The translations under genes were made by a program, and so were the position numbers. A DNA stretch of 64,000 nucleotides from Planctomycetota bacterium (GTDB taxonomy: Bacteria; Planctomycetota; PLA2; JAEUHO01), in assembly GCA_965223505.1 (NCBI GenBank), contig CBDCWP010000039.1, positions 160,001 through 224,000 of the forward strand, read 5' to 3'. Shown here in pieces: positions 1 through 64,000 of the stretch. A model generated the notes under the pieces. That model had not been told where the DNA came from, made no database searches, and saw only the letters and a program-made list of their open reading frames with translations. How positions within the stretch are numbered: position 1 is the first letter of the stretch; every line of letters starts with the position of its first letter.

Positions 1-516
1 GTGGTTGCGTAGATCGAACTCACCGTACGCGCGCAGGTCGAGATCGCTGACGAGCGGCTTGCCGTCGTCGCCGAGATCGGAGCTCAACGAGACGAGCATG
101 ATCTCGCCCGTGATGCTGGTGACCGGCGTGATGATCGGTGTGACGTCCTTCGGCAGACCCTCCGAGGCGATCGTCAGCCGCTCCGAGACGAGGTAGCGCG
201 CCGTGTAGATGTCCGCGTCCCAACCGAACTCGACCCAGACGAGCGAGAGACCGATCGCGCTGCTGCTTCGGACCCGCCGCACGCCGGGCAGCCCGTTGAC
301 ACTGCTCTCGATGGGAAACGTGACGTACTGCTCGACCTCGTCGGCGGCGTACCCCGCCGCTTCGGTCAGCACGACGACGGTCGGGGCATTGAGCTCGGGG
401 AACACGTCGACGGGGGTGTCCGGCACCGCGTTGAACGCGAAACCCAGCACCAACAGCGCGGTGATGAGCACCAACACCGAGTTGTCGAGCGAGAACTGGA
501 TCAGACGCTGCAGCAT
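1..516 (-). CDS. CusA/CzcA-family heavy-metal RND efflux permease (N-terminal part; runs off the window edge)
   Basis: Manual translation from ATG at 516: [25 protein letters not shown]...[57 protein letters not shown], a typical HME-RND N-terminus; directly follows adaptor and TolC genes. Confidence 0.92.
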
Positions 517-523
517 GCGGTTC

Positions 524-2008
524 CTAGTGATCCTCGGCGTGGAACGTTCCGTCGGCGTGGAAGTGGCCGCCGGCCTGCTTCGTGCCGCCGCTTGCCAGCA
601 TGAGCTCGTAGATGCCGTCGAGAACGACCTCGTCGCCTTCCATGACGCCGCTCTCCACGACGACCCAGCGGCCGTCCGTCATGCCCAGGTCGGCGACCAT
701 GCGGATCACCTTGTCCTCGTCCTTCGGATCCCGGCGGAAGATCACGCGCTCGAGCCCGTCGAGAATGATGCTCTTGCGCGGGATCGCGAGCATGGGCGCC
801 GGCGTTCGCGCCAGCTCGATCTCCACCTCGGCGGAGATGCCGTTGCGTGCCCAGTGCGGCGTATCGTCGCTCGTGGGTTCGATCAACAGGTCGATCTTGC
901 GCGTGAGCGGATCGGCTTCCAGGCCGATGGTGAGCCTGCCGAGCAGGCCATCTCGCCCGTTGCCGGGCGGCAGGATGACCGCCTTCATCCCGTCGCGCAG
1001 ATCAGCCAGGTCCGACTGCAGTCCCACGGCGTGGAAGTGCACCCGCTTCGGGTCGACGGTCTTCAGCACGAGATCGCCGACCTCGAGCCACGCGCCGTCC
1101 GTGACGCCGAGCGCTTCCACGACGCCGTCCGCGTGCGCGCTCACTTCGACGCGATCGATGACCCGCCAGCGCGGAATGGGGCGTTCCTTCGTCCCGACGT
1201 TCTCCCGCAGGTGATCGATCGTGACGTCGAGCAACGCCGCGGCGCGCGCCAGGGCCAGGTCGATGGGGGCGGCGCCCTCCGCCGGCTTCTCGAACGGCTC
1301 GCCGATAGCCGCCGCGTACAGCACCGGCGATGCGTCGCGCATCCCGGCCAGCTCGGCCAGCAGCGTCTCCCGTTCGCCTTCCAGCTTCACCGAGTCTTCT
1401 GCGGCGCGCGCCAACGCCGTCTCGAGCGCGGCCAGCTCCGCACGCGCTTCCGTGCGCGCGGTGGCGACGCCGCTTCCCGCGGCTTTGAGCTCGTCGATCT
1501 TGTGCAGCCGTTCCTGCCAGACCCCTTGCTGGTCCTTGAGGCTCTGCACGTGGCCGGCCGCGGCCGTGACGCGCGGCTCGAGCGCGTCGAGCTTCGTCCA
1601 GGTCTGGCGAACCTTGATCATCGTGTCGCTCAAGCTCGCCTGCATCTCGCGCCACTCCGGTGAGTTGACGCGAAACAGGACGTCGCCTTGCTTGACGCGC
1701 TGGTACTTCGTTACGAGCAGCTCGACGTGCCCCGAGAGCGTCGCCGCGTAGGCGCGACGCGCTTCGGGCTCGATCTCGAAGCTGCCGGGAACGCGAATGG
1801 TGTTCGCGACGTCGCGGCGCTCGACCTTCGCGAACGTGATTCCGAGATTGCGCCGCACCGCGGACGGAACGTCGATGCGGTTGGTGATCCTCTCCGTCTC
1901 CTCGGGCGGGTTCTCTTTCCCGTTGCCGGGGGCCTCGCCGCATCCCGTGAGCATGAGGGCCGCAACCAACAATGCGGCGGACGTGGGCTTCGTGTTCGTC
2001 TTCATCAT
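524..2008 (-). CDS. RND efflux periplasmic adaptor (CzcB/CusB-like), lipoprotein
   Basis: Start MMKTNTKP with lipobox LTGC; ATGA overlap with TolC stop; coiled-coil hairpin; His-rich C-terminus [15 protein letters not shown]. Confidence 0.88.
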
Positions 2009-3384
2009 CGACCTGCCGGAAAGTGGGGCGTGCGCAGCGGTTCGACCAGGGCGCGACGCCGATTGGACGCAAGCGCTCTTTCGAGACGTGCGTCCAGAAT
2101 CTGGAACTTGGTTTCGAGGACGGTCGTGAGCGCGTCCTTCAGGATCAGGATGTCCATGTCGCCGAGCTCGCCGAGGCGGCGCAGATCGGTCAGCTGTTGA
2201 TCGGCCATCGGCGCGACCTCCTCGCGCAACCACAGGTTGCGCTCGGCCGTCGCCTCGCACTCGGCACGCGAGATCGCCAGACGGCCGACGAGCTCCTCGT
2301 ACTTCGCCACGTACGCGGCTTTGGCCGCGGCGCGCGTCGCGCACGCTTCGGCGATCGCGCGCTTGTTGCGGTTCCAGATCGGCACGGGGATGCCGATGCC
2401 GGCGCCGAGGCGCTCGATGCCCTCATCCGACTGGAAGGCCGGCCCGATCTCGAGATCGGGGAACGCGCGCCGCGCCTCGTGCTTGAGCGCCTTGTCGGCC
2501 GCGTAGTACTCGGCGCGCGCGAGCGCGAGCTCGAGATTGCCGTTGCGCAGACGCGCCTCTTCGGCGACCCGCTCGATGAACGTCGGATCCGGCGCGAACG
2601 ACGGCGTCAGGTTCACATCGGCGTACGGCGTGAGCCCCATGCGCGCCTTCAGGTCGAGCAGTTCGCTGCGATATCGGTTGCGCAACCCGTTGAGCTCGCC
2701 GGTGCGGGTCACCTGCTCGAGCTCGAGCACGCGCTTCTGCGCGACGCCGATCTGGCCGGCCTCCTGGAGTGCCGTCGCGGACGCGAGAATCTGTTTCACG
2801 CTCTCGAGGTGCTGTTCGACCAGCCGCACCCGCTCCGACGTCGCGCTCCAACGGGTCCATGCGGCGCGCAGCGCGACGACGTGTTCCCATTCGGCGAGGT
2901 GGGCGGCGCGCTCGGCGGCGCTCGCATCCGCGAATGCCTGCGCGCGCTCCGCGGCCAGCCGGCCGGAGAGCGGCACGGTGAGCTGCAGACCCGTTCCCAG
3001 GACCCAGGGCGACGACACGCTCTGCAGAATCCGCAACAGGTCGAGCTCGAAGCGTGGATCATCCGGCAGGCCGGCGTTGCGCGCGCCCGCCAGCGGCACC
3101 CGCGCTTTCATCCGCGCGACGCGCAGGTCGGGGTTGAAGAGCAGCGCAATCGCCTCGGCTTCCGTGACGTCGATACCGTCGGCGACGTCGAACTCCGCGC
3201 GTTCGCCCTCGTTCAAACGCGAGAGCGACGCTGCGTACGCGCGCACGCCCGGCGCATCCGGTAGCCGGGCGCGCCACGTCTGGACGTGGGATGTCAGATC
3301 GGGAGGTGAGGCAGTGGATGCCGCTCCCGCACGGCAAGCGCCGAGGAGGATGCATCCGACCAGGAGTGGAAGAACGATTCGCAT
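2005..3384 (-). CDS. TolC/CzcC-family outer-membrane efflux protein
   Basis: Lipobox LGAC; ALLFNPDLRVAR, PDLEIG and GIPVPIWNRN motifs; operon context. Confidence 0.9.
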   Translation of the reverse strand: MRIVLPLLVGCILLGACRAGAASTASPPDLTSHVQTWRARLPDAPGVRAYAASLSRLNEGERAEFDVADGIDVTEAEAIALLFNPDLRVARMKARVPLAGARNAGLPDDPRFELDLLRILQSVSSPWVLGTGLQLTVPLSGRLAAERAQAFADASAAERAAHLAEWEHVVALRAAWTRWSATSERVRLVEQHLESVKQILASATALQEAGQIGVAQKRVLELEQVTRTGELNGLRNRYRSELLDLKARMGLTPYADVNLTPSFAPDPTFIERVAEEARLRNGNLELALARAEYYAADKALKHEARRAFPDLEIGPAFQSDEGIERLGAGIGIPVPIWNRNKRAIAEACATRAAAKAAYVAKYEELVGRLAISRAECEATAERNLWLREEVAPMADQQLTDLRRLGELGDMDILILKDALTTVLETKFQILDARLERALASNRRRALVEPLRTPHFPAGR

Positions 3385-3459
3385 GCTGGGATTCGCACAA
3401 ACGCCGGAGAGAGGACACGCGGACCTCTCGAGCGAGAGTCCGCACGTTGGGCGAATGCG

Positions 3460-3894
3460 TTAGACCAGAAGGCGATCGGAAGCGGTGACCGGGTTCGCGA
3501 GCGGCGGTGGGTCGCCTCGGTGGCACGCCCCGTGCCGCCGCGCGTGCGGTGCGGCGCACAGCGAGAGGCCTGTGTCGGTCGTCGCGATCGACGTCGTCGG
3601 GAGATGCGGCGGTACGTCGACGTCGCCGTCGACGGGCATGTTTGGCAGCTGGACGATGACGTGTTCGCCCTCGTCCTCGTCGTGGTGCGACGGCGATTCG
3701 CTGTCTTCGCCCTCGCAGCCGCAGTGGCAGACGCAGCAGTTCTTGTGCTGTTCGGAGGCCTCGTCGTGACACGAGTGCTCGGACATCAGCACCGCGTACG
3801 CGGCCTCGTCTCCGCAGCCGCTCTGACAGAAGACGAGCGGCAGCTGGAGCATCGTCCAGGCGACGACGGCGGCGTAGGTGAACGAACGGTGCAC
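3460..3894 (-). CDS. Small His/Cys/acidic-rich exported protein, putative metal-binding leader of the efflux operon
   Basis: GTG at 3894; hydrophobic N-terminus then CQSGC, HSCHD, HKNCCVCHCGC, HHDEDEGEH; ends RGDPPP...RLLV. Confidence 0.65.
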   Translation of the reverse strand: MHRSFTYAAVVAWTMLQLPLVFCQSGCGDEAAYAVLMSEHSCHDEASEQHKNCCVCHCGCEGEDSESPSHHDEDEGEHVIVQLPNMPVDGDVDVPPHLPTTSIATTDTGLSLCAAPHARRHGACHRGDPPPLANPVTASDRLLV

Positions 3895-3903
3895 GACGCT
3901 GAA

Positions 3904-3932
3904 TGAGTACCCGCGAATCCGGGGCACGGCAA
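3904..3932 (-). promoter_or_regulatory. Possible sigma-70 promoter for the efflux operon
   Basis: Minus strand TTGCCG-N17-TACTCA about 10 nt upstream of the GTG at 3894. Confidence 0.3.
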
Positions 3933-3967
3933 GAACGAGAACGAAGCGTTCTGCGCGAACGCGCCGC

Positions 3968-6900
3968 TTACGCCTGATTTTCGGGGCCGGCGGGCCACCA
4001 CAGCCGGAATGTCGACCCTTTGTTCGGCTCGCTCGACACGTCGATCGTCCCGCCCATGTCCTGCACGATGCGAGCGACGATGGCCAGGCCGAGGCCGGTT
4101 CCCTTGGTCTTGGTGCTGAAGTGCGGATCGAAGAGCCGCCCGAGATTCTGATCCTCGATCCCGATGCCGTCGTCCCGCACGGCAATGAGGACGCCGTCGT
4201 TTCCGCCACGCGTCTCCGCCTTGGCGCGGATCGAAACGGTGCCGTTCTCCGGGATCGACTGCACCGCGTTGACGACGAGGTTGAGCAGCACGCGCCGCAT
4301 CTCCTCTTCGTCCCAGCGCACCGTCGGCAGTGCCCCCTCGATCGTCGCGGTCACCTCGACGCCCATCGCGTGCGCGCCGTCGTGCAGCGAGGCGACATGC
4401 TCCACGAGGTTGCGCACGTCGACGTCGGTCACGTTGCGCTTCGGCAATCGCGCGAAGTTGGCGAAGTCGCCGGCGATGCGGTCGAGCGACTGGATCTGCC
4501 GCAGCACGACCGGCGCGGTCTTTTCGACGACCTCGCGCGCGTCTTCCGGGTTGCGGGCCACCTCGGCTTGCAGCTGCTGGATCATCAGACGAATCGGTGT
4601 GAGCGGGTTGCGGATCTCGTGCGCGACCTGGCGGGCCATTCTTCGCCACGCCGACTCGCGCTCCGCGCGCGCCGCGCGTTCGGTGGTCTCGCGCAGCTCC
4701 CGCGTCATCTGGTTGAACGCGGCCACGAGCTGTCCCAGCTCGTCCGGCCCTTCGCCGGGCAGCTCGAGATCGAGCTCGCCCGACGCGACCCGCTTCGTTC
4801 CGGAGGCGAGCAGGCCGAGCGGCTTCGCCAGATTGCGTGCGGCGTAGATGCCGACGACGAGCACGACGACCAGCGCGAGCAGATAGCCGGCCACCAACAC
4901 GCTGCCGGTGGTCGTGAGCTCCTGCTGTACGCGGCCCTCCTGATAGAGCAACGGCACCGCGACGGTTGCCAGCGTCTCGCCGCCGTCATCGAGCACGGGT
5001 GCGTAGCCGATCCAGACCCGGCGGCCGGCGTAGTTGGCGTCGCGCACGATGATCTGCCGCCGCTCCAGCACCGTCGCGCGATACACGGCCGCCGGGAGCC
5101 GGGGTGGCAGCAGCTCGGCCGCGACGAGTCCGGAGCGACTCGCCGAGTACACCTCGCTCTCGCGATAGAGCGCTGCGTCGAAGCGTTCGTCGGCCGCCCA
5201 GCGCACGAGATCGCGCGAGGTGGCGCGGTCGAAGACCTGATTGGTGAAGCCTTCGAGGTATCCGCGCGCGCGGGCCAGATCGCGGGAGAGGTTCGTCTCC
5301 ATCCCGGCTTCGTGGCGCTTCCCGGCTTCGCTCGTGCTCAGCATGCCGAGCAGGATCAGCGGAATGATCGAGACGACGAGGTACGAGATCAGGATGCGGT
5401 GGTGCAGGCGGCCGCGGTAGCGGTGGGCGACGGCCAGCAGGCACGCGAACGCGGCGAGTGCGCCGAGGCCGACGCCGACCACCACCAGCCGGGCGAGCGC
5501 GAGCAGCGCGTCGCCGGTGCCGGACAGGGCGCGCCGCACCGCGAACACGGCGCTGCGCGTGTCGGACCACGCGGCGTAGCCCTGGTACGTGTCGGTGCGC
5601 CAGCTCAGCGTCTCCCGGACCGCCGGGATGCTGCCGAGCTCCGACGGTCCGAAGCTGCCGAGATCGCGAGGAATCGAGTCGTCGTTCGACGCGACGACGA
5701 CGCCTTGCTGCAGGACCGCGAACGGCAGGCCGCGGCTGACGACCAGCGGATGCTGCGAGTCCTCGGCCGGCGGCGCGATGAGTCCGGAACGTCCTTGCAG
5801 CTCGAGATCGAGCAGGTCGGGCACCGTCAGCACGACGTGCCCGATGGGCTCGTTGCTCTCGGCGTCGCGGATGCGGAGCCTGCCGATGACGCTTCGCAGC
5901 GTGTTGCCGTCGCCGGCCTTGATGAGGACCTGCTCGTCGCTCTCGTCCGTGGGGCGCGTCGGTCGCCACAAGACGGTGGGAGGGAAGGCGGCCAACGAAA
6001 ACTGGTCCAGCAGAGCGCCGTGCTCGTCGAGAACGCTCACGACGCCGGGATCGCCGCGCTGCCGGAACTCGGTCTGCAGCCAGACGTGCAGCGCCAGTCC
6101 GTCCGCGACCGGTCCTCCGTCGCGTGCGCGACTCAGCGATCGGCGCAAGTGAGCGTCGTCCTGCAACCGCGCGAGCGTGACGTGCATGCCTTCCCGGACC
6201 GTGAGCTCCCGTTGCAGCACGTCTTCCAGGATGGGCGCGAGCTCCTCGCACTCGCGGTCCTGCACGTTGACCCAGAGCACAGGGAACAGCAGCACCGTCG
6301 AGAGGACGCTGAGCAAGAGGACGCGGCTCGGCAACGCGAGACCGGGCGCGCTGCGCTTGCGGCCGACCATGAGCCCCGCGATGAGCGGAATCCCGAGGGC
6401 CGCCCACTGCGCCGAAGCGACGGTGATCGCGAGCACCCACGTCAGAACGACCGAGGCGACCACCAAGGTGGTTCGCTTGGGCACGCGCCACGAAACGGGA
6501 AACCAGACCCACGCGAGCTTGAGTGCGAGGGCCGCGAGGAGGTACACCGTCGCGGTCATGGCGACGAGGCCGGTGAGCATGAGCGCCGTGGTCGTTCGCG
6601 GTGCGAACGCGCCCGCCTCGAATTCGAAGAAGGGCGTCGAACCGCCCGCGACGGCGTGGTGCACGAGCGCGAGCCACAGGGACACGACCATCGCGACCGC
6701 GAACGGCGCCGCGATCACGACGGCCGCGCGAACGCCGCGCCCCGGACGCCGGATGTGCACGAGCGCCATGCGCAGGAATACGCCCGCGAACAGAAACGCC
6801 AGCGCGGTGAGCGCGAAGTCGGCGGGGGAACGCAGCCAGCCGAGCGGGGTCTCGACCGAGAAGACGGCGGGCGAGAAGGGCTCGCTCAACCCGGGGAAGT

Positions 6901-7759
6901 AGTGCGGAATGTCGACCCACCGCAAGGCGCCTCGCGCGAGGAGCACGAGCAAGCCTGCGCAGGTCCAACGCCACGCCGAGGGCCGGATGCGGGCGACGGC
7001 GAAGCGTCGCAACACGAGCACGGCGGCCAGCCACATGACGAGCAGGCCGATGCCGAGATTGCGCCTGTTGGTCTGGGCGATGCGGTCGGAGATCGCGGCC
7101 GTCCCGCTGACGGCGACCCGCGCACCGAACAGCGGCTCGTCGGCCTTCGGGAGCGTGACCTCGACGACGGTGTCGCCGAGGTCCGTCGCCTTCGTGCCCG
7201 GCGGCACGATCTCGACGGAGCGAAGCTCGAGCGGGATCAGCCAGCGGTCGTGGAACGGCCGCGCATCGACCGACTCGGGGGCGGGTGCGGGCTGTTCGAG
7301 GATCACGGTGGCTGCCGCCCGGCCTCCGGCCAGCTCGATCGGTCCGTAGATCAGCGCGCGCAGGAACGGACCGTCGTGATACGCGATGTTTCCGGCGCTG
7401 AACGAGCGCTCCCACGGAGAGTCCGCGGGCAGGGGTCTGGGTTCGACCAGCCGTCCGGCCCAGACGGATTCGCCGGACGGGCCGTCCCAGACGAGTCCGT
7501 CGAGCCCGTGACGTTTGCGCAGCGACTCGACGGCGTCGAACCGAGGCCCGGGCGCGGCGGCGCCCTCGAGCGCGGGCGCGAGCTCCAACAGCGCGGCGCG
7601 GCAGCGCTCGACCATGTCCGTGAGCTCGGCGCCGACGCGCGCAGCGCCCCGTTGCAGGGTGTCACTGCGGCGTTCACGTACGTCGTCTTCGTCGACGCCG
7701 CAGCCGCCGAGCGCGCACGCCAGCGTCAGCAGAGCCGCGATGCAGCCTGCGCGGCTCAT
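3968..7759 (-). CDS. Large multi-pass NtrY-like sensor histidine kinase (HAMP-HisKA-HATPase), about 1263 aa
   Basis: HAMP (DELGQLVAAFNQM), H-box AWRRMARQVAHEIRNPLTPI, N-box NLVVNAVQ, DDGIG and GTGLGL; ATG at 7759 overlaps upstream stop (ATGA). Confidence 0.9.
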   Translation of the reverse strand: MSRAGCIAALLTLACALGGCGVDEDDVRERRSDTLQRGAARVGAELTDMVERCRAALLELAPALEGAAAPGPRFDAVESLRKRHGLDGLVWDGPSGESVWAGRLVEPRPLPADSPWERSFSAGNIAYHDGPFLRALIYGPIELAGGRAAATVILEQPAPAPESVDARPFHDRWLIPLELRSVEIVPPGTKATDLGDTVVEVTLPKADEPLFGARVAVSGTAAISDRIAQTNRRNLGIGLLVMWLAAVLVLRRFAVARIRPSAWRWTCAGLLVLLARGALRWVDIPHYFPGLSEPFSPAVFSVETPLGWLRSPADFALTALAFLFAGVFLRMALVHIRRPGRGVRAAVVIAAPFAVAMVVSLWLALVHHAVAGGSTPFFEFEAGAFAPRTTTALMLTGLVAMTATVYLLAALALKLAWVWFPVSWRVPKRTTLVVASVVLTWVLAITVASAQWAALGIPLIAGLMVGRKRSAPGLALPSRVLLLSVLSTVLLFPVLWVNVQDRECEELAPILEDVLQRELTVREGMHVTLARLQDDAHLRRSLSRARDGGPVADGLALHVWLQTEFRQRGDPGVVSVLDEHGALLDQFSLAAFPPTVLWRPTRPTDESDEQVLIKAGDGNTLRSVIGRLRIRDAESNEPIGHVVLTVPDLLDLELQGRSGLIAPPAEDSQHPLVVSRGLPFAVLQQGVVVASNDDSIPRDLGSFGPSELGSIPAVRETLSWRTDTYQGYAAWSDTRSAVFAVRRALSGTGDALLALARLVVVGVGLGALAAFACLLAVAHRYRGRLHHRILISYLVVSIIPLILLGMLSTSEAGKRHEAGMETNLSRDLARARGYLEGFTNQVFDRATSRDLVRWAADERFDAALYRESEVYSASRSGLVAAELLPPRLPAAVYRATVLERRQIIVRDANYAGRRVWIGYAPVLDDGGETLATVAVPLLYQEGRVQQELTTTGSVLVAGYLLALVVVLVVGIYAARNLAKPLGLLASGTKRVASGELDLELPGEGPDELGQLVAAFNQMTRELRETTERAARAERESAWRRMARQVAHEIRNPLTPIRLMIQQLQAEVARNPEDAREVVEKTAPVVLRQIQSLDRIAGDFANFARLPKRNVTDVDVRNLVEHVASLHDGAHAMGVEVTATIEGALPTVRWDEEEMRRVLLNLVVNAVQSIPENGTVSIRAKAETRGGNDGVLIAVRDDGIGIEDQNLGRLFDPHFSTKTKGTGLGLAIVARIVQDMGGTIDVSSEPNKGSTFRLWWPAGPENQA

Positions 7760-8253
7760 TTGGGCGGCAGCTTGGACTCGATGACCGAGCTGAGCACCCA
7801 TTTTCCGTTCGTCTCCGTTAGCGACACCGTCAAGCGCGTCTTGGTGGCGTCCTGGCCGACGGGCCGGTACGCGTAGTCGTAGAGGTGGACCTTCGGCTTG
7901 CGGTCGAGTCGGCGCGTCACGTCCTTGAGGTTCGGATCGCGGATCTTCTTGAAGTAGCTCTGGAGCGACTTCTTGGCCTGCTGGGCGGTCCAGCCCTTGC
8001 GGCCGCTGGAGCCCTGGGGCAACAGCAGGTCGACCCGCACCGTTCCCTTCGCATCCATGCACGCGACGACGGCCGCGGCATCGGCGGACTGCCAGGCCTT
8101 TTGAAACGCCGCGAAGCACTCCGCCTTTGTATCGCCTGTCCCGGCGTGGGCGGAAGGGGGCGCGTGAAAGGCGATCAGGAGCAGGCATGCGGCGACGAGG
8201 GCGTTGCGCCGCGAGTGCGGCGGTGGCGCGGCCGGCCTGGATCGCTCGAGCAT
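7756..8253 (-). CDS. Exported protein, NTF2-like/DUF4783-like
   Basis: Signal peptide ending AHA; AFQKAWQSADAAAV...YFKK...NGKWVLSSV pattern; translationally coupled to the kinase. Confidence 0.6.
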   Translation of the reverse strand: MLERSRPAAPPPHSRRNALVAACLLLIAFHAPPSAHAGTGDTKAECFAAFQKAWQSADAAAVVACMDAKGTVRVDLLLPQGSSGRKGWTAQQAKKSLQSYFKKIRDPNLKDVTRRLDRKPKVHLYDYAYRPVGQDATKTRLTVSLTETNGKWVLSSVIESKLPPK

Positions 8254-8548
8254 GGTCGACTCCGAAGTAGCGGAGCGGACGCAAAGCGGGGGCCGAAGCG
8301 GTCTTCGCCTCCCTGCCCTGCACGGGAGACGATAACCTCCGGTCTCGGAAGCCGTTACGTCGATCTGCCGCGTGTCGGCCCTTTGTGAGGCCTTGGCCAC
8401 GGCGGGACACCGTTGTCCACGGAAGGAGAAACCGGCGCGGCGTAACCCCCGGCGGTCTTCGAGCGATGTTCGTTTGGGGGGCCCCGAAAGACGCCTCGGG
8501 GGCGCTGCGTGCTTGGCGACCTTCCCACGGGTCGCTCCCGTCGCGCGC

Positions 8549-8986
8549 CTACTTCAGCTTCTCGAAGCCGTTGGCGCCGAACACGTCGAAGCCTCCGTCC
8601 TTGCCGGTTCCGAACCCGTGGTAGGCGTTGCGTGCGAGGTAGATGCGCAGCGAGTCGCCCTCCTTCGGGATCCCGCGGTGCCCGGTGGTCGACGGTGGCA
8701 TGGGCTTGCGACTGTTCCACCGGCGCGTCCAGTAGCGGGCGTAGACGAGTCCGCCGCTCTTCAGGTCGTCACCCTTTTCGACCTTGTCGATCGCGACCTC
8801 GGCCACGTGGTGCTTGACCTTCCAGCTGCCTTCCTCGACCTCGCGAACGTAGATCGCCTCGACCGTTCCCGTGACGATGTGCGTGGCGGCCTTCCGCAGC
8901 TGCTCCGCTGACATGTTTGCCTTCTCGGAGCGCGCGACAGCCGGCGCGAAGATCAGGACGGCGAGCAAGACGAGCAACGTACGCAT
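8549..8986 (-). CDS. Secreted hypothetical protein
   Basis: AAGGAGG RBS before ATG 8986; signal peptide MRTLLVLLAVLIFAPAVARS; ATHIVTGTV motif. Confidence 0.75.
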   Translation of the reverse strand: MRTLLVLLAVLIFAPAVARSEKANMSAEQLRKAATHIVTGTVEAIYVREVEEGSWKVKHHVAEVAIDKVEKGDDLKSGGLVYARYWTRRWNSRKPMPPSTTGHRGIPKEGDSLRIYLARNAYHGFGTGKDGGFDVFGANGFEKLK

Positions 8987-9255
8987 GGGGTCCTCCTTCG
9001 ATGCGACACCCAGTCTGACACGGCGCCCAGCCCTTTCGCGGCGGCCCTCCGGACGGCCCGGAGCCGCGGGATCGTCTCGGCGGCACGTGCGTGTTTTTCC
9101 CCTATGGCAGCCCTCCGGCGCACCGCTCGGGCGAAGCGTGTATCCTCGCGCGCATGGGCACGGAGATCCTGCAGGGGCCGAACGACGAGACCCGATCGCG
9201 GTCGCTCCACGACGACGCGGCTGATCGCGTCGAACGCCGGTGCAGGTAACGCGGG

Positions 9256-10428
9256 ATGGCACGTTCGTTCGTCGTCGACGAAGCCGAAGGCACGCGGTTC
9301 CCGTTCCTACGCGGCATCCTCACGCGCTCGTTGCAGTCTGCGGGCGTGCCGTTCGAAGCCGCCTACGCGCTCGCATCGGAGATACGCTCCGAGCTCGACG
9401 ACGTCGAAGAACTCTCGACGAAAGAGCTACGCGAACGGGTCGTGCCGAGGCTGGAGCCGTTCGGTGCGGACGTCATTCAGCGCTACCTCGGTCCACCGGT
9501 GCCCGACGAGGTGTCCATTCGCTTCGAAGACGGGCACCAGCGTCCGTTCTCCCGCGGCCGTCACCGGCAGAGTCTCGCGTCGTGCGGCATCTCGCCCGAG
9601 GACGCCGCCACCACCGCGGCGCGAATCTACGACGATCTCGTACAGCGGCACGTGCAGGAGATTCAGGCGAGCGAGCTTCGGCACCTCACGCACGGCCACC
9701 TCCTGCGCGAGCTCGGTGAAGAGGCCGCGCAGCGGTACCTCGTTTGGCAGGCGTACCAGCGTTCGAAGCGGCCGCTGGTCCTGGTGATCGGCGGTACGGT
9801 CGGCAGCGGCAAGAGCACCGTGGCGGCACAAGTGGCGCACCGGCTGGAGATCGTTCGGTTTCAGTCCACCGACATGTTGCGCGAGGTCATGCGGATGATG
9901 GTGCCGAGCCGTCTCATGCCCGCGCTGCACACGTCGACATTCAAGGCCTGGCAAACGCTCCCGACGGCGAACCCGTCCCGTCCTCCGACCGAAGCGCAGC
10001 TCGCCGACGGCTACCTCACCCAGGCCAAGCTCGTTTCGGTCGCCTGCGATGCCGTGTTGCGCCGCGCGATGCGCGAGCGCGTGTCGTTGATCTTGGAGGG
10101 CGTGCACGCCCACCCCAACTTCATCGAGCCGCCGGAGTCCGACGCGATCCTGGTGCGTGTCATGCTCGCCGTGCTGAAGCGCAGCAGGCTGCGACGGCGC
10201 ATTCGTGGTCGCGGCGAGCACGAGCCGGACCGGCGTGCCAAGCGGTACCTCACGCACTTCGACGCGATCTGGAACATCCAGTCGCTCATGCTCTCGGAAG
10301 CCGACCAGCTCGGCGTCCCCATCGTTCCGAACGAAGACCTCGACCGCACCGTGCAGGAGGTCATCGGCGTCGTGATGTCGGTGCTCGCGTCGCAGTTCAG
10401 CGGCACGCCGGAAGAGGTGTTCGGATGA
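9256..10428 (+). CDS. 2-phosphoglycerate kinase-like protein with two ATP-cone domains
   Basis: Two ATP-cone-like starts (PFLRGILTRSL, PFSRGRHRQSL); P-loop GGTVGSGKST; STDMLREVMR, LHTSTF and ILEGVH motifs of the archaeal 2PGK family. Confidence 0.85.
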   Translation: MARSFVVDEAEGTRFPFLRGILTRSLQSAGVPFEAAYALASEIRSELDDVEELSTKELRERVVPRLEPFGADVIQRYLGPPVPDEVSIRFEDGHQRPFSRGRHRQSLASCGISPEDAATTAARIYDDLVQRHVQEIQASELRHLTHGHLLRELGEEAAQRYLVWQAYQRSKRPLVLVIGGTVGSGKSTVAAQVAHRLEIVRFQSTDMLREVMRMMVPSRLMPALHTSTFKAWQTLPTANPSRPPTEAQLADGYLTQAKLVSVACDAVLRRAMRERVSLILEGVHAHPNFIEPPESDAILVRVMLAVLKRSRLRRRIRGRGEHEPDRRAKRYLTHFDAIWNIQSLMLSEADQLGVPIVPNEDLDRTVQEVIGVVMSVLASQFSGTPEEVFG

Positions 10429-11690
10429 CTCGGCGCAAAGTCGTCTTGATCATCCTCGACGGACTCGGTGACCTCCCCGCTCCCGCGTTCGATGGCCGGA
10501 CCCCGCTCGAGGCGGCAGAGACGCCCGTGCTCGATGCGTTGGCGCGAAGCGGCGAGTGCGGTCTCGTCGATCCGATCGCGCCGGGTGTGTACGTCGACAC
10601 GCAGACCGGCGCCGGAGCGCTCATGGGCATGGCGCCGCAGGTGGCCGCGCCGCTCCGCCGAGGCCCGGTCGAGGCCGCGGGGATCGGCGTGGAGCTGAAG
10701 GACGGCGAAGTGGCCCTGCGCGGCAACTTCGCCACGCTGAACCGTGACGGCGACGGGTTCGACGTGCGCGACCGCCGGGCCGGACGGATTCGGGACGGTG
10801 CGGCGGAGCTGGCGGATGCGCTGAACACCGTGGAGCTCGGCGACGAGGACGTCTCCGTGTCCGTTCGACCGTTGCGGCAGCATCGATTCTTGCTGCACCT
10901 CTCCGGTCCGTCGCTGTCGGACGACATCACCGACACCGATCCCGGCACCACCGGCGTGCCGCAGGTTTGGCGGCCGGCCCACGCGGTGTCTCCGGGGAAT
11001 GCCGCCGCGGAACGGACGGCGCGCGCCGTCAACGAATTCAGCCGGCGTGCGTACGACGTGCTCGCGGCCCACCCCGTGAACGAAGCGCGCCGACAAGCTG
11101 AGCTTCTGCCGGCGAACGGGGTGTTGCTGCGGGGCGCCGGTTGCCGGGTGCGTCCGCACAGCGTGCTGCACGACCGCGGGCTCAGCGGCGCCGTCGTCAC
11201 CGCCGACCGCACGCTCCTGGGTCTGGGCGTCCTGCTCGGCTTCACCCCGGTCCTCGAGCCGGGCTTCACCGGGTTGACCGATACGGATCTCGACGCCAAG
11301 GTGGCCGCGACCCTGTCCGCGCTCGACGGACACGACATCGTCTGGCTGCACATCAAGGGCCCGGACATCGCCGCGCACGACAGGGATGCGGTTTTGAAGG
11401 CGCGCTTTCTGGAGCGCGTGGACGCCGCGCTGGGGCCCCTGTGCGAACACGATGCGGTGCTCGCCGTCGCCGCGGATCACACCACCGACAGCAATACCGG
11501 TTGTCACACCGGTGATCCCGTGCCGGCGTTGATCCGGACGCCCGATGGGGCAGGCGATCCGTGCGCCGCCTTCAGCGAACGCGTCTGCCGCTTGGGCGGC
11601 CTTGGCCGGTTGACGGCTTCGCAGTACCTCGACGTCGTCCTCGCGGCGGCGACACCGACCGACGTCTCCGGGGCGGCGCGCCGCGGTTGA
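10425..11690 (+). CDS. apgM: Cofactor-independent phosphoglycerate mutase, archaeal ApgM type (alkaline phosphatase superfamily)
   Basis: IILDGLGD, TPLEAAETP, RGPVEAAG, RGNFAT, HIKGPDIAAHD, ADHTT, HTGDPVP; ATGA overlap with the kinase stop. Confidence 0.82.
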   Translation: MTRRKVVLIILDGLGDLPAPAFDGRTPLEAAETPVLDALARSGECGLVDPIAPGVYVDTQTGAGALMGMAPQVAAPLRRGPVEAAGIGVELKDGEVALRGNFATLNRDGDGFDVRDRRAGRIRDGAAELADALNTVELGDEDVSVSVRPLRQHRFLLHLSGPSLSDDITDTDPGTTGVPQVWRPAHAVSPGNAAAERTARAVNEFSRRAYDVLAAHPVNEARRQAELLPANGVLLRGAGCRVRPHSVLHDRGLSGAVVTADRTLLGLGVLLGFTPVLEPGFTGLTDTDLDAKVAATLSALDGHDIVWLHIKGPDIAAHDRDAVLKARFLERVDAALGPLCEHDAVLAVAADHTTDSNTGCHTGDPVPALIRTPDGAGDPCAAFSERVCRLGGLGRLTASQYLDVVLAAATPTDVSGAARRG

Positions 11691-11723
11691 CGGCTCGCCG
11701 GACTTCCACGCGCGACGCGGCGG

Positions 11724-12386
11724 CTACTCCGGGTAGCCAATCCGGTGGAACGGCGCCATGACGGACGAGGCGAGGTTGCGTGCGTGCGCGCTGATCCGCT
11801 TGAGGAAGCGGATGTAGAGCGCCAGCGCCGCGGACGTGCCGGTGTCCAGGTCGACCTTGCCGCCCACCAGTCCGTCCTCGAGCCGCCGGTAGTGACGCCG
11901 CACGTCGTCGTTGTAGTCGCGCATGAGGGCCCGCGCCTTGTCGGCGTCTCCTTCGCGGAACGCGTCGACGGCGTTGTCGAAGAGCGTGAGCGTCTCGGAT
12001 TCGATCTGCGCCAGTCGTTCCTCCATTGGCCCGCCGTTCAGTCGCTTCGGGTGGCTGACGGCGACGTCGTGAATGTTCTTGGCGTAGTCCCCGATCCGCT
12101 CGATGTCGATGACGATGATGACCAGCACGAGGCCGGAAGAGATGTCGGCGACGTTGCCGAGCGAGAGATGCGTCAGGACCTTGCGCCGCGCGTCACGCTC
12201 GAAGTGGTTGATGCGCTTGTCCATCGACACGATGTCGATGTCGACCTTCGAGTCGTCGCGCCGTCGAAGCGTCTCCACCGACGCGTGGATCATCTGCCGG
12301 CACAGGTCCAGCATGTCGGCGCACTCTTCGAGGGCCTGCACCTGAAGGTTGTCCTTCTTCAGCAGCTCGATGAACTTTCGTATCAC
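11724..12386 (-). CDS. phoU: PhoU-family phosphate regulator
   Basis: DKRINHFERDARRKVLTHL, DIERIGDYAKNI and LKRISAHARN PhoU repeats. Confidence 0.88.
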   Translation of the reverse strand: MIRKFIELLKKDNLQVQALEECADMLDLCRQMIHASVETLRRRDDSKVDIDIVSMDKRINHFERDARRKVLTHLSLGNVADISSGLVLVIIVIDIERIGDYAKNIHDVAVSHPKRLNGGPMEERLAQIESETLTLFDNAVDAFREGDADKARALMRDYNDDVRRHYRRLEDGLVGGKVDLDTGTSAALALYIRFLKRISAHARNLASSVMAPFHRIGYPE

Positions 12387-12388
12387 GA

Positions 12389-13576
12389 CTATCTCCCGAG
12401 GAACACGATCAGGAACGGGACCGCGTAGAAGGTGACGATGATGTAGATCAGTGGAATCAGCTTGTTGCGCATGGCGATCTTGCTGAACGCTTCGGCGATC
12501 CTAATCGGGATCTCGCGTATCCACCACACGACCGCGACGCCGATTACGTTGAAGAGCACGTGATGGAACGCGAGCTCGAGTCCGAGGAACGCCTTCGCAT
12601 AGGCCGACTCGTCGGCGGCGTCCGCCGCCGCCAACGCCGCCAGCGAGGCAATCAGGGCGGTTACCGTCGTCCCGATGTTGGCGCCCATCGTGTAGGGCAT
12701 GACCTGTCGAATCGTCAGCACGCCGGCGCCCACGAGCGGAACCGCGACCGAAGTCGTGATCGAGCTGCTCTGAACCAGGATGGTGAGCATCAGCCCGAAG
12801 ACCAAACCACGCGCCGCCGACTTGAAGATGACCCGGTCGAAGAGGTTTTCGAGCTTCTGGATCATGATGCTCTTCAGCGCCTTCACCAGGAAGACCAGGC
12901 CAGCGAACGTCATGAGGATGCCGCAGACGAGCATGAGCCCGCTACCGTTGCCGAAGAACTCGGTCGAGAGCGTGTCGTTCAGCCAGCCTCCCGCCGATTC
13001 GCAGGCATCCTGCACCGTCTTGATCACCGGCTTCGTGATCGCCTTGATCGGGTTGGCGAGCTTCGTTCCGCCGACGTTCTGGAACGCGTTGGCGGACCAG
13101 CCGGCGAGCTTGTCGAGGAACCCGGTCGACACCTCGAGTGGGAAGAGGATCAACAGGACGAACAAGTTGAAGAAGTCGTGCACCGACGCCGCGGCGAACG
13201 CGCGCTGATACTCCGCGGTCTGGCGCATGTGACCGATCGAGACGAGCGTGTTGGTGACGGTCGTTCCGACGTTCGCGCCCATCACCATGTAGACGCCGGC
13301 GTGGTACGAGACCTGTCCGCTGGCAACCAGGGCGACGACCATGCTGGTCGTCGTCGAGGAGCTTTGAACGAGAGTCGTTGCGAGGATGCCGATGAACAGG
13401 GAAACGAGCGGCCCGGTGGCGCCGCCCAGGAGCTCCTCGGTGTACCCGGCGCCCATCGCCTTGAAGGAGCCGCCCATCGTTCCGATGCCGAGCAGGAACA
13501 GATAGAGGAAGGCGAAGGTCGAGAGCACCTTGGCCCATGTCGGGAGTCTGGCGATCACGCCAGGCGAGCTGCCCAT
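12389..13576 (-). CDS. nptA: Na+/phosphate symporter (NptA/SLC34 type)
   Basis: Two QSSS repeats (LVQSSSTTTS, LVQSSSITTS) each followed by MGANV/IGTT; GGAGG RBS before ATG 13576. Confidence 0.9.
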   Translation of the reverse strand: MGSSPGVIARLPTWAKVLSTFAFLYLFLLGIGTMGGSFKAMGAGYTEELLGGATGPLVSLFIGILATTLVQSSSTTTSMVVALVASGQVSYHAGVYMVMGANVGTTVTNTLVSIGHMRQTAEYQRAFAAASVHDFFNLFVLLILFPLEVSTGFLDKLAGWSANAFQNVGGTKLANPIKAITKPVIKTVQDACESAGGWLNDTLSTEFFGNGSGLMLVCGILMTFAGLVFLVKALKSIMIQKLENLFDRVIFKSAARGLVFGLMLTILVQSSSITTSVAVPLVGAGVLTIRQVMPYTMGANIGTTVTALIASLAALAAADAADESAYAKAFLGLELAFHHVLFNVIGVAVVWWIREIPIRIAEAFSKIAMRNKLIPLIYIIVTFYAVPFLIVFLGR

Positions 13577-13636
13577 GTCCCGAGTCCTCCCACCGGTCCC
13601 TCGACGCCCCACGCGCATCGTGGGATGTGCCCCCTA

Positions 13637-13652
13637 AGCACCTCCCGTGCCA
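13637..13652 (-). promoter_or_regulatory. Sigma-54 (-24/-12) promoter for nptA-phoU
   Basis: Minus strand TGGCACG-GGAG-GTGCT; GG-N10-GC spacing, one mismatch to TGGCACG-N4-TTGCW, about 60 nt upstream of nptA. Confidence 0.7.
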
Positions 13653-13758
13653 CCGCGCGTGTGTCGGGCCGGCGGCGCGCACGAAGGCCAAACGTGGGGG
13701 GGGCTGCGCGAAACCTCGACGCCAAATGCGGGCTACGGCACAGCGCGACGGCGAACGG

Positions 13759-15498
13759 CTAGGCGATCGCGTGTTCCTTCTTCTTCTTGCCCTTGCGCCC
13801 CGGCTTCTTGGGCCGCTCCAGAGGCCAGCCGCCCTCCGCGACGACCTTCGCGATCCGCTTCGCGACGTAGTAGACGCGTTTGAGGCTCTCGATCAGCTCC
13901 GACTCCACGCGAAACGCGTCGAGACGATCCGGTCCGGCGGCCGCCAGTCTCTCCGTCAGGTGGCGCGTCGCCGCATCCGCGAGGCCGGACACGTCGGGCT
14001 TCGCGGCGATCACGTCCTGCGCCGACGCCAGGTCGTGCTTGCGCACCGAACGAACCGAGCGTCGCACCGCCCATAGCACCCGCTCGACGAGCGCGTCGAT
14101 CGCCTGACGCGTGCTGGGACTGATCTCGAACGCGTGCTCCGTGCGCCGTAGCCCCTCGCTGGCGAGGTCCGTCTCGACGATGTCCGCCATGTTCTCGAGG
14201 TAGTTCGCGATGCTGAGCGAGGCCTGCACCTGCCTGGTCTCTTCCTTCGAGAGGTGCCTGCTGGAGATCCGGCCCAGGTACTCGACGATCGCCCGGTGCA
14301 GCATGTCGACGTCTTCGTCCATGTGTTGGACCGCGCGGATCTCGTCAGGCGTTCCCTCCAAGATCGCTTCCGGCGATCGGCTGACCATGTTGCGCACGCG
14401 CTTGCCGAGCCGCCCCAGCTCCAACGCGATTCGATCGAGCGCGAGCGCCGGCGTCGGAATGAGGTTGTCGTCGAGGTACTTCGGTCGCAGGCGCTTGGGC
14501 ACGGCTTCGGGGCGCAGCGGGAGCACGCGCTGGACGAAGGCGGCAATGGTGCCGGTGAACCCGATGAAGATGAGGGTGTTCAGCGTGTTGAACGTCGTAT
14601 GCGCGTGCGCGATGCGGCGGGCGGGGTCGTCCGCGAGGCCGCGCACGAAGTCGGCGAGGAACGGGATGAACGCGAACCACAAGAGCACGCCCGCGACGTT
14701 GAAGGTCACGTGAATCAACGCGGTCTGCACGGCGACGCGCGGCTTGCCGATGGACGCGAGCAGCGCGGTGACGCACGTGCCGATGTTCGCCCCCAAGACG
14801 AGCGCGATCGCGCCTTCGAGCGAGATGAGCCCGGACGCGCCCATGACGATCACCACACCGGTCGTAGCGGACGAGCTCTGAACGAGTCCAGTGAAGAGCG
14901 CGCCCGTGAGGATGCCGAGCGCGGGGTTCTCCATGCCCTGCATGAGGTGGAGGAACCCCTCGTGATCCCTGAGAGGGTTCATCGCCCCCTTCATGAGGTT
15001 CATGCCGAAGAACACCAGGCCGAAGCCGAACAGCATGATTCCGTAGCGCTTCGTCTTCGGCGACTTCGAGAAGAAGTTGAGCGCGAACCCCACGGCGACG
15101 ATCGCCATCGCGAACTTCGTGATCTTGAACGCGATGATCTGGGCGGTGATGGTCGTGCCGATCTCCGCGCCCATGATGATGCCGACCGACTGCTGCAAGG
15201 ACATCAGACCCGCCGACACGAAGCCGACGGTCAGGACCGTCGTGACGGAAGACGACTGGATCACGGCCGTCGTGACGCCTCCGGCCAGCACACCCTTGAA
15301 GCGGTTGGTCGTCAGACGCGCCAGAAGTTTGCGCATGCCGCTGCCGGCGGCGGTCTTCAGCGCCTCCGTCATCAACTCCATGCCGTAGAGAAAGACGGCC
15401 AGGCCTCCGAACAGCCCCATCACCATCGTGCCGAAGTCGAGCGCGGCAATGTGCAAGGCAGGCCTCCCGGTTGCGGCGCGGTTCCGGGCTACCCTCAC
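13759..15498 (-). CDS. Na/Pi cotransporter with C-terminal PhoU-like domains (YjbB type); start uncertain (15426-15498)
   Basis: GGLAVFLYGM, IQSSSVTT/GAEIGTT, VQSSSATT/GANIGT, C-terminal LENMAD and LKRVYY. Confidence 0.9.
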   Translation of the reverse strand: MRVARNRAATGRPALHIAALDFGTMVMGLFGGLAVFLYGMELMTEALKTAAGSGMRKLLARLTTNRFKGVLAGGVTTAVIQSSSVTTVLTVGFVSAGLMSLQQSVGIIMGAEIGTTITAQIIAFKITKFAMAIVAVGFALNFFSKSPKTKRYGIMLFGFGLVFFGMNLMKGAMNPLRDHEGFLHLMQGMENPALGILTGALFTGLVQSSSATTGVVIVMGASGLISLEGAIALVLGANIGTCVTALLASIGKPRVAVQTALIHVTFNVAGVLLWFAFIPFLADFVRGLADDPARRIAHAHTTFNTLNTLIFIGFTGTIAAFVQRVLPLRPEAVPKRLRPKYLDDNLIPTPALALDRIALELGRLGKRVRNMVSRSPEAILEGTPDEIRAVQHMDEDVDMLHRAIVEYLGRISSRHLSKEETRQVQASLSIANYLENMADIVETDLASEGLRRTEHAFEISPSTRQAIDALVERVLWAVRRSVRSVRKHDLASAQDVIAAKPDVSGLADAATRHLTERLAAAGPDRLDAFRVESELIESLKRVYYVAKRIAKVVAEGGWPLERPKKPGRKGKKKKEHAIA

Positions 15499-15618
15499 CG
15501 TCGCCTTGCGCGAAACACGTGCGTTCCTTTATCGGATCGCGTGCAAGGTGGCCAACGCAATTCGTGATCGCCTGATCACGTCGATGTCGCGTTGCGCACT
15601 GTTGCGCAGGTGACGGTG

Positions 15619-16974
15619 TTACTTCAGTTGATAGCGCTCGATCTTCTTGTAGAGGTTCGAGCGCTGCATGCCCAACGACTCGGCGGTGCGTTTCACGTTC
15701 CAACCGTTTTCCTGCAGATGATGCTGCAAGAACAGCTTCTCGGACGTCTCCTTGAAGTTCTCGAACGTCTCGCAGGATCGGAACAGGTCTTCCATCTGCG
15801 ACGCGCCGGCGCTGGGACCGCTGAGCTGATCGAGGTCCTTGCCCTCGATCTTCGGGCCGTCGAGGAGGATCACGCACCGCTCCATCAGGTTGCGCAGCTG
15901 CCGCACGTTGCCGGGCCACTCCTGTTTCTCGAGCCACTTGACGCCGCTGTCGGCGATCTCCGGCGGCTCCTTGCCCAGGTTGGCCGCCATCTTCGCCAGG
16001 AACGCGCCGGCCAACAGCGCGATGTCCTGCACGCGATCGCGCAGCGGCGGTACGTGCACCGGGACGACGTTCAAGCGATAGAACAGGTCTTCGCGGAACG
16101 TCCCCTCCTCCGCCTCCTGCTTGAGGTCCTTGTTCGTCGCCGCGACCAGGCGTACGTCCACCGGGATCGGCTCCGCGCCGCCCACGCGCTGCACTTTCTG
16201 CTCTTCGATGACGCGCAAGACCTTCGCCTGCGCGTCGAGCGACATGTCGCCGACCTCGTCCAGGAAGAGCGTGCCCGTATGGGCCTGCTCGAACTTGCCC
16301 TTGCGCTGCTCGGTGGCGCCCGTGAATGCGCCCTTCTCGTGACCGAACAGCTCGCTCTCGAGCAGCTCCTTCGGGATCGCGGCGCAGTTCACGTCGACGA
16401 ACGGGCCCGCGCTGCGATCGCTCATCTCGTGCACCAGGCGTGCAACGAGCTCCTTGCCGGAGCCGTTCTCGCCCTGGATCAGGACGCGCGCCGGCGTCGG
16501 CGCGACCTTCGCGATGATCGCGCGCACCTCTTCGAGCTTCGGGCTGCCGCCCAGCATCCGCTTCGACGTGTCCGACAACCGCTCCTTCAGCGCGACGTTC
16601 TCACGCTGCAGTCGACGCGTCTGGTGCGCGTTGCGCACCGTCAGCAGGACGCGGTCCCGGTCGAGCGGCTTCTCGAGGAAATCGAAGGCGCCGCGGCGCG
16701 TGGCCTCCATGGCCGTGTCGATGGTGCCGTGGCCGGAGATCATCACGACCGCCACGTCGGGTCGCGCCTCCGCGATGTCGGCGAGCACCTCCAGCCCGTC
16801 CCGGCCCGGCATCTTGATGTCGAGGAAGACGAGCTCGGTCTCCGGCGCCTCCTTCAGGGCCGCCAGGCCCTGCTCGCCGTCGGCGGCCAGGGCGACCTCG
16901 TGATGCTCGTACCGCAGCACCAGATCGAGGCTCTCGCGGATGGCCTCCTCGTCGTCGATGACCAGAATCTTCAA
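15619..16974 (-). CDS. Sigma-54-dependent response regulator (NtrC/NtrX family)
   Basis: Receiver IDDE...[43 protein letters not shown]; Fis-type HTH. Confidence 0.93.
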   Translation of the reverse strand: MKILVIDDEEAIRESLDLVLRYEHHEVALAADGEQGLAALKEAPETELVFLDIKMPGRDGLEVLADIAEARPDVAVVMISGHGTIDTAMEATRRGAFDFLEKPLDRDRVLLTVRNAHQTRRLQRENVALKERLSDTSKRMLGGSPKLEEVRAIIAKVAPTPARVLIQGENGSGKELVARLVHEMSDRSAGPFVDVNCAAIPKELLESELFGHEKGAFTGATEQRKGKFEQAHTGTLFLDEVGDMSLDAQAKVLRVIEEQKVQRVGGAEPIPVDVRLVAATNKDLKQEAEEGTFREDLFYRLNVVPVHVPPLRDRVQDIALLAGAFLAKMAANLGKEPPEIADSGVKWLEKQEWPGNVRQLRNLMERCVILLDGPKIEGKDLDQLSGPSAGASQMEDLFRSCETFENFKETSEKLFLQHHLQENGWNVKRTAESLGMQRSNLYKKIERYQLK

Positions 16975-17102
16975 AGCCGGCTCCCGTCTTTGGCCCCGGG
17001 CTCGGGCGCCCTCGACACAACCAGTTGTGGGTTGAAGGGTTAGGGAGGATACACGCGCTTGGGCGTGGCCGGAACTCGGCGACCGATTGAGGTAGGATTC
17101 GG

Positions 17103-17798
17103 ATGCAACCCATGAGTTCCGACGTTTCCAAGAGTGGCATGAGCCCGCCTGCGACCCTCCGCCCCAACGAACGCCTTACAGACGACGACCTCATGGTCCG
17201 TTGCGGCACCGGTGACACCGCGGCGCTCGCCGAGCTGATGGGACGCCACCAGGACGCCGCCTACCGCTATGCGTGGCGCATCTTTCGCAACCACCACACC
17301 GCGGAGGACGTGACACAGGAGTTCTTCGTCAAGCTCTTCCGGTACGCCGGCCGCTATCAGCCGCGCGGCCACTTCACGACCTACTTCTACCGCGTGTTGG
17401 CGAACCTGTGCTTCGACAACCTGCGCAAGCGCAAGCGGCGCAGCAAGGTCGAGTCGATCCAGATGGATCCGATCGCCTGCGAGGGCACCGAGCTCGAGCC
17501 GCTCGCCCGCGACGTCGATCCGGAGACCCCGCTTCGCCGCGAAGAGGCGAAGGACGCCGTCCACGAGGCGCTTTCGTCGCTGCCCGTTCAGGTGCGCAAG
17601 GCGCTGGAGCTACGCGAGTTCGAGGGGCTGCGCTACCGCGAGATCGCGGAGGTGATGGACCTCTCGCTCAACGAGGTGAAGGTGCTCCTGCACCGCGGCC
17701 GCAAGCTGTTGGCGCGCACGTTGGCGCGCACGCCCGTCGGCCGCGACTGGGTGCGCTACTACAACCGCAGGAACGACGGCAGGGGAGGTGCGCGATGA
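17103..17798 (+). CDS. ECF RNA polymerase sigma factor (start may be 17112 or 17139)
   Basis: AEDVTQEFF, FTTYFYRVLANLCFD (region 2); LREFEGLRYREIAEVM...VKVLLHRGR (region 4). Confidence 0.92.
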   Translation: MQPMSSDVSKSGMSPPATLRPNERLTDDDLMVRCGTGDTAALAELMGRHQDAAYRYAWRIFRNHHTAEDVTQEFFVKLFRYAGRYQPRGHFTTYFYRVLANLCFDNLRKRKRRSKVESIQMDPIACEGTELEPLARDVDPETPLRREEAKDAVHEALSSLPVQVRKALELREFEGLRYREIAEVMDLSLNEVKVLLHRGRKLLARTLARTPVGRDWVRYYNRRNDGRGGAR

Positions 17799-19651
17799 GT
17801 CACCGCGATTCCCCCCGCATGAAGGACGACGCGCTGCTCAAGGCCGTTCACAGCTACGTCGACCGCGAGCTCGGACCGGCCGAGACCGAGGCGCTCGAGA
17901 AGGCGATGGCCGCATCGCCGAAGCTGCAGGCCGAGCGCCGCACGGTCGAGGGGCTCTCCGCCGCGCTGAAGCGCTGGGACGCCGAGTCCAACGAGCACGT
18001 GGCGCCGCGCTCGCGCATTCAGAACGCGGTCCTGGCGCGCGTGGCTCACGAGGCCGGGACGCGCAGGCGCGAGCATCGCATGCGGCGCTTCCGCACCGTC
18101 GCCATCGCCGCGTCGGTGCTGCTCGCGTTCGGTCTGGCGATCTTCTTCGGCGCGAACGTCGACCCGAACGCCGCGGACGGCGTCGAGGTCGCGCTCGAGC
18201 CCCTCGTGTTCGACGGCACCGCCGAGGACATCGGCGTCACGAAGCTCGCGTCCGATCGCTCGGGCCTCCCGGGGCTCGTGCCGAAGAGCGAGAAGCCGCT
18301 CGACGGATTCGAGCTTGCGGAGAAGGTGCGCGTGCGGGTGCGCCACGTCGACGGCGACTCGATTGCCGAGTTCGAGGTGCTGCGCCGGGTGCGCGACGAC
18401 TACGAGCGCGGGCTGGGCGAGACCGGCGTGCTGATGCCCGACTATCTGGGACGGAAGCTCGACCGGATCGTCTCGCCGTCGGTGCTGCGCTATCTGTTCG
18501 AAAGCGGCATCATCTATCGGTGGATGGAGAACAGCGGGACCTTGCCGGCGAGTGCGGCATCGGCCACCGCTGCCCCCGAGACGGGGACGCTCTCCGATCT
18601 CACGATCGCGACCGCGCTCACGCCGGTGCCGGGGCTGCTGAACGACATCAGCCCCTTGAAGGTGACGCCGCCGCTGGTCGCACGTCCGGTGCGCGACGGC
18701 CGTGGAGAGACCGTCACCATCATCAAGGGACTGCCGATCCACCGCTCGAAGGCGGGCCCGATCCGCCTGCTCACGAGCGACGGCGAGCCGACCCGCGCGG
18801 TCGACCCGATCGCGGCGCAGAACAACGGTTGGCTGCGCTTCGAGGAGATCGCGCACACGCCGAACGCCATCGTGGCGTTCGTGCGCGATTCGCAGCGTCC
18901 GATCTACATCCCCGCCGGGCAGATCCTGACCGGTGGCGTCACGGATCGGGTCGTCGCGAAGGCCGTCTGGCTGTCGCCCGACGAGGAGCGCACGACGATC
19001 GAGTGTCGCGTGGTTCGCGAGGGGGCGCCGAGGGCCGCGGGCCGGCCGGTGCTGACCGAGTGGATCGCCGGTCCGACACTTCGCGCGCTGCTCTACCGCA
19101 ACGCACCGGAGGACGAGTTCCGCGCATGCGTCGCCGGTCAGGTGCACGGTCTCGGCGACGAATGGTCGCTGCTCGACGTGTACGAGAAGCGCAAGTGGAG
19201 GTCCCGGGGCCGCGAGCTCAAGCTGGGGCCCGCCATCTTCGCCGAGGTGCGTGCGAGCATGCGTCGTGTCGGCGGCAAGTCCGGTCTCGCCGGTTTCGCC
19301 GTCGTCGGCGAAGGCGACCGGGTGCTCGGCATCGAGAAGACGCGCATCCACGGCGAGGCGGCATTGCTGCTGTTGGCGCGTCTGTACGTCGGATACGAGA
19401 CGGAGGCGTGGGAGCGCTTCAACAACGAGTCCTACGTCGCCAAGCCGTCGGACGAGATCAGCACGGCGTTCAAGCACTTCCGCGGCCACACCAAGCGGTT
19501 CGTCCTGCAGCAGCGGGATCCGTCCAGCAACGTCCGCGTGTCGGGTCTCGCGGACGAGAAGACCGGCATCCGCTTCCACGCGGTCGAGGTCGACGACGAG
19601 GTGGTCGCGGTGAGCGCGGTCGCCGAAGCGTTGCCGCACTCGAATCGGTAG
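17795..19651 (+). CDS. Transmembrane anti-sigma factor with large C-terminal domain (ARPP-1-like segment)
   Basis: ATGA-coupled to the sigma gene; anti-sigma-like N-terminus (HSYVDREL...LE); one TM (AIAASVLLAFGLAIFF); SQRPIYIPAGQILTGGVTDRVV motif. Confidence 0.7.
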   Translation: MSHRDSPRMKDDALLKAVHSYVDRELGPAETEALEKAMAASPKLQAERRTVEGLSAALKRWDAESNEHVAPRSRIQNAVLARVAHEAGTRRREHRMRRFRTVAIAASVLLAFGLAIFFGANVDPNAADGVEVALEPLVFDGTAEDIGVTKLASDRSGLPGLVPKSEKPLDGFELAEKVRVRVRHVDGDSIAEFEVLRRVRDDYERGLGETGVLMPDYLGRKLDRIVSPSVLRYLFESGIIYRWMENSGTLPASAASATAAPETGTLSDLTIATALTPVPGLLNDISPLKVTPPLVARPVRDGRGETVTIIKGLPIHRSKAGPIRLLTSDGEPTRAVDPIAAQNNGWLRFEEIAHTPNAIVAFVRDSQRPIYIPAGQILTGGVTDRVVAKAVWLSPDEERTTIECRVVREGAPRAAGRPVLTEWIAGPTLRALLYRNAPEDEFRACVAGQVHGLGDEWSLLDVYEKRKWRSRGRELKLGPAIFAEVRASMRRVGGKSGLAGFAVVGEGDRVLGIEKTRIHGEAALLLLARLYVGYETEAWERFNNESYVAKPSDEISTAFKHFRGHTKRFVLQQRDPSSNVRVSGLADEKTGIRFHAVEVDDEVVAVSAVAEALPHSNR

Positions 19652-19662
19652 CGCGCCCGCCG

Positions 19663-20052
19663 TCAGAGAACGGCGCGGCTGATCTCGCGGTTGGCGTCGT
19701 CGTACGCGAACACCGTGGCCGAGGTTTCCGTCGCGTCGACGATCATCTGCGCGATGCCCTCGCAGATGCGGCGGGCGGTCTTCTGCTCGGTGTTCTGGTC
19801 CACGAGGATGTTGAGCCGGTAGCGCTGCTCGTTCGGGCGCCACGCGATGTCGCCCTGCACGCCCAGGAAGTCCACCTCCGCGTCGAAGCGCGAGATGATG
19901 GCCTCGCGCAGCTGCTCGCGCACGTCCTGGGTGAGCAGGTCCTTCTTCTCGCTCTGGAAGAAGTGGCGATTCTCGTACGCGAACCACGCGACGGCGCACA
20001 CCACCACGAACATGGCGAAGGACTTGGCGGGATGGCGCACGCGACTCGACAT
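19663..20052 (-). CDS. Hypothetical membrane-anchored protein
   Basis: 129 aa, N-terminal TM, coding-like codon usage. Confidence 0.65.
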   Translation of the reverse strand: MSSRVRHPAKSFAMFVVVCAVAWFAYENRHFFQSEKKDLLTQDVREQLREAIISRFDAEVDFLGVQGDIAWRPNEQRYRLNILVDQNTEQKTARRICEGIAQMIVDATETSATVFAYDDANREISRAVL

Positions 20053-20147
20053 CTGGGGGACTCCGTGCCTTCCCTTTCGGCGTTATCTCCCACCCGACTT
20101 GAATCGGAACAAAACGCGTACAGCAGGTCCGGGTAGGCTGAGGGTCC

Positions 20148-20540
20148 GTGCCGCTCAAACCGCGCCCCAGCCCCGATCGTTCGCCCCCGCAGGGCGTTCC
20201 TCGCTGGCTCTGGCCGCCGCCCGGCGCCACGGTGCGCGGCGTCGGCATCCGCGAGCGGATCGGCGCGGACGGCGAGGTCGTCTACCGCGTCGAGGGCGAG
20301 CCGCCCGAGCGACTCCACCTGCGCGCGCTGCAGTGGCTGCTCGACGAGCACACCCGCGCGAGCCCGCCCGAGGGGGGGTGTCCCTTCGAGGGTGAGATCT
20401 TGCTCGAGATCGCTCGCACCGAGATGCCCAACGGCAAGGTCGGACACGCGTACGCCCTCAACGCGGGCCCGCTGGGCGCGCCGTCGGCCGATGCGGCGCG
20501 GGGGATTCTCTGGCGCTACATCGACGCCCACACCACCTAG
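20148..20540 (+). CDS. Hypothetical protein
   Basis: 130 aa ORF filling the gap before mrpE; GAGGG upstream. Confidence 0.45.
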   Translation: MPLKPRPSPDRSPPQGVPRWLWPPPGATVRGVGIRERIGADGEVVYRVEGEPPERLHLRALQWLLDEHTRASPPEGGCPFEGEILLEIARTEMPNGKVGHAYALNAGPLGAPSADAARGILWRYIDAHTT

Positions 20541-20625
20541 CGGGCGCCGCCCCCGGATCTGCCTTCCCCGAGGGACGCGAGGGCGGTACCTTCCCGCCTC
20601 GGCGCACTTGGGAGGGTGACGAAAG

Positions 20626-21120
20626 GTGAGTTTCCTCGTCACTTGGGTCGTCCTCGCAGGGTTCTGGTGGGGGCTCTCCGGCAAGGCCGACGCGACCCAC
20701 CTCGTCTTCGGGGCGGTCAGCGTGACGCTCGTGAGCGCCCTCTCACACCGCCATCTCACGGCCAACGCCACCGTGCGATTGGGCCTGGCCCGCACCGTCC
20801 GCACGATCCTGTATCTGCCGTGGCTGTTCTGGCAGATCTTCGTCGCCAACATCGACGTGTTGCTGCGCGTCATCGGCGTTCGCCCGATCGATCCGAAGAT
20901 GATCCGCTTCCGTCCGGAGCTGGACTCCGACTACGGGCTCACGCTGCTCGCCAACAGCATCACGCTCACGCCCGGGACCGTCACCGTCGAGGTCGACAAC
21001 GGCGAGATGATCGTCCACGCGCTCACGCCCGGCGCGGCCGACGGCGTCATGAGCAAGGCCATGGAGGAGCGCGTACACAGGGTCGAAGGTGAAGGCGGCA
21101 ACCGAGAGGACGACGACTGA
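20626..21120 (+). CDS. mrpE: Mrp/Mnh Na+/H+ antiporter subunit E
   Basis: LANSITLTPGTVT motif. Confidence 0.92.
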   Translation: MSFLVTWVVLAGFWWGLSGKADATHLVFGAVSVTLVSALSHRHLTANATVRLGLARTVRTILYLPWLFWQIFVANIDVLLRVIGVRPIDPKMIRFRPELDSDYGLTLLANSITLTPGTVTVEVDNGEMIVHALTPGAADGVMSKAMEERVHRVEGEGGNREDDD

Positions 21121-21416
21121 TGCCGGACGTCTACGTCGCCACGATCGCCATCGTCCTCGTCGGCGTGCTCATCGTCTTGCATCGCGTCATCACCGGGCCC
21201 ACGCTGCAGGACCGCATCCTCGCCGTCAACGTGATCGGTACGAAGACCATCGTCTTGCTCGCGCTGGTCGGCTTCGTGTACGAGCGGCCCGGGTTCTTCC
21301 TCGACATCGCGCTCGCGTACGCCTTGATCAACTTCGTCGCGACGCTCGCCGTCCTGCGCTACCTCGAGGACCGTGCGCGCCGCAAGCGCACCACGGCCGA
21401 GGAGGAAGCGTCATGA
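21120..21416 (+). CDS. mrpF: Mrp antiporter subunit F
   Basis: RVITGPTLQDRILAVN...DIALAYALINF. Confidence 0.92.
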   Translation: MPDVYVATIAIVLVGVLIVLHRVITGPTLQDRILAVNVIGTKTIVLLALVGFVYERPGFFLDIALAYALINFVATLAVLRYLEDRARRKRTTAEEEAS

Positions 21417-21811
21417 TCCTCCTGGCGTGGGCCGACACGGTCGCGACCGTCCTTCTGTTCGGCGGGGCGTTCTTCATGTTGATGGCGGCCGTCGGCGTCG
21501 TCCGATTCCCCGACTTCTACTCGCGCCTCCACGCCGCGGGCAAGGGCGACACGCTGGGGCAGGGGTTGGTGTTGTCCGGGCTGCTGTTCGTCGCGGGCCT
21601 CGGGCACGACACGTTCAAGCTCCTGCTGATCGCCTTCTTCGTCTTCATTCTCAACGCCACCGCGACGCACGCGCTCGCGCGCGCTGCGTGGCTGGCCGGC
21701 GTCAAGCCTTGGCGCCGCCGGGACGGGCCCGAGGACGACGTCCGGCAGTTCGAGGGCCAGATGACCGCGCGCGACCGCGAGGCCCTGTTCGACGAGGAGG
21801 CCGGTTCATGA
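21413..21811 (+). CDS. mrpG: Mrp antiporter subunit G
   Basis: GVVRFPDFYSRLHAAGKGDTLG; ATG at 21413. Confidence 0.92.
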   Translation: MILLAWADTVATVLLFGGAFFMLMAAVGVVRFPDFYSRLHAAGKGDTLGQGLVLSGLLFVAGLGHDTFKLLLIAFFVFILNATATHALARAAWLAGVKPWRRRDGPEDDVRQFEGQMTARDREALFDEEAGS

Positions 21812-22461
21812 TCGAGAGCCTCCTGCTTGCGATTCTCGTCGGGTTGGCGCTGGCGGCCGTGTGGATGCGCGACCTGCTCGGCTCCGCCGCGGTCCTCGGC
21901 GCGTACAGCCTCGTGATGGCGCTCCTCTGGGGCTACATGAACGCGCTCGACGTCGCGTTCACCGAAGCCGCCGTGGGCGCCGGCATCTCGACGGTGCTGA
22001 TGCTCGCCGCCGTCAACCGCATCGGACGGCTCGAGTCCGGGCACAGCGTCGGACCCTTGGTCAAGCCGGCGCTTCGAAGCATTGCCGAGCGCTCGGACGC
22101 GGCGAGGGCGCACCACAACGCGGGCGCCCGCCGCGCCCGCATCTGGGCGTTCCTGATGTGCGCACTGGTCGCTGCGGCGCTCATCTACGGCGCGCGCGAC
22201 ATGCCGAAGATCGGCGATACGAGCTCGCCCGCGAACCGGCCGGGCTCCGTGGCGTCGCACTACCTGGAGAAGTCCGACGAAGAGGTCGGCGCCTACAACA
22301 TCGTCACGTCCGTGCTCGGCGACTACCGCGGGTACGACACGATGGGGGAGACCTGCGTCATCTTCACGGCGGCCCTGTGCGTGCTGCTGCTGCTGAGGCT
22401 GGGCCGGCGCGACGAAGACACCGTCGACGTCGTCGAGGACGGAGGCGACCATGCGGACTAG
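21808..22461 (+). CDS. Mrp subunit B-related protein (DUF4040 plus MnhB N-terminal part)
   Basis: ALDVAFTEAAVGAG; NIVTSVLGDYRGYDTMGE. Confidence 0.88.
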   Translation: MIESLLLAILVGLALAAVWMRDLLGSAAVLGAYSLVMALLWGYMNALDVAFTEAAVGAGISTVLMLAAVNRIGRLESGHSVGPLVKPALRSIAERSDAARAHHNAGARRARIWAFLMCALVAAALIYGARDMPKIGDTSSPANRPGSVASHYLEKSDEEVGAYNIVTSVLGDYRGYDTMGETCVIFTAALCVLLLLRLGRRDEDTVDVVEDGGDHAD

Positions 22462-22936
22462 GAGCGTCGTCGTCCGCTACCTGGCGCTTCGCACCGCGCC
22501 GTTCATCCAGCTGTACGCCCTCTACGTCCTCGGCCACGGCGAGGACGGTCCCGGCGGCGGGTTCCAGGGCGGCGTGATCTTCGCAGCGTCCTTCGTGCTG
22601 ATGGGGTTGGCCTACGGCTGGTCCTTCGGCCGCAAGCAGGCGACCGGTCAGGTCGTCGAGACGCTCGCGCCGGCCGGCGCGCTCATCTACGCGGGCGTCG
22701 GCGCGATCTGCATGGTCGCCGGCGGCGCCTTCCTGCAGTACACGGCCATGCTCGGCACGCCGGCGCAGAAGGCTGTCCACCCGCACCTCGGGCTCATCGC
22801 GATCGAGGCGGGTGTGATGATCACCGTCGCGGCGTCGATGGTCATCCTCTTCTTCGAGATGTCGCGGCCCGGCACCGCCGCGGAGCACGCCGAGAGCGAG
22901 CGCGAAGAGCGCAAAGGGGGGGCGTCCGATGTTTGA
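22451..22936 (+). CDS. mrpB: Mrp antiporter subunit B
   Basis: GHGEDGPGGGFQGG motif. Confidence 0.9.
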   Translation: MRTRSVVVRYLALRTAPFIQLYALYVLGHGEDGPGGGFQGGVIFAASFVLMGLAYGWSFGRKQATGQVVETLAPAGALIYAGVGAICMVAGGAFLQYTAMLGTPAQKAVHPHLGLIAIEAGVMITVAASMVILFFEMSRPGTAAEHAESEREERKGGASDV

Positions 22937-23297
22937 CTGGCTCTCCGAGCACTATCACTACGTCATCTACATCCTGTTGATGACCATCGGCGTCTACGCG
23001 GTGCTCTCGAAGGGCAACCTCGTCAAGAAGGTCATCGGGTTGAACCTGCTGCAGACGGCGGTGTTCCTCTTCTACCTCTCGGTCGGCCGCGTCGAAGGCG
23101 GCACCGTCCCCGTCTACTGGCACGGCAAGGACGACGTCACCTACCAGAACCCGGTACCGCACGTGCTCATGCTGACCGCCATCGTCGTCGGCGTCGCCGT
23201 CACGGCCGTCGCGCTGGCGCTGATCGTGCGTATCAAGGAGGCGTACGGCAGCGTCGAAGAGGCCGACATCCTCAGCGCCGACGAGGAGGCCTCCTAA
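22929..23297 (+). CDS. mrpC: Mrp antiporter subunit C
   Basis: NLVKKVIGL; NPVPHVLMLTAIVVG. Confidence 0.92.
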   Translation: MFDWLSEHYHYVIYILLMTIGVYAVLSKGNLVKKVIGLNLLQTAVFLFYLSVGRVEGGTVPVYWHGKDDVTYQNPVPHVLMLTAIVVGVAVTAVALALIVRIKEAYGSVEEADILSADEEAS

Positions 23298-23300
23298 GTC

Positions 23301-24791
23301 GTGAGCGCCCAGATGCCCGCCCTCGTCGTGACCGTGCCGCTGCTCGCGGCGCTCGCCCTGCCGCTCATCTCGCGGCTGTGGCGCGGCGCCGGCCCGGTCG
23401 TCGTCGTCGCGTCGCTGGGCTTCGCGTTCTACGGCTCGCTCACGCTGTTGTTCGAGACGGCGAACGGTCCGATTCGCTATGCGATGGGCGCTTGGGTCGC
23501 GCCGATCGGCATCGAGTACGTCGTCGATCGTCTGAATGCAATGATCCTGACGATGGTGTCGGGCGCCGGGTTCCTCGCGGCGATCTGGATGCGGCGCAGC
23601 GTCGCGAAGGAGATCATCGAGCGCGGGCACGGCGCGTACTACGCGGTGTTCCTCCTGTTCGCGACCGGCCTGCTCGGCATCACGATCACCGGCGACGTCT
23701 TCAACCTGTACGTCTTCCTCGAGATCGCGTCGATCACGTCCTACGTCCTCATCGCCATGGGCCGGAAACGCCAGGCGCTCTATGCGGGCTTCAGCTACCT
23801 GATCCTCGGCAGCCTCGGCGCGACCTTCATCCTGCTCGGCATCGGCCACCTCTACATGGCGACCGGAACGCTGGCGATGGCGGATCTCGCGGTCAAGTTG
23901 CCCGAGCTGTACGACTCGTCGACCGTTCGAACCGCGTACGCGTTCTTCACGATCGGTCTCGCCATCAAGATGGCGCTGTTCCCGCTGCATGCATGGCAGC
24001 CGGCCGCGTACACCCACGCCCCGTCGGGCGCGAGCGTGTTCCTGGCGGCGACGGCCACCAAGGTGTCCGCGTACGTCTTCTACCGCATCACGTTCACGGT
24101 CTTCGGCGGCGAGTTCGTCGACGTCGCGCTGCCCGTTGTCCAGGACGGCGTCCTCATCATGTGCGTCGGCGCGATCGTCGTCGGGCCGCTGATCGCCGTG
24201 AAGCAGAACAACCTCAAGCGACTTCTGGCGTATTCGAGCGTGGGCCAGATCGGCTACATCATGCTCGGCGTCGTGCTCTTCACCTGGAGCGACAAGACCG
24301 AGATCGACGGACTGACGGGCGGCATCATCCACTTCTGGAATCACGCCGCCGCCAAGGGGGCGCTCTTCTGTGTCGCCGGCGGGCTCGTGTTCCGCACCGG
24401 CGCCGCGCGTGTGCAGGACCTGGCCGGCATGGGCCGCACGGCGCCGTGGACGAGCGCCGTACTGACGGTCGCGTGCTGCTCGATGATCGGCGTTCCGCTG
24501 ACCGCGGGCTTCCTGAGCAAGTTCTATCTCGCCTCCGGCGCGCTCGAGGCGGACCGCGGGTACGTGGTCGTGGTGCTGCTCATCAGCTCGCTGCTCACGG
24601 CCGTGTACTCATGGCGGTTGTTGCAGCTGGTTTGGTTCGCGCCGAAGGACGCGGACCCCAAGGTGCGCGAAGACGTGCCGTGGTCCATGCGCCTGCCGGC
24701 GATCGTGCTGGGCGCAGCGTGTCTGATCTTCGGCGTCTACACGGCGCACATCGACATTGCCGTCGAGGCGGCGGAGGGGTTGCTCAAGTAG
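23301..24791 (+). CDS. mrpD: Mrp antiporter subunit D (copy 1)
   Basis: GDVFNLYVFLEI, KMALFPLHAWQP, KRLLAYSS. Confidence 0.9.
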   Translation: MSAQMPALVVTVPLLAALALPLISRLWRGAGPVVVVASLGFAFYGSLTLLFETANGPIRYAMGAWVAPIGIEYVVDRLNAMILTMVSGAGFLAAIWMRRSVAKEIIERGHGAYYAVFLLFATGLLGITITGDVFNLYVFLEIASITSYVLIAMGRKRQALYAGFSYLILGSLGATFILLGIGHLYMATGTLAMADLAVKLPELYDSSTVRTAYAFFTIGLAIKMALFPLHAWQPAAYTHAPSGASVFLAATATKVSAYVFYRITFTVFGGEFVDVALPVVQDGVLIMCVGAIVVGPLIAVKQNNLKRLLAYSSVGQIGYIMLGVVLFTWSDKTEIDGLTGGIIHFWNHAAAKGALFCVAGGLVFRTGAARVQDLAGMGRTAPWTSAVLTVACCSMIGVPLTAGFLSKFYLASGALEADRGYVVVVLLISSLLTAVYSWRLLQLVWFAPKDADPKVREDVPWSMRLPAIVLGAACLIFGVYTAHIDIAVEAAEGLLK

Positions 24792-26291
24792 ATGCTCGCC
24801 CTCGTCGAAACCCTCCGCACGCACACACCGCTCTGGTGCATCGGTGTTTGCCTGCTCGCCGTGGCGGGCATCGTGGCGGCGCGTCGAAAGCCCAACGTGC
24901 GCGAGGGCGTCAGCCTGATCACGGCCGTCACGAACTTCGTGCTGGTCCTGTGGATCTACAAGCGCCACGACCCGGAGAGCCCGCTCGCCTTCGAGCTCGC
25001 CAACCTGGGCAAGGGGCTGGAGATCGCGTTCCGCGTCGATGAGCTCGGGCTGATCTTCGCACTGGTCGCGTCCAGCCTCTGGATCCTCAACACGCTGTAC
25101 TCGATCGGGTACATGCGCGCGCACGACGAGCACAAGCAGACGCGCTTCTTCTCCTGCTTCGCCATCGCCATCGCCGCGGTGATGGGGGGCGCGTTCGCCT
25201 CCAACCTGTTCACGATGTTCGCGTTCTACGAGATGCTGACCATCTGCACGTACCCGCTGGTGATCCACGCGGAGACGGACACGGCACGCGCGGGCGCGCG
25301 GCGCTATCTCTCGTACCTGCTCGGCGCTTCCATCGGTCTCTTGCTGCCGGCGCTGTTCTTGATCTGGCACATGTTCGGGACGTTCGAATTCACGGCCGGC
25401 GGCATCGCCGCCCCCGAAGGCGGCGACCCGGAGCCGTGGCTGCTCGGCCTGACGTTCGGGCTGTGCGTGTTCGGCATCGCCAAGTGCGCGATCATGCCGT
25501 TCCACTCGTGGCTGCCCGCGGCCATGGTCGCGCCTACGCCGGTGAGCGCGCTGCTGCACGCCGTCGCCGTCGTCAAGATGGGCGTGTTCGGCGTGTGCCG
25601 CATCGTCTTCCACGTGTTCGGGCCCGAGCGCCTCGACCGGCTCGGCGCGAACGACTGGTTGGTCTTCGGCGCGTGCTTCACGATCGTGTGCGCGTCACTG
25701 GTCGCGCTCGCCCAGGACAACCTCAAGCGGCGTCTGGCGTACTCGACCATCAGCCAGCTTTCCTACGTGTTGCTGGGGGCCGCGATGCTGGTGCCGGCGG
25801 CTGCCACCGGCGGCATGGCCCACATCGGCTTTCACGCGTTCTCGAAGATCACGCTTTTCTTCGGCGCGGGCGCGATCTACGTCGCCAGCCACAAGACGCT
25901 TGTCAGCCAGCTCGACGGCCTCGCGCGCAAGATGCCGATCACGATGACCGCGTTCTCGATCGGTGCGCTGTCGATGATCGGGCTGCCGCCCGTCGTGGGG
26001 ATCTGGAGCAAGCTCTATCTCGCCAACGGCGCCGCCGACGGCGGCTACGGATGGGTGCTCGGCGTGCTCGTCGTGAGCGCGCTGCTCAACGCCGGCTACT
26101 TCCTGCCGATCATCTGGCGCGCGTTCTTCCGACCGCCCAAGGACGGGGACCTCGACGACGTCAAGGAAGCGCCGTGGCCGTGCGTGGTCGCGCTGAGCGT
26201 GACCGCCGGGTGCTCCGTGCTGATGTTCTTCATGCCCGAGCTGTTCCTCGACCTGGCCGAGGCGGTCGCCGATGCGGGAGGTGCGCGATGA
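24792..26291 (+). CDS. Mrp antiporter subunit D-family (copy 2)
   Basis: FYEMLT, PFHSWLPAAMVAPTPVSALLHAVAVVK, KRRLAYST. Confidence 0.9.
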   Translation: MLALVETLRTHTPLWCIGVCLLAVAGIVAARRKPNVREGVSLITAVTNFVLVLWIYKRHDPESPLAFELANLGKGLEIAFRVDELGLIFALVASSLWILNTLYSIGYMRAHDEHKQTRFFSCFAIAIAAVMGGAFASNLFTMFAFYEMLTICTYPLVIHAETDTARAGARRYLSYLLGASIGLLLPALFLIWHMFGTFEFTAGGIAAPEGGDPEPWLLGLTFGLCVFGIAKCAIMPFHSWLPAAMVAPTPVSALLHAVAVVKMGVFGVCRIVFHVFGPERLDRLGANDWLVFGACFTIVCASLVALAQDNLKRRLAYSTISQLSYVLLGAAMLVPAAATGGMAHIGFHAFSKITLFFGAGAIYVASHKTLVSQLDGLARKMPITMTAFSIGALSMIGLPPVVGIWSKLYLANGAADGGYGWVLGVLVVSALLNAGYFLPIIWRAFFRPPKDGDLDDVKEAPWPCVVALSVTAGCSVLMFFMPELFLDLAEAVADAGGAR

Positions 26292-26590
26292 GCGAGCAAC
26301 AGCTGCCTCCGGAAGCCCTGCCGGACATCCCGATGAAGGCGCCGGACGAGGAACCGGGCTTCTTCCAGAAGCCGAAGAACATCAAGGCGATCATCATCGG
26401 GCTCTTCGTCGTCTGCGGGCTGTTGATCCTGCTCGACGTCGTCAACTACAAGGACCACATCTACTTCAGCCAGGAGAGATGGTTCGGCTTCTACGGGTTC
26501 TACGGATTCGTCGGCTGCGTCTCGCTCGTGCTCGCCGCGAAGGTGCTGCGCAAGATCGTGATGCGCAAGGAGGACTACTATGACGAGTAG
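26288..26590 (+). CDS. Small 2-TM protein within the Mrp operon
   Basis: ATGA overlap; FGFYGFYGFVGC...RKIVMRKEDYYDE. Confidence 0.8.
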   Translation: MSEQQLPPEALPDIPMKAPDEEPGFFQKPKNIKAIIIGLFVVCGLLILLDVVNYKDHIYFSQERWFGFYGFYGFVGCVSLVLAAKVLRKIVMRKEDYYDE

Positions 26591-28433
26591 TTTCCTCGCG
26601 CTCCTGACGTCCGAGCCGATCCCGCCGGCGATCGTCTTCATGCTCGGCGCCCTGCTCGTCCCGTTCCTGAAGGGACCGGTGCGCGCGATCTACATGCTCG
26701 CGCTGCCGGTGTTCAGTCTCGTAACGGTGATCGGCGCCGACCACGGCGCCTACTGGACGTACGAGGCCTTCGGCGAGACGCTGAGCTTCTTCCGCATCGA
26801 CCAGACGAGCCTGGTCTTCTCGTACATCTTCCACCTCGCGGCGTTTCTCGGCGTGCTGTACGCGCTGCACGTCAAGGACCGGCTGCAGGACACGGCGGGC
26901 ATCATCTACGCCGGTAGTGCGTTGGGCGCCGTGTTCGCGGGCGACCTCGTCACCTTCCTCATCTTCTGGGAGGTGATGGCGTTCTCGTCTGTGTTCATGA
27001 TCCTGGCGCGCCGAACGCCCGAGTCGAACAAGTCGGCGATGCGCTACCTGATGGTGCAGCTCGTCTCCGGCCTGTCCGTGATCGTCGGCATCGCGCTGCA
27101 CTTCCACGAGACCGGCTCGCTCGCGTTGGCGACGATGACCGACCAGCTCATGGACGGGGCGCCCGGCGCGCTGTTCATCTTCCTCGGCTTCGGTCTGAAG
27201 TGCGGCTGGCCGTTGATGCACAACTGGATCACCGACGGATACCCGGCCGCAACGCCCACGGGCTCGGTGTTCCTCAGCGCGTTCACGACGAAGTGCGCCG
27301 TCTATGCGCTCTTCCGCTGCTTCCCCGGCGCCGAGCCGCTCGTCTACATCGGCACAGCGATGGCGCTCTTCCCGATCTTCTACGCCGTGATCGAGAACGA
27401 TCTCAGGCGGGTCCTGTGCTACAGCATGATCAACCAGATCGGCTACATGGTCGTCGGCATCGGGATCGGCACCGAGCTGGCGCTCAACGGCGCGGCGGCG
27501 CACGCGTTCTGCGACATCCTCTTCAAAGGCCTGCTCTTCATGAGCATGGGCGCGGTGCTCTTGCGGACGGGCATCATGAACGGCAGCCACCTGGGCGGCC
27601 TGCATCGGACCATGCCGTGGACGGCCGGCTTCTGCGCCATCGGCGCGGCGTCGATCTCGGCGTTCCCACTCTTCAGCGGCTTCATCAGCAAGTCGATGAT
27701 CATGACCGCCGCCGCTGCGGAGGGCCGAACCGCGGTGTGGTTCTGCCTGCTCTTCGGTGCGGCGGGCGTGTTCCATCACGCCGGCATCAAGATTCCGTTC
27801 TTCGCGTTCTTCGGGCACGACCGCGGCATGCGGCCGAAGGAGGCGCCGAAGAACATGCTCGCGGCGATGGCGATCGCCGCCGGTTGCTGCATCGCGCTCG
27901 GCAGCTTTCCGGACCAGACGCTCTACAACTGGCTGCCGTTTCCGGTCGACTACGAGCCGTACACGACGATGCACGTCATCACCCAGACGCAGCTCTTGTT
28001 CTTCTCGGCGCTGGCGTTCTGCGTCTTGATGATCACGGGGTTGTATCCCCCGGAGCTGGTGTCGGTGAACCTGGACGCGGACTGGTGGTACCGCAAGGGC
28101 AGTCGTCGGTTCTTGCGCTTCGTCGAGGGCCCGCTGATGGCCGTGTTCGGGGGTTTGAGCCGGATCGTGCACGAGGTGATCCCGGACCGGCTCTCGACGT
28201 TCGCCAAGAACCCGGCGGGCTCGATGAAGCTGGCGTACGACCGTGCGCGGCTCGGCTTCGCGGGTGCGTTCGCGCCGTTGCCGGTGGTGGAGCGGATGCG
28301 GGCGGATCTCGAGGCCGACCAGGGGCGTTACGAGCGGACGCGTCCCGGCTCGGTGTGGCCGATCGGGACGACGGTGCTGTACATGGCGCTGCTGTTCCTG
28401 ATCTTCCTGATCGTCTACTTGACGTCTGACTAG
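26580..28433 (+). CDS. Mrp antiporter subunit D/A-like (copy 3)
   Basis: FWEVMA, HNWITDGYPAATPTGSVFLSAFTTK, ENDLRRVLCYS. Confidence 0.9.
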   Translation: MTSSFLALLTSEPIPPAIVFMLGALLVPFLKGPVRAIYMLALPVFSLVTVIGADHGAYWTYEAFGETLSFFRIDQTSLVFSYIFHLAAFLGVLYALHVKDRLQDTAGIIYAGSALGAVFAGDLVTFLIFWEVMAFSSVFMILARRTPESNKSAMRYLMVQLVSGLSVIVGIALHFHETGSLALATMTDQLMDGAPGALFIFLGFGLKCGWPLMHNWITDGYPAATPTGSVFLSAFTTKCAVYALFRCFPGAEPLVYIGTAMALFPIFYAVIENDLRRVLCYSMINQIGYMVVGIGIGTELALNGAAAHAFCDILFKGLLFMSMGAVLLRTGIMNGSHLGGLHRTMPWTAGFCAIGAASISAFPLFSGFISKSMIMTAAAAEGRTAVWFCLLFGAAGVFHHAGIKIPFFAFFGHDRGMRPKEAPKNMLAAMAIAAGCCIALGSFPDQTLYNWLPFPVDYEPYTTMHVITQTQLLFFSALAFCVLMITGLYPPELVSVNLDADWWYRKGSRRFLRFVEGPLMAVFGGLSRIVHEVIPDRLSTFAKNPAGSMKLAYDRARLGFAGAFAPLPVVERMRADLEADQGRYERTRPGSVWPIGTTVLYMALLFLIFLIVYLTSD

Positions 28434-28468
28434 GGGGGCCTCCTCGGCGCTCGCTCGTTGTTGATCGC

Positions 28469-28493
28469 GGGCGGGGTCGAGCCCCGCCCCTAC
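28469..28493 (-). repeat. GTAG-type REP-like palindrome
   Basis: Minus strand GTAG-GGGCGGGG-CTCGA-CCCCGCCC; a half copy (ccccgcccctac) at 28669-28680. Confidence 0.6.
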
Positions 28494-28514
28494 GGGCTCG
28501 CTGCGAATCGGCGA

Positions 28515-28640
28515 ACCCGATCCCGGAGCCCGATCCCGGCACCGATGCCGATCCTGATCCCGGAGCCCGATTCCGAACCCGTTCCCGAACCCGACCCCGA
28601 TCCCGACCCCCGTTCCCGAACCCCGACCCCGATCCTCATC
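28515..28640. repeat. Degenerate hexamer tandem repeat (CCCGAN)
   Basis: cccgat/cccgga/cccgaa/cccgac units with imperfect phase between the mrp operon and hppA. Confidence 0.7.
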
Positions 28641-28767
28641 CTCCCAACCACGGCGCGCTTGTCCCCGTCCCCGCCCCTACAAGTTGTGTCGCGTTGGCTT
28701 GCTCCCCCCTACACTCCTCCGCGTACGCCCACTGAAACCGGGCTGCAATCTCCCAGGGAGGGCTGAG

Positions 28768-30885
<2,118 letters not shown>

Positions 30886-30929
30886 GGGACGTGTAACCGC
30901 GGCGCGCCGTCGGACGAGGTTCGTCTACG

Positions 30930-31487
30930 ATGGCGCGCGTGCAAACTCGACGTCTGCTGAGAGCCGAGGACCTCCTCTCGGGCCGCCACGACGAGCTCGG
31001 TGAGCTGTGGGACGGCTGCTACGTGGTGCGTGAGCCGTCCGGCGGCTGGCACGGCGTACTGGGCTCCCGGCTGATCAGACGGCTCTTGAACGAGGCGTCG
31101 GTCGAGCGCGCCGGCTGGGTGCTCGACGCGAGCGGCGGATACGTCGTCGCCCGCGATCCGGATCGCGTGCTGTCGCCGGATGTGTCGTTCATCTCCAAGG
31201 CGCGGCTGCCGACGCTGCCGGCGCGAGGGTTCATCGAGGGACCGCCGGACTTCTGCGTCGAGGTGCGTTCGCCGCACGACTCGTGGACCGCGGTCGTCGA
31301 GAAGGGCGGGATCTGGATCGCTCACGGCGTCGTCGCCGTCTGGTGCGTCGATCCGTTCCGCCGGCGGGTGGCCGTGCTGCGCCCCGCGCAGGTCCCCGAG
31401 CTTTGCGGCGGCGGGGCCAGGGCGGACGCGCGACCGGCCCTCGAGTTCGAGATGCCGGTCGACGAGCTGTTCGAGGGCGTCGCCTGA
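30930..31487 (+). CDS. Uma2-family PD-(D/E)xK endonuclease-like protein
   Basis: ELWDG, PDVSFI, PDFCVEVRSPHD, GVVAVWCVDP. Confidence 0.85.
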   Translation: MARVQTRRLLRAEDLLSGRHDELGELWDGCYVVREPSGGWHGVLGSRLIRRLLNEASVERAGWVLDASGGYVVARDPDRVLSPDVSFISKARLPTLPARGFIEGPPDFCVEVRSPHDSWTAVVEKGGIWIAHGVVAVWCVDPFRRRVAVLRPAQVPELCGGGARADARPALEFEMPVDELFEGVA

Positions 31488-31615
31488 CGCGTTCGTGACC
31501 GTCGACCGCCGGTGTGGGGGCCGAGCCGGGACGCTCGCCCCGACCGGCGCCCCGCGACCGGTGCGGCGACCCCTGATGCGACCGGCAGCCTGGGGTTCCC
31601 GCCCCAACCGAGTGG

Positions 31616-31643
31616 GGAACACCCGCGCCGCCGCCGATTCAAG
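31616..31643 (+). promoter_or_regulatory. Possible RpoE-type ECF promoter
   Basis: GGAACAC-N16-TCAAG about 35 nt upstream of the HtrA-like protease. Confidence 0.4.
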
Positions 31644-31678
31644 AGGAGGGGAGCGGCGCGCAACGGATCGGAGGTGTC

Positions 31679-32785
31679 ATGCAGTCACGTCAACAGGGAG
31701 CCGCACCGCTGCGCGGCACCGTGCTTCGAGCCGCGACGTTGTGTCTGATCGCGTCGGTGCCGGCCGTCCTCGCGTTCGAAGCCGGCCAGGCCACCGCGGC
31801 GAAACGCGGGAACCGGCGCGTGACGCCGGTCGTCCAGGCCGTCGAGCACGCCGCGCCCGCCGTCGTCAGCATCTACGCGGACTCGCGCTCGCGGCGCGGC
31901 TACATCCGCCGCGGCGCCGGGTCGGGCGTCATCGTGCATCCCGACGGCTACGTCGTGACGAACTCGCACGTCATCCGCGGCGGCGCGTCGATCAAGGTCG
32001 AGCTGTTCCGCGAGAGCGGCACGTACCCGTGCAGCGTCGTGCTCGACTCCCCGGCCGGCGACCTCGCCGTGCTCAAGATCCGCGGCATCAAGCGCAAGCT
32101 GCCCTACGTCTCGATCTGCCCGACGCGCAACCTGATGCTGGGGGAGACGGCCATCGCCATCGGCAACCCGAAGAGCCTGGGTGACACGATCACCGTGGGC
32201 GTCGTGTCCGCGCTCGGCCGCGACGCGAAGATGACGACGGGCGTCGTGCTGCGTGACCTCGTGCAGACGGACGCGCCGATCAACACGGGAAACTCGGGCG
32301 GCGCGTTGCTCAACCTCGACGGCGAGCTCATCGGCATCATCGTCTCGTTGATGCCGCGCGCGAGCTGCATTGCGTTCGCGGTGCCGGGCGACCAGGTCTC
32401 CAATCTCGTTCGGCGCGCGCTGCGCGTCACGCCGCCGGCCAACCCGCTGCCGGAGGGCGCCGAGGCCGAGGCCACACCGCCGCCCGCGGTCAGCAAGGCG
32501 CCGCCCAGGGTCGTGAAGACGATGCCGCTGCGGCCCGGCGACTTCGGCTTCGACATCCAGGACAACGGCGCGCAGCTGCGGATCCGGCGCGTGACCGGCG
32601 GGACCGCGGCGAGCCGCGCGGGGCTGCTCGGCGGCGACGTGCTCCTGACGGTGGACGGTCTCCCGGTCGAAGACCTCAGCGATCTGCTGATGTCGTTCTC
32701 GAAGGCGCGGCCCGGCCAGGAGTACTACGTGGGCGTTCGCCGCGGCACGGTCTTGCGACACGTGATCCTGATCGCGCCGAAGTAG
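31679..32785 (+). CDS. HtrA/DegS-like S1C serine protease with one PDZ domain
   Basis: GSGVIV, TNSHV, DLAVL, TDAPINTGNSGG catalytic triad; C-terminal PDZ (AGLLGGDVLLTVDG). Confidence 0.9.
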   Translation: MQSRQQGAAPLRGTVLRAATLCLIASVPAVLAFEAGQATAAKRGNRRVTPVVQAVEHAAPAVVSIYADSRSRRGYIRRGAGSGVIVHPDGYVVTNSHVIRGGASIKVELFRESGTYPCSVVLDSPAGDLAVLKIRGIKRKLPYVSICPTRNLMLGETAIAIGNPKSLGDTITVGVVSALGRDAKMTTGVVLRDLVQTDAPINTGNSGGALLNLDGELIGIIVSLMPRASCIAFAVPGDQVSNLVRRALRVTPPANPLPEGAEAEATPPPAVSKAPPRVVKTMPLRPGDFGFDIQDNGAQLRIRRVTGGTAASRAGLLGGDVLLTVDGLPVEDLSDLLMSFSKARPGQEYYVGVRRGTVLRHVILIAPK

Positions 32786-32786
32786 A

Positions 32787-34700
32787 TTGACCCGGGTGAA
32801 GCGCCCGGTCGTCATCGGTTCCCTCGTCGTCGTCGCCGTTCTGGCGTACGGCTGGCTCGACGTTCGTCGAAGGGCCCGCATCGACCGCGGCCCGCGCTTC
32901 CATCGCACCGACTTCACCGTCTACCAGTACGCCGCCCGGGCCCTGAAGGCCGGCGACGACCCCTACGAGGCGCGCAACCCGCGCGGCTACAAGTACGTCT
33001 ACCCGCCGCTCCTGGCCGTCCTGCTCATGCCGCTGGCCGACATCGACACGGCGAACGCCGCCTACGTCTTCTTCGTGCTCTCGGCGGCGGCGCTCGCCTG
33101 GTGCGTGTTCCTGCTCGCGCGTGTCGAGGCGCCAGACAGGCTCGGGCTCGCGGCGCCGCTGCTCGCAACGCTGTTCTTCTCTTTCGGCTTCGTCCTCCAG
33201 AGCTTTCAGCGCGGGCAGGTCACCTTGATCCTGCTCGCCCTGCAGGTCGCGGCACTCGTGTCCGTCATGCGCGCGCGGTACGTGTTTGCCGGGCTGCTGC
33301 TGGCACTCGCCATCGCGCTTCGGCTGACGCCGATCCTGCCCGCGGCCGTCGTGGGACTCGCGCTGCTCGCCGGCGCCCGTGCGATCGGCCACGGCCCGTG
33401 GCTTCGATTCGGCGGCGGCCTGTTCGTCGGGCTGGCGCTGTGCTTCCTCGTGATTCCCATCGTCGCCCTCGGCACGGAGCGCGCCAACGAGGTCAACGAG
33501 CGCTGGCTCGACGTCACGAAGTCCGTGTACGCCGGCCACGCGGGCGAGCTGGCCTCCCTCGAGCGCGACTACAAGATCAACGAGTACCGCTTCAAGAACC
33601 AGGCGCCGCGGCGCGTCCTCTCGACGTGGATGGGCTGGCTGACGGGCGCCGAGTTCGTGAAGGAGAAGCCGGCGCTGACGGCACACCAGGAGAGCGTCGT
33701 CGATGCGCTCTCGCGCGCCGTGGTGTTCGGGCTCGGCCTCGGGTTGATCTTGCTCGCCCTACGTTGCCGACCCAAGCGGAACGCGGACCTCCACACCAAC
33801 CGGTTCGCGGTCGTGTACGCGTTGGCGATCCTGCTCTCGACGTTGATGACCCGCTACACGTGGCCCACGCACTACACGATGGCGATTCCGGCGCTCGCCA
33901 TCGGGTTGGCGCACCGCCGGTTGGCGCCGTGGATCCTCTTCGTCGGCACGGTGCTGTTCTACGTTTCGCACGCGAAGCCGCTGGAGCCCCTGGGCGCCTT
34001 CGGACCGCTGATGATCGCGAACGTGTTCTTCGTCGTGGCGTTCTCGCGCAGTCGCGACGCCGAGGCGCCGGACGCGCGCATCCTCGACGCCTTTCCTCGC
34101 GACGGCCTTCGCGCCGGCACGTACCGCGCAGCCCGACTGCGGTGGGGCGGCATGCGCCGCATCGCGTCCGCGCTGCCGACCCAAGGCCGCATCGTCGATC
34201 TCGGCTGCGGCATGGGCCTGCTCGCGCACGTCCAGGCGCAGCGCGCACCGGACTGCGAGATCATCGCGGTCGATCATGACGCAAAGCGCATCGCCGCGCT
34301 GCGCGCGAGCATCACCACGCAGTCGATCGAGCCCGTGCACGCGTCGTTCGACGACGTGGATCTACCGGACTGCGACGGCATCGCGCTCATCGACGTCCTG
34401 CACTACCTCGACGAAGCGGGACAGGAAGCACTGCTCGAGCGCTGCGCCGACGCCTTGCGACCGGGTGGGGTGCTCGTCCTGCGCGACCCGAACCGCGCGG
34501 GCGGGCTGCGCTTCGCGTTCACGCGCCTGCACGAGAAGCTCGCGGTGCGGCTCGGGTTCACCCGTGCGAAGCTCGGTCGCTATCGAACGGTCGACGACTG
34601 GGCGCGCGCGCTCGAGGGGCACGGCCTGACGGCCCGGATCCACCCGCAACGCGTCCTGTCGCTCTATGCGGACCGGCTTGTCGTCGGGGCGAAGGCGTGA
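32787..34700 (+). CDS. GT87/GT-C-like membrane glycosyltransferase fused to a class I SAM methyltransferase
   Basis: TDFTVY...YVYPP, RGQVTL, IALRLTP with many TMs; C-terminal IVDLGCGMG, IDVLHY, LRPGG. Confidence 0.75.
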   Translation: MTRVKRPVVIGSLVVVAVLAYGWLDVRRRARIDRGPRFHRTDFTVYQYAARALKAGDDPYEARNPRGYKYVYPPLLAVLLMPLADIDTANAAYVFFVLSAAALAWCVFLLARVEAPDRLGLAAPLLATLFFSFGFVLQSFQRGQVTLILLALQVAALVSVMRARYVFAGLLLALAIALRLTPILPAAVVGLALLAGARAIGHGPWLRFGGGLFVGLALCFLVIPIVALGTERANEVNERWLDVTKSVYAGHAGELASLERDYKINEYRFKNQAPRRVLSTWMGWLTGAEFVKEKPALTAHQESVVDALSRAVVFGLGLGLILLALRCRPKRNADLHTNRFAVVYALAILLSTLMTRYTWPTHYTMAIPALAIGLAHRRLAPWILFVGTVLFYVSHAKPLEPLGAFGPLMIANVFFVVAFSRSRDAEAPDARILDAFPRDGLRAGTYRAARLRWGGMRRIASALPTQGRIVDLGCGMGLLAHVQAQRAPDCEIIAVDHDAKRIAALRASITTQSIEPVHASFDDVDLPDCDGIALIDVLHYLDEAGQEALLERCADALRPGGVLVLRDPNRAGGLRFAFTRLHEKLAVRLGFTRAKLGRYRTVDDWARALEGHGLTARIHPQRVLSLYADRLVVGAKA

Positions 34701-35557
34701 GCTGCCCGCTCTGTGGGTCCGATGCCGCGCCGCGCGTCGTGATGCGCACGGAAACCCTGCCGCTCGTTCGGTGCCCCCGCTGCACGCTCGTTCGCGTGGA
34801 TCCGTTGCCGGGCGCCGAGGAAACGCTCGCGCAGTACGACGCCGACTACTACCGAAGCGGCGACCGCGGCTACGTCGACTACCTCGGCGACGAGTCCGTC
34901 TATCGCGCCGAGTTTCGCCGCCGCCTGCACACCCTGCGCACGGCCGGTGCGCGTGGACGTCTGCTCGATGTCGGCTGCGCGACGGGCGCGTGTCTCACCG
35001 AGGCGCGCGCGCTGGGGTTTCGGGCGTCGGGTCTCGAGCCGTCCGACGAGATGGCGGCCGTCGCGCGCGAGCGCTCCGGCTGTCCCGTGCAGGCGCTCTC
35101 GCTCGACCGCGCCGTCTTCGCGCGCGCGTCGTACGACGTCATCGTGATGTTCGACGTGCTCGAGCACCTGACCGATCCCGTCGCGGCGGCGACGAAGGTG
35201 CGGCGCGCGCTGCGACCGGGCGGGCTGCTCGCCGTCACCGTTCCCGACTTCGGCGGTTGGTGGGCGCGGGTGGGCGGACGCCGATGGCCGATGATCACGC
35301 CGTGGGAGCACCTCGTGTACTTCACGCGCGCGACCGTTCGCGCGACGCTTGCGACGGCGGGCTTCGAACGCATCCGCTTCCATTGCGCGCGCACGCCGAT
35401 GTCGTGGGGGAGTATGGCGCATCACGTTCCGCTGCTCCGTCGATTCGTACCCCGTTCGTTGGCTCACGAGGGCACGGGTCTGCCTTTTGGGAGTTTGTTC
35501 GTACTCGCGAACGCGCCGCGCGCTCGCGGCGGCGAAACCCGGCCGACGTCTGGGTAG
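34697..35557 (+). CDS. Class I SAM methyltransferase with N-terminal Zn ribbon
   Basis: CPLC...CPRC; LLDVGCATG; FDVLEH; LRPGG; EHLVYF. Confidence 0.88.
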   Translation: MSCPLCGSDAAPRVVMRTETLPLVRCPRCTLVRVDPLPGAEETLAQYDADYYRSGDRGYVDYLGDESVYRAEFRRRLHTLRTAGARGRLLDVGCATGACLTEARALGFRASGLEPSDEMAAVARERSGCPVQALSLDRAVFARASYDVIVMFDVLEHLTDPVAAATKVRRALRPGGLLAVTVPDFGGWWARVGGRRWPMITPWEHLVYFTRATVRATLATAGFERIRFHCARTPMSWGSMAHHVPLLRRFVPRSLAHEGTGLPFGSLFVLANAPRARGGETRPTSG

Positions 35558-35591
35558 AATCCGCGGCCCGCGAACGGAGAGAGAAGCCGTC

Positions 35592-36545
35592 ATGATTCAC
35601 GTGCGCTGTCTGGTCGACGGCGAGTGCCAAATCTCCGAGGGCATCGAGGCGATCGATGCGACGAAGGACATCAAGGCCCGCTGGATCCGGGTCGTCGCGC
35701 CGACCAAGCAGGAGGAGGCGGCGCTCGCCGAGAAGCTCGGCCTTCACGAGCTGGCGATCCGGGACGCGCTGCGCGAGGGCCTGCCGCCGAAGATGCAGGA
35801 CTTCGGCAACCACATCTTCATGATCCTCAACACGCCGATGATGGGCGGCGAGTCGCGCGTGCGGAAGATCGCCCTGTTCCTCGCCAAGGACTTCGCCGTG
35901 ACGCTGCAGCGCGTCGAGATCGGCGCGCTCGACGAGATGGCGGACCGCATCGACCAGGATCCGCAGCACACGCTGCGAACGCCGTGCACGGTCGCCCACG
36001 TCGCGCTCGACCACATGATGAACGGCTTCGAGCAGATGGCCGACCGCATGAACCTCGAGATCACCCGGCTCGAGGACCGCGTGATGCGCGACGTCTCGCC
36101 CGAGGTCATGCGCGAGATCCTGCGGCTGCGGCGCCAGCTCGGCTGGCTCCAGCGCCTCACTCGCAGCCAGCGCGACGTGTGCATGTCGCTCTCGCGCGTG
36201 CCGCACCAGGTGGTGGACAAGGAGATGCTGCCGTACCTGCGGGACGTCTACGACCACGTGCTGCGCATCTACGAGATGCTGGACGCCGGCCGCGACGGCC
36301 TCACGGCCGCGCGCGACGCGCACCTCTCGGTCGTGAACAACCGGCTGAGCGAGATCATGCGCACGCTCACCATCATCGCGACGATCATGATGCCGCTCTC
36401 GCTCATGGCCGGCATCTACGGCATGAACATGAAGGGCATCCCGGGCGTGGCGAACGACATCGGGGCCTTCTGGGTCATGCTGGGGCTGATGGGCGTCGTG
36501 GCGTTCATCATGCTGCGGGCGTTCCGCAAGCGCGGCTGGTTCTAG
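35592..36545 (+). CDS. corA: CorA-family Mg2+/Co2+ transporter
   Basis: LHELAIRD, YLRDVYDH, GIYGMN signature, two C-terminal TMs. Confidence 0.92.
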   Translation: MIHVRCLVDGECQISEGIEAIDATKDIKARWIRVVAPTKQEEAALAEKLGLHELAIRDALREGLPPKMQDFGNHIFMILNTPMMGGESRVRKIALFLAKDFAVTLQRVEIGALDEMADRIDQDPQHTLRTPCTVAHVALDHMMNGFEQMADRMNLEITRLEDRVMRDVSPEVMREILRLRRQLGWLQRLTRSQRDVCMSLSRVPHQVVDKEMLPYLRDVYDHVLRIYEMLDAGRDGLTAARDAHLSVVNNRLSEIMRTLTIIATIMMPLSLMAGIYGMNMKGIPGVANDIGAFWVMLGLMGVVAFIMLRAFRKRGWF

Positions 36546-36638
36546 CGCCGGCGGAAACCGCTGCTTCGCCGGCTCTTCCGGAGCCGGGCCCTTGGCGAAG
36601 GGGGGCGGGCGCGGCTTCGAGCGGTACCCTCTCGCCCG

Positions 36639-37121
36639 ATGCGACGTCTGTTTCCGATTCTCGTCCTGCTGGCCCTGCCGTGGCTGCTGCCGCTCATCGG
36701 CCACGCCCATGCGCGCGGCAGCCTGACCAAGGAAGGGCTGCAGGCCGCGTCCGATGACACGCTGTGGGCCACCGACGCGGTCGGGGAGTGGGTGACGTTG
36801 CAGGGCGAGGAACACGCCGGGACGTTCATCGAGGCCAACTGGCAGACCCTGCTGATCTGCTTCGGCCTGTTGATCGCGAGCGTGCTCGTCGTGCGGCTCG
36901 GTCGCAACGTCATCCGCGACGCGCTACAGCGGATGGCGGCGCGCGTGCCGCAGCTGCGCCGCGAGGCGGTGACGGTCGAGGAGGAGAACCGCGTCGAGAA
37001 GGCCGCGCAGGAGGAGAGCGAGGCGGCGCTCAAGGTCGCCGAGGAGGAAGCGCTTTCGCAGGCGTCGAAACAGGTCGAGGACCCGAAGCCCGTGCAGGAC
37101 GGCGGGGAGGGCGAGGACTGA
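36639..37121 (+). CDS. Hypothetical membrane protein
   Basis: Signal peptide, one TM, acidic tail; TGATG overlap with the MscS gene. Confidence 0.65.
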   Translation: MRRLFPILVLLALPWLLPLIGHAHARGSLTKEGLQAASDDTLWATDAVGEWVTLQGEEHAGTFIEANWQTLLICFGLLIASVLVVRLGRNVIRDALQRMAARVPQLRREAVTVEEENRVEKAAQEESEAALKVAEEEALSQASKQVEDPKPVQDGGEGED

Positions 37122-38809
37122 TGCCCGAACGCGACCTGCCCCTGCTACCCGGCATCCGGCTGCTGCGCATGCTCTGGCGCATGCTGCCGCCGGTCTTCAT
37201 CGGCGTGAACCTGATCGCGTGGGCGCACCTGCTCGACGCGTCGGAGAGCTTGAAGCGTCAGGCCCTCGTGACGTCGTTGTTCATCATCGCGTTCACCGGC
37301 GTCGCCGCCCTGGTCCGCGAGATCCTGTCACCGCACCGGCCGGGCATGCGGCTCGTGGCCATGGCCGACCATCGCGCGGAACGGCTCGCCGCGGTCGTGC
37401 GCGCGCTGGCGTTCATCTTCCTCTTCACCGAGCTGGCCATCTACCTCGTCCACGCGAACGAGTGGCACGAGGCGGTCGCGTCGGCCCTCGCGCTGTTCCG
37501 CAACACCGCGATCATCATCTTCGTCGCGTCCGCGTTGAGCCGCAGCGCTGTGTTCCGCAGCCTGCGGCCGGACTCGATCGAGAGCTACGGCGACGTCCTG
37601 CGCTCGCTCATCGTGCGGGTCGTCTACCCGATCGCGGTCCTGACGGCGCTCTTCTTCGTGTTCGCCTCGGCGCTCGACCAGTTCGACGTCGCACAGTGGT
37701 TCGCCACCCGGGTCGGCTGGACCGTCGTCATCTTGATCGTCGTGCGCGTGCTGTACCGCTACCTGCGGCTGCACATGCGCCGCGCCGTCGCCTTCATCCA
37801 CGCCGAGGAGACGGAAGCCGCCGGCGGCGAGGCGACCGAGCCTTCGCCGACGCACATCGGTGTCGAGCGCATGGCCGGGCGGGCGCTCAAGATCGCGGTG
37901 ATCATTGGAACGTTCCTGCTGTTGCTTCGGACGTGGGGGCTGACGCTCGACGGGTTGATCGGCATCTTGGAGGCGCACCAGCTTCCGGTGTTCGGCGCCA
38001 GCTACTTCCGGATCGCCAACGCCGCGGTCCAGGTCGCCACCGTTCTGATCCTCTGGTCCTTCGTCAAGGACCTGCTGATCTTCATCGTGTTCCCCAAAGC
38101 GGACACCGCCGTCGGCATCCGCTACGCGATCCTCACGATCCTGCGGTACACCGTCTTCGTCCTGGCCGCGTTCGTCGGCCTCGATGCGCTCGAGATCGAC
38201 ACGTCGGCGTTGGCGGTGTTCGCCGGTGCGTTCGGCGTCGGCCTCGCATTCGGCTTGCGCGACATCTTCGCGAACTTTTTCAGCGGCCTCATCATCCTGC
38301 TCGAGCGGCCCGTGCGCGTCGGCGATCTCGTGCAGGTCGGAAGCGTGACGGGGCGCATCGAGGCGATCCGACTCCGCGGAACCAGCATTCGCACGGGCGA
38401 GGGCACCACGATCATCATCCCGAACCAGCAGATGATCGGCGAGCGCCTCACGAACATGTCCCACGACATGAAGCGGGCGCGGCTCCAGGTGCAGGTGGGC
38501 GTCGCCTACGACGCGGACCCGGCGCTCGTCGAGCGCGTGCTCGTCAACGCGGCGCGCGACGACGGGCGCATCCTCTCGGATCCCGGCCCTTTCGTTCGCT
38601 TCACGAACTTCGGCGACTCCTCGATCGACTTCACGCTCAACGCCTACACGGCGCACGTGGACGACCGCTGGGCCATCGGCTCCGATCTTCGGCGCGCGGT
38701 GTTCGCCTCGCTCAAGCGCGCGGACATCGAGATTCCGTTCCCGCAGGTCGATCACCGGATCACGTACGACGTCCGCTTCGAAGAGGAGAAACGCGCGCGC
38801 GAGTCGTAG
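37121..38809 (+). CDS. Mechanosensitive channel, MscS family with extended TM region
   Basis: GVGLAFGLRDIFANFFSGLIILLERPVRVGD, IIPN, VGVAYDAD, FGDSSIDF, IEIPFPQ. Confidence 0.92.
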   Translation: MPERDLPLLPGIRLLRMLWRMLPPVFIGVNLIAWAHLLDASESLKRQALVTSLFIIAFTGVAALVREILSPHRPGMRLVAMADHRAERLAAVVRALAFIFLFTELAIYLVHANEWHEAVASALALFRNTAIIIFVASALSRSAVFRSLRPDSIESYGDVLRSLIVRVVYPIAVLTALFFVFASALDQFDVAQWFATRVGWTVVILIVVRVLYRYLRLHMRRAVAFIHAEETEAAGGEATEPSPTHIGVERMAGRALKIAVIIGTFLLLLRTWGLTLDGLIGILEAHQLPVFGASYFRIANAAVQVATVLILWSFVKDLLIFIVFPKADTAVGIRYAILTILRYTVFVLAAFVGLDALEIDTSALAVFAGAFGVGLAFGLRDIFANFFSGLIILLERPVRVGDLVQVGSVTGRIEAIRLRGTSIRTGEGTTIIIPNQQMIGERLTNMSHDMKRARLQVQVGVAYDADPALVERVLVNAARDDGRILSDPGPFVRFTNFGDSSIDFTLNAYTAHVDDRWAIGSDLRRAVFASLKRADIEIPFPQVDHRITYDVRFEEEKRARES

Positions 38810-39035
38810 CGAAGTGCCGGCCCGGACGACCCACCTACATGCGGCGACGAGCGCCGGGGTGTGGCGGCCCGAAGGCCTTCACCCGGGCCGGCGCTACGAA
38901 CATACGCCGACCACGCGAGCGATGCGAAGCGGGCGATGAGAAAGCCGCTCATACCGCGGTTTGGGGCCCTCGCCGGGCTATGTTTCACGACGCGGCTGCC
39001 GTATTCAAAGGGCTGGTTCGCGGAAGGATTCCCTC

Positions 39036-39713
39036 GTGCGCATTCTGGTGATCGAAGACGACCAGCGCCTCGCCAGCGTTCTCGAGCGCGCGCTCCAGCA
39101 AGAGGGCTGGACCGTCGAGGTCGCGCACGACGGTGAGAGCGGTGCAGAGCTTCTGCGCACCGGGAGCGGCGATGCCGCGATTCTCGATCTCGGACTTCCG
39201 GGCCGCGACGGCTTGGAGCTGCTCTCGAGCCTGCGCAACGGTGGTTCGTCGCTCCCCGTCTTGATCCTGACCGGACGCGACGCCGTCGAGTCGCGCGTGA
39301 CCGGGCTCGACGCGGGTGCCGACGACTATCTCGTCAAGCCGTTTGCGCTCGACGAGCTGCTCGCGCGCGTGCGCTCCCTGCTGCGCAGGGGCGGCGGCGC
39401 CGAGCCGGTGCTGCGGTTCGCGGATCTGGAGCTCGACCCGGCACGCGGGACGGTCATGCGCGCAGGCAAGCGGTTGACGTTGCGTCCGCGCGAGTACGGT
39501 CTGCTCGAGTACTTCATGCGCAACCCCGAGCAAGTGCTTTCGCGGGCGCGCATCTACGAGCACGTTTGGGAGGCGCGCTACGACGGGTTGAGCAATGTGA
39601 TCGAGGTGTACATTCGTTACTTGCGCAACCACTTGGAGGAGCACGGCGACCGGCTCATCCACACCGTGCGCGGGCGCGGGTACATCCTGCAGCGCGAGGA
39701 CGCGGCCCCGTGA
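39036..39713 (+). CDS. OmpR-family response regulator (CusR/QseB-like)
   Basis: GTG start; RILVIEDD, LDLGLP, GADDYLVKPF, NVIEVYIRYLR, IHTVRGRGY. Confidence 0.93.
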   Translation: MRILVIEDDQRLASVLERALQQEGWTVEVAHDGESGAELLRTGSGDAAILDLGLPGRDGLELLSSLRNGGSSLPVLILTGRDAVESRVTGLDAGADDYLVKPFALDELLARVRSLLRRGGGAEPVLRFADLELDPARGTVMRAGKRLTLRPREYGLLEYFMRNPEQVLSRARIYEHVWEARYDGLSNVIEVYIRYLRNHLEEHGDRLIHTVRGRGYILQREDAAP

Positions 39714-41326
39714 GTCTTCGTTGGCGCTTCACGCTGATCGCGACGGTGCTGCTTGCGGCGGTGCTGGTCGCGGGCGGGCTGCTCATCGGCAATCTCGAGC
39801 GCGAGCGTGCGTACGAGGAGATCAAGACCGAGATGAGCCACCTCGCGCACGAGCACTTCCCGGGCCGCGAAGACTTGCCGCGGCCCGAGCGCGGACCCGA
39901 CGGCTGGGGCTGGACGCCGGCCGGCGACATTCCCCTCGACGATGCGGCGAGCGGCGTGGTCGCGAGCGGCGCCCGTCTTCAGATCCACTACTACATGCGC
40001 TTCTTCGACAAGATGGTCCCGGCCGCCGTCGCGTACACCGGTGAGCAGCAGATCGAGGGGCTCAGTCCCGAGGCGCCGCAGCAGGGCGCCGGTCCCGAGA
40101 CCGCGCTCGAAACCGTCGAGCACGAGGGGCGCACCTACTTTCGATGTGTCCGCTTCGTGCTGCGTCCGAAGCGCAACGACGAGCCGCGCGTCGAGCCGCC
40201 GCCGCGTACGGATCCGCGCGAAGCCGAGGAGCCCGGGGGCCGCAGGCCCGGAGACCTCGCCAGTCCACGTCCCGAAGGCCGCGACGGACGCCCGGGAGGA
40301 CGGCGCCGCCCGCGTCGAATGCCGAGCCTGCATGCGGTCGTGTACCTCGACCAGCAAGCGGCGCTACAGCCGCTCTCCGATCGTCTCGCTCAGCTGCGAC
40401 TGACCGGCTTCGGCGCCTTGGCCATCGGCGGCCTGTTGGCGTTCCTCCTGTCGGGATTCATGGTGCGTCCGATCACGCGCGCAGCCAAAGCGGCCGAGGG
40501 CATCTCCACACTCGAACAGCGCCTGCCGGACGCGAAGTCGCGGGACGAGCTCGGTCGGCTGGTGGCGGTGCTCAACAGCATGCTCGGGCGGCTCCAGGAC
40601 GGGGCCGAGCGCGAGCGCGGCTTCCTAGCGACGGCGTCTCACGAGCTGCGTCGGCCGCTCGCCGCGCTGACGGCGGAGCTCGAGCTCGCGGTCAAGCGCG
40701 AGCGCAGTCCGGAGGAGCTACAGAAGGCGATCGGGCTCTCGCTCGCCGACGCGCGTGGGATGGGACGGCTGGTGGACGACCTCCTGGATCACGCGCGGGC
40801 GCGCGCGGGCGCGCTCCACATCGAGCAAGGCGACCTCGACATCGTCGAGTGGGTCACCGAGTCCGTGTCCCGCTCGGAGCGCGTGGTCGGCAACGGCGTC
40901 TCCATCGAGGTTGCCGAGCTTCCGGACGCGCGCGTGAAGGGCGACCGGCACGCGCTCGGCCGGGTGCTCGAGAACCTGCTCGTCAACGCGGCGACGCACG
41001 GCATGCCGAACGCGCGCGTACGGGTGTCGGGCGACTTCGTCGAGAACGACGTCGTGCTGTACGTCGAGGACGACGGCCCGGGCATCCCACCGGACGACCT
41101 GCGCGTGATCTTCGAGACGTTCGCGCGCGGCGATCAGGCGCGCAGCCGTCCCGGCGCCGGCCTCGGCTTGCCGATCGCCCGCGATCTGGTCGTGGCCCAC
41201 GGCGGGTCGCTGGAGGTGGACTCGCCGATCACCGACGGACCCTCCATGCCGCACGGAACGCGTTTCACCGTGCGGCTGCCGGCCGAGCGGACTTCCAGCC
41301 CGAACGACGTCGACGAAGACGCGTAG
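39710..41326 (+). CDS. Sensor histidine kinase (HAMP-HisKA-HATPase)
   Basis: Two TMs, DELGRL, ASHELRRPL, NLLVNA, DDGPG, GAGLGL; GTGA overlap. Confidence 0.92.
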   Translation: MSLRWRFTLIATVLLAAVLVAGGLLIGNLERERAYEEIKTEMSHLAHEHFPGREDLPRPERGPDGWGWTPAGDIPLDDAASGVVASGARLQIHYYMRFFDKMVPAAVAYTGEQQIEGLSPEAPQQGAGPETALETVEHEGRTYFRCVRFVLRPKRNDEPRVEPPPRTDPREAEEPGGRRPGDLASPRPEGRDGRPGGRRRPRRMPSLHAVVYLDQQAALQPLSDRLAQLRLTGFGALAIGGLLAFLLSGFMVRPITRAAKAAEGISTLEQRLPDAKSRDELGRLVAVLNSMLGRLQDGAERERGFLATASHELRRPLAALTAELELAVKRERSPEELQKAIGLSLADARGMGRLVDDLLDHARARAGALHIEQGDLDIVEWVTESVSRSERVVGNGVSIEVAELPDARVKGDRHALGRVLENLLVNAATHGMPNARVRVSGDFVENDVVLYVEDDGPGIPPDDLRVIFETFARGDQARSRPGAGLGLPIARDLVVAHGGSLEVDSPITDGPSMPHGTRFTVRLPAERTSSPNDVDEDA

Positions 41327-41356
41327 CCCGCGCGCGGCGGCCCGTATGCTGTCGCC

Positions 41357-42076
41357 GTGAAGATCGCCGAACAGCGCTTTCTCGTGACCGGTGCGTCGCG
41401 GGGCATCGGGCTCGCGTTGGCCGAGACGCTCGTCGACGCCGGCGCCCGCGTCGTGATCAGCGCGCGCTCCGGCAAGGAGCTGCAGCGCGCGGCCGACGCG
41501 TTGATGGAGCGAGCGTCGGAGGTGCCGTCGGCGGCCGTCGAGTCCGTGAAGGGCGACGTCGGTCTCGTGCGCGATGCCCAAGCCATGGTCGAGCGGGCGC
41601 GGCAGCGCTTCGGCGGGCTCGACGTCGTGGTCAACAACGCGGCGATCATGAACGAGCCGGCGACCATCGCCGAGACACCGGCGGAGGTCTGGGACGACGT
41701 GCTGCGTGTGAACGTCACCGGCACGGCGAACGTCATTCGAGCCGTCCTGCCGGTGATGGAGGCGCAGCACGCGGGCGTCATCGTCAACGTGAGCAGCACG
41801 TGGGGACGCACGGCCGCGGGCCGCGTGGCGCCGTACTGCGCGAGCAAGTTCGCGGTCGAAGCGTTGACGCAGAGCCTCGCTGAAGAGGTGGGCGAGGGCA
41901 TCGTCGCGGTCGCGGTCAATCCCGGCGTCATCGCGACGGAGATGCTCGCGGTGGCGTTCGAGGGCGACGTTTCGATGTATCCCGCGCCGGCGTCGTTGGC
42001 GCCGAAGTGGCTGCGCTTCTTCGACGATCTCGACGCGTCGTGGAACGGTCGGACGTTCGACCTGGCTTCGTTCTGA
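41357..42076 (+). CDS. SDR-family oxidoreductase
   Basis: TGASRGIG, NNAA, YCASK. Confidence 0.92.
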   Translation: MKIAEQRFLVTGASRGIGLALAETLVDAGARVVISARSGKELQRAADALMERASEVPSAAVESVKGDVGLVRDAQAMVERARQRFGGLDVVVNNAAIMNEPATIAETPAEVWDDVLRVNVTGTANVIRAVLPVMEAQHAGVIVNVSSTWGRTAAGRVAPYCASKFAVEALTQSLAEEVGEGIVAVAVNPGVIATEMLAVAFEGDVSMYPAPASLAPKWLRFFDDLDASWNGRTFDLASF

Positions 42077-42112
42077 CTACCGCGCCGAGAGCGCGTGCGT
42101 CATACTCCGCGC

Positions 42113-42991
42113 ATGCGAATCTCTCTGTTGCTGCTCGCGCTCTTGATCGTCCTTCCCTCGTGCGGAGAGGAGGACCAAGCGCCGGCGGCGTCGCGTTCCG
42201 TATTGCTGCGCTACAAGTTCGAAGACCAGACCCTGCGCTACAAGACGACCGTGGAGACGATCACGTCGAACCCCATGGGGGGCGAGTTCAGGATGACCCT
42301 GTCATCGGTCGATCAGCACGTGCTGAAAGCCAAGCCCGAGGGCGGCGGGTTCGCGGAGGTCACCCGGAGCGAGTTCGATCAGCAGTCCAACATGTTCGAC
42401 AAGCTCCGGGAGTCGGGCATGGAAGTGCCCGACATGGACGAGATGCTCGGTTCGTTCGAGGGCGTCGTATTCCGGATGCACATGACCGAGCGTGGTCGCA
42501 TCGAGAAGGTCGAAGGGCTGGACGAAGCGATGGAGAAGATGGTCGCTTCCATGGACCCCATGGCGGCACAGATGCTGAAGTCGATGTTCAGCGACGATGC
42601 GATGGATCGCATGATGAAGCAGTCGCAGGTGGTGTTTCCCGAGGAAGCCGTGGAGCCGGGTGCGAAGTGGTCGCACGAGGGCGTCATCGGAGCGCCGATG
42701 GGCGGCGAGGGTGAGATGGCCATCGAGACGAAGATGCTTCTGCGCAAGATCGAGGCGGCCGGCGGCAATCGCGTGGCGGTGATCGGACTCGAGATGACGA
42801 TCGAGGGCAAGATGACGATGATGGGCATGTCGATGTCGCAGAAGGGAACCGCGACAGGCGAGATGCGTTTCGACATCGACCTCGGCGCGCAGCGCAATCA
42901 CCACCTCGTCATGGAGACGACCTCGACGACCGCGTCGTTGCCCGAGCCGATGAAGATGACCATGGACATGAAGTCCGAGCTGCAGGAGTAG
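42113..42991 (+). CDS. Methionine-rich lipoprotein (DUF6263-like)
   Basis: Lipobox LPSC; LRYKF, FPEEAVEPGAKW, FDIDLG motifs. Confidence 0.7.
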   Translation: MRISLLLLALLIVLPSCGEEDQAPAASRSVLLRYKFEDQTLRYKTTVETITSNPMGGEFRMTLSSVDQHVLKAKPEGGGFAEVTRSEFDQQSNMFDKLRESGMEVPDMDEMLGSFEGVVFRMHMTERGRIEKVEGLDEAMEKMVASMDPMAAQMLKSMFSDDAMDRMMKQSQVVFPEEAVEPGAKWSHEGVIGAPMGGEGEMAIETKMLLRKIEAAGGNRVAVIGLEMTIEGKMTMMGMSMSQKGTATGEMRFDIDLGAQRNHHLVMETTSTTASLPEPMKMTMDMKSELQE

Positions 42992-42994
42992 CCG

Positions 42995-43420
42995 GTGGCC
43001 AACCCCGAGCTCGAGCGGCTGCTCGGCGCGACCGTGCCGTTCGCCAAGGACATGGTGGAGAAGTACGGGGAGTTCTATCCCTACGGGGCGGCGCTGCAGA
43101 CGGACGAGCAGGTCGGCCTTCTTCAGGGCGGCCCGGAGGGCGAGAATCCGCCGGTGCAGGCCGTGCTCGACGCGGTGATCGAGGGGCTGCGCCAAGCCGC
43201 GGGAGAGGGCCGCATCCGCGCGAGCGCCGTCTGCATCGACATGCGCGTGACGCGTCCCGGCGAGACGGAGAAGACGAACGCGATCTGTGTGCAGCTCGAG
43301 CACGCGGAAGGCGAGGCCATCGACGTGTACGTTCCGTACAGCAAGCAAAGCGAGGGCGAGGTCGCGTTCGGCGAGATGTTCGCGGGCCCCGGCGAGGCGC
43401 GCATCTTCGGCGGTGCGTAG
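42995..43420 (+). CDS. Hypothetical protein
   Basis: 141 aa; GEFYPYGA...LEHAEG...YVPY looks like a conserved-hypothetical pattern. Confidence 0.75.
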   Translation: MANPELERLLGATVPFAKDMVEKYGEFYPYGAALQTDEQVGLLQGGPEGENPPVQAVLDAVIEGLRQAAGEGRIRASAVCIDMRVTRPGETEKTNAICVQLEHAEGEAIDVYVPYSKQSEGEVAFGEMFAGPGEARIFGGA

Positions 43421-43463
43421 CGGTCGCGTGCTCGAGAGCCCGCCGGGGCAGCCGTTCAGATGT

Positions 43464-45251
43464 TCACGACGCGCGAGGTCGCGCGATGCCCAGCCGCTTC
43501 ATCCGCGACTCGAGGGTCGTCGGTTTGACGTCGAGCAGCGCGGCCGCACCGTGCTTTCCGCTCACGCGCCACCCGGTCCGCTGCAACGCCTCGAGGATGT
43601 GTTCTCGCTCGGACTGCTGCAGCGTCTGCAGGTCCGGATCGATCGGCCGGGACGCTCGCGGCAGCCAGTCTCCGGCCTCGAGGCGCCCGCGCGAACTGAG
43701 GATGATCCCGCGTTCGATCACGTTTTGCAGCTCCCGTACGTTGCCCGGCCACGGATACGCCACGAGCGAGCTCATGACCTCGGCAGGAATCGCCTCGACG
43801 TGCGTATTCACCTTGTCGCCGAGCAGCGCCAGGAAGTGGTCGACGAGCAGCGGGATGTCCCGGATGCGATCCCGCAGCGGGGGAATCTCGATGGGAACCA
43901 CGTTGAGCCGATAGTAGAGGTCCGCACGGAACTCGTTGCGCTCCACGGCCTCCGCCAGATCCTTGTTCGTCGCCGCCACGACGCGCACGTCGCACTCGAT
44001 CGTCTTGGCGCCGCCGACCCGTTCGAACGCACCGGTCTGCAGCACCCGCAGAAGCTTGGCTTGCAGGTCGAGCGGCAGATCGCCGATCTCGTCCAGAAAG
44101 ATCGTGCCTCCGTTGGCGACCTCGAACCGGCCCAGACGTCGCGCGAGAGCGCCCGTAAACGCGCCCTTCTCGTGACCGAACAGCTCGCTCTCGATCACGC
44201 CGGCGGGAAGCGCCGCACAGTTCACCGTCACCAGGAGCTCGTCCTTCGCCTCGCTGAGATCGTGAATGGCTCGAGCGACCAGTTCCTTGCCGGTACCGGT
44301 TTCGCCGCTGATCAAGACCGTGGAGTTGGTGGCCGCGACACGCTCGATCGTCCGAATGACCGCTCGAATGCCCGTGGACTCGCCGATGATGCCCCGGAAC
44401 TCGGAACGGCGGCCGACCTGCTCCCGCAGGATCACGTTCTCCCTTCGCAACCGGTCGATCTGTTCCTCCGCGAGCCTGCGGTCGTTCACGTCGCGCATGA
44501 TGAGTGTGAATAGCTTCTCACCTTGGAGCGTCGCCTGCGCCAATGTCGCCTCGATCGAAAACGCGTCCCCATGGGCGCGAAGCGCAGTGAGGTTCTCGGA
44601 TTCGCACAGATACGCGCTCTCGCAACCGTTCGAGTCGAACGCTGCCGTGCGTCGGTCCAGGGCCTCCCGTAGCGAGGTGGAGGCAAAGCGCGTGAACGAC
44701 TGCCCCACGGCGATCCGGGCGGGACATCCGAAGAGCGTTTCGGCTGCCGCATTGAACAACCGAATGTCGTACTGGTCGTCGAAGACGATGATCGCGTCCA
44801 TCGCCGAGTCGATGACGGTCGACAGCCGCGTCTGACTTTCGCGGAGCGCCTCCTCCGCCCGCTTGCGCTCCGTGACGTCTTGCAAGACGATCGTCACCGC
44901 TCTGGTCGTCCCGCTCGCGGACTTGAGCGGGTGACAGCTGACCAGACACACCATCCGCGTAACAGGAACGGTCGGTCGAAGACCGTCCATCTCCAGATTC
45001 AGCACCGGCTCGCCGGAGTCGATCACGGACCGCAAGAGGGACTCGACCGGGCCGACGAGGTCGTTCGGAATCAGCGTTCGTACCTCTCGGCCGATGTGCT
45101 CGGACGCGGGGATGCCATGCATTGACGCAAACAGGTCGTTCGCACGCAGGACTCGCAGATTCCGGTCAATCAGCCCGAGGGCCACGGGGGCGCTGCGATA
45201 GAGATGATCCATCTCCGCCAGCTGCTCGTCGGCATCGGCGTGGGATTTCAT
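43464..45251 (-). CDS. PAS-PAS sigma-54 enhancer-binding protein (FhlA-like C-terminus)
   Basis: Two PAS-like regions; [53 protein letters not shown]. Confidence 0.92.
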
Positions 45252-45484
45252 GTCGCCAACTCTCTGCGCCCGCAGCCGGCAGGAGGATAGCCCCGGCCGG
45301 GCCGGACGTCGGGAACTTCACGGAATGTCAGGAGCGGACGTGGCCAACCGGCCCGCGCGCGAACCGGAGCCCAGCCGTCAGGGCCGTACGGCCCGTTGGG
45401 AGTCCCCGTGAATTGGGCGCCGCTCCCGGACCACACGACGATGGTCCCGCGACGACGGTCCCGAGTCGGGAGTACTCGCGCGAC

Positions 45485-45500
45485 CGGCATTGCATGTGCA
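45485..45500 (+). promoter_or_regulatory. Possible sigma-54 promoter divergent from the PAS activator
   Basis: CGGCAT-TGCAT-GTGCA with GG-N10-GC spacing, 50 nt upstream of ATG 45550. Confidence 0.45.
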
Positions 45501-45549
45501 AAAGCTGCGGACCGACGCACCGGGCTGCGGACGGGGGCGGAGATTCAGC

Positions 45550-46026
45550 ATGGCTCGACCCACTCTCTCACCCCACATGATCGTCGCGATGGTCCTCTTG
45601 ACTCTCGCGACCGCGACACTTTCGGAAGCGGCGCGGCCGGCGCGTACGCCCGTTACCGTCGTCGAGAACTTCGACGATCCCGCGGACGCGGGCCCGGTCG
45701 ATCGTCTGGTCATCGGCACCAAGAACGCGACGGCGACGCTCGACGGTGGCGAGATCGCTTCGCAAGCGTGGGTCTTCCCCGGCGGCGTGCAGGGGACCAT
45801 CGATTGGAAGAAGGCCGCATCGAAGGTCTCGTTCACCGCCAGCCTCAACGGCGGCGTCGGATTCGTCTATCTGCTCGGGCGCCGCGACGAGGTGCTCACG
45901 AGACTCACCATCGAGAGCGTCGAGAAGCGGTTCAGCTTCGAGTCCGAAGCCGGTGTGCACAGTGCGATGATCGTTCACCTGGGTTCGACCATCGTGATCG
46001 ATGACCTGGAGTACACGGTTCCGTAG
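45550..46026 (+). CDS. Secreted hypothetical protein
   Basis: GGAG RBS; signal peptide ending SEA; beta-rich (ENFDD...IDDLEY). Confidence 0.65.
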   Translation: MARPTLSPHMIVAMVLLTLATATLSEAARPARTPVTVVENFDDPADAGPVDRLVIGTKNATATLDGGEIASQAWVFPGGVQGTIDWKKAASKVSFTASLNGGVGFVYLLGRRDEVLTRLTIESVEKRFSFESEAGVHSAMIVHLGSTIVIDDLEYTVP

Positions 46027-46171
46027 ACGGCTCCCCGCGAAATCGTCGCGACCGGCATGGCGGCCCACCAAGGGGCCGGGGCGGCGCGAACGTCTCTTCT
46101 CATTCTTCCGCGAGCGACGGATCCGTTGGATCCGCGCAGCTCGCATGGTTTCAAAACGGAGATGATCCAAC

Positions 46172-46657
46172 ATGCATTCGATACGCAAGACCGCGGCACT
46201 TCTCGGCGGCATCGCGCTGCTGCTCACCCTGGGAACACACTTCGTCGTAGGCGATGCCCAGGCCGCGAAACCCCTCTCCAGTGGAGCCGCCGAGCTCCAT
46301 CAGATCGGCGGCTCCGGCATCAGGGCCAAGATCACGTTCACGGACAACGGCAACACGCTCAGTGTCCGCGGCCGGGCGACCGGGATGGACCCGACCGTTC
46401 CGTACATTTCCCTCGTCTACGATGCCGGCGCCAAGCCCTCCGGCCCCTCGGCATGTCTCCCGGCGACGCCCGGCATGTTGTCCCAGATTCAGATGTTCGT
46501 GGGCGCCTGGGTGGTCGACGCCGAAGGCAACGGCGTGCTCATCGCGGACAAGTCCGGTCTCTCATACGTCGCGCTCGGTGACCTGGGTGCGATGTCCGTT
46601 CGGAACGCCATCACGCGCTCCCTCCACGCCTGCGGAAAGACCCACGGCCTGCCGTAG
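46172..46657 (+). CDS. Secreted hypothetical protein
   Basis: Signal peptide ending AQA; SGIRAKITFTDNG...ATGMDP...ACG. Confidence 0.7.
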   Translation: MHSIRKTAALLGGIALLLTLGTHFVVGDAQAAKPLSSGAAELHQIGGSGIRAKITFTDNGNTLSVRGRATGMDPTVPYISLVYDAGAKPSGPSACLPATPGMLSQIQMFVGAWVVDAEGNGVLIADKSGLSYVALGDLGAMSVRNAITRSLHACGKTHGLP

Positions 46658-46892
46658 GTGAACCTCCGATCGGTAGCCGACGCGGGTCCGCGGGCGCGGC
46701 CCTGCCCGCGCCGGCATGCCGACGGTCTGCGCCGTCGCCACGGCGCCCGAGCCGCCGGGAGAGCGCGCCTGGAGTGAACTCGGTTCCTCCAAACGAACCG
46801 TTGCTCTGGCGCGCCGACTGCGCAGAATGGTAGTGGCGGTACGGCTCCGACCACGGCCGCGCGGCGAACCCGGCGGCCGGCTTGGAGATCAC

Positions 46893-47984
46893 ATGAAGCG
46901 CGGCTGCTTGCTCGTCCTGGCTCTCGGGGCGTGCCTCTTCGGTTGCGGCGGCAGCGGCGGTACGGGTGCAGTACCGGCCGGACCGACCGCTTGGCGCATC
47001 GTTGGCATGAACGGCAGCCGCACGGCGCCGGAGCTGGGCGCGTACACGGGTGTGCTCCAGCCCGATGGTGCCGGCAGCTACACCCTGTTGGCCGACACGA
47101 ACGAGAGCGGCGTGATCTCGACGGGCGTTTCATTGTCGAACGTCGATTTCCACGTGACCCCGTCCGGCGACGCACACATGGGGATCGGCGGAGCCGGAGT
47201 CATCGGCGAGGGCGTCCGGTCAGCCGACGGACAACTGGTCGCGCTCACCCGGCTCGCTGCCGGGGGTGATCCCGGCCTCGATTTCCTCGTACCGAGGGTC
47301 GCGGGTGCGACGCTCGGCTCGATGTCCGGCACCTGGCGCTACGTTGCCTACGCCTTCGATCCGTCGGGTCCGGACAACACGAGCGCGCTGGGCTTCCTCA
47401 CATTCGACGGGGCCGGTGCGTTCACGGGGACGTCGACATCCAACGAGGACGGCGCCCTCAGCTCGAGCACGACGGGCGGGACGTACAGCGTGACGGCGGA
47501 CGGCACCCTGGAGCTGAACTTCTTCGGGCTGATTGTCATGCGCGGCGGCGTCTCTCCGTCCGGCGAGGTCGCCATCGTCGCAGGCTCAGTTGGCGGCTCT
47601 TCGTCGTTCCCAGCGCTGTTCGTTCTCGTCCGGCCGGCCGGCGGAACATCGGCCTCGGATCTCTCGGGGGTGTACAGCCGGATTGCATTCGACAACCGGT
47701 ACGCCTCCTCCGAGTACGTCAGCGGGATCGGGGTCTTCGGCGCCGACGGCGGTGGGAACTACATGCTGAGCAACGTCCGGCAGAACACGGAAGGCCTGAT
47801 CGCCGCTTCAAGCGGCCTGAATGGGACGTACACGCTCGGTGTCGACGGGACGCTGATCATCAAGCTGCCCGGCCTCGATCCGCTCTACACAGGTTCGCTC
47901 TCGACAGGGGGCGACATCGCGATCTCGGCCGGCGGGCTGCAATCCGGGTTGCCCGGCCATCTCGAGGTCGTCATCCGGCGCTGA
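46893..47984 (+). CDS. Lipoprotein with three internal beta-rich repeats
   Basis: GGAG RBS; lipobox LFGC; three repeats of DGxG...N.(D/E/S)G...GTY..DG. Confidence 0.75.
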   Translation: MKRGCLLVLALGACLFGCGGSGGTGAVPAGPTAWRIVGMNGSRTAPELGAYTGVLQPDGAGSYTLLADTNESGVISTGVSLSNVDFHVTPSGDAHMGIGGAGVIGEGVRSADGQLVALTRLAAGGDPGLDFLVPRVAGATLGSMSGTWRYVAYAFDPSGPDNTSALGFLTFDGAGAFTGTSTSNEDGALSSSTTGGTYSVTADGTLELNFFGLIVMRGGVSPSGEVAIVAGSVGGSSSFPALFVLVRPAGGTSASDLSGVYSRIAFDNRYASSEYVSGIGVFGADGGGNYMLSNVRQNTEGLIAASSGLNGTYTLGVDGTLIIKLPGLDPLYTGSLSTGGDIAISAGGLQSGLPGHLEVVIRR

Positions 47985-47991
47985 GCGGCGT

Positions 47992-48969
47992 TCACTCCGA
48001 CGCCGAGCCCACTTCTCGTTCGCCGCTGCAGCAGGCCACGATGCGTGTGACGTGCCGCAGGTCCGTGCCGCAGCAACCACCAACGACACGCAGGTTCGGC
48101 AGCAGCGCCGCCAGCTCGACGTGGTGCGCTGCCAGCTCTTCGGGGTCGCCCTCGTCCAGCGTGGGGGACTCGTCCAGCTCGGCGTGGCTCTTGCGCGATG
48201 CGTTGGCGCGGAGCATGCCGATGCGCTCCGTCCACGATCCGCCAGAACGCAGCGTCTCGATGAAATGGGTCGGATGCGCGCAGTTGATGCCGAAGTACGC
48301 GACGGCGCCGGGCGCCTCGCGATCGACCTCTTCGATGGCCGCGGCGAGCGTCTCGCCCGATGGCAGCCGACCGTCGGTCTCGACGGTGAAGCTCAGGACG
48401 CACGGCATCCCGCGCTTCGAGCAGGCATGTGCGATGCCGACGGCCTCGGCGGCCGTCGTCAGCGTGAGTGCCGTCACGGCGTCGGTGCCGGCTTCGGCGA
48501 GCGATTCCACCTGCGGCTGGTGGTAGTCGCGGGCTTGTGCCGCGTCCATGCGCTGCGTGCCGTCATAGCCGTCGTAGCGGGGGCCGAGGTTGCCGCTGAT
48601 GACGAAGCGGTCCGCAGGCAACCCGGCCCGCAGTCGCAGATCCTGCAACAGCCCGACCGCGCGGTGGTTGATGCGGCTGCGGCCGATCTCGTCGTAGCCG
48701 AGGCGCTCGGCCCAGTCCGGGTTGATGCGCCAGGTCGTGGTTTCGAGCACGACGCCGTGCCCGCTCTCGCGTGCGAGTTCGACGAAGGACTCGTAGTAGG
48801 TCGTCAGGCGCCGGCGGCCTTCGGCCGTCTCCAGCAGGACGGCGGCGCTGAAGTGGGGTAGCTCGATCCCGTCCTTGAAGACGAGCTCGGTCTCGAGGCC
48901 GGCATCGGTGAGGAATCGCCGGCCCGGCTGCGGCAGCGGTACGCGGGAGGTGGGGGTGGAGGGCAGCAC
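47992..48969 (-). CDS. Homocysteine S-methyltransferase family protein
   Basis: GGAG then GTG 48969; TDAGLET, GPRYDGY, SFTVETDG, GINCAHP, GGCCGT Zn ligands. Confidence 0.9.
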   Translation of the reverse strand: MLPSTPTSRVPLPQPGRRFLTDAGLETELVFKDGIELPHFSAAVLLETAEGRRRLTTYYESFVELARESGHGVVLETTTWRINPDWAERLGYDEIGRSRINHRAVGLLQDLRLRAGLPADRFVISGNLGPRYDGYDGTQRMDAAQARDYHQPQVESLAEAGTDAVTALTLTTAAEAVGIAHACSKRGMPCVLSFTVETDGRLPSGETLAAAIEEVDREAPGAVAYFGINCAHPTHFIETLRSGGSWTERIGMLRANASRKSHAELDESPTLDEGDPEELAAHHVELAALLPNLRVVGGCCGTDLRHVTRIVACCSGEREVGSASE

Positions 48970-49177
48970 GGGGAGTCTCCTGGCAAGTGGCACGAGTCCG
49001 CCCGGGCGGGATGCCCGGCGTTCCACAAGAGCCTAGGTCCGGCGTGTGGCGATGCGCACCAACTGTAGGTGCGCCTCCAGTTGACTCGAGGTCAACCTCC
49101 GCGGCAGGTCGCGGCAGCGGCGGAAGGGAGGTTGCGCAAGCGCGAGCGGCGCACGCAGAATCGAGGGGCGATGGCGG

Positions 49178-50068
49178 ATGACGGTCTGCGCCACGCGCAG
49201 CGAGGAGGTCAGCTTGGAAATGCCGTTGGCGATGCCGCTTGGGACGTCGGAGGCCGAGGTCGCCCCGGTCTGGAAGCGACTGTCGGCCTGGGATCCGGAC
49301 GTCGAAGGCGCCGAGCTCACCTTCACGGAGCGGTTGGCTCGAGAGAACCGCTGGTCGGCGCGCCACGCGCGTCGTGTCGTTGAGGAATACCGGCGGTTTC
49401 TCTGTCTGTACCTCACCGCCGGTCATCCCGTCACGCCGTCGGACGCGGTCGATCAGGCGTGGCACCTGCACCTCCTGTACACCCGCGACTACTGGGGTGT
49501 GTTCTGCCCGGAGGTCGCGGGGCGTTTGATCCACCACGGACCGACGCGCGGTGGCGACGGCGAGCGCGGCAAGTTCACGGATTGGTACGAACGGACGCTG
49601 GAGAGCTACGAGCGGGTGTTCGGCGAACCACCGCCGCCCGACATCTGGTCGCCCGCACACACGCGCGTGGATCACACCCAGAGCTTCGTGCGCGTCTCGC
49701 TCGACGACTTCGTGCTGCTGTCGCGCCGCCGCGTGCGACGCGTCGCGCTCGTTTGCGCCGGCACGATGTTCGTGCCGTTGCTGTGCGGGTGCGTCTCGGT
49801 CTCCTCGCTGCCGGACTGGTTCTTTCCCGTCGCGTTGCTGGCGGGCTTGATCCTCATCGGACTCGTCGTCGGGATGGTGCAGCGTTCGCGCGAGCGGGCG
49901 CTCATTCGCGAGATCGATGCAACTGAAGATGCGGAGGAAAAGAAGGCGCTGCGAAAGGAGCTGCGTGCGCTTCGTCGCAAGCACGGCAAGGGGGGCGGCG
50001 CCGCCGGCGGCTGCGGCGGTTGCGGCGGCTGCGGCGGTTGCGGCGGCTGCGGCGGTTGCGGCGGTTGA
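49178..50068 (+). CDS. Glycine-rich-domain (DUF1399/TIGR04222-like) membrane protein with (CGG)6 tail
   Basis: EEYRRFL, PSDAVDQAWHLHLLYTRDY, HHGP, YERVFGE; two TMs; C-terminal CGG repeats. Confidence 0.82.
   Translation: MTVCATRSEEVSLEMPLAMPLGTSEAEVAPVWKRLSAWDPDVEGAELTFTERLARENRWSARHARRVVEEYRRFLCLYLTAGHPVTPSDAVDQAWHLHLLYTRDYWGVFCPEVAGRLIHHGPTRGGDGERGKFTDWYERTLESYERVFGEPPPPDIWSPAHTRVDHTQSFVRVSLDDFVLLSRRRVRRVALVCAGTMFVPLLCGCVSVSSLPDWFFPVALLAGLILIGLVVGMVQRSRERALIREIDATEDAEEKKALRKELRALRRKHGKGGGAAGGCGGCGGCGGCGGCGGCGG
50006..50068 (+). repeat. 9-bp tandem repeat GGCGG(C/T)TGC x6, ending in GGCGGTTGA
   Basis: Read directly from the sequence. Confidence 0.9.
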
Positions 50069-50145
50069 CGGCCGCGGGGGGCGCCGTGCCGATGTGCCTC
50101 ACGGCCGGCCCGCATGTGTCTGCGACCGCCGGACGACGCTGATCG

Positions 50146-51108
50146 TCACTCGTCGGCGCTCTGCGCCGCGGGACGCACGCTCGCGAGGACGCCGTAGTGG
50201 TCGGACAGGTCGCCGAAGGTCGTGGTACGAGGCGCGTGCACCTCGATCGCGGTGGCTTCCACCGGGTGCAGCGGCGTGGGCGACTCGCCCGCCCGGCCCG
50301 GAACCGCGCCCATGCCGAAGACATAGTCGAGCCGCTCGCGGTCGTCCTCGTCGTCGTCGTCGATGCGCGTGTTGGCCGGCGCGTCCCACGTGTAGCCCGG
50401 CGCCTCGGGATGCGCCTCCCGAAAGAGATCCACCGGGCGCCACTCGCTCTGCATCAACGCGCGATGCTCGTCCGTCTCTTCGAGCACGCCGTCGACGGTC
50501 CGTTCGCCCACGACGTTGAAATCGCCGACGAACAATCCGCATGTGCGTTCCGGGTCGACCGTGCGCGCTAGGAAACGCTGCATGAAGCGCTCGCACTCCT
50601 GGAGCTGCCTCGCTCGAACCTCCGGGTGGGGATCGCGAATCGTGTGGTCGCTTTGCAGGTGCGTTTGAAACACACCAAGCGTCGCATCGTCACCCCAGCG
50701 TTCACCGACATCGAGCGCCGCGCCGAACACGCCCTTGTCGGTGAAGTAGTCGGACGTGAAGGGCGCCGTCGCATCGAACTCGCGGAACCCGTGCCACGGT
50801 ACGTCGCCTCGTTCACGAATGGGGAAGCGCGACGCGAAGAACAAGCCGCTGTCTTCGTCGAAGCTGAACCAGGTGCCGTCGTGACACTTCGGCACCTGGT
50901 GTGGGAAAGCTCCGTCGAGGGTCTGAACGAGCAAACTGCGGACGTCTTCGTTGAACACCTCTTGGAGGCATACGACGTCCACCACCGGCTGCATCCCGAG
51001 GATGTTCTCCGCGATGACAGCGGCGCGCATCACGTCGTCCGCGTCGCCGAACGGCGAGGGCAGGATCTTCACGTTATAGGCGAGTACACGAATCGGTTCC
51101 CCAGTCAC
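50146..51108 (-). CDS. Sphingomyelinase-like EEP (endonuclease/exonuclease/phosphatase) family protein
   Basis: YNV, LQEVF, DSGL, KGV, THLQS, GDFN, RLDYVF, LSDHYGV. Confidence 0.85.
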   Translation of the reverse strand: MTGEPIRVLAYNVKILPSPFGDADDVMRAAVIAENILGMQPVVDVVCLQEVFNEDVRSLLVQTLDGAFPHQVPKCHDGTWFSFDEDSGLFFASRFPIRERGDVPWHGFREFDATAPFTSDYFTDKGVFGAALDVGERWGDDATLGVFQTHLQSDHTIRDPHPEVRARQLQECERFMQRFLARTVDPERTCGLFVGDFNVVGERTVDGVLEETDEHRALMQSEWRPVDLFREAHPEAPGYTWDAPANTRIDDDDEDDRERLDYVFGMGAVPGRAGESPTPLHPVEATAIEVHAPRTTTFGDLSDHYGVLASVRPAAQSADE

Positions 51109-51222
51109 CTCACACCTCCGACAACGGGTGCGAGCATAGCGGCGGGAGCGCTCATTTGCGCGCCAGACTGCAAATCCGTATGCTCACGGCTACTGGTGTA
51201 GCGACTGATCGAGGGAAAGCGT

Positions 51223-54072
51223 GTGAAGCCCGAACCCGTGCTCCGCGTCCTTGCGGGCCTCCTGTTTCTCGGAGGGCTGGCCTATCTCGTCGGCCCGTGG
51301 GTGCTTCCGGACATCGTTCGCGAGCGACCGTTCCTGCCGCACTCCGTGGTCAAGGTGATCGTGCTCGGGTTGTGTTGTCTGCACGGAAGCGGGTGGCTCG
51401 TGCGGCACCGTCCGCTCATCGGCGCGACGCTCCTCGCGCATCTGGTCTCGATCGGCGCGATGGTGCTGTACATCGTGGCGCTGCCCGCCGCGGGCGCCAT
51501 GGGGCGCGATGGCGACGGCTGGCCGGTGCGCGACGTGCTGATCGGCGCGATCGTGCTCGACGGCGTGATCACGCTCGTGCTTCTGTGGTCCTGGCTGCGC
51601 GCGCGCGGCGCGACACGGCCCCCGACCCCCGCGCCGCCGGGGCCCGACGACGGTGCGCTTCGTCGCGTGCTCGTCGTCGTCGGTGTCTTCTTCGGCGCGG
51701 CGACCGTCGCGCTCGTCGCGCTGCCGTTCTTGTGCCCGGGCATCGCCGTGGAGCTGCCGTTCGTGTCCAACGCAGGCGTTCGTACGGCGATCCTGGCGCT
51801 GCTGTGCTTCGTCGCCTGTCGAAACCCGCGGCGCCATGCGGCCGCGCTCGACATCCTCGTCGTCGGTCAGCTCGTCGCGGTCCTCGCCGGCCTCGCGCTT
51901 CTGCCGGGCTCGGACGGCTCGGCGTGGTTCCACGTCGGCTCGGTCGAGCTGTCCCGGCGTCTCGTCCTGCTGCTTGTTGTCGGGGTGGACGCCGTGCTGG
52001 GCCTGCTCCTCCTGCTGGGCGCGGTGCGTGCGTGGCGCCGGCGCGAGAAGCTGAAGTTCCTGCGGCCCGTCGAGTTCCGCGCGCTCGAAGCGTTGGCCGA
52101 TCTGCTCGTGGACGTCCGTTCGCCCGGCATGCCCTCGGCGGGCGACGTGGCTCGACACACGGACGCGCACCTCGCGCCGATCCGGGCGGCCAAGCTCTGG
52201 CTCTTTCGCGCTGCGCTCTTCGGTACGCAGCTGTTGCCCGTCTTCCGCTTGCGGCCGCCCATGTCCGAGATGGAACCCGAGCTTCGCCGCAAGGACCTGC
52301 AGCAGCGCTTCGGCTACAAGCCGCTGAGCGAGCTCGACGACGACCGCGGTCGCCAGATCCTGCAGGCGCTGATCCGCATCTCGAAACAGCTCGTCTACGT
52401 CGGCTACTACAACGATCCCAAGGTGCATCCGAGCATCGGCTACACGCCGTTCTCCCAGCGTCCCGAGCGCGACTTCGAGGATCCGCCCGGCCGCGAAGTC
52501 TCTACGACGAAGCTCGACGTGACACCGGCCGACGAGCTACCCGACATCGTCGCGACGGAGGTCTGCGTGATCGGAAGCGGGGCGGCCGGCTCGACGCTCG
52601 CGCACGAGTTCACCCAAGCCGGGCATCGCGTCCTGTTGATCGAGCGCGGCGGGTACACGGAGCCGAGCGCGTTCACCGAGAACGAGCTCGACATGGTCGG
52701 GCGCCTCTATGCCGACGGTATCACCGGCCAGACGGAGGACTTTCGCTTCACGATCCTGCAGGGGAGCTGCGTGGGGGGCGGCACGACGATCAACAACGGT
52801 GTCATCTTCGATCCACCCGCGTATCTGCTCGATCGTTGGAACCAAGAGCACGCAGCCGGGATCGACGTCGCCGAACTGCAAGCGAGCGTCCAGGCCATGC
52901 GCGCCCATCTGCGTGTGCAACGGCAAACGCCGTACAACGAGACCGGTGTGGATCCGGACAACGCGTCCTTTCTGAACCCGTCCGGCTTCCCGTTCATCGA
53001 AGCCCTCCGCAAGCATGCCGGCGCGCTGTACCCCGACAACGGCGCGGTCGAGGCCAACATCGAGAACAACCTCGGCACCGGCTACGAGAACATCGGCGAC
53101 CGCTACGGGCGCAAGCTCGGGACGCTCGAGACGCTGCTTCCCAAGGCGCAAGCGACGGGCCGGCTCACCGTTACGGCGGGGTTGGACATCGACCGGCTGC
53201 TGACGGGCGGCGGCGCGCGCGTGCGTGAAGCCCAGGGCGCCACGCCCGGCGGACGCCGCATTCGCGTTCACGCCGAAAGGTTCGTCATCGCGGCAGGGGC
53301 GGTCGCGTCCTCCTGGTTGCTGATCCGCAACGGCATCCGTCTCGGCGGGCGGGTGGGCCGGGGATTCTCGGCCAACATGGGGTCCTATCTCACCGTCGAC
53401 TTCGGGCGCGAGGTCGGCAGCGAAGAAGGCCTGCAGATCTCGCACTACGCGATTCCGAAGCCGTGGCCCGAGGGTGAGCCGCCCTACGTGCTCGAGACGT
53501 GGTGGAACCCGCCCGCGATCCAGGCGACGAACATGCCCGGTTGGTTCGAGGATCACCAGAGCAACATGCAGGCCTACCGCAACATGATGGCGGTCGGCGT
53601 GATCGTCGGCACCGCGGCCACCGGCACGGTGCGGCCGGCGCTGACGGGCGGCGCCGAGGTGGTGTTCAAGCCCGGGGCGCAGGAGCTGGATCGGCTTGCC
53701 GCCGGCCTGCGATCCGTGGCCGAGATCTCGATCAAGGACGGCGCCGAGCGGGGCGAGGCCGTACGCGTCATGCCGAACACGTGGCAGTACGACGCGTTCA
53801 CGAAGCTGGATGAGCTGGACCGTCTCGACCGGCTCGTTCGCAAGAGCGACTATCTGACGCTGGGCACGGGCCATCCGCAGGGCGGCAACGCGATGAGCTC
53901 CGACGCTGGACGGGGCGTGGTCGATCCGAACTTCCGCGTGCACGGCATGGACAACCTCTACGTCTGCGACGCGAGCGTCTTCCCGACGAGCGTCGGCCTC
54001 AATCCGCAGATGACGGTGTTCGCGCTCGCGCACTACGCAGCGCGCCGGATCACCGACGGGGGTGGATCGTGA
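51223..54072 (+). CDS. GMC-family oxidoreductase with N-terminal multi-TM domain
   Basis: VIGSGAAG FAD motif, CVGGGTTIN, AAGAVAS, HPQGG, DASVFP, NPQMT; about 280 aa hydrophobic N-terminus. Confidence 0.88.
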   Translation: MKPEPVLRVLAGLLFLGGLAYLVGPWVLPDIVRERPFLPHSVVKVIVLGLCCLHGSGWLVRHRPLIGATLLAHLVSIGAMVLYIVALPAAGAMGRDGDGWPVRDVLIGAIVLDGVITLVLLWSWLRARGATRPPTPAPPGPDDGALRRVLVVVGVFFGAATVALVALPFLCPGIAVELPFVSNAGVRTAILALLCFVACRNPRRHAAALDILVVGQLVAVLAGLALLPGSDGSAWFHVGSVELSRRLVLLLVVGVDAVLGLLLLLGAVRAWRRREKLKFLRPVEFRALEALADLLVDVRSPGMPSAGDVARHTDAHLAPIRAAKLWLFRAALFGTQLLPVFRLRPPMSEMEPELRRKDLQQRFGYKPLSELDDDRGRQILQALIRISKQLVYVGYYNDPKVHPSIGYTPFSQRPERDFEDPPGREVSTTKLDVTPADELPDIVATEVCVIGSGAAGSTLAHEFTQAGHRVLLIERGGYTEPSAFTENELDMVGRLYADGITGQTEDFRFTILQGSCVGGGTTINNGVIFDPPAYLLDRWNQEHAAGIDVAELQASVQAMRAHLRVQRQTPYNETGVDPDNASFLNPSGFPFIEALRKHAGALYPDNGAVEANIENNLGTGYENIGDRYGRKLGTLETLLPKAQATGRLTVTAGLDIDRLLTGGGARVREAQGATPGGRRIRVHAERFVIAAGAVASSWLLIRNGIRLGGRVGRGFSANMGSYLTVDFGREVGSEEGLQISHYAIPKPWPEGEPPYVLETWWNPPAIQATNMPGWFEDHQSNMQAYRNMMAVGVIVGTAATGTVRPALTGGAEVVFKPGAQELDRLAAGLRSVAEISIKDGAERGEAVRVMPNTWQYDAFTKLDELDRLDRLVRKSDYLTLGTGHPQGGNAMSSDAGRGVVDPNFRVHGMDNLYVCDASVFPTSVGLNPQMTVFALAHYAARRITDGGGS

Positions 54073-54572
54073 TCACGCTCGGGCGGGTGGCCATCGTCGT
54101 CGGCGTGTACGCGGTGCTGTGGCTGTCGTTTCGCCTCTTCACGCGCAGCCCCGACAAGTCCGAGCGCACCACCTTCCTGGTGTTGGGGGGCGGCTGGGCG
54201 CTCAGCACGTTCGTCGGGAACTGGCTCCTGTCGTTGATCGGGGCGATGAGCTTCATGCCTTGGATCACCAACGCGTTGCACACATTCGTGTGGATCGGCT
54301 TCTGCCTCACCTGGCTCTACTTCGGCGTGCGCTTCCGGTACGGGCTGCTGGCGCAGTTCTCGTTCTTCGCGGGTTTCAGCCTCGTGGTCAAGGTGGCGGA
54401 GCGCCTGCTGTTCGGAACGTGGGAGCACGACCACTTCATCTGGCTCGTGGACGGCAACGTCGCGTACATCGTGGGCTGGTCCCTGATGGACGGGCTCTAT
54501 CCGTTCATCAGCATCATGTTCCTACGGCTGCTTGCACAGCGGTTGCCGAAGCTGCGCCTCGTCATTCGGTAG
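54069..54572 (+). CDS. Hypothetical multi-TM membrane protein
   Basis: GTGA overlap with the GMC gene; highly hydrophobic. Confidence 0.75.
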   Translation: MITLGRVAIVVGVYAVLWLSFRLFTRSPDKSERTTFLVLGGGWALSTFVGNWLLSLIGAMSFMPWITNALHTFVWIGFCLTWLYFGVRFRYGLLAQFSFFAGFSLVVKVAERLLFGTWEHDHFIWLVDGNVAYIVGWSLMDGLYPFISIMFLRLLAQRLPKLRLVIR

Positions 54573-54753
54573 CGGGGCCGGAACGCCCGCGATCGCGAGC
54601 CTTCTCGCCCACGCAGTCGTTACCGCCTATCCGCTGCAGCCCGCGCGCGGGACCGGGCGCCGTGCGGCCGGAGGTCGGATCCGCCAGGGGCGCGGTGTAA
54701 CGGCGGCTGGCGTTCGACGTGGTTGGACTCGTCCCCTTCCAAGGAGAATCGCC

Positions 54754-55158
54754 ATGCATCACATCGCGCGCACCACCGTCCTCGTCCTTCTGGGCATCGC
54801 CGCAGCGGCGCCTTGTGCGGCCGCGCCTGCGCCCAGTCCGTTCGCCGGCAGCTACAGGGGAGACATCGGCAATTGGGATGCCAGCCTCACCATCGACGAC
54901 GGCGGCAGCATCGTCGGCGCGGCCCAGCCGTCGTGGAACAGTTTCTGCTCAAAGGCGAGCATCAGCGGGCGCGTGACGAACGATGGTTCGATCCGCATCG
55001 TGCTCCGGTACACCTGCCTCGACTTCAGCCGCAGGTTCCTGGGCGACAAGCGCATTCGATGGGTGATCGACGGTACGGCGTCCCTCGACGCCGAGGGCAA
55101 CCTGGACGTCGACTCGAGCGACCCCGTAGCCGGTGCGTTCACCCTGAACGTTCGCTGA
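54754..55158 (+). CDS. Secreted hypothetical protein
   Basis: AAGGAG RBS; signal peptide; FAGSYRG beta-barrel-like start. Confidence 0.7.
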   Translation: MHHIARTTVLVLLGIAAAAPCAAAPAPSPFAGSYRGDIGNWDASLTIDDGGSIVGAAQPSWNSFCSKASISGRVTNDGSIRIVLRYTCLDFSRRFLGDKRIRWVIDGTASLDAEGNLDVDSSDPVAGAFTLNVR

Positions 55159-55249
55159 CGCTGACGGTCGGCCGCTACGACGGAGACGGCTCCCTTGCGA
55201 GGGGGGTCGTTTCAGGTTCGGCGCCTCCAGTACCCTGTGCGGGAGAAAC

Positions 55250-58200
55250 ATGGCGCGACGGACGGCTCCCCTTTTTCTGGTGCTCCTGCTTTCGGTGCTC
55301 GTGCTGTCGACGTCGCGGGTCGGGGAGGCCGAAGAGCCCGTCGCGCCCACCCCGGCCCAACGCTTCGTCGACGCCTACCGAGCAGACGACGAGACGGCAC
55401 AGAAGAAGATTGCCGGCGACCCTGCAATCGACCCGGTGGACGTGGTCGCGACGCTGTGGCTCTGGCGGCTCGCGGTGCTCCCGGACGAGCCGGACTCGGA
55501 GTTCCTTCCCGCGGCGACGGCGTTCGCGAGGCTGGCGGCCGCGCGCCCCGATGCGCCCAAGCTCGCCGTCGTCGTGGAGGCGCACGTTGCGATCACGGGG
55601 GAGCGCCTGGCAGCTGAGCTCGAGCGCGCCGAGGCCTGGAGCCGAGCCCGCGACCTGAAGGCGACGCAGGAGCGTCTCGCCGCCCACGCCGAGCTCGCGC
55701 TGGCCACGGCGAACGCACAGCCCACACTGCTCACGGCGGCGATCCTGTCCCGATGCGCCGAGGTCCTCGAGGCCGGTGGACGCCGTGCGGAGGCCGCGCG
55801 CGCGCACGGGCTCGCGGCGCGTCACGCCGACGCCTTACCTTTTGGCTGGGCCTGGCGGCCAAGGCGTGGCAATCGACGGCGCGCCTCGCAACGATGCGCG
55901 CCGCGTGGGACGACGCGGCCGCCGCGCTCGAGCGCGCTGCGGTCCGGATGGAGTCCGCGGGGTGGCACCGGCCGGCGGCTTCCATCCTGGCCAATCTCGC
56001 GCTCGTCCAGCGCCGGCAGGGCCGGCCCGATGCGTCCGCCGGCGCGGCGGCGCGCGCCGAAGACAATGCCCGCCGCGCAGGCGACGACGCCATGCGGAGG
56101 CGCGCCCGGCTTGCGCGCGCCTCCGCCTGGATCGACCAGGCGCGGTGGGAGGAGGCCGCGGCCGTGCTTCGAGAGGTCGCCGACGCCGCATCGGCGGCCG
56201 GCGACGAGCGTTCGGCCCGTACGGCGCGGCTGAACCTGGGTCTGCTGTTCTTGCGCAGCGGCCGGTTCGCCGAGGCCTTGACCGTCCACGAGCAGGAGCT
56301 GTCACGCCTTGCGTCGGAGCCGCCCAGCCAGGCCAAGGCGGCGGCGCTGCGCAACGCCGGCATCGTCCTGCGCGAGCTGGGTCGTCTGTCGGAGGCGCGT
56401 GATCTCCAAGCGCGGGCCCTCGAGACCTACCTGGCCCTGCGGGACCGCGCGGGCGCGGGCGCCGCGCGCCTGAATCTCGGTGCGCTGGCGCTTGCCATGG
56501 GCGACCCGGCGCTCGCGAGCACCCATTACCGCGCGGCCGCCGACGCCGCGTGGGGCGCGGGGGACTTCGAGGTGGGATCCCTTGCGACCCTGAACCTCGC
56601 CGCCATCGAGCGCCTTGCGGGCAATCCGGATGCCGCGATCAAGACCCTCGAGGGCGTCGTACACCGCTGCGAGGCCGCCGGGCGTCCGGTGCCCGCCGTT
56701 GCCTTGAGCGAGCTCGGCAAGGCGCGTATGGATCACGGACAGATCGATCGCGCCCTCGAGCACTTCGCCGCGGCCGTCGAGGCCCTCGACTCGAGCGCGG
56801 AGGGACCGCGTCGTGCATCGGCGGTCCTGGCGAGCCAGGCCGCGGCGTTGCGCGAGGCGGGGCGGCTCGCCGCCGCTCTGGCTCCCGCCCGGCGTGCGCT
56901 CGAGCTGCGGCGCGCGTCGCTCGCCGGCCTCGAGGCCGGAGAGGCGGACGGACTCGGCCTGCGCGTGGCGGAGCTCGCCGCGCTCGGCCTCGCGATCACC
57001 GCGCGGCTGTGCGCGGCGGGCACGCTCAGCGAGGCCGCCGCGGCGGCGGAGGCGTTCCGGTTCGTCGAGTGGGCCCGCGCCCTCTTGCTGGTCGAGTCCC
57101 TGCGAACAACCGGCGCGCTGGTCCATGCCACGCTCCCCGACGATTTGCGTCACGCGCTCGAGGCGGCGTCCGCAGCACTGGACCGCGCGCGCCGGGGGCT
57201 CGCCCGCGCGTTGGCGCGGGGCGACACCGGCGCCGTCGACGCCGCCCGTGCGCGCCGCGACCGTGCATACGAGGCCCGCGAGGTCGCCTTGGCACGCGCC
57301 CACCGCCACGCGGGGCGACTCGCGCAGGTCGTGTGGCCACGACCGCTCGAGCTGGAAGCGGTTTGCGAGCTGCTCGGTCCAGGCGAGGCGCTCGTGCTGT
57401 ACCAGATCGCCGAGGACCGTCTCCATGCCATCGTAGTGCGGGCGGATCGAGCGCGGCTCGTGGACCTCGGGGACACCGATGGACTCGCCGAGGATGCGCT
57501 GGCCTGGCGGCGGTTGGCGTCGGTGCCGCGGGGCCCGGAAGCGCTGCTCGCCGCCCGGCTGCACGAGCGCCTGATCGCACCGCTCGACGCAGAGCTGGCA
57601 GGGACTACATCGCTGCTCGTATCGCCTGACGGTCCGCTCACCTTCGTGTCCTTCGATGCGCTGCTCGATCGCGGAACGGGGAGGCGCCTGGTCGAAGAGT
57701 GGGTCGTGCGCGCCGTACCCTCGGCCAGCGTGCTTTCGCTGCTGCGGACGCAGGCACCGCCGGCGCGCGCGCACCAGCGCTTGTTGGCGCTCGGCGATCC
57801 CGCTCGCCCTGCGGCGCTCTCGCTTCGCGCGCAGGGGCTCGGCTTCGCGCTGCCGCGGCCGCTTCCGGGCGGTCGCCGAGAGGCCGCGGCGGTGGTGGAC
57901 CGGCCCCCGCCGGAAGGAACACGTTCTCTTGCTCGGGACGGAGGCGAGCCGCGCCCGTCTTCTCGAGACCCTGGCCGCCGCGGACGAGCCCTGGCGCGCG
58001 ATCCACCTCGCCTGCCACGGCCGCCTCGACGGCGAGCGTCCGCGCCTGACGGGACTCCTGCTCGCGGGCGGGGACGTGCTCGACGTCGACGACGTGCACC
58101 GGCTGCAGGCGCCCGCCGATCTCGTCGTCCTGTCGGCGTGCGAGACCGGACGCGGCGGTCTCGTGCGGGGCGACGGCGTGCTCGGTCTCGTACGCGGGTT

Positions 58201-58411
58201 CTTCGTGGCAGGGGCGCGAGCCGTGGTGGCCTCGACCTGGAAGGTCGCCGACCGGCCGACGCTCGATCTCATGCGTCGCTTCTACGAGGCGCTCGACACG
58301 GGGGCTTTGCCGGCGGAGGCGCTGGCGCGCGCCAAGCGCGAGGTACTGGCCGGCGGGGGCGAGGCGGCCCACCCTGCCCATTGGGCCGGTTTCGTCCTCT
58401 GGGGGCCGTGA
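55250..58411 (+). pseudogene. Secreted TPR-CHAT (caspase-like) protease interrupted by two compensating frameshifts (real or assembly errors)
   Basis: Signal peptide in the frame of 55250; TPRs and ISPDG-like VSPDGPLTFVSF in the frame of 55753; catalytic IHLACHG, LSACETG and HWAGF in the frame of 57656; shifts near 55835 and 57905. Confidence 0.8.
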
Positions 58412-58466
58412 CCCGCACGGCGCCGGCGCCGGGGTCGTATGATCGCGGTGCGGAGGCGCGTGCGCG

Positions 58467-59390
58467 ATGAGCGAGGTTTCGACCGACGAAGGCCAGCTCC
58501 TCGAGGCCCTGGCCGCTTCGTATGCGGCGGGCCGTCTCGCCCACGCCGAGCTCGCCCTCCCGCGGAAGGCATTCGACGATCATGCACGAGCCGCCGCGTC
58601 GCGGCGCCGGGCGCGTCGCGCCGGTGATGACGCGCCGTCGCTGTCCGACGTCGTGGCGTCAGCCGTCGCCTCGGATCTCTACCTTGCGACGGCGGCGATC
58701 CACGGCGTGGAGGGCGCCTGGGAAAGGCTCGAAGGAGGGCTCCGCCCGCGACTCCTCGCCTTGGCGCGCGCGCGCGGCGCGGGCACCGTCGAGGCCGAGC
58801 GGCTCGTGACCGACCTGCTCGGTGACCTCGCGCTGCCGGGCGGCGGAGCGCCGCGGCTGCTGGCGACCTACGACGCCACGGGCAGCCTTTTCGGCTGGTT
58901 GGCGACGACGCTCGTGCGGCGCTGGTGGCGAAACGCGCGTGCAACCCGAAAGGGACCCCGCGCGCTCGAGGACAGGGCCTCCATGCTGCCGCCGGCGACC
59001 GCCCCCGGTCCCGCTGCGACGGCGGCCACGCGCGAGTGGGGCGGGCACGTTCGAACCGCCCTGCTCCGCGCGTTGGAACGACTCACCCCCCGGGAGCACG
59101 CCGTGCTGGTCATGCGGCACGTCGACGGGCGCACCGGCCGGGACATCGCGCGGATCCTGGGCGTCGGACCGCCGCGCGTCAGCCGCCTGCTGCAGCAGGC
59201 GACCGGCAAGGTGCGCGAGGGGCTGCTGCCCCTGGTTCGGTCGGCCGGCGTCCGCGGGCGACTCGACGAGGAGAGCTGGGAAGCGCTGCGCGACGGCGTG
59301 GGCGAGGCGCTGCAGATGGCAATTCCAAGAGAAGACGCGCCCCTTCCTCACGAAGGCGCCAGGGGCAAGGAGGGCACCTCCGATGCATGA
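58467..59390 (+). CDS. ECF-type sigma-70 factor
   Basis: DLYLATA...AWERL, YDATGSLFGWL, LTPREHAVL...DIARILGV. Confidence 0.85.
   Translation: MSEVSTDEGQLLEALAASYAAGRLAHAELALPRKAFDDHARAAASRRRARRAGDDAPSLSDVVASAVASDLYLATAAIHGVEGAWERLEGGLRPRLLALARARGAGTVEAERLVTDLLGDLALPGGGAPRLLATYDATGSLFGWLATTLVRRWWRNARATRKGPRALEDRASMLPPATAPGPAATAATREWGGHVRTALLRALERLTPREHAVLVMRHVDGRTGRDIARILGVGPPRVSRLLQQATGKVREGLLPLVRSAGVRGRLDEESWEALRDGVGEALQMAIPREDAPLPHEGARGKEGTSDA
59318..59345 (+). promoter_or_regulatory. Candidate ECF promoter copy 1
   Basis: GGCAATTCC-N10-GCG; the same motif occurs at 60318. Confidence 0.4.
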
Positions 59391-60306
59391 GACACCCCCG
59401 TCCGGACTCGATCGCCTCCTCGCCGAGGCGGCCGACGGGGCCGCGCCCTGCCCCGATCCCAACGACCTCGCGGGATTCGTCGAGGGCCGTCTGGACGAGG
59501 CCGCCGAGGACGCGGTCCTCACGCACCTTGCCGCGTGCGCGCTGTGTCGTGAGGTCATCGACGCGGTGGGCGCAGCCGATACCCCCGTTGCGTCACCCGG
59601 CGCCCCGTCCCGTCCGTCGTGGTTCCGCTGGACCGCGGCCGCGGCGGCCTTGCTGCTGGCGGCCGTCGGCGCGGGCGTCGCCCTGCAGTCCCGGGACGGT
59701 GGCACCGAGGAGGGCACGCGAGCGCGCCTGGTTGCCGCGGCAGGCCGGATCGCCGATCGCGACGCGTCGCTGGCCGCCCTTCTTGTGCCGCTCTCCGACG
59801 AGGAGCTCAGGCGCCGCGACGCGGACGAGCTGCGAGGGGACGGCGAGGCGATCCTGCCCGTGGGGCGCGTCACAACGACCCGGCCGACGTTTTCGTGGCC
59901 GGCGGTGCCGGGGGCGCGCAGCTACACGATCACGCTGCTCGGCGAGCAAGGGACCCTCTGGTCGAAAACGGTCGAGGGAACGATCTACACCGCCGAGGCG
60001 CCGCTGACCGCGGGCGCCAGCCACGTGTGGTATGTCGAATCCGACGATCCCCATGCCACCTCGCGCAGCGCGGCCTTCGACGTCATGGCGGCCGACGAGG
60101 CCGAGGCGTGGTCGCGAGCCGTGTCCGAGGTGGAGCAGGACGTCTCGGAGCCGCTCTCCTGGCTTCTGCTTGCCCACGCGGCGCTTCGCCGCGATCTGCG
60201 GCAGGAGGCCCTCGCGTTCGCCCGCCGCTACGCGGACGCGTCGCCCGAAGACGATCTCGGCGAGGCCACGCTCGCCCGCGCGCAGGACCGTCTGAACGCT
60301 CGCTGA
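59383..60306 (+). CDS. zf-HC2 anti-sigma factor with TM and extracytoplasmic Ig/DUF928-like domain
   Basis: CP...HLAACALC zinc motif; TM; RPTFSWPAVPGARSY; TPR-like tail. Confidence 0.82.
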   Translation: MHETPPSGLDRLLAEAADGAAPCPDPNDLAGFVEGRLDEAAEDAVLTHLAACALCREVIDAVGAADTPVASPGAPSRPSWFRWTAAAAALLLAAVGAGVALQSRDGGTEEGTRARLVAAAGRIADRDASLAALLVPLSDEELRRRDADELRGDGEAILPVGRVTTTRPTFSWPAVPGARSYTITLLGEQGTLWSKTVEGTIYTAEAPLTAGASHVWYVESDDPHATSRSAAFDVMAADEAEAWSRAVSEVEQDVSEPLSWLLLAHAALRRDLRQEALAFARRYADASPEDDLGEATLARAQDRLNAR

Positions 60307-60317
60307 GAAACACCACC

Positions 60318-60345
60318 GGCAATTCCGGGGGAGCGGGCGACTCCG
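60318..60345 (+). promoter_or_regulatory. Candidate ECF promoter copy 2
   Basis: GGCAATTCC-N10-GCG-ACTC about 40 nt upstream of the lipoprotein ATG. Confidence 0.4.
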
Positions 60346-60384
60346 ACCTCCATTCGGCGCCGATGCGCCCCGGAGGACCCGCCC

Positions 60385-62520
60385 ATGCTTCGCGCCATCG
60401 CGATCGGAACGTTGCAGTTCGCCCTTTCCCTGTCCCTTGCCGCCTGCGGTGCGTCGAACGGCGGAGACGCTGACGGCAATGCCGGCGGTGGCGGCAATGG
60501 GGGCGGCACCACGAACCTCGGCCCGGCGTCGGCCACGATCACCTGGCCGCCGGCGGGCTTCCTGACCGACCACCCCTTCATTCGTGTGCGCGGCACCGCC
60601 GCCGATCCGGACGGCGTCGCTGGCGTGACGGTGAACGGTACGGCCGCCACGAGTATGGACGGCTTCGCCCACTGGGAGGCGCTGGTGCCGCTCGCCGGCG
60701 GAACGGTGTCACTCGTCACTGCCGTCGAGGACACACTCGCCGCCGTCACGAGTCCAGCGGCCCCCGCGCTGACCGCGACGCGAGTCCCCTACGTGTCAGC
60801 GCATCCGGAGGCGATGGCATGGCACGCACCGAGCCAGCGTCACGTCATCCTGGACAGCGAACGGCGGTCCCTCGTCGCCGTGGACCCCGTCACCGGCATG
60901 GGGGCCGAGCTCAGCGGTCCGTTCGTCGGCACCGGGCTCGACCTGATCGACCCGCGGGACTTCGTCCTGGACCCCGCGTCGCCGAATCACGCGTATGTCG
61001 TGGACCGGACGCAGCAGGCCGTGCTCCACGTGGACTTGCTCACCGGGGACCGGCTGATTCACTCGGGCCCCGCGGTGGGCACCGGCGTGGCCTTGTCCCG
61101 GCCGATCTCGATCGACTACGACACGGCGGGAGCCCGACTGCTCGTCGGCGACGCGCAGCTCGACGCCCTGCTGGCCGTGGACCCGGCGACCGGCAATCGC
61201 ACGGAGCTGTCGGGCCCGAGCGTGGGCACGGGACCTTCGTTGGCGGAGCCGAAGCGCTTGACCCTGTGGCAGGGCAAGGCCCTGGTCCTGGAGACGTGGC
61301 AGCGGGTGCTGATCACGGTGGACCTCGCGACGGGTCACCGCACCATCGTTTCCAACTTCCTCGATGCCAACCAAGGGCTCGTCGTCGGCGCGCCCGCCGG
61401 TTGCCTGGTCGACGAGACGACGAGCACGGCCTACTTCGGCGCCTTCCCGGGCAACGTCCTCGAGGTCGATCTCACGACCGGCCTGCGCACACTCCTTTCG
61501 GCTCCGTCGATCGGTTCGGGCCCCGTCCTTCGCAACGTGGCCGCGCTGACCCACGGGCCCGGCGCGAACGAGATTTCCGCGTTCGATTGGGAGTTCGGCG
61601 CCATCCGCAGCATCGATCGAACGACGGGCGACCGCACGGCGGTGTACCGGCCCGCGCGCGGAACCGGCACGCACATCGAGCGTCCCGCCGGTCTTGCGCT
61701 GGCGGCCGACGGCCAGTCGCTCTACCTCATGGACGCGTACACGCAGCTGCTGCGTGTCGACGTCGCCACCGCGGATCGCGTCTCCGTGCCGGTCTCGGGT
61801 TCGCCCGTGATCTCGGCGCAGGGTCTCGCGTTGGACGCGTTGGGCAACCGCCTCTTCACGCGTGGCTCCATCGGCGGGCTGCCGGTGATCCATGCCGTGG
61901 ATCTGCTCACGAACACGAAGAGCGTCATCGCCGGCAACGGCGTGGGCACGGGCCCGATGGACTACCTGCGCGGCCTGGTCTTCGACCCACTCCAGGCTCG
62001 GCTCCTCGTCGCCCGCTACACCCCCGGATCGATCCTCGGCGTCGATCCCGCGATCGGAGACCGCGTCGAGCTGTCCGGGCCGAACGTCGGCACCGGCTAC
62101 GCCACGTCTGTCGTCGATCTCGACCTCGTTCCCGGCACCGGCGACGCGTTCGTGGCGGCGTCCAATGGGTACGTCATCGCTGTGGATCCGACAACGGGCG
62201 ACCGTACGGTCGTGAGCAGCATCGTGGTGGGGACGGGGCCGAGCATCCCGGTCAGCGGCACGATCCGCCTCGTGTTCGACGGCACAGCGGGGCGCGTGCT
62301 GGTCGTGTCCCGGGGGAAGGTGATGTCGGTCGACCCGGTCAGCGGTGAACGCGTGGTCGTGAGCGACGTTGCAACCGGCGTCGGCCCCGTCATCTCGGCG
62401 TTCGGCGGCGACATCGCCCTCGACGCGCAGCGTGGCGTGCTCTGGATCGCCGACAACGGCACGAATTCGTTGACGGCCGTCGACCTGACCTCGGGCGATC
62501 GCGTCGTCGTCTCCCGCTAG
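60385..62520 (+). CDS. Lipoprotein with Ig-like domain and tandem beta-propeller repeats
   Basis: GGAGG RBS; lipobox LAAC; more than ten VD(P/L)xTG(D/N)R...SG..VGTG repeats. Confidence 0.85.
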   Translation: MLRAIAIGTLQFALSLSLAACGASNGGDADGNAGGGGNGGGTTNLGPASATITWPPAGFLTDHPFIRVRGTAADPDGVAGVTVNGTAATSMDGFAHWEALVPLAGGTVSLVTAVEDTLAAVTSPAAPALTATRVPYVSAHPEAMAWHAPSQRHVILDSERRSLVAVDPVTGMGAELSGPFVGTGLDLIDPRDFVLDPASPNHAYVVDRTQQAVLHVDLLTGDRLIHSGPAVGTGVALSRPISIDYDTAGARLLVGDAQLDALLAVDPATGNRTELSGPSVGTGPSLAEPKRLTLWQGKALVLETWQRVLITVDLATGHRTIVSNFLDANQGLVVGAPAGCLVDETTSTAYFGAFPGNVLEVDLTTGLRTLLSAPSIGSGPVLRNVAALTHGPGANEISAFDWEFGAIRSIDRTTGDRTAVYRPARGTGTHIERPAGLALAADGQSLYLMDAYTQLLRVDVATADRVSVPVSGSPVISAQGLALDALGNRLFTRGSIGGLPVIHAVDLLTNTKSVIAGNGVGTGPMDYLRGLVFDPLQARLLVARYTPGSILGVDPAIGDRVELSGPNVGTGYATSVVDLDLVPGTGDAFVAASNGYVIAVDPTTGDRTVVSSIVVGTGPSIPVSGTIRLVFDGTAGRVLVVSRGKVMSVDPVSGERVVVSDVATGVGPVISAFGGDIALDAQRGVLWIADNGTNSLTAVDLTSGDRVVVSR

Positions 62521-62640
62521 GCCTGCGGTACACCCGCCGTCCGAACGCCCTCGTCGACGCTGAAGGAAGCGTCCTCGAATGGCGCCGGCTGCCGAGGTCG
62601 GGCTCGGCAGCCGGGCGTCGACCTGCCGTCGTCGCGAGTG

Positions 62641-63819
62641 CTAGTCGTCGTCCCTGCGGGAGCGGCGGCGGTCGTTCCGCTCTCGGCGGTCCCGGTGGTC
62701 GCGCACCTTCCGACGATGATCTCGCACGACGGGCTCGCGACGATCGCGGTGATCGCGGACGATCGGCTTGCGGCGGTCGCGGTGATCGCGGACGATCGGC
62801 TCGCGGCGGTCGCGGTGATCGCGGACGATTGGCTCGCGGCGGTCGCGATGGTCACGGACGACGGGCTCGCGACGGTCGCGGTGATCACGGACGACCGGCT
62901 CGCGGCGGTCACGGTGGTCCCGGACGACGGGCTCGCGGCGGTCGCGAAGGTCCCGGACGACCGGCTCGCGGCGGTCGCGATGGTCCCGGACGACGGGCTC
63001 GCGGCGGTCGCGGTGATCACGGACGACGGGTTCGCGGCGGTCACGGTGGTCCCGGACGACGGGCTCGCGGCGGTCGCGGTGGTCCCGGACGACGGGCTCG
63101 CGGCGGTCGCGGTGGTCCCGGACGACGGGCTCGCGGCGGTCGCGATGGTCACGGACGACGGGTTCGCGGCGGTCGCGATGGTCCCGGACGACGGGCTCGC
63201 GGCGGTCACGGTGATCACGGACGACGGGTTCGCGGCGGTCACGATGGTCCCGGACGACCGGCTCGCGGCGGTCGCGATGGTCACGGACGACGGGTTTGCG
63301 GCGGTCACGGTGGTCCCGGACGACGGGCTCGCGGCGGTCACGGTGATCACGGACGACGGGTTCGCGGCGGTCACGGACGACCGGCTCGCGGCGGTCGCGA
63401 TGGTCCCGGACGACCGGCTCGCGGCGGTCGCGATGGTCGCGCACGACCGGCTCGCGGCGGTCGCGATGGTCCCGGACGACGGGCTCGCGGCGGTCGCGGG
63501 GCGCGGGCACGCCGCGCTCGTGCCCCGTCACGATCGGCGGACGACGACGGTCACGGTGATCACGGACGACCGGCTCGCGGCGGTCGCGGGGCGCGGGCAC
63601 GCCGCGTTCGTGCCCCGTCACGATCGGCGGACGACGACGGTCACGGCGGTCGCGCGGCGCGGGCACGCGGTGCTCGTCCCTACGTACCGGCGCTGCCCGC
63701 GGGGAGCCGGAGTCCGTTCGTGAAGGGGATTGGGGCGTTTCGCCGTCCTCCCCGGCAAGGGCCAGGGCGGGGGCCGTCAGGATGGCAGCGAGGATCGCGG
63801 GGAGACAGAGGGACTTCAC
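62641..63819 (-). CDS. Secreted highly charged tandem-repeat protein (RDHRDRREPVV)n
   Basis: AAGGAG RBS, GTG start, signal peptide ending ALA; repeat variation is mostly synonymous in this frame. Confidence 0.8.
   Translation of the reverse strand: MKSLCLPAILAAILTAPALALAGEDGETPQSPSRTDSGSPRAAPVRRDEHRVPAPRDRRDRRRPPIVTGHERGVPAPRDRREPVVRDHRDRRRPPIVTGHERGVPAPRDRREPVVRDHRDRREPVVRDHRDRREPVVRDHRDRREPVVRDRREPVVRDHRDRREPVVRDHRDRRKPVVRDHRDRREPVVRDHRDRREPVVRDHRDRREPVVRDHRDRREPVVRDHRDRREPVVRDHRDRREPVVRDHRDRREPVVRDHRDRREPVVRDHRDRREPVVRDHRDRREPVVRDLRDRREPVVRDHRDRREPVVRDHRDRREPVVRDHRDRREPIVRDHRDRREPIVRDHRDRRKPIVRDHRDRREPVVRDHRRKVRDHRDRRERNDRRRSRRDDD
62690..63660 (-). repeat. 33-bp tandem repeat array (about 24 units) plus two 90-bp units
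   Basis: + strand unit such as gcggcggtcgcgatggtcccggacgacgggctc. Confidence 0.95.
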
Positions 63820-64000
63820 GTCGGCTCCTTTCGAGCGGGGTTCGCGACCTAACTCCCCGCTCGCCTCGAGGGGGGACCCACATTTCCGGATTCGTTCAGC
63901 GACGCGGCGCCTGCGGCGCGGGCAGCGCCGACGTGGCCCGCACGCTGCGTGCTCGACGATCCCTGCCGTTGGCGCGGATGACGGCCCGTTTCGAGGTGGC

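Follow-up and report, generated by a model that had tools for sequence, protein, structure and literature searches.

A 2-phosphoglycerate kinase (2PGK)-like kinase and an ApgM-family phosphomutase form a translationally coupled gene pair that recurs in a neighbourhood of phosphate transport and polyphosphate genes. We put it at about an even chance that this module is a two-enzyme 2,3-diphosphoglycerate (2,3-DPG) route, made up of the 2PGK-like kinase and an ApgM-type mutase with Thr in the predicted nucleophile position, that serves phosphate balance. The pair is found under six phylum labels and may represent a so far undescribed arm of phosphate housekeeping that works through a small molecule; we found no publication describing a kinase-mutase phosphate module. 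The original prediction for this DNA holds in its conserved pair, its phosphate link and its missing cyclic 2,3-diphosphoglycerate (cDPG) synthetase (cDPGS), and its route is supported, but its title of a sigma-54-linked module is not supported.

Organization of the locus

The window is the whole stretch of DNA that was analysed, 64,000 nucleotides in length. Every gene named in the original prediction was found in its place within positions 9256-16974:

9256..10428, plus strand, 2-phosphoglycerate-kinase-like kinase, 390 aa (Pfam, NCBIfam, alignments, AlphaFold, Foldseek)
10425..11690, plus strand, ApgM-family phosphomutase paralogue, 421 aa (TIGR00306, alignment to PDB 3IDD)
11724..12386, minus strand, stand-alone PhoU-domain protein, 220 aa (Pfam PhoU)
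12389..13618, minus strand, NptA-type Na/Pi cotransporter, longest ORF 409 aa (Pfam Na_Pi_cotrans, NF037997)
13638..13652, minus strand, sigma-54-type -24/-12 motif TGGCACGGGAGGTGC (motif search)
13759..15498, minus strand, Na/Pi cotransporter with C-terminal PhoU domain, longest ORF 579 aa (Pfam, TIGR00704)
15619..16974, minus strand, NtrC-type sigma-54 enhancer-binding response regulator, 451 aa (Pfam)

The kinase stop codon and the apgM start codon share the ATGA at 10425-10428, giving translational coupling, and phoU, the final gene of the minus-strand array, faces the end of apgM across 33 bp. This confirmed the proposed anatomy of a coupled kinase and ApgM-type pair converging on phoU, nptA, a Na/Pi-PhoU fusion and an NtrC-type gene.

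A kinase with two predicted ATP-cones

ATP-cones are nucleotide-sensing domains, and the kinase carries two of them, at approximately residues 4-79 (9265-9492) and 85-168 (9508-9759), in front of a P-loop domain of the NMP-kinase fold (residues 171-390; Walker A G180-S187). Pfam detects the second cone at residues 89-168 as PF03477, for which ribonucleotide reductases and NrdR are the reference (39.9 bits, cut-off 25.8), and gives no match to residues 1-79. The two cones align to each other with an hhalign probability of 98.2% (E 5.7e-14), the AlphaFold model (pLDDT 93.5) predicts two tandem domains of identical strand and helix order, and Foldseek matches the tandem-cone ribonucleotide reductase of Pseudomonas aeruginosa (5im3), with cones alike in fold and tandem order. 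All three agree with the double ATP-cone first read from the open reading frame. Unlike in ribonucleotide reductases and NrdR, the predicted cones are joined to a small-molecule kinase; the modelled NMP-kinase fold points to such an enzyme, and Foldseek also matched adenylate, UMP/CMP, shikimate and gluconate kinases.

The kinase is homologous to archaeal 2PGK over the full length of the archaeal enzyme, ATP-cone and P-loop domain included: the match to the NCBIfam 2-phosphoglycerate kinase model NF003259 covers profile positions 12-293 of 306 (E 3.5e-81). It differs in its extra N-terminal cone and in its score, 272.9 bits, which is below the equivalog cut-off of 343; against the second 2PGK model, NF008994, it reaches 283.4 bits, below the cut-off of 603.

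An ApgM paralogue with Thr in place of Ser

The reference for the second gene is the archaeal-type cofactor-independent phosphoglycerate mutase (TIGR00306; structures 3IDD, 3KD8 and 2ZKT). The mutase passes TIGR00306 (336.8 bits, cut-off 320), reaches none of the iPGM equivalog cut-offs of NCBIfam and is homologous to PDB 3IDD over its full length (E 1.2e-65). It keeps the DGLGD, D..H and DH metal-ligand motifs and the Arg-rich RGNFAT and DRRAGR motifs of canonical ApgM. Unlike ApgM, it lacks the canonical GSD(T/V)(A/S)H and reads D-T-Q-T-G-A, so that Ser, the adjacent Asp and His are all altered; alignment to 3IDD predicts Thr59 (codon ACG, 10599-10601) as the nucleophile. Thr occupies this position in all 60 kinase-linked relatives and is invariant in the 39 mutase sequences of types A, B and C. 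In a quick tree the Thr-type mutases form a single, strictly kinase-linked clade, separate from ApgM. To judge from these alignments, Thr instead of Ser in all kinase-linked mutases, as one clade, is new here.

Conservation and phosphate gene neighbourhood

We examined the loci of the best 80 of 511 relatives, many of which are mutually related. In 63 of these best 80 loci the gene immediately downstream of the kinase is the mutase, and the median distance between the two is estimated at 25 nt; this bears out the conserved pairing. Sixteen of the 79 informative loci have the kinase alone, and here it directly adjoins PPK1, PPK2, PhoR or Pit genes. When Pst, PhoU, Na/Pi, Pit, PPK1, PPK2 and PhoR were scored within 7 kb of the kinase, at least one was present in 64 of the best 80 loci and in 43 of the 47 among them with full flanks; in the window's own genome the share lying equally near phosphate genes is about 1.5%. 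The expected co-localisation of kinase and apgM with phosphate genes was thus observed, under six phylum labels among the best 80 of 511, and because the arrangement recurs across genomes it is not due to chance. Within the phylum the module is patchy (20/201 genomes). Thr-type mutases scoring at least 269 bits, a threshold set after the score gap had been seen, occur in 10 genomes, all with the kinase (10/19 kinase-positive and 0/181 kinase-negative genomes). No enrichment of the E. coli Pho-box consensus was detected upstream of the kinase.

cDPG synthetase and the proposed route

The cDPG pathway of Methanothermus fervidus comprises a 2-phosphoglycerate kinase together with a cyclic 2,3-diphosphoglycerate synthetase (PMC10690619, PMC12136491). 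Seven of the 201 genomes, of the same phylum as the window, carry sister operons that resemble this pathway, in which a clear cDPGS homologue (E 7.6e-113 to PDB 8ORK) lies between the kinase and a Thr-type mutase. Two of the sister-operon kinases exceed the 2PGK equivalog cut-off (363 and 355 bits versus 343). The window-type mutase is sister to the cDPGS-flanking forms in the mutase tree, and both genes of the pair are closest to those forms. Unlike the archaeal pathway, the window's genome has no detected cDPGS: with the bacterial homologue as query, none was found in the whole 92%-complete assembly, so the originally reported absence from the locus extends genome-wide. Nor did one turn up 9 kb or less from the kinase among the best 80 of 511 loci, in 12 more kinase-bearing genomes of the phylum sample or in five further hosts, three of them with chromosome-level assemblies. 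Other differences from the archaeal pathway are the phosphate-uptake and polyphosphate gene context in place of a solute operon, and the host, a GC-rich bacterium rather than a hyperthermophilic methanogen.

In the proposed route the mutase would convert 3-phosphoglycerate to 2-phosphoglycerate, which the kinase would phosphorylate with ATP to 2,3-bisphosphoglycerate. Since no synthetase was found in the window's 92%-complete genome, 2,3-DPG is probably the end of the pathway, with no cDPG step, and it is probably the final product in the phosphate-linked hosts searched. Since Pst, PhoU, Na/Pi, Pit, PPK1, PPK2 and PhoR are constant neighbours, we argue that the product serves phosphate balance, either as a small molecule that rapidly takes up or buffers phosphate, or else as a signal of phosphate or energy status. 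Adenylate level would gate the kinase through its ATP-cones, and imported phosphate could in this way be stored or signalled under ATP control. The predicted conversion of 3PG to 2PG to 2,3-DPG gains from the sister cDPGS operons and is weakened at both enzymes, by a kinase below the 2PGK cut-offs and a Ser-to-Thr change in the mutase.

It is possible, if doubtful, that the same module performs other chemistry and is still a phosphate-homeostasis device. The kinase would then act on a different small anionic metabolite (another phospho-acid or hydroxy-acid, an inositol phosphate like that suggested for plant LPA1, or a compound related to polyphosphate), and the Thr-type ApgM-like enzyme would be a phosphatase or phosphotransferase on the kinase's compound. 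Scores under the equivalog cut-offs for both proteins, the altered active-site motif and the 16 kinase-only loci beside PPK1, PPK2, PhoR or Pit (among the best 80 of 511) are consistent with this, and both families contain enzymes with different substrates, namely mevalonate-3-phosphate 5-kinase among the kinase's relatives, and both PhpG and a proposed homoserine kinase among those of the mutase. Of 78 positions at least 95% conserved in the kinase's own clade, 41 are changed in at least one cDPGS-linked kinase, including E281 (N or H in the latter) and W339, so a shifted substrate is possible. Against this, the charged invariant residues are shared with the cDPGS-linked kinases, in which Walker A, D206, R209, R213, Q256, R270, E274, H284 and R319 are identical in 5/5, RGNFAT and DRRAGR are preserved in the mutase, and the affinity of both genes to the cDPGS-flanking forms speaks for the 2,3-DPG route. 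To our knowledge plant LPA1 has no ApgM partner and no Pho gene context. Rice LPA1 (low phytic acid 1) belongs among the 2PGK homologues; it influences phytate as well as total seed phosphorus and is proposed to be an InsP1 kinase (PMC4844318). LPA1 is like the window kinase in being a 2PGK-family P-loop kinase; its known biology is the storage of phosphorus, and its substrate is only proposed. It is unlike the window kinase in being eukaryotic, with inositol monophosphate as that proposed substrate; the likening is made at family level.

The sigma-54 question

We consider it unlikely that a single sigma-54 regulon under the adjacent NtrC-type activator takes in the entire block together with the kinase pair. 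In this regulator the receiver, the AAA+ sigma-54 interaction domain and the HTH are all intact (Response_reg 95.2, Sigma54_activat 244.7 and HTH_8 36.2 bits in Pfam; no NCBIfam equivalog cut-off met), and rpoN is present in the window's genome. The 140-bp gap upstream of nptA-phoU contains TGGCACGGGAGGTGC, which has one mismatch to TGGCAC-N5-TTGC and precedes the likely nptA start by about 60 nt; across the 64-kb window there are four matches with no more than one mismatch, this one among them. Taken together, however, -24/-12 matches with up to two mismatches are not enriched in the window (49 found, 53 expected). No motif was found in the 270 bp preceding the kinase, where the sole nearby match overlaps the kinase start codon and has no GC in its -12 element, or upstream of the Na/Pi-PhoU gene. 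Read by eye, TGGCACGGGAGGTGC is not clearly conserved in relatives, whose nptA upstream regions share a different element, TGCTATC, with a poor -24. By tblastn, an NtrC-type gene gave weak matches in 3 of the best 80 of 511 loci and no match in the five closest relatives (L002-L006). On these comparisons the NtrC-type gene is a local neighbour outside the conserved module. The sigma-54 link to the module is weak, and the claim of a sigma-54-linked module is reduced to a good motif before nptA only.

Glycolytic readings of the pair

Bacillus cereus phosphopentomutase is activated by a bisphosphate. By analogy with phosphopentomutase or with cofactor-dependent PGM, the Thr-type mutase could use a bisphosphate intermediate, and the kinase could make catalytic 2,3-DPG only as its primer; the pair would then be an alternative glycolytic PGM system and neither a phosphate store nor a signal. 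We think this quite improbable. A Thr nucleophile is known in other alkaline-phosphatase-superfamily enzymes, such as Thr85 of Bacillus cereus phosphopentomutase (PMC11641776), and the strict co-occurrence of kinase and Thr-type mutase in the phylum sample fits a primer. Such a role leaves the phosphate and polyphosphate neighbourhood and the kinase-only loci unexplained, and in the cDPGS operons 2,3-DPG is needed from the kinase in stoichiometric amounts. Moreover, a second ApgM paralogue, on contig C12, is already at iPGM equivalog level (516.9 bits, cut-off 468), and the kinase-linked mutase is therefore an additional copy. Ordinary housekeeping, with ApgM as the glycolytic mutase, an unrelated kinase and phosphate genes adjacent by chance, is disfavoured as highly improbable: neither GpmI nor GpmA scores above cut-off in the window's genome, so glycolytic flux must go through an ApgM-type enzyme, but it is the C12 paralogue that passes the iPGM model, and the module is patchy in the phylum while its adjacency and phosphate context recur well above background.

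Phosphate transport genes at the locus

The PhoU protein has 74.6 bits to Pfam PhoU in two stretches and 79.1 bits to TIGR02135, under the cut-off of 130. NptA scores 129.6 bits to Na_Pi_cotrans and 114.7 bits to NF037997 (cut-off 50); its more likely start, preceded by GGAGGA, is the in-frame ATG at 13576 rather than the longest-ORF start. The Na/Pi-PhoU fusion scores 222.8 bits to Na_Pi_cotrans, 53.7 bits to PhoU and 237 bits to TIGR00704 (cut-off 210), with an alternative start at the TTG at 15456 (GGGAGG upstream), and we take E. coli YjbB to have the same architecture. The fusion may be a phosphate importer (NptA-like) or exporter (YjbB-like); YjbB is regarded as an exporter (PMC11389368). 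PhoU-family regulators pair with specific transporters, as in PhoU-Pst, PitR-Pit and NptA with a PhoU domain (PMC13170248), and the nptA-phoU pair and the fusion obey this rule of one PhoU-type regulator per transporter. Unlike at this locus, no kinase or mutase partner is mentioned in the available parts of the PhoU-family and YjbB accounts (PMC13170248, PMC11389368). Fifteen of the best 80 of 511 loci have a homologue of the fusion no more than 7 kb from the kinase, and another nptA-phoU pair is present on contig C44 of the window's genome.

Gene content of the kinase-mutase region

The kinase-mutase pair lies in a region of about 68% G+C. All genes named for this region in the original prediction were correctly identified, as judged by Pfam and NCBIfam matches and by coordinates. 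They are listed here together with two genes further out:

9256-10428, plus strand: kinase, 390 aa, 2-phosphoglycerate kinase (2PGK)-like
10425-11690, plus strand: ApgM-family mutase, 421 aa; its ATG overlaps the kinase stop codon as ATGA
12386-11724, minus strand: stand-alone PhoU
13618-12389, minus strand: NptA-type Na/Pi cotransporter
15498-13759, minus strand: Na/Pi cotransporter fused to a PhoU domain
16974-15619, minus strand: NtrC-type response regulator
3968-8410, minus strand (further out): HAMP histidine kinase, 1480 aa
17103-17798, plus strand (further out): ECF sigma factor

The mutase gene and phoU are convergent with 33 bp between their ends, and the four minus-strand genes (NtrC-type regulator, Na/Pi-PhoU fusion, nptA, and phoU) read toward the pair. 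A sigma-70 promoter scan of positions 8800-17200 returned 0 promoters, and terminators in the same interval were found at chance level. In the 1480-aa histidine kinase the HAMP-HisKA-HATPase portion is confined to the last 300 residues, the N-terminal ~1180 residues being without a Pfam match. A few kb from the Na/Pi transporters, positions 21089-28400 carry genes of an Mrp/Mnh-type multisubunit Na+/H+ antiporter (PhaG_MnhG, MbhD, and MbhE matches).

Phosphate genes recur beside the pair

One genome per species was scanned for 185,579 species, and a kinase relative was found to be encoded in 511 stretches. Of these 511, the best 80, many of them related to each other, were kept with flanks of up to 9 kb on each side. 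By tblastn, 63 out of these 80 loci have a mutase gene immediately downstream of the kinase and on its strand (16 are without it and one ends too early), and the gap between the two genes has an estimated median of 25 nt. The kinase and the mutase are two coupled, co-evolving enzymes.

Open reading frames within 7 kb were clustered heuristically and recurrent clusters were named by Pfam and NCBIfam; the PstB cluster was left out of the phosphate-gene count since other ABC ATPases fall into it as well. At least one phosphate gene (Pst, PhoU, Na/Pi, Pit, PPK1, PPK2, or PhoR) was present within 7 kb in 64 out of the best 80 loci, and in 43 out of the 47 with at least 5 kb on both sides. The genes found among these best 80 loci were PhoU-type (29 loci), PstS (24), PstC/A (24), Na/Pi-PhoU fusion (15), PPK1 (14), PhoU_div (12), PHO4/Pit (11), PPK2 (10), and PhoR (8), and the kinase gene is in line with pst genes in many loci. 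Sorted by record label, 14/16 loci of the best 80 are phosphate-linked in "Planctomycetota", 43/55 in Gammaproteobacteria, 3/4 in Gemmatimonadota, 1/1 in Acidobacteriota, 1/2 in Chloroflexota, and 2/2 in Desulfobacterota. In the window's own genome (G000) phosphate genes occur at only four places, namely pst-phoU-phoR (contig C27), ppk1-ppk2 (C41), nptA-phoU (C44), and the window locus, and therefore such a gene is no more than 7 kb away for about 1.5% of the genome. The proposed co-localization of the pair with phosphate genes is thus borne out across six phylum labels, and the phosphate link of the module is well supported. Pho boxes scored against the E. coli consensus, which may not apply to these phyla, were not enriched: at least 10/14 positions matched in 11 out of 79 kinase upstream regions vs 78 out of 780 control segments.

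Sigma-54 control

The original prediction also described the module as sigma-54-linked. G000 encodes rpoN, and the NtrC-type activator gene is intact. The gap upstream of nptA contains a -24/-12 motif with one mismatch from TGGCAC-N5-TTGC (13652-13638, minus strand); an in-frame ATG with a good ribosome-binding site follows about 60 nt later, at 13576. Matches as good as this one number four in the 64-kb window, where matches with two or fewer mismatches are not enriched (49 found vs 53 expected). No -24/-12 motif was found upstream of the kinase (8986-9256) and nothing comparable upstream of the Na/Pi-PhoU fusion gene. An NtrC-type activator is not conserved next to the module among the best 80 of the 511 loci, and in relatives a different element is common to the sequences upstream of nptA-type genes, with no clear conserved -24/-12 motif by eye. 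With the lone good motif in front of nptA, the sigma-54 framing of the module is largely wrong; sigma-54 control is plausible for nptA-phoU in G000 only and is not a property of the module.

The kinase carries tandem ATP-cones

The best NCBIfam matches of the kinase are two "2-phosphoglycerate kinase" models. NF003259 (PRK04220; EC 2.7.2.16) matches residues 93-378 to profile positions 12-293 of 306 with 272.9 bits (E 3.5e-81), a full-length homology to the archaeal 2PGK profile that takes in both the ATP-cone and the P-loop kinase. Both scores are under the curated equivalog cut-offs (272.9 vs 343 bits for NF003259; 283.4 vs 603 for NF008994). Pfam assigns one ATP-cone at residues 89-168 (PF03477, cone 2; 39.9 bits vs a gathering score of 25.8) followed by the P-loop kinase domain, and gives no match to cone 1. 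When residues 1-82 were compared with residues 83-170 by profile (hhalign), the two halves matched with a probability of 98.2% (E 5.7e-14). The AlphaFold model, built with 81 homologues (mean pLDDT 93.5), has tandem domains at residues 1-78 and 87-170 in which strands and helices come in the same order, and after them an alpha/beta P-loop domain. In Foldseek searches the N-terminal part matched the tandem cones of Pseudomonas aeruginosa ribonucleotide reductase (5im3), and the P-loop domain matched adenylate, UMP/CMP, shikimate, and gluconate kinases. The double ATP-cone read from the sequence is therefore real.

The kinase family is large, with 2407 proteins reaching E <= 1e-10 out of 8000 scored candidates; the best 120 show 47-69% identity at a length of about 390 aa, and the invariant motifs of the family include PFLRGILTRSL and DMLREVMR. 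A PDB sequence search with the kinase gave no sequence relative and no meaningful match; no solved structure defines the 2PG site. Complex prediction of the kinase with the mutase returned a score of 0.00, which speaks neither for nor against binding.

A Thr-type clade of ApgM mutases

The mutase passes the ApgM subfamily model TIGR00306 (336.8 bits vs a cut-off of 320) and does not reach the equivalog models NF003104 (335.3 vs 489) and NF003160 (227.6 vs 468). It matches the Thermoplasma acidophilum ApgM structure 3IDD with E 1.2e-65, and the metal-ligand, RGNFAT, and DRRAGR motifs are kept. Residues D12, D16, D314, H318, D319, D351, H352, and H361 are invariant or nearly so in 39 mutase sequences and align to 3IDD; going by the superfamily, they would be the metal ligands of the alkaline-phosphatase-type core. 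The Ser nucleophile motif GSD(T/V)(A/S)H is absent: the canonical G-S-D-T-S-H of ApgM is replaced by D-T-Q-T-G-A, with Thr59 at the Ser position. Thr occupies the nucleophile column in all 60 kinase-linked relatives with near-full-length matches and in 39/39 aligned mutases of types A, B, and C, which include the cDPGS-linked and third types discussed below. Ser is found in 19/19 kinase-unlinked ApgM paralogues from other genomes of the phylum and also in the G000 copy on contig C12. A quick maximum-likelihood search on 54 sequences, with SH-aLRT support only, placed 33 Thr-type mutases on one side of a branch (SH-aLRT 97); the group labeled "Ser" in this tree stands for kinase-unlinked paralogues and includes a G000 copy with Glu (contig C30). 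Their invariant change from Ser to Thr sets the kinase-linked mutases apart as a new subfamily of ApgM.

G000 has three ApgM paralogues, and neither GpmI nor GpmA was found in it above cut-off. With 516.9 bits vs 468, the copy on C12 is above the cut-off of the iPGM equivalog model NF003160, and therefore the kinase-linked mutase is an additional, specialized paralogue. The third paralogue (C30:221173-222348; L087:1486-2679, minus strand) has Glu at the nucleophile column of the alignment and a very long branch; possibly it is not catalytic, or else misaligned.

Sister operons with a cDPG synthetase homologue

In a 201-genome sample of the phylum the kinase is patchy, being present in 20 genomes including the window's (15 out of 129 high-quality genomes). 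A high-scoring mutase match was found in 10 genomes besides G000, all of them kinase-positive (10/19 kinase-positive vs 0/181 kinase-negative genomes); the threshold of at least 269 bits was chosen after the gap in scores had been seen, and the Thr motif confirms the split. Several of these genomes carry a gene of about 1.4 kb between the kinase and the mutase. Its product, for which neither Pfam nor NCBIfam gives a match, matches the structure of the Methanothermus fervidus synthetase for cyclic 2,3-diphosphoglycerate (cDPGS; 8ORK) over its full length with E 7.6e-113. The cDPGS homologue is present in 7 out of the 201 genomes, and 7/7 are kinase-positive with a Thr-type mutase; kinase, cDPGS, and mutase are together wherever the contigs permit viewing. 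The cDPGS-linked kinases of two genomes, G149 and G027, pass the 2PGK equivalog cut-off (363 and 355 bits vs 343). PMC10690619 states that cDPG is exclusive to hyperthermophilic methanogens; the cDPGS homologue here sits in bacterial operons of the window's phylum. These sister operons are good evidence, from context, that the kinase/Thr-mutase pair acts on phosphoglycerates. The operon order 2PGK, cDPGS homologue, Thr-type ApgM, and CBS-pair protein is seen at L101:104-1492 (G149) and L105:2718-4118 (G027), and this operon form also occurs in G059, G084, G109, G130, and G192.

The absence of a cDPG synthetase noted originally for the window holds genome-wide: none was found in G000 (92% complete) by tblastn and genome search with the bacterial cDPGS homologue, a query that found the 7/201 genomes and so served as positive control. 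Nor was one found within 9 kb of the kinase in the best 80 of the 511 loci, in the other 12 kinase-positive genomes of the 201-genome sample, or in five additional hosts, among them a cultured isolate and three assemblies at chromosome level. As no cDPGS was found, cDPG was rejected as the end product in G000.

The fetched flanks of five cDPGS-linked loci contain no phosphate genes, and a third, divergent, cDPGS-less type is represented by two loci directly beside a pst operon. The pattern is therefore that loci with cDPGS are without phosphate genes and loci without cDPGS have them. This split between cDPGS-linked loci (solute synthesis) and cDPGS-less, phosphate-linked loci suggests that one archaeal-type pathway may have been repurposed.

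Possible role of the pair

A housekeeping role as glycolytic phosphoglycerate mutase was rejected for the pair, as the C12 paralogue already passes its equivalog model and the kinase is so patchy in the phylum. The second rival explanation, that 2,3-bisphosphoglycerate (2,3-DPG) is only a primer for the Thr-type mutase, ranks behind a main rival that keeps the phosphate role and doubts the substrate of the two enzymes because of the sub-threshold scores, the altered mutase motif, and the 41 out of 78 clade-conserved kinase positions that differ from the cDPGS-linked kinases. The other 37 positions are identical in all five cDPGS-linked, presumed genuine 2PGKs; the positions common to the clade and these 5/5 kinases include Walker A, D206, R209, R213, Q256, R270, E274, H284, and R319. 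The originally proposed route from 3PG through 2PG to 2,3-DPG is supported by the context of the cDPGS sister operons. The 2PG/2,3-DPG chemistry of the pair is plausible but unproven.

In the most likely reading, the mutase would feed 2PG from the 3PG pool and the kinase would make 2,3-DPG from it. ATP-cones make ribonucleotide reductases respond to adenylate levels; the cones of the kinase share their fold and by analogy would let it respond to adenylate levels as well. The product would then buffer or report phosphate. The frequent PPK1/PPK2 neighbors and the placing of the pair in line with pst genes would agree with a phosphate "overplus" role next to polyphosphate. We also put forward, as a reading to which we give a rather small chance, that bacteria use 2,3-DPG, or a bisphosphorylated C3 acid close to it, as a phosphate-status metabolite: the ATP-cone-gated kinase would make it when ATP and glycolytic intermediates are plentiful, the dedicated Thr-type mutase would turn it over or be the route by which it is fed, and it would buffer phosphate rapidly, side by side with polyphosphate, and perhaps be the ligand that PhoU-domain proteins on Pst, Pit, and Na/Pi transporters read.

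The present account of bacterial phosphate homeostasis consists of transporters, PhoU-type regulators, PhoB/PhoR, and polyphosphate; PMC13170248 and PMC11389368 describe how PhoU-type regulators, NptA, and YjbB are now understood. The intracellular cue that is sensed is still open according to PMC11389368, and 2,3-DPG, if the phosphate-status reading were true, would be a candidate for the internal phosphorus signal, not yet identified, that is discussed there for PhoB/PhoR. COG2074 and COG3635 (the ApgM group) are listed in PMC1274311 among 14 COGs that Deinococcus/Thermus share with archaea or eukaryotes and that occur in no other bacteria, and a rice 2PGK homologue, LPA1, is linked to seed phosphorus in PMC4844318. 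Judged from titles and abstracts, nothing was found on a bacterial phosphate-linked kinase-mutase module. Papers on "2-phosphoglycerate kinase" among the matches listed concern archaeal cDPG or plant LPA1; judged in the same way, its combination with polyphosphate led to plants or unrelated topics only, and papers on "diphosphoglycerate synthetase" are all archaeal by title. No paper was found in the full-text literature that combines ATP-cone with kinase and PhoU. The module is real, conserved, and, as far as the literature search went, not yet in print. New from this analysis are the clade with a Thr nucleophile, the division of loci into cDPGS-linked and phosphate-linked ones, and the demonstration of tandem cones.

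The pair is compact and widespread (the 511 stretches with relatives come from 185,579 species, and the best 80 carry six phylum labels), and it suggests a small-molecule branch in phosphate housekeeping, one absent from the literature as searched. A cultured host, Elongatibacter sediminis (locus L059), is available and both enzymes are soluble and confidently predicted, so that the hypothesis can be tested directly.

Other genes beside the kinase

A recurring variant of the pst operon adjoins the kinase at L063:9921-15590, L004:1399-6785, L136:4324-9602, and L137:12250-17557. Its order is PstS, a PhoU of about 360 aa with an extra C-terminal domain, PstC, PstA, and two tandem PstB; the extra domain has a Pfam LMWPc match in L071 (E 6.5e-7). 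A small gene of the SixA/histidine-phosphatase superfamily is found beside the kinase at L028:2974-3504 and also in L011, L024, L031, and L077. No ApgM-like gene is present in L024, L028, and L031, and the SixA-like gene may be either a non-orthologous replacement or a phosphatase related to PhoR. A conserved array of PhoU_div, PHO4, an unknown 205-aa protein, a Metallophos phosphoesterase of about 500 aa, and CNNM/CorC lies downstream of the pair at L023:14413-16492 and in seven or eight similar loci, in Chromatiales and Sedimenticolaceae. Genes for magnesium transporters of the CNNM/CorC kind are recurrent, occurring in 15 loci.
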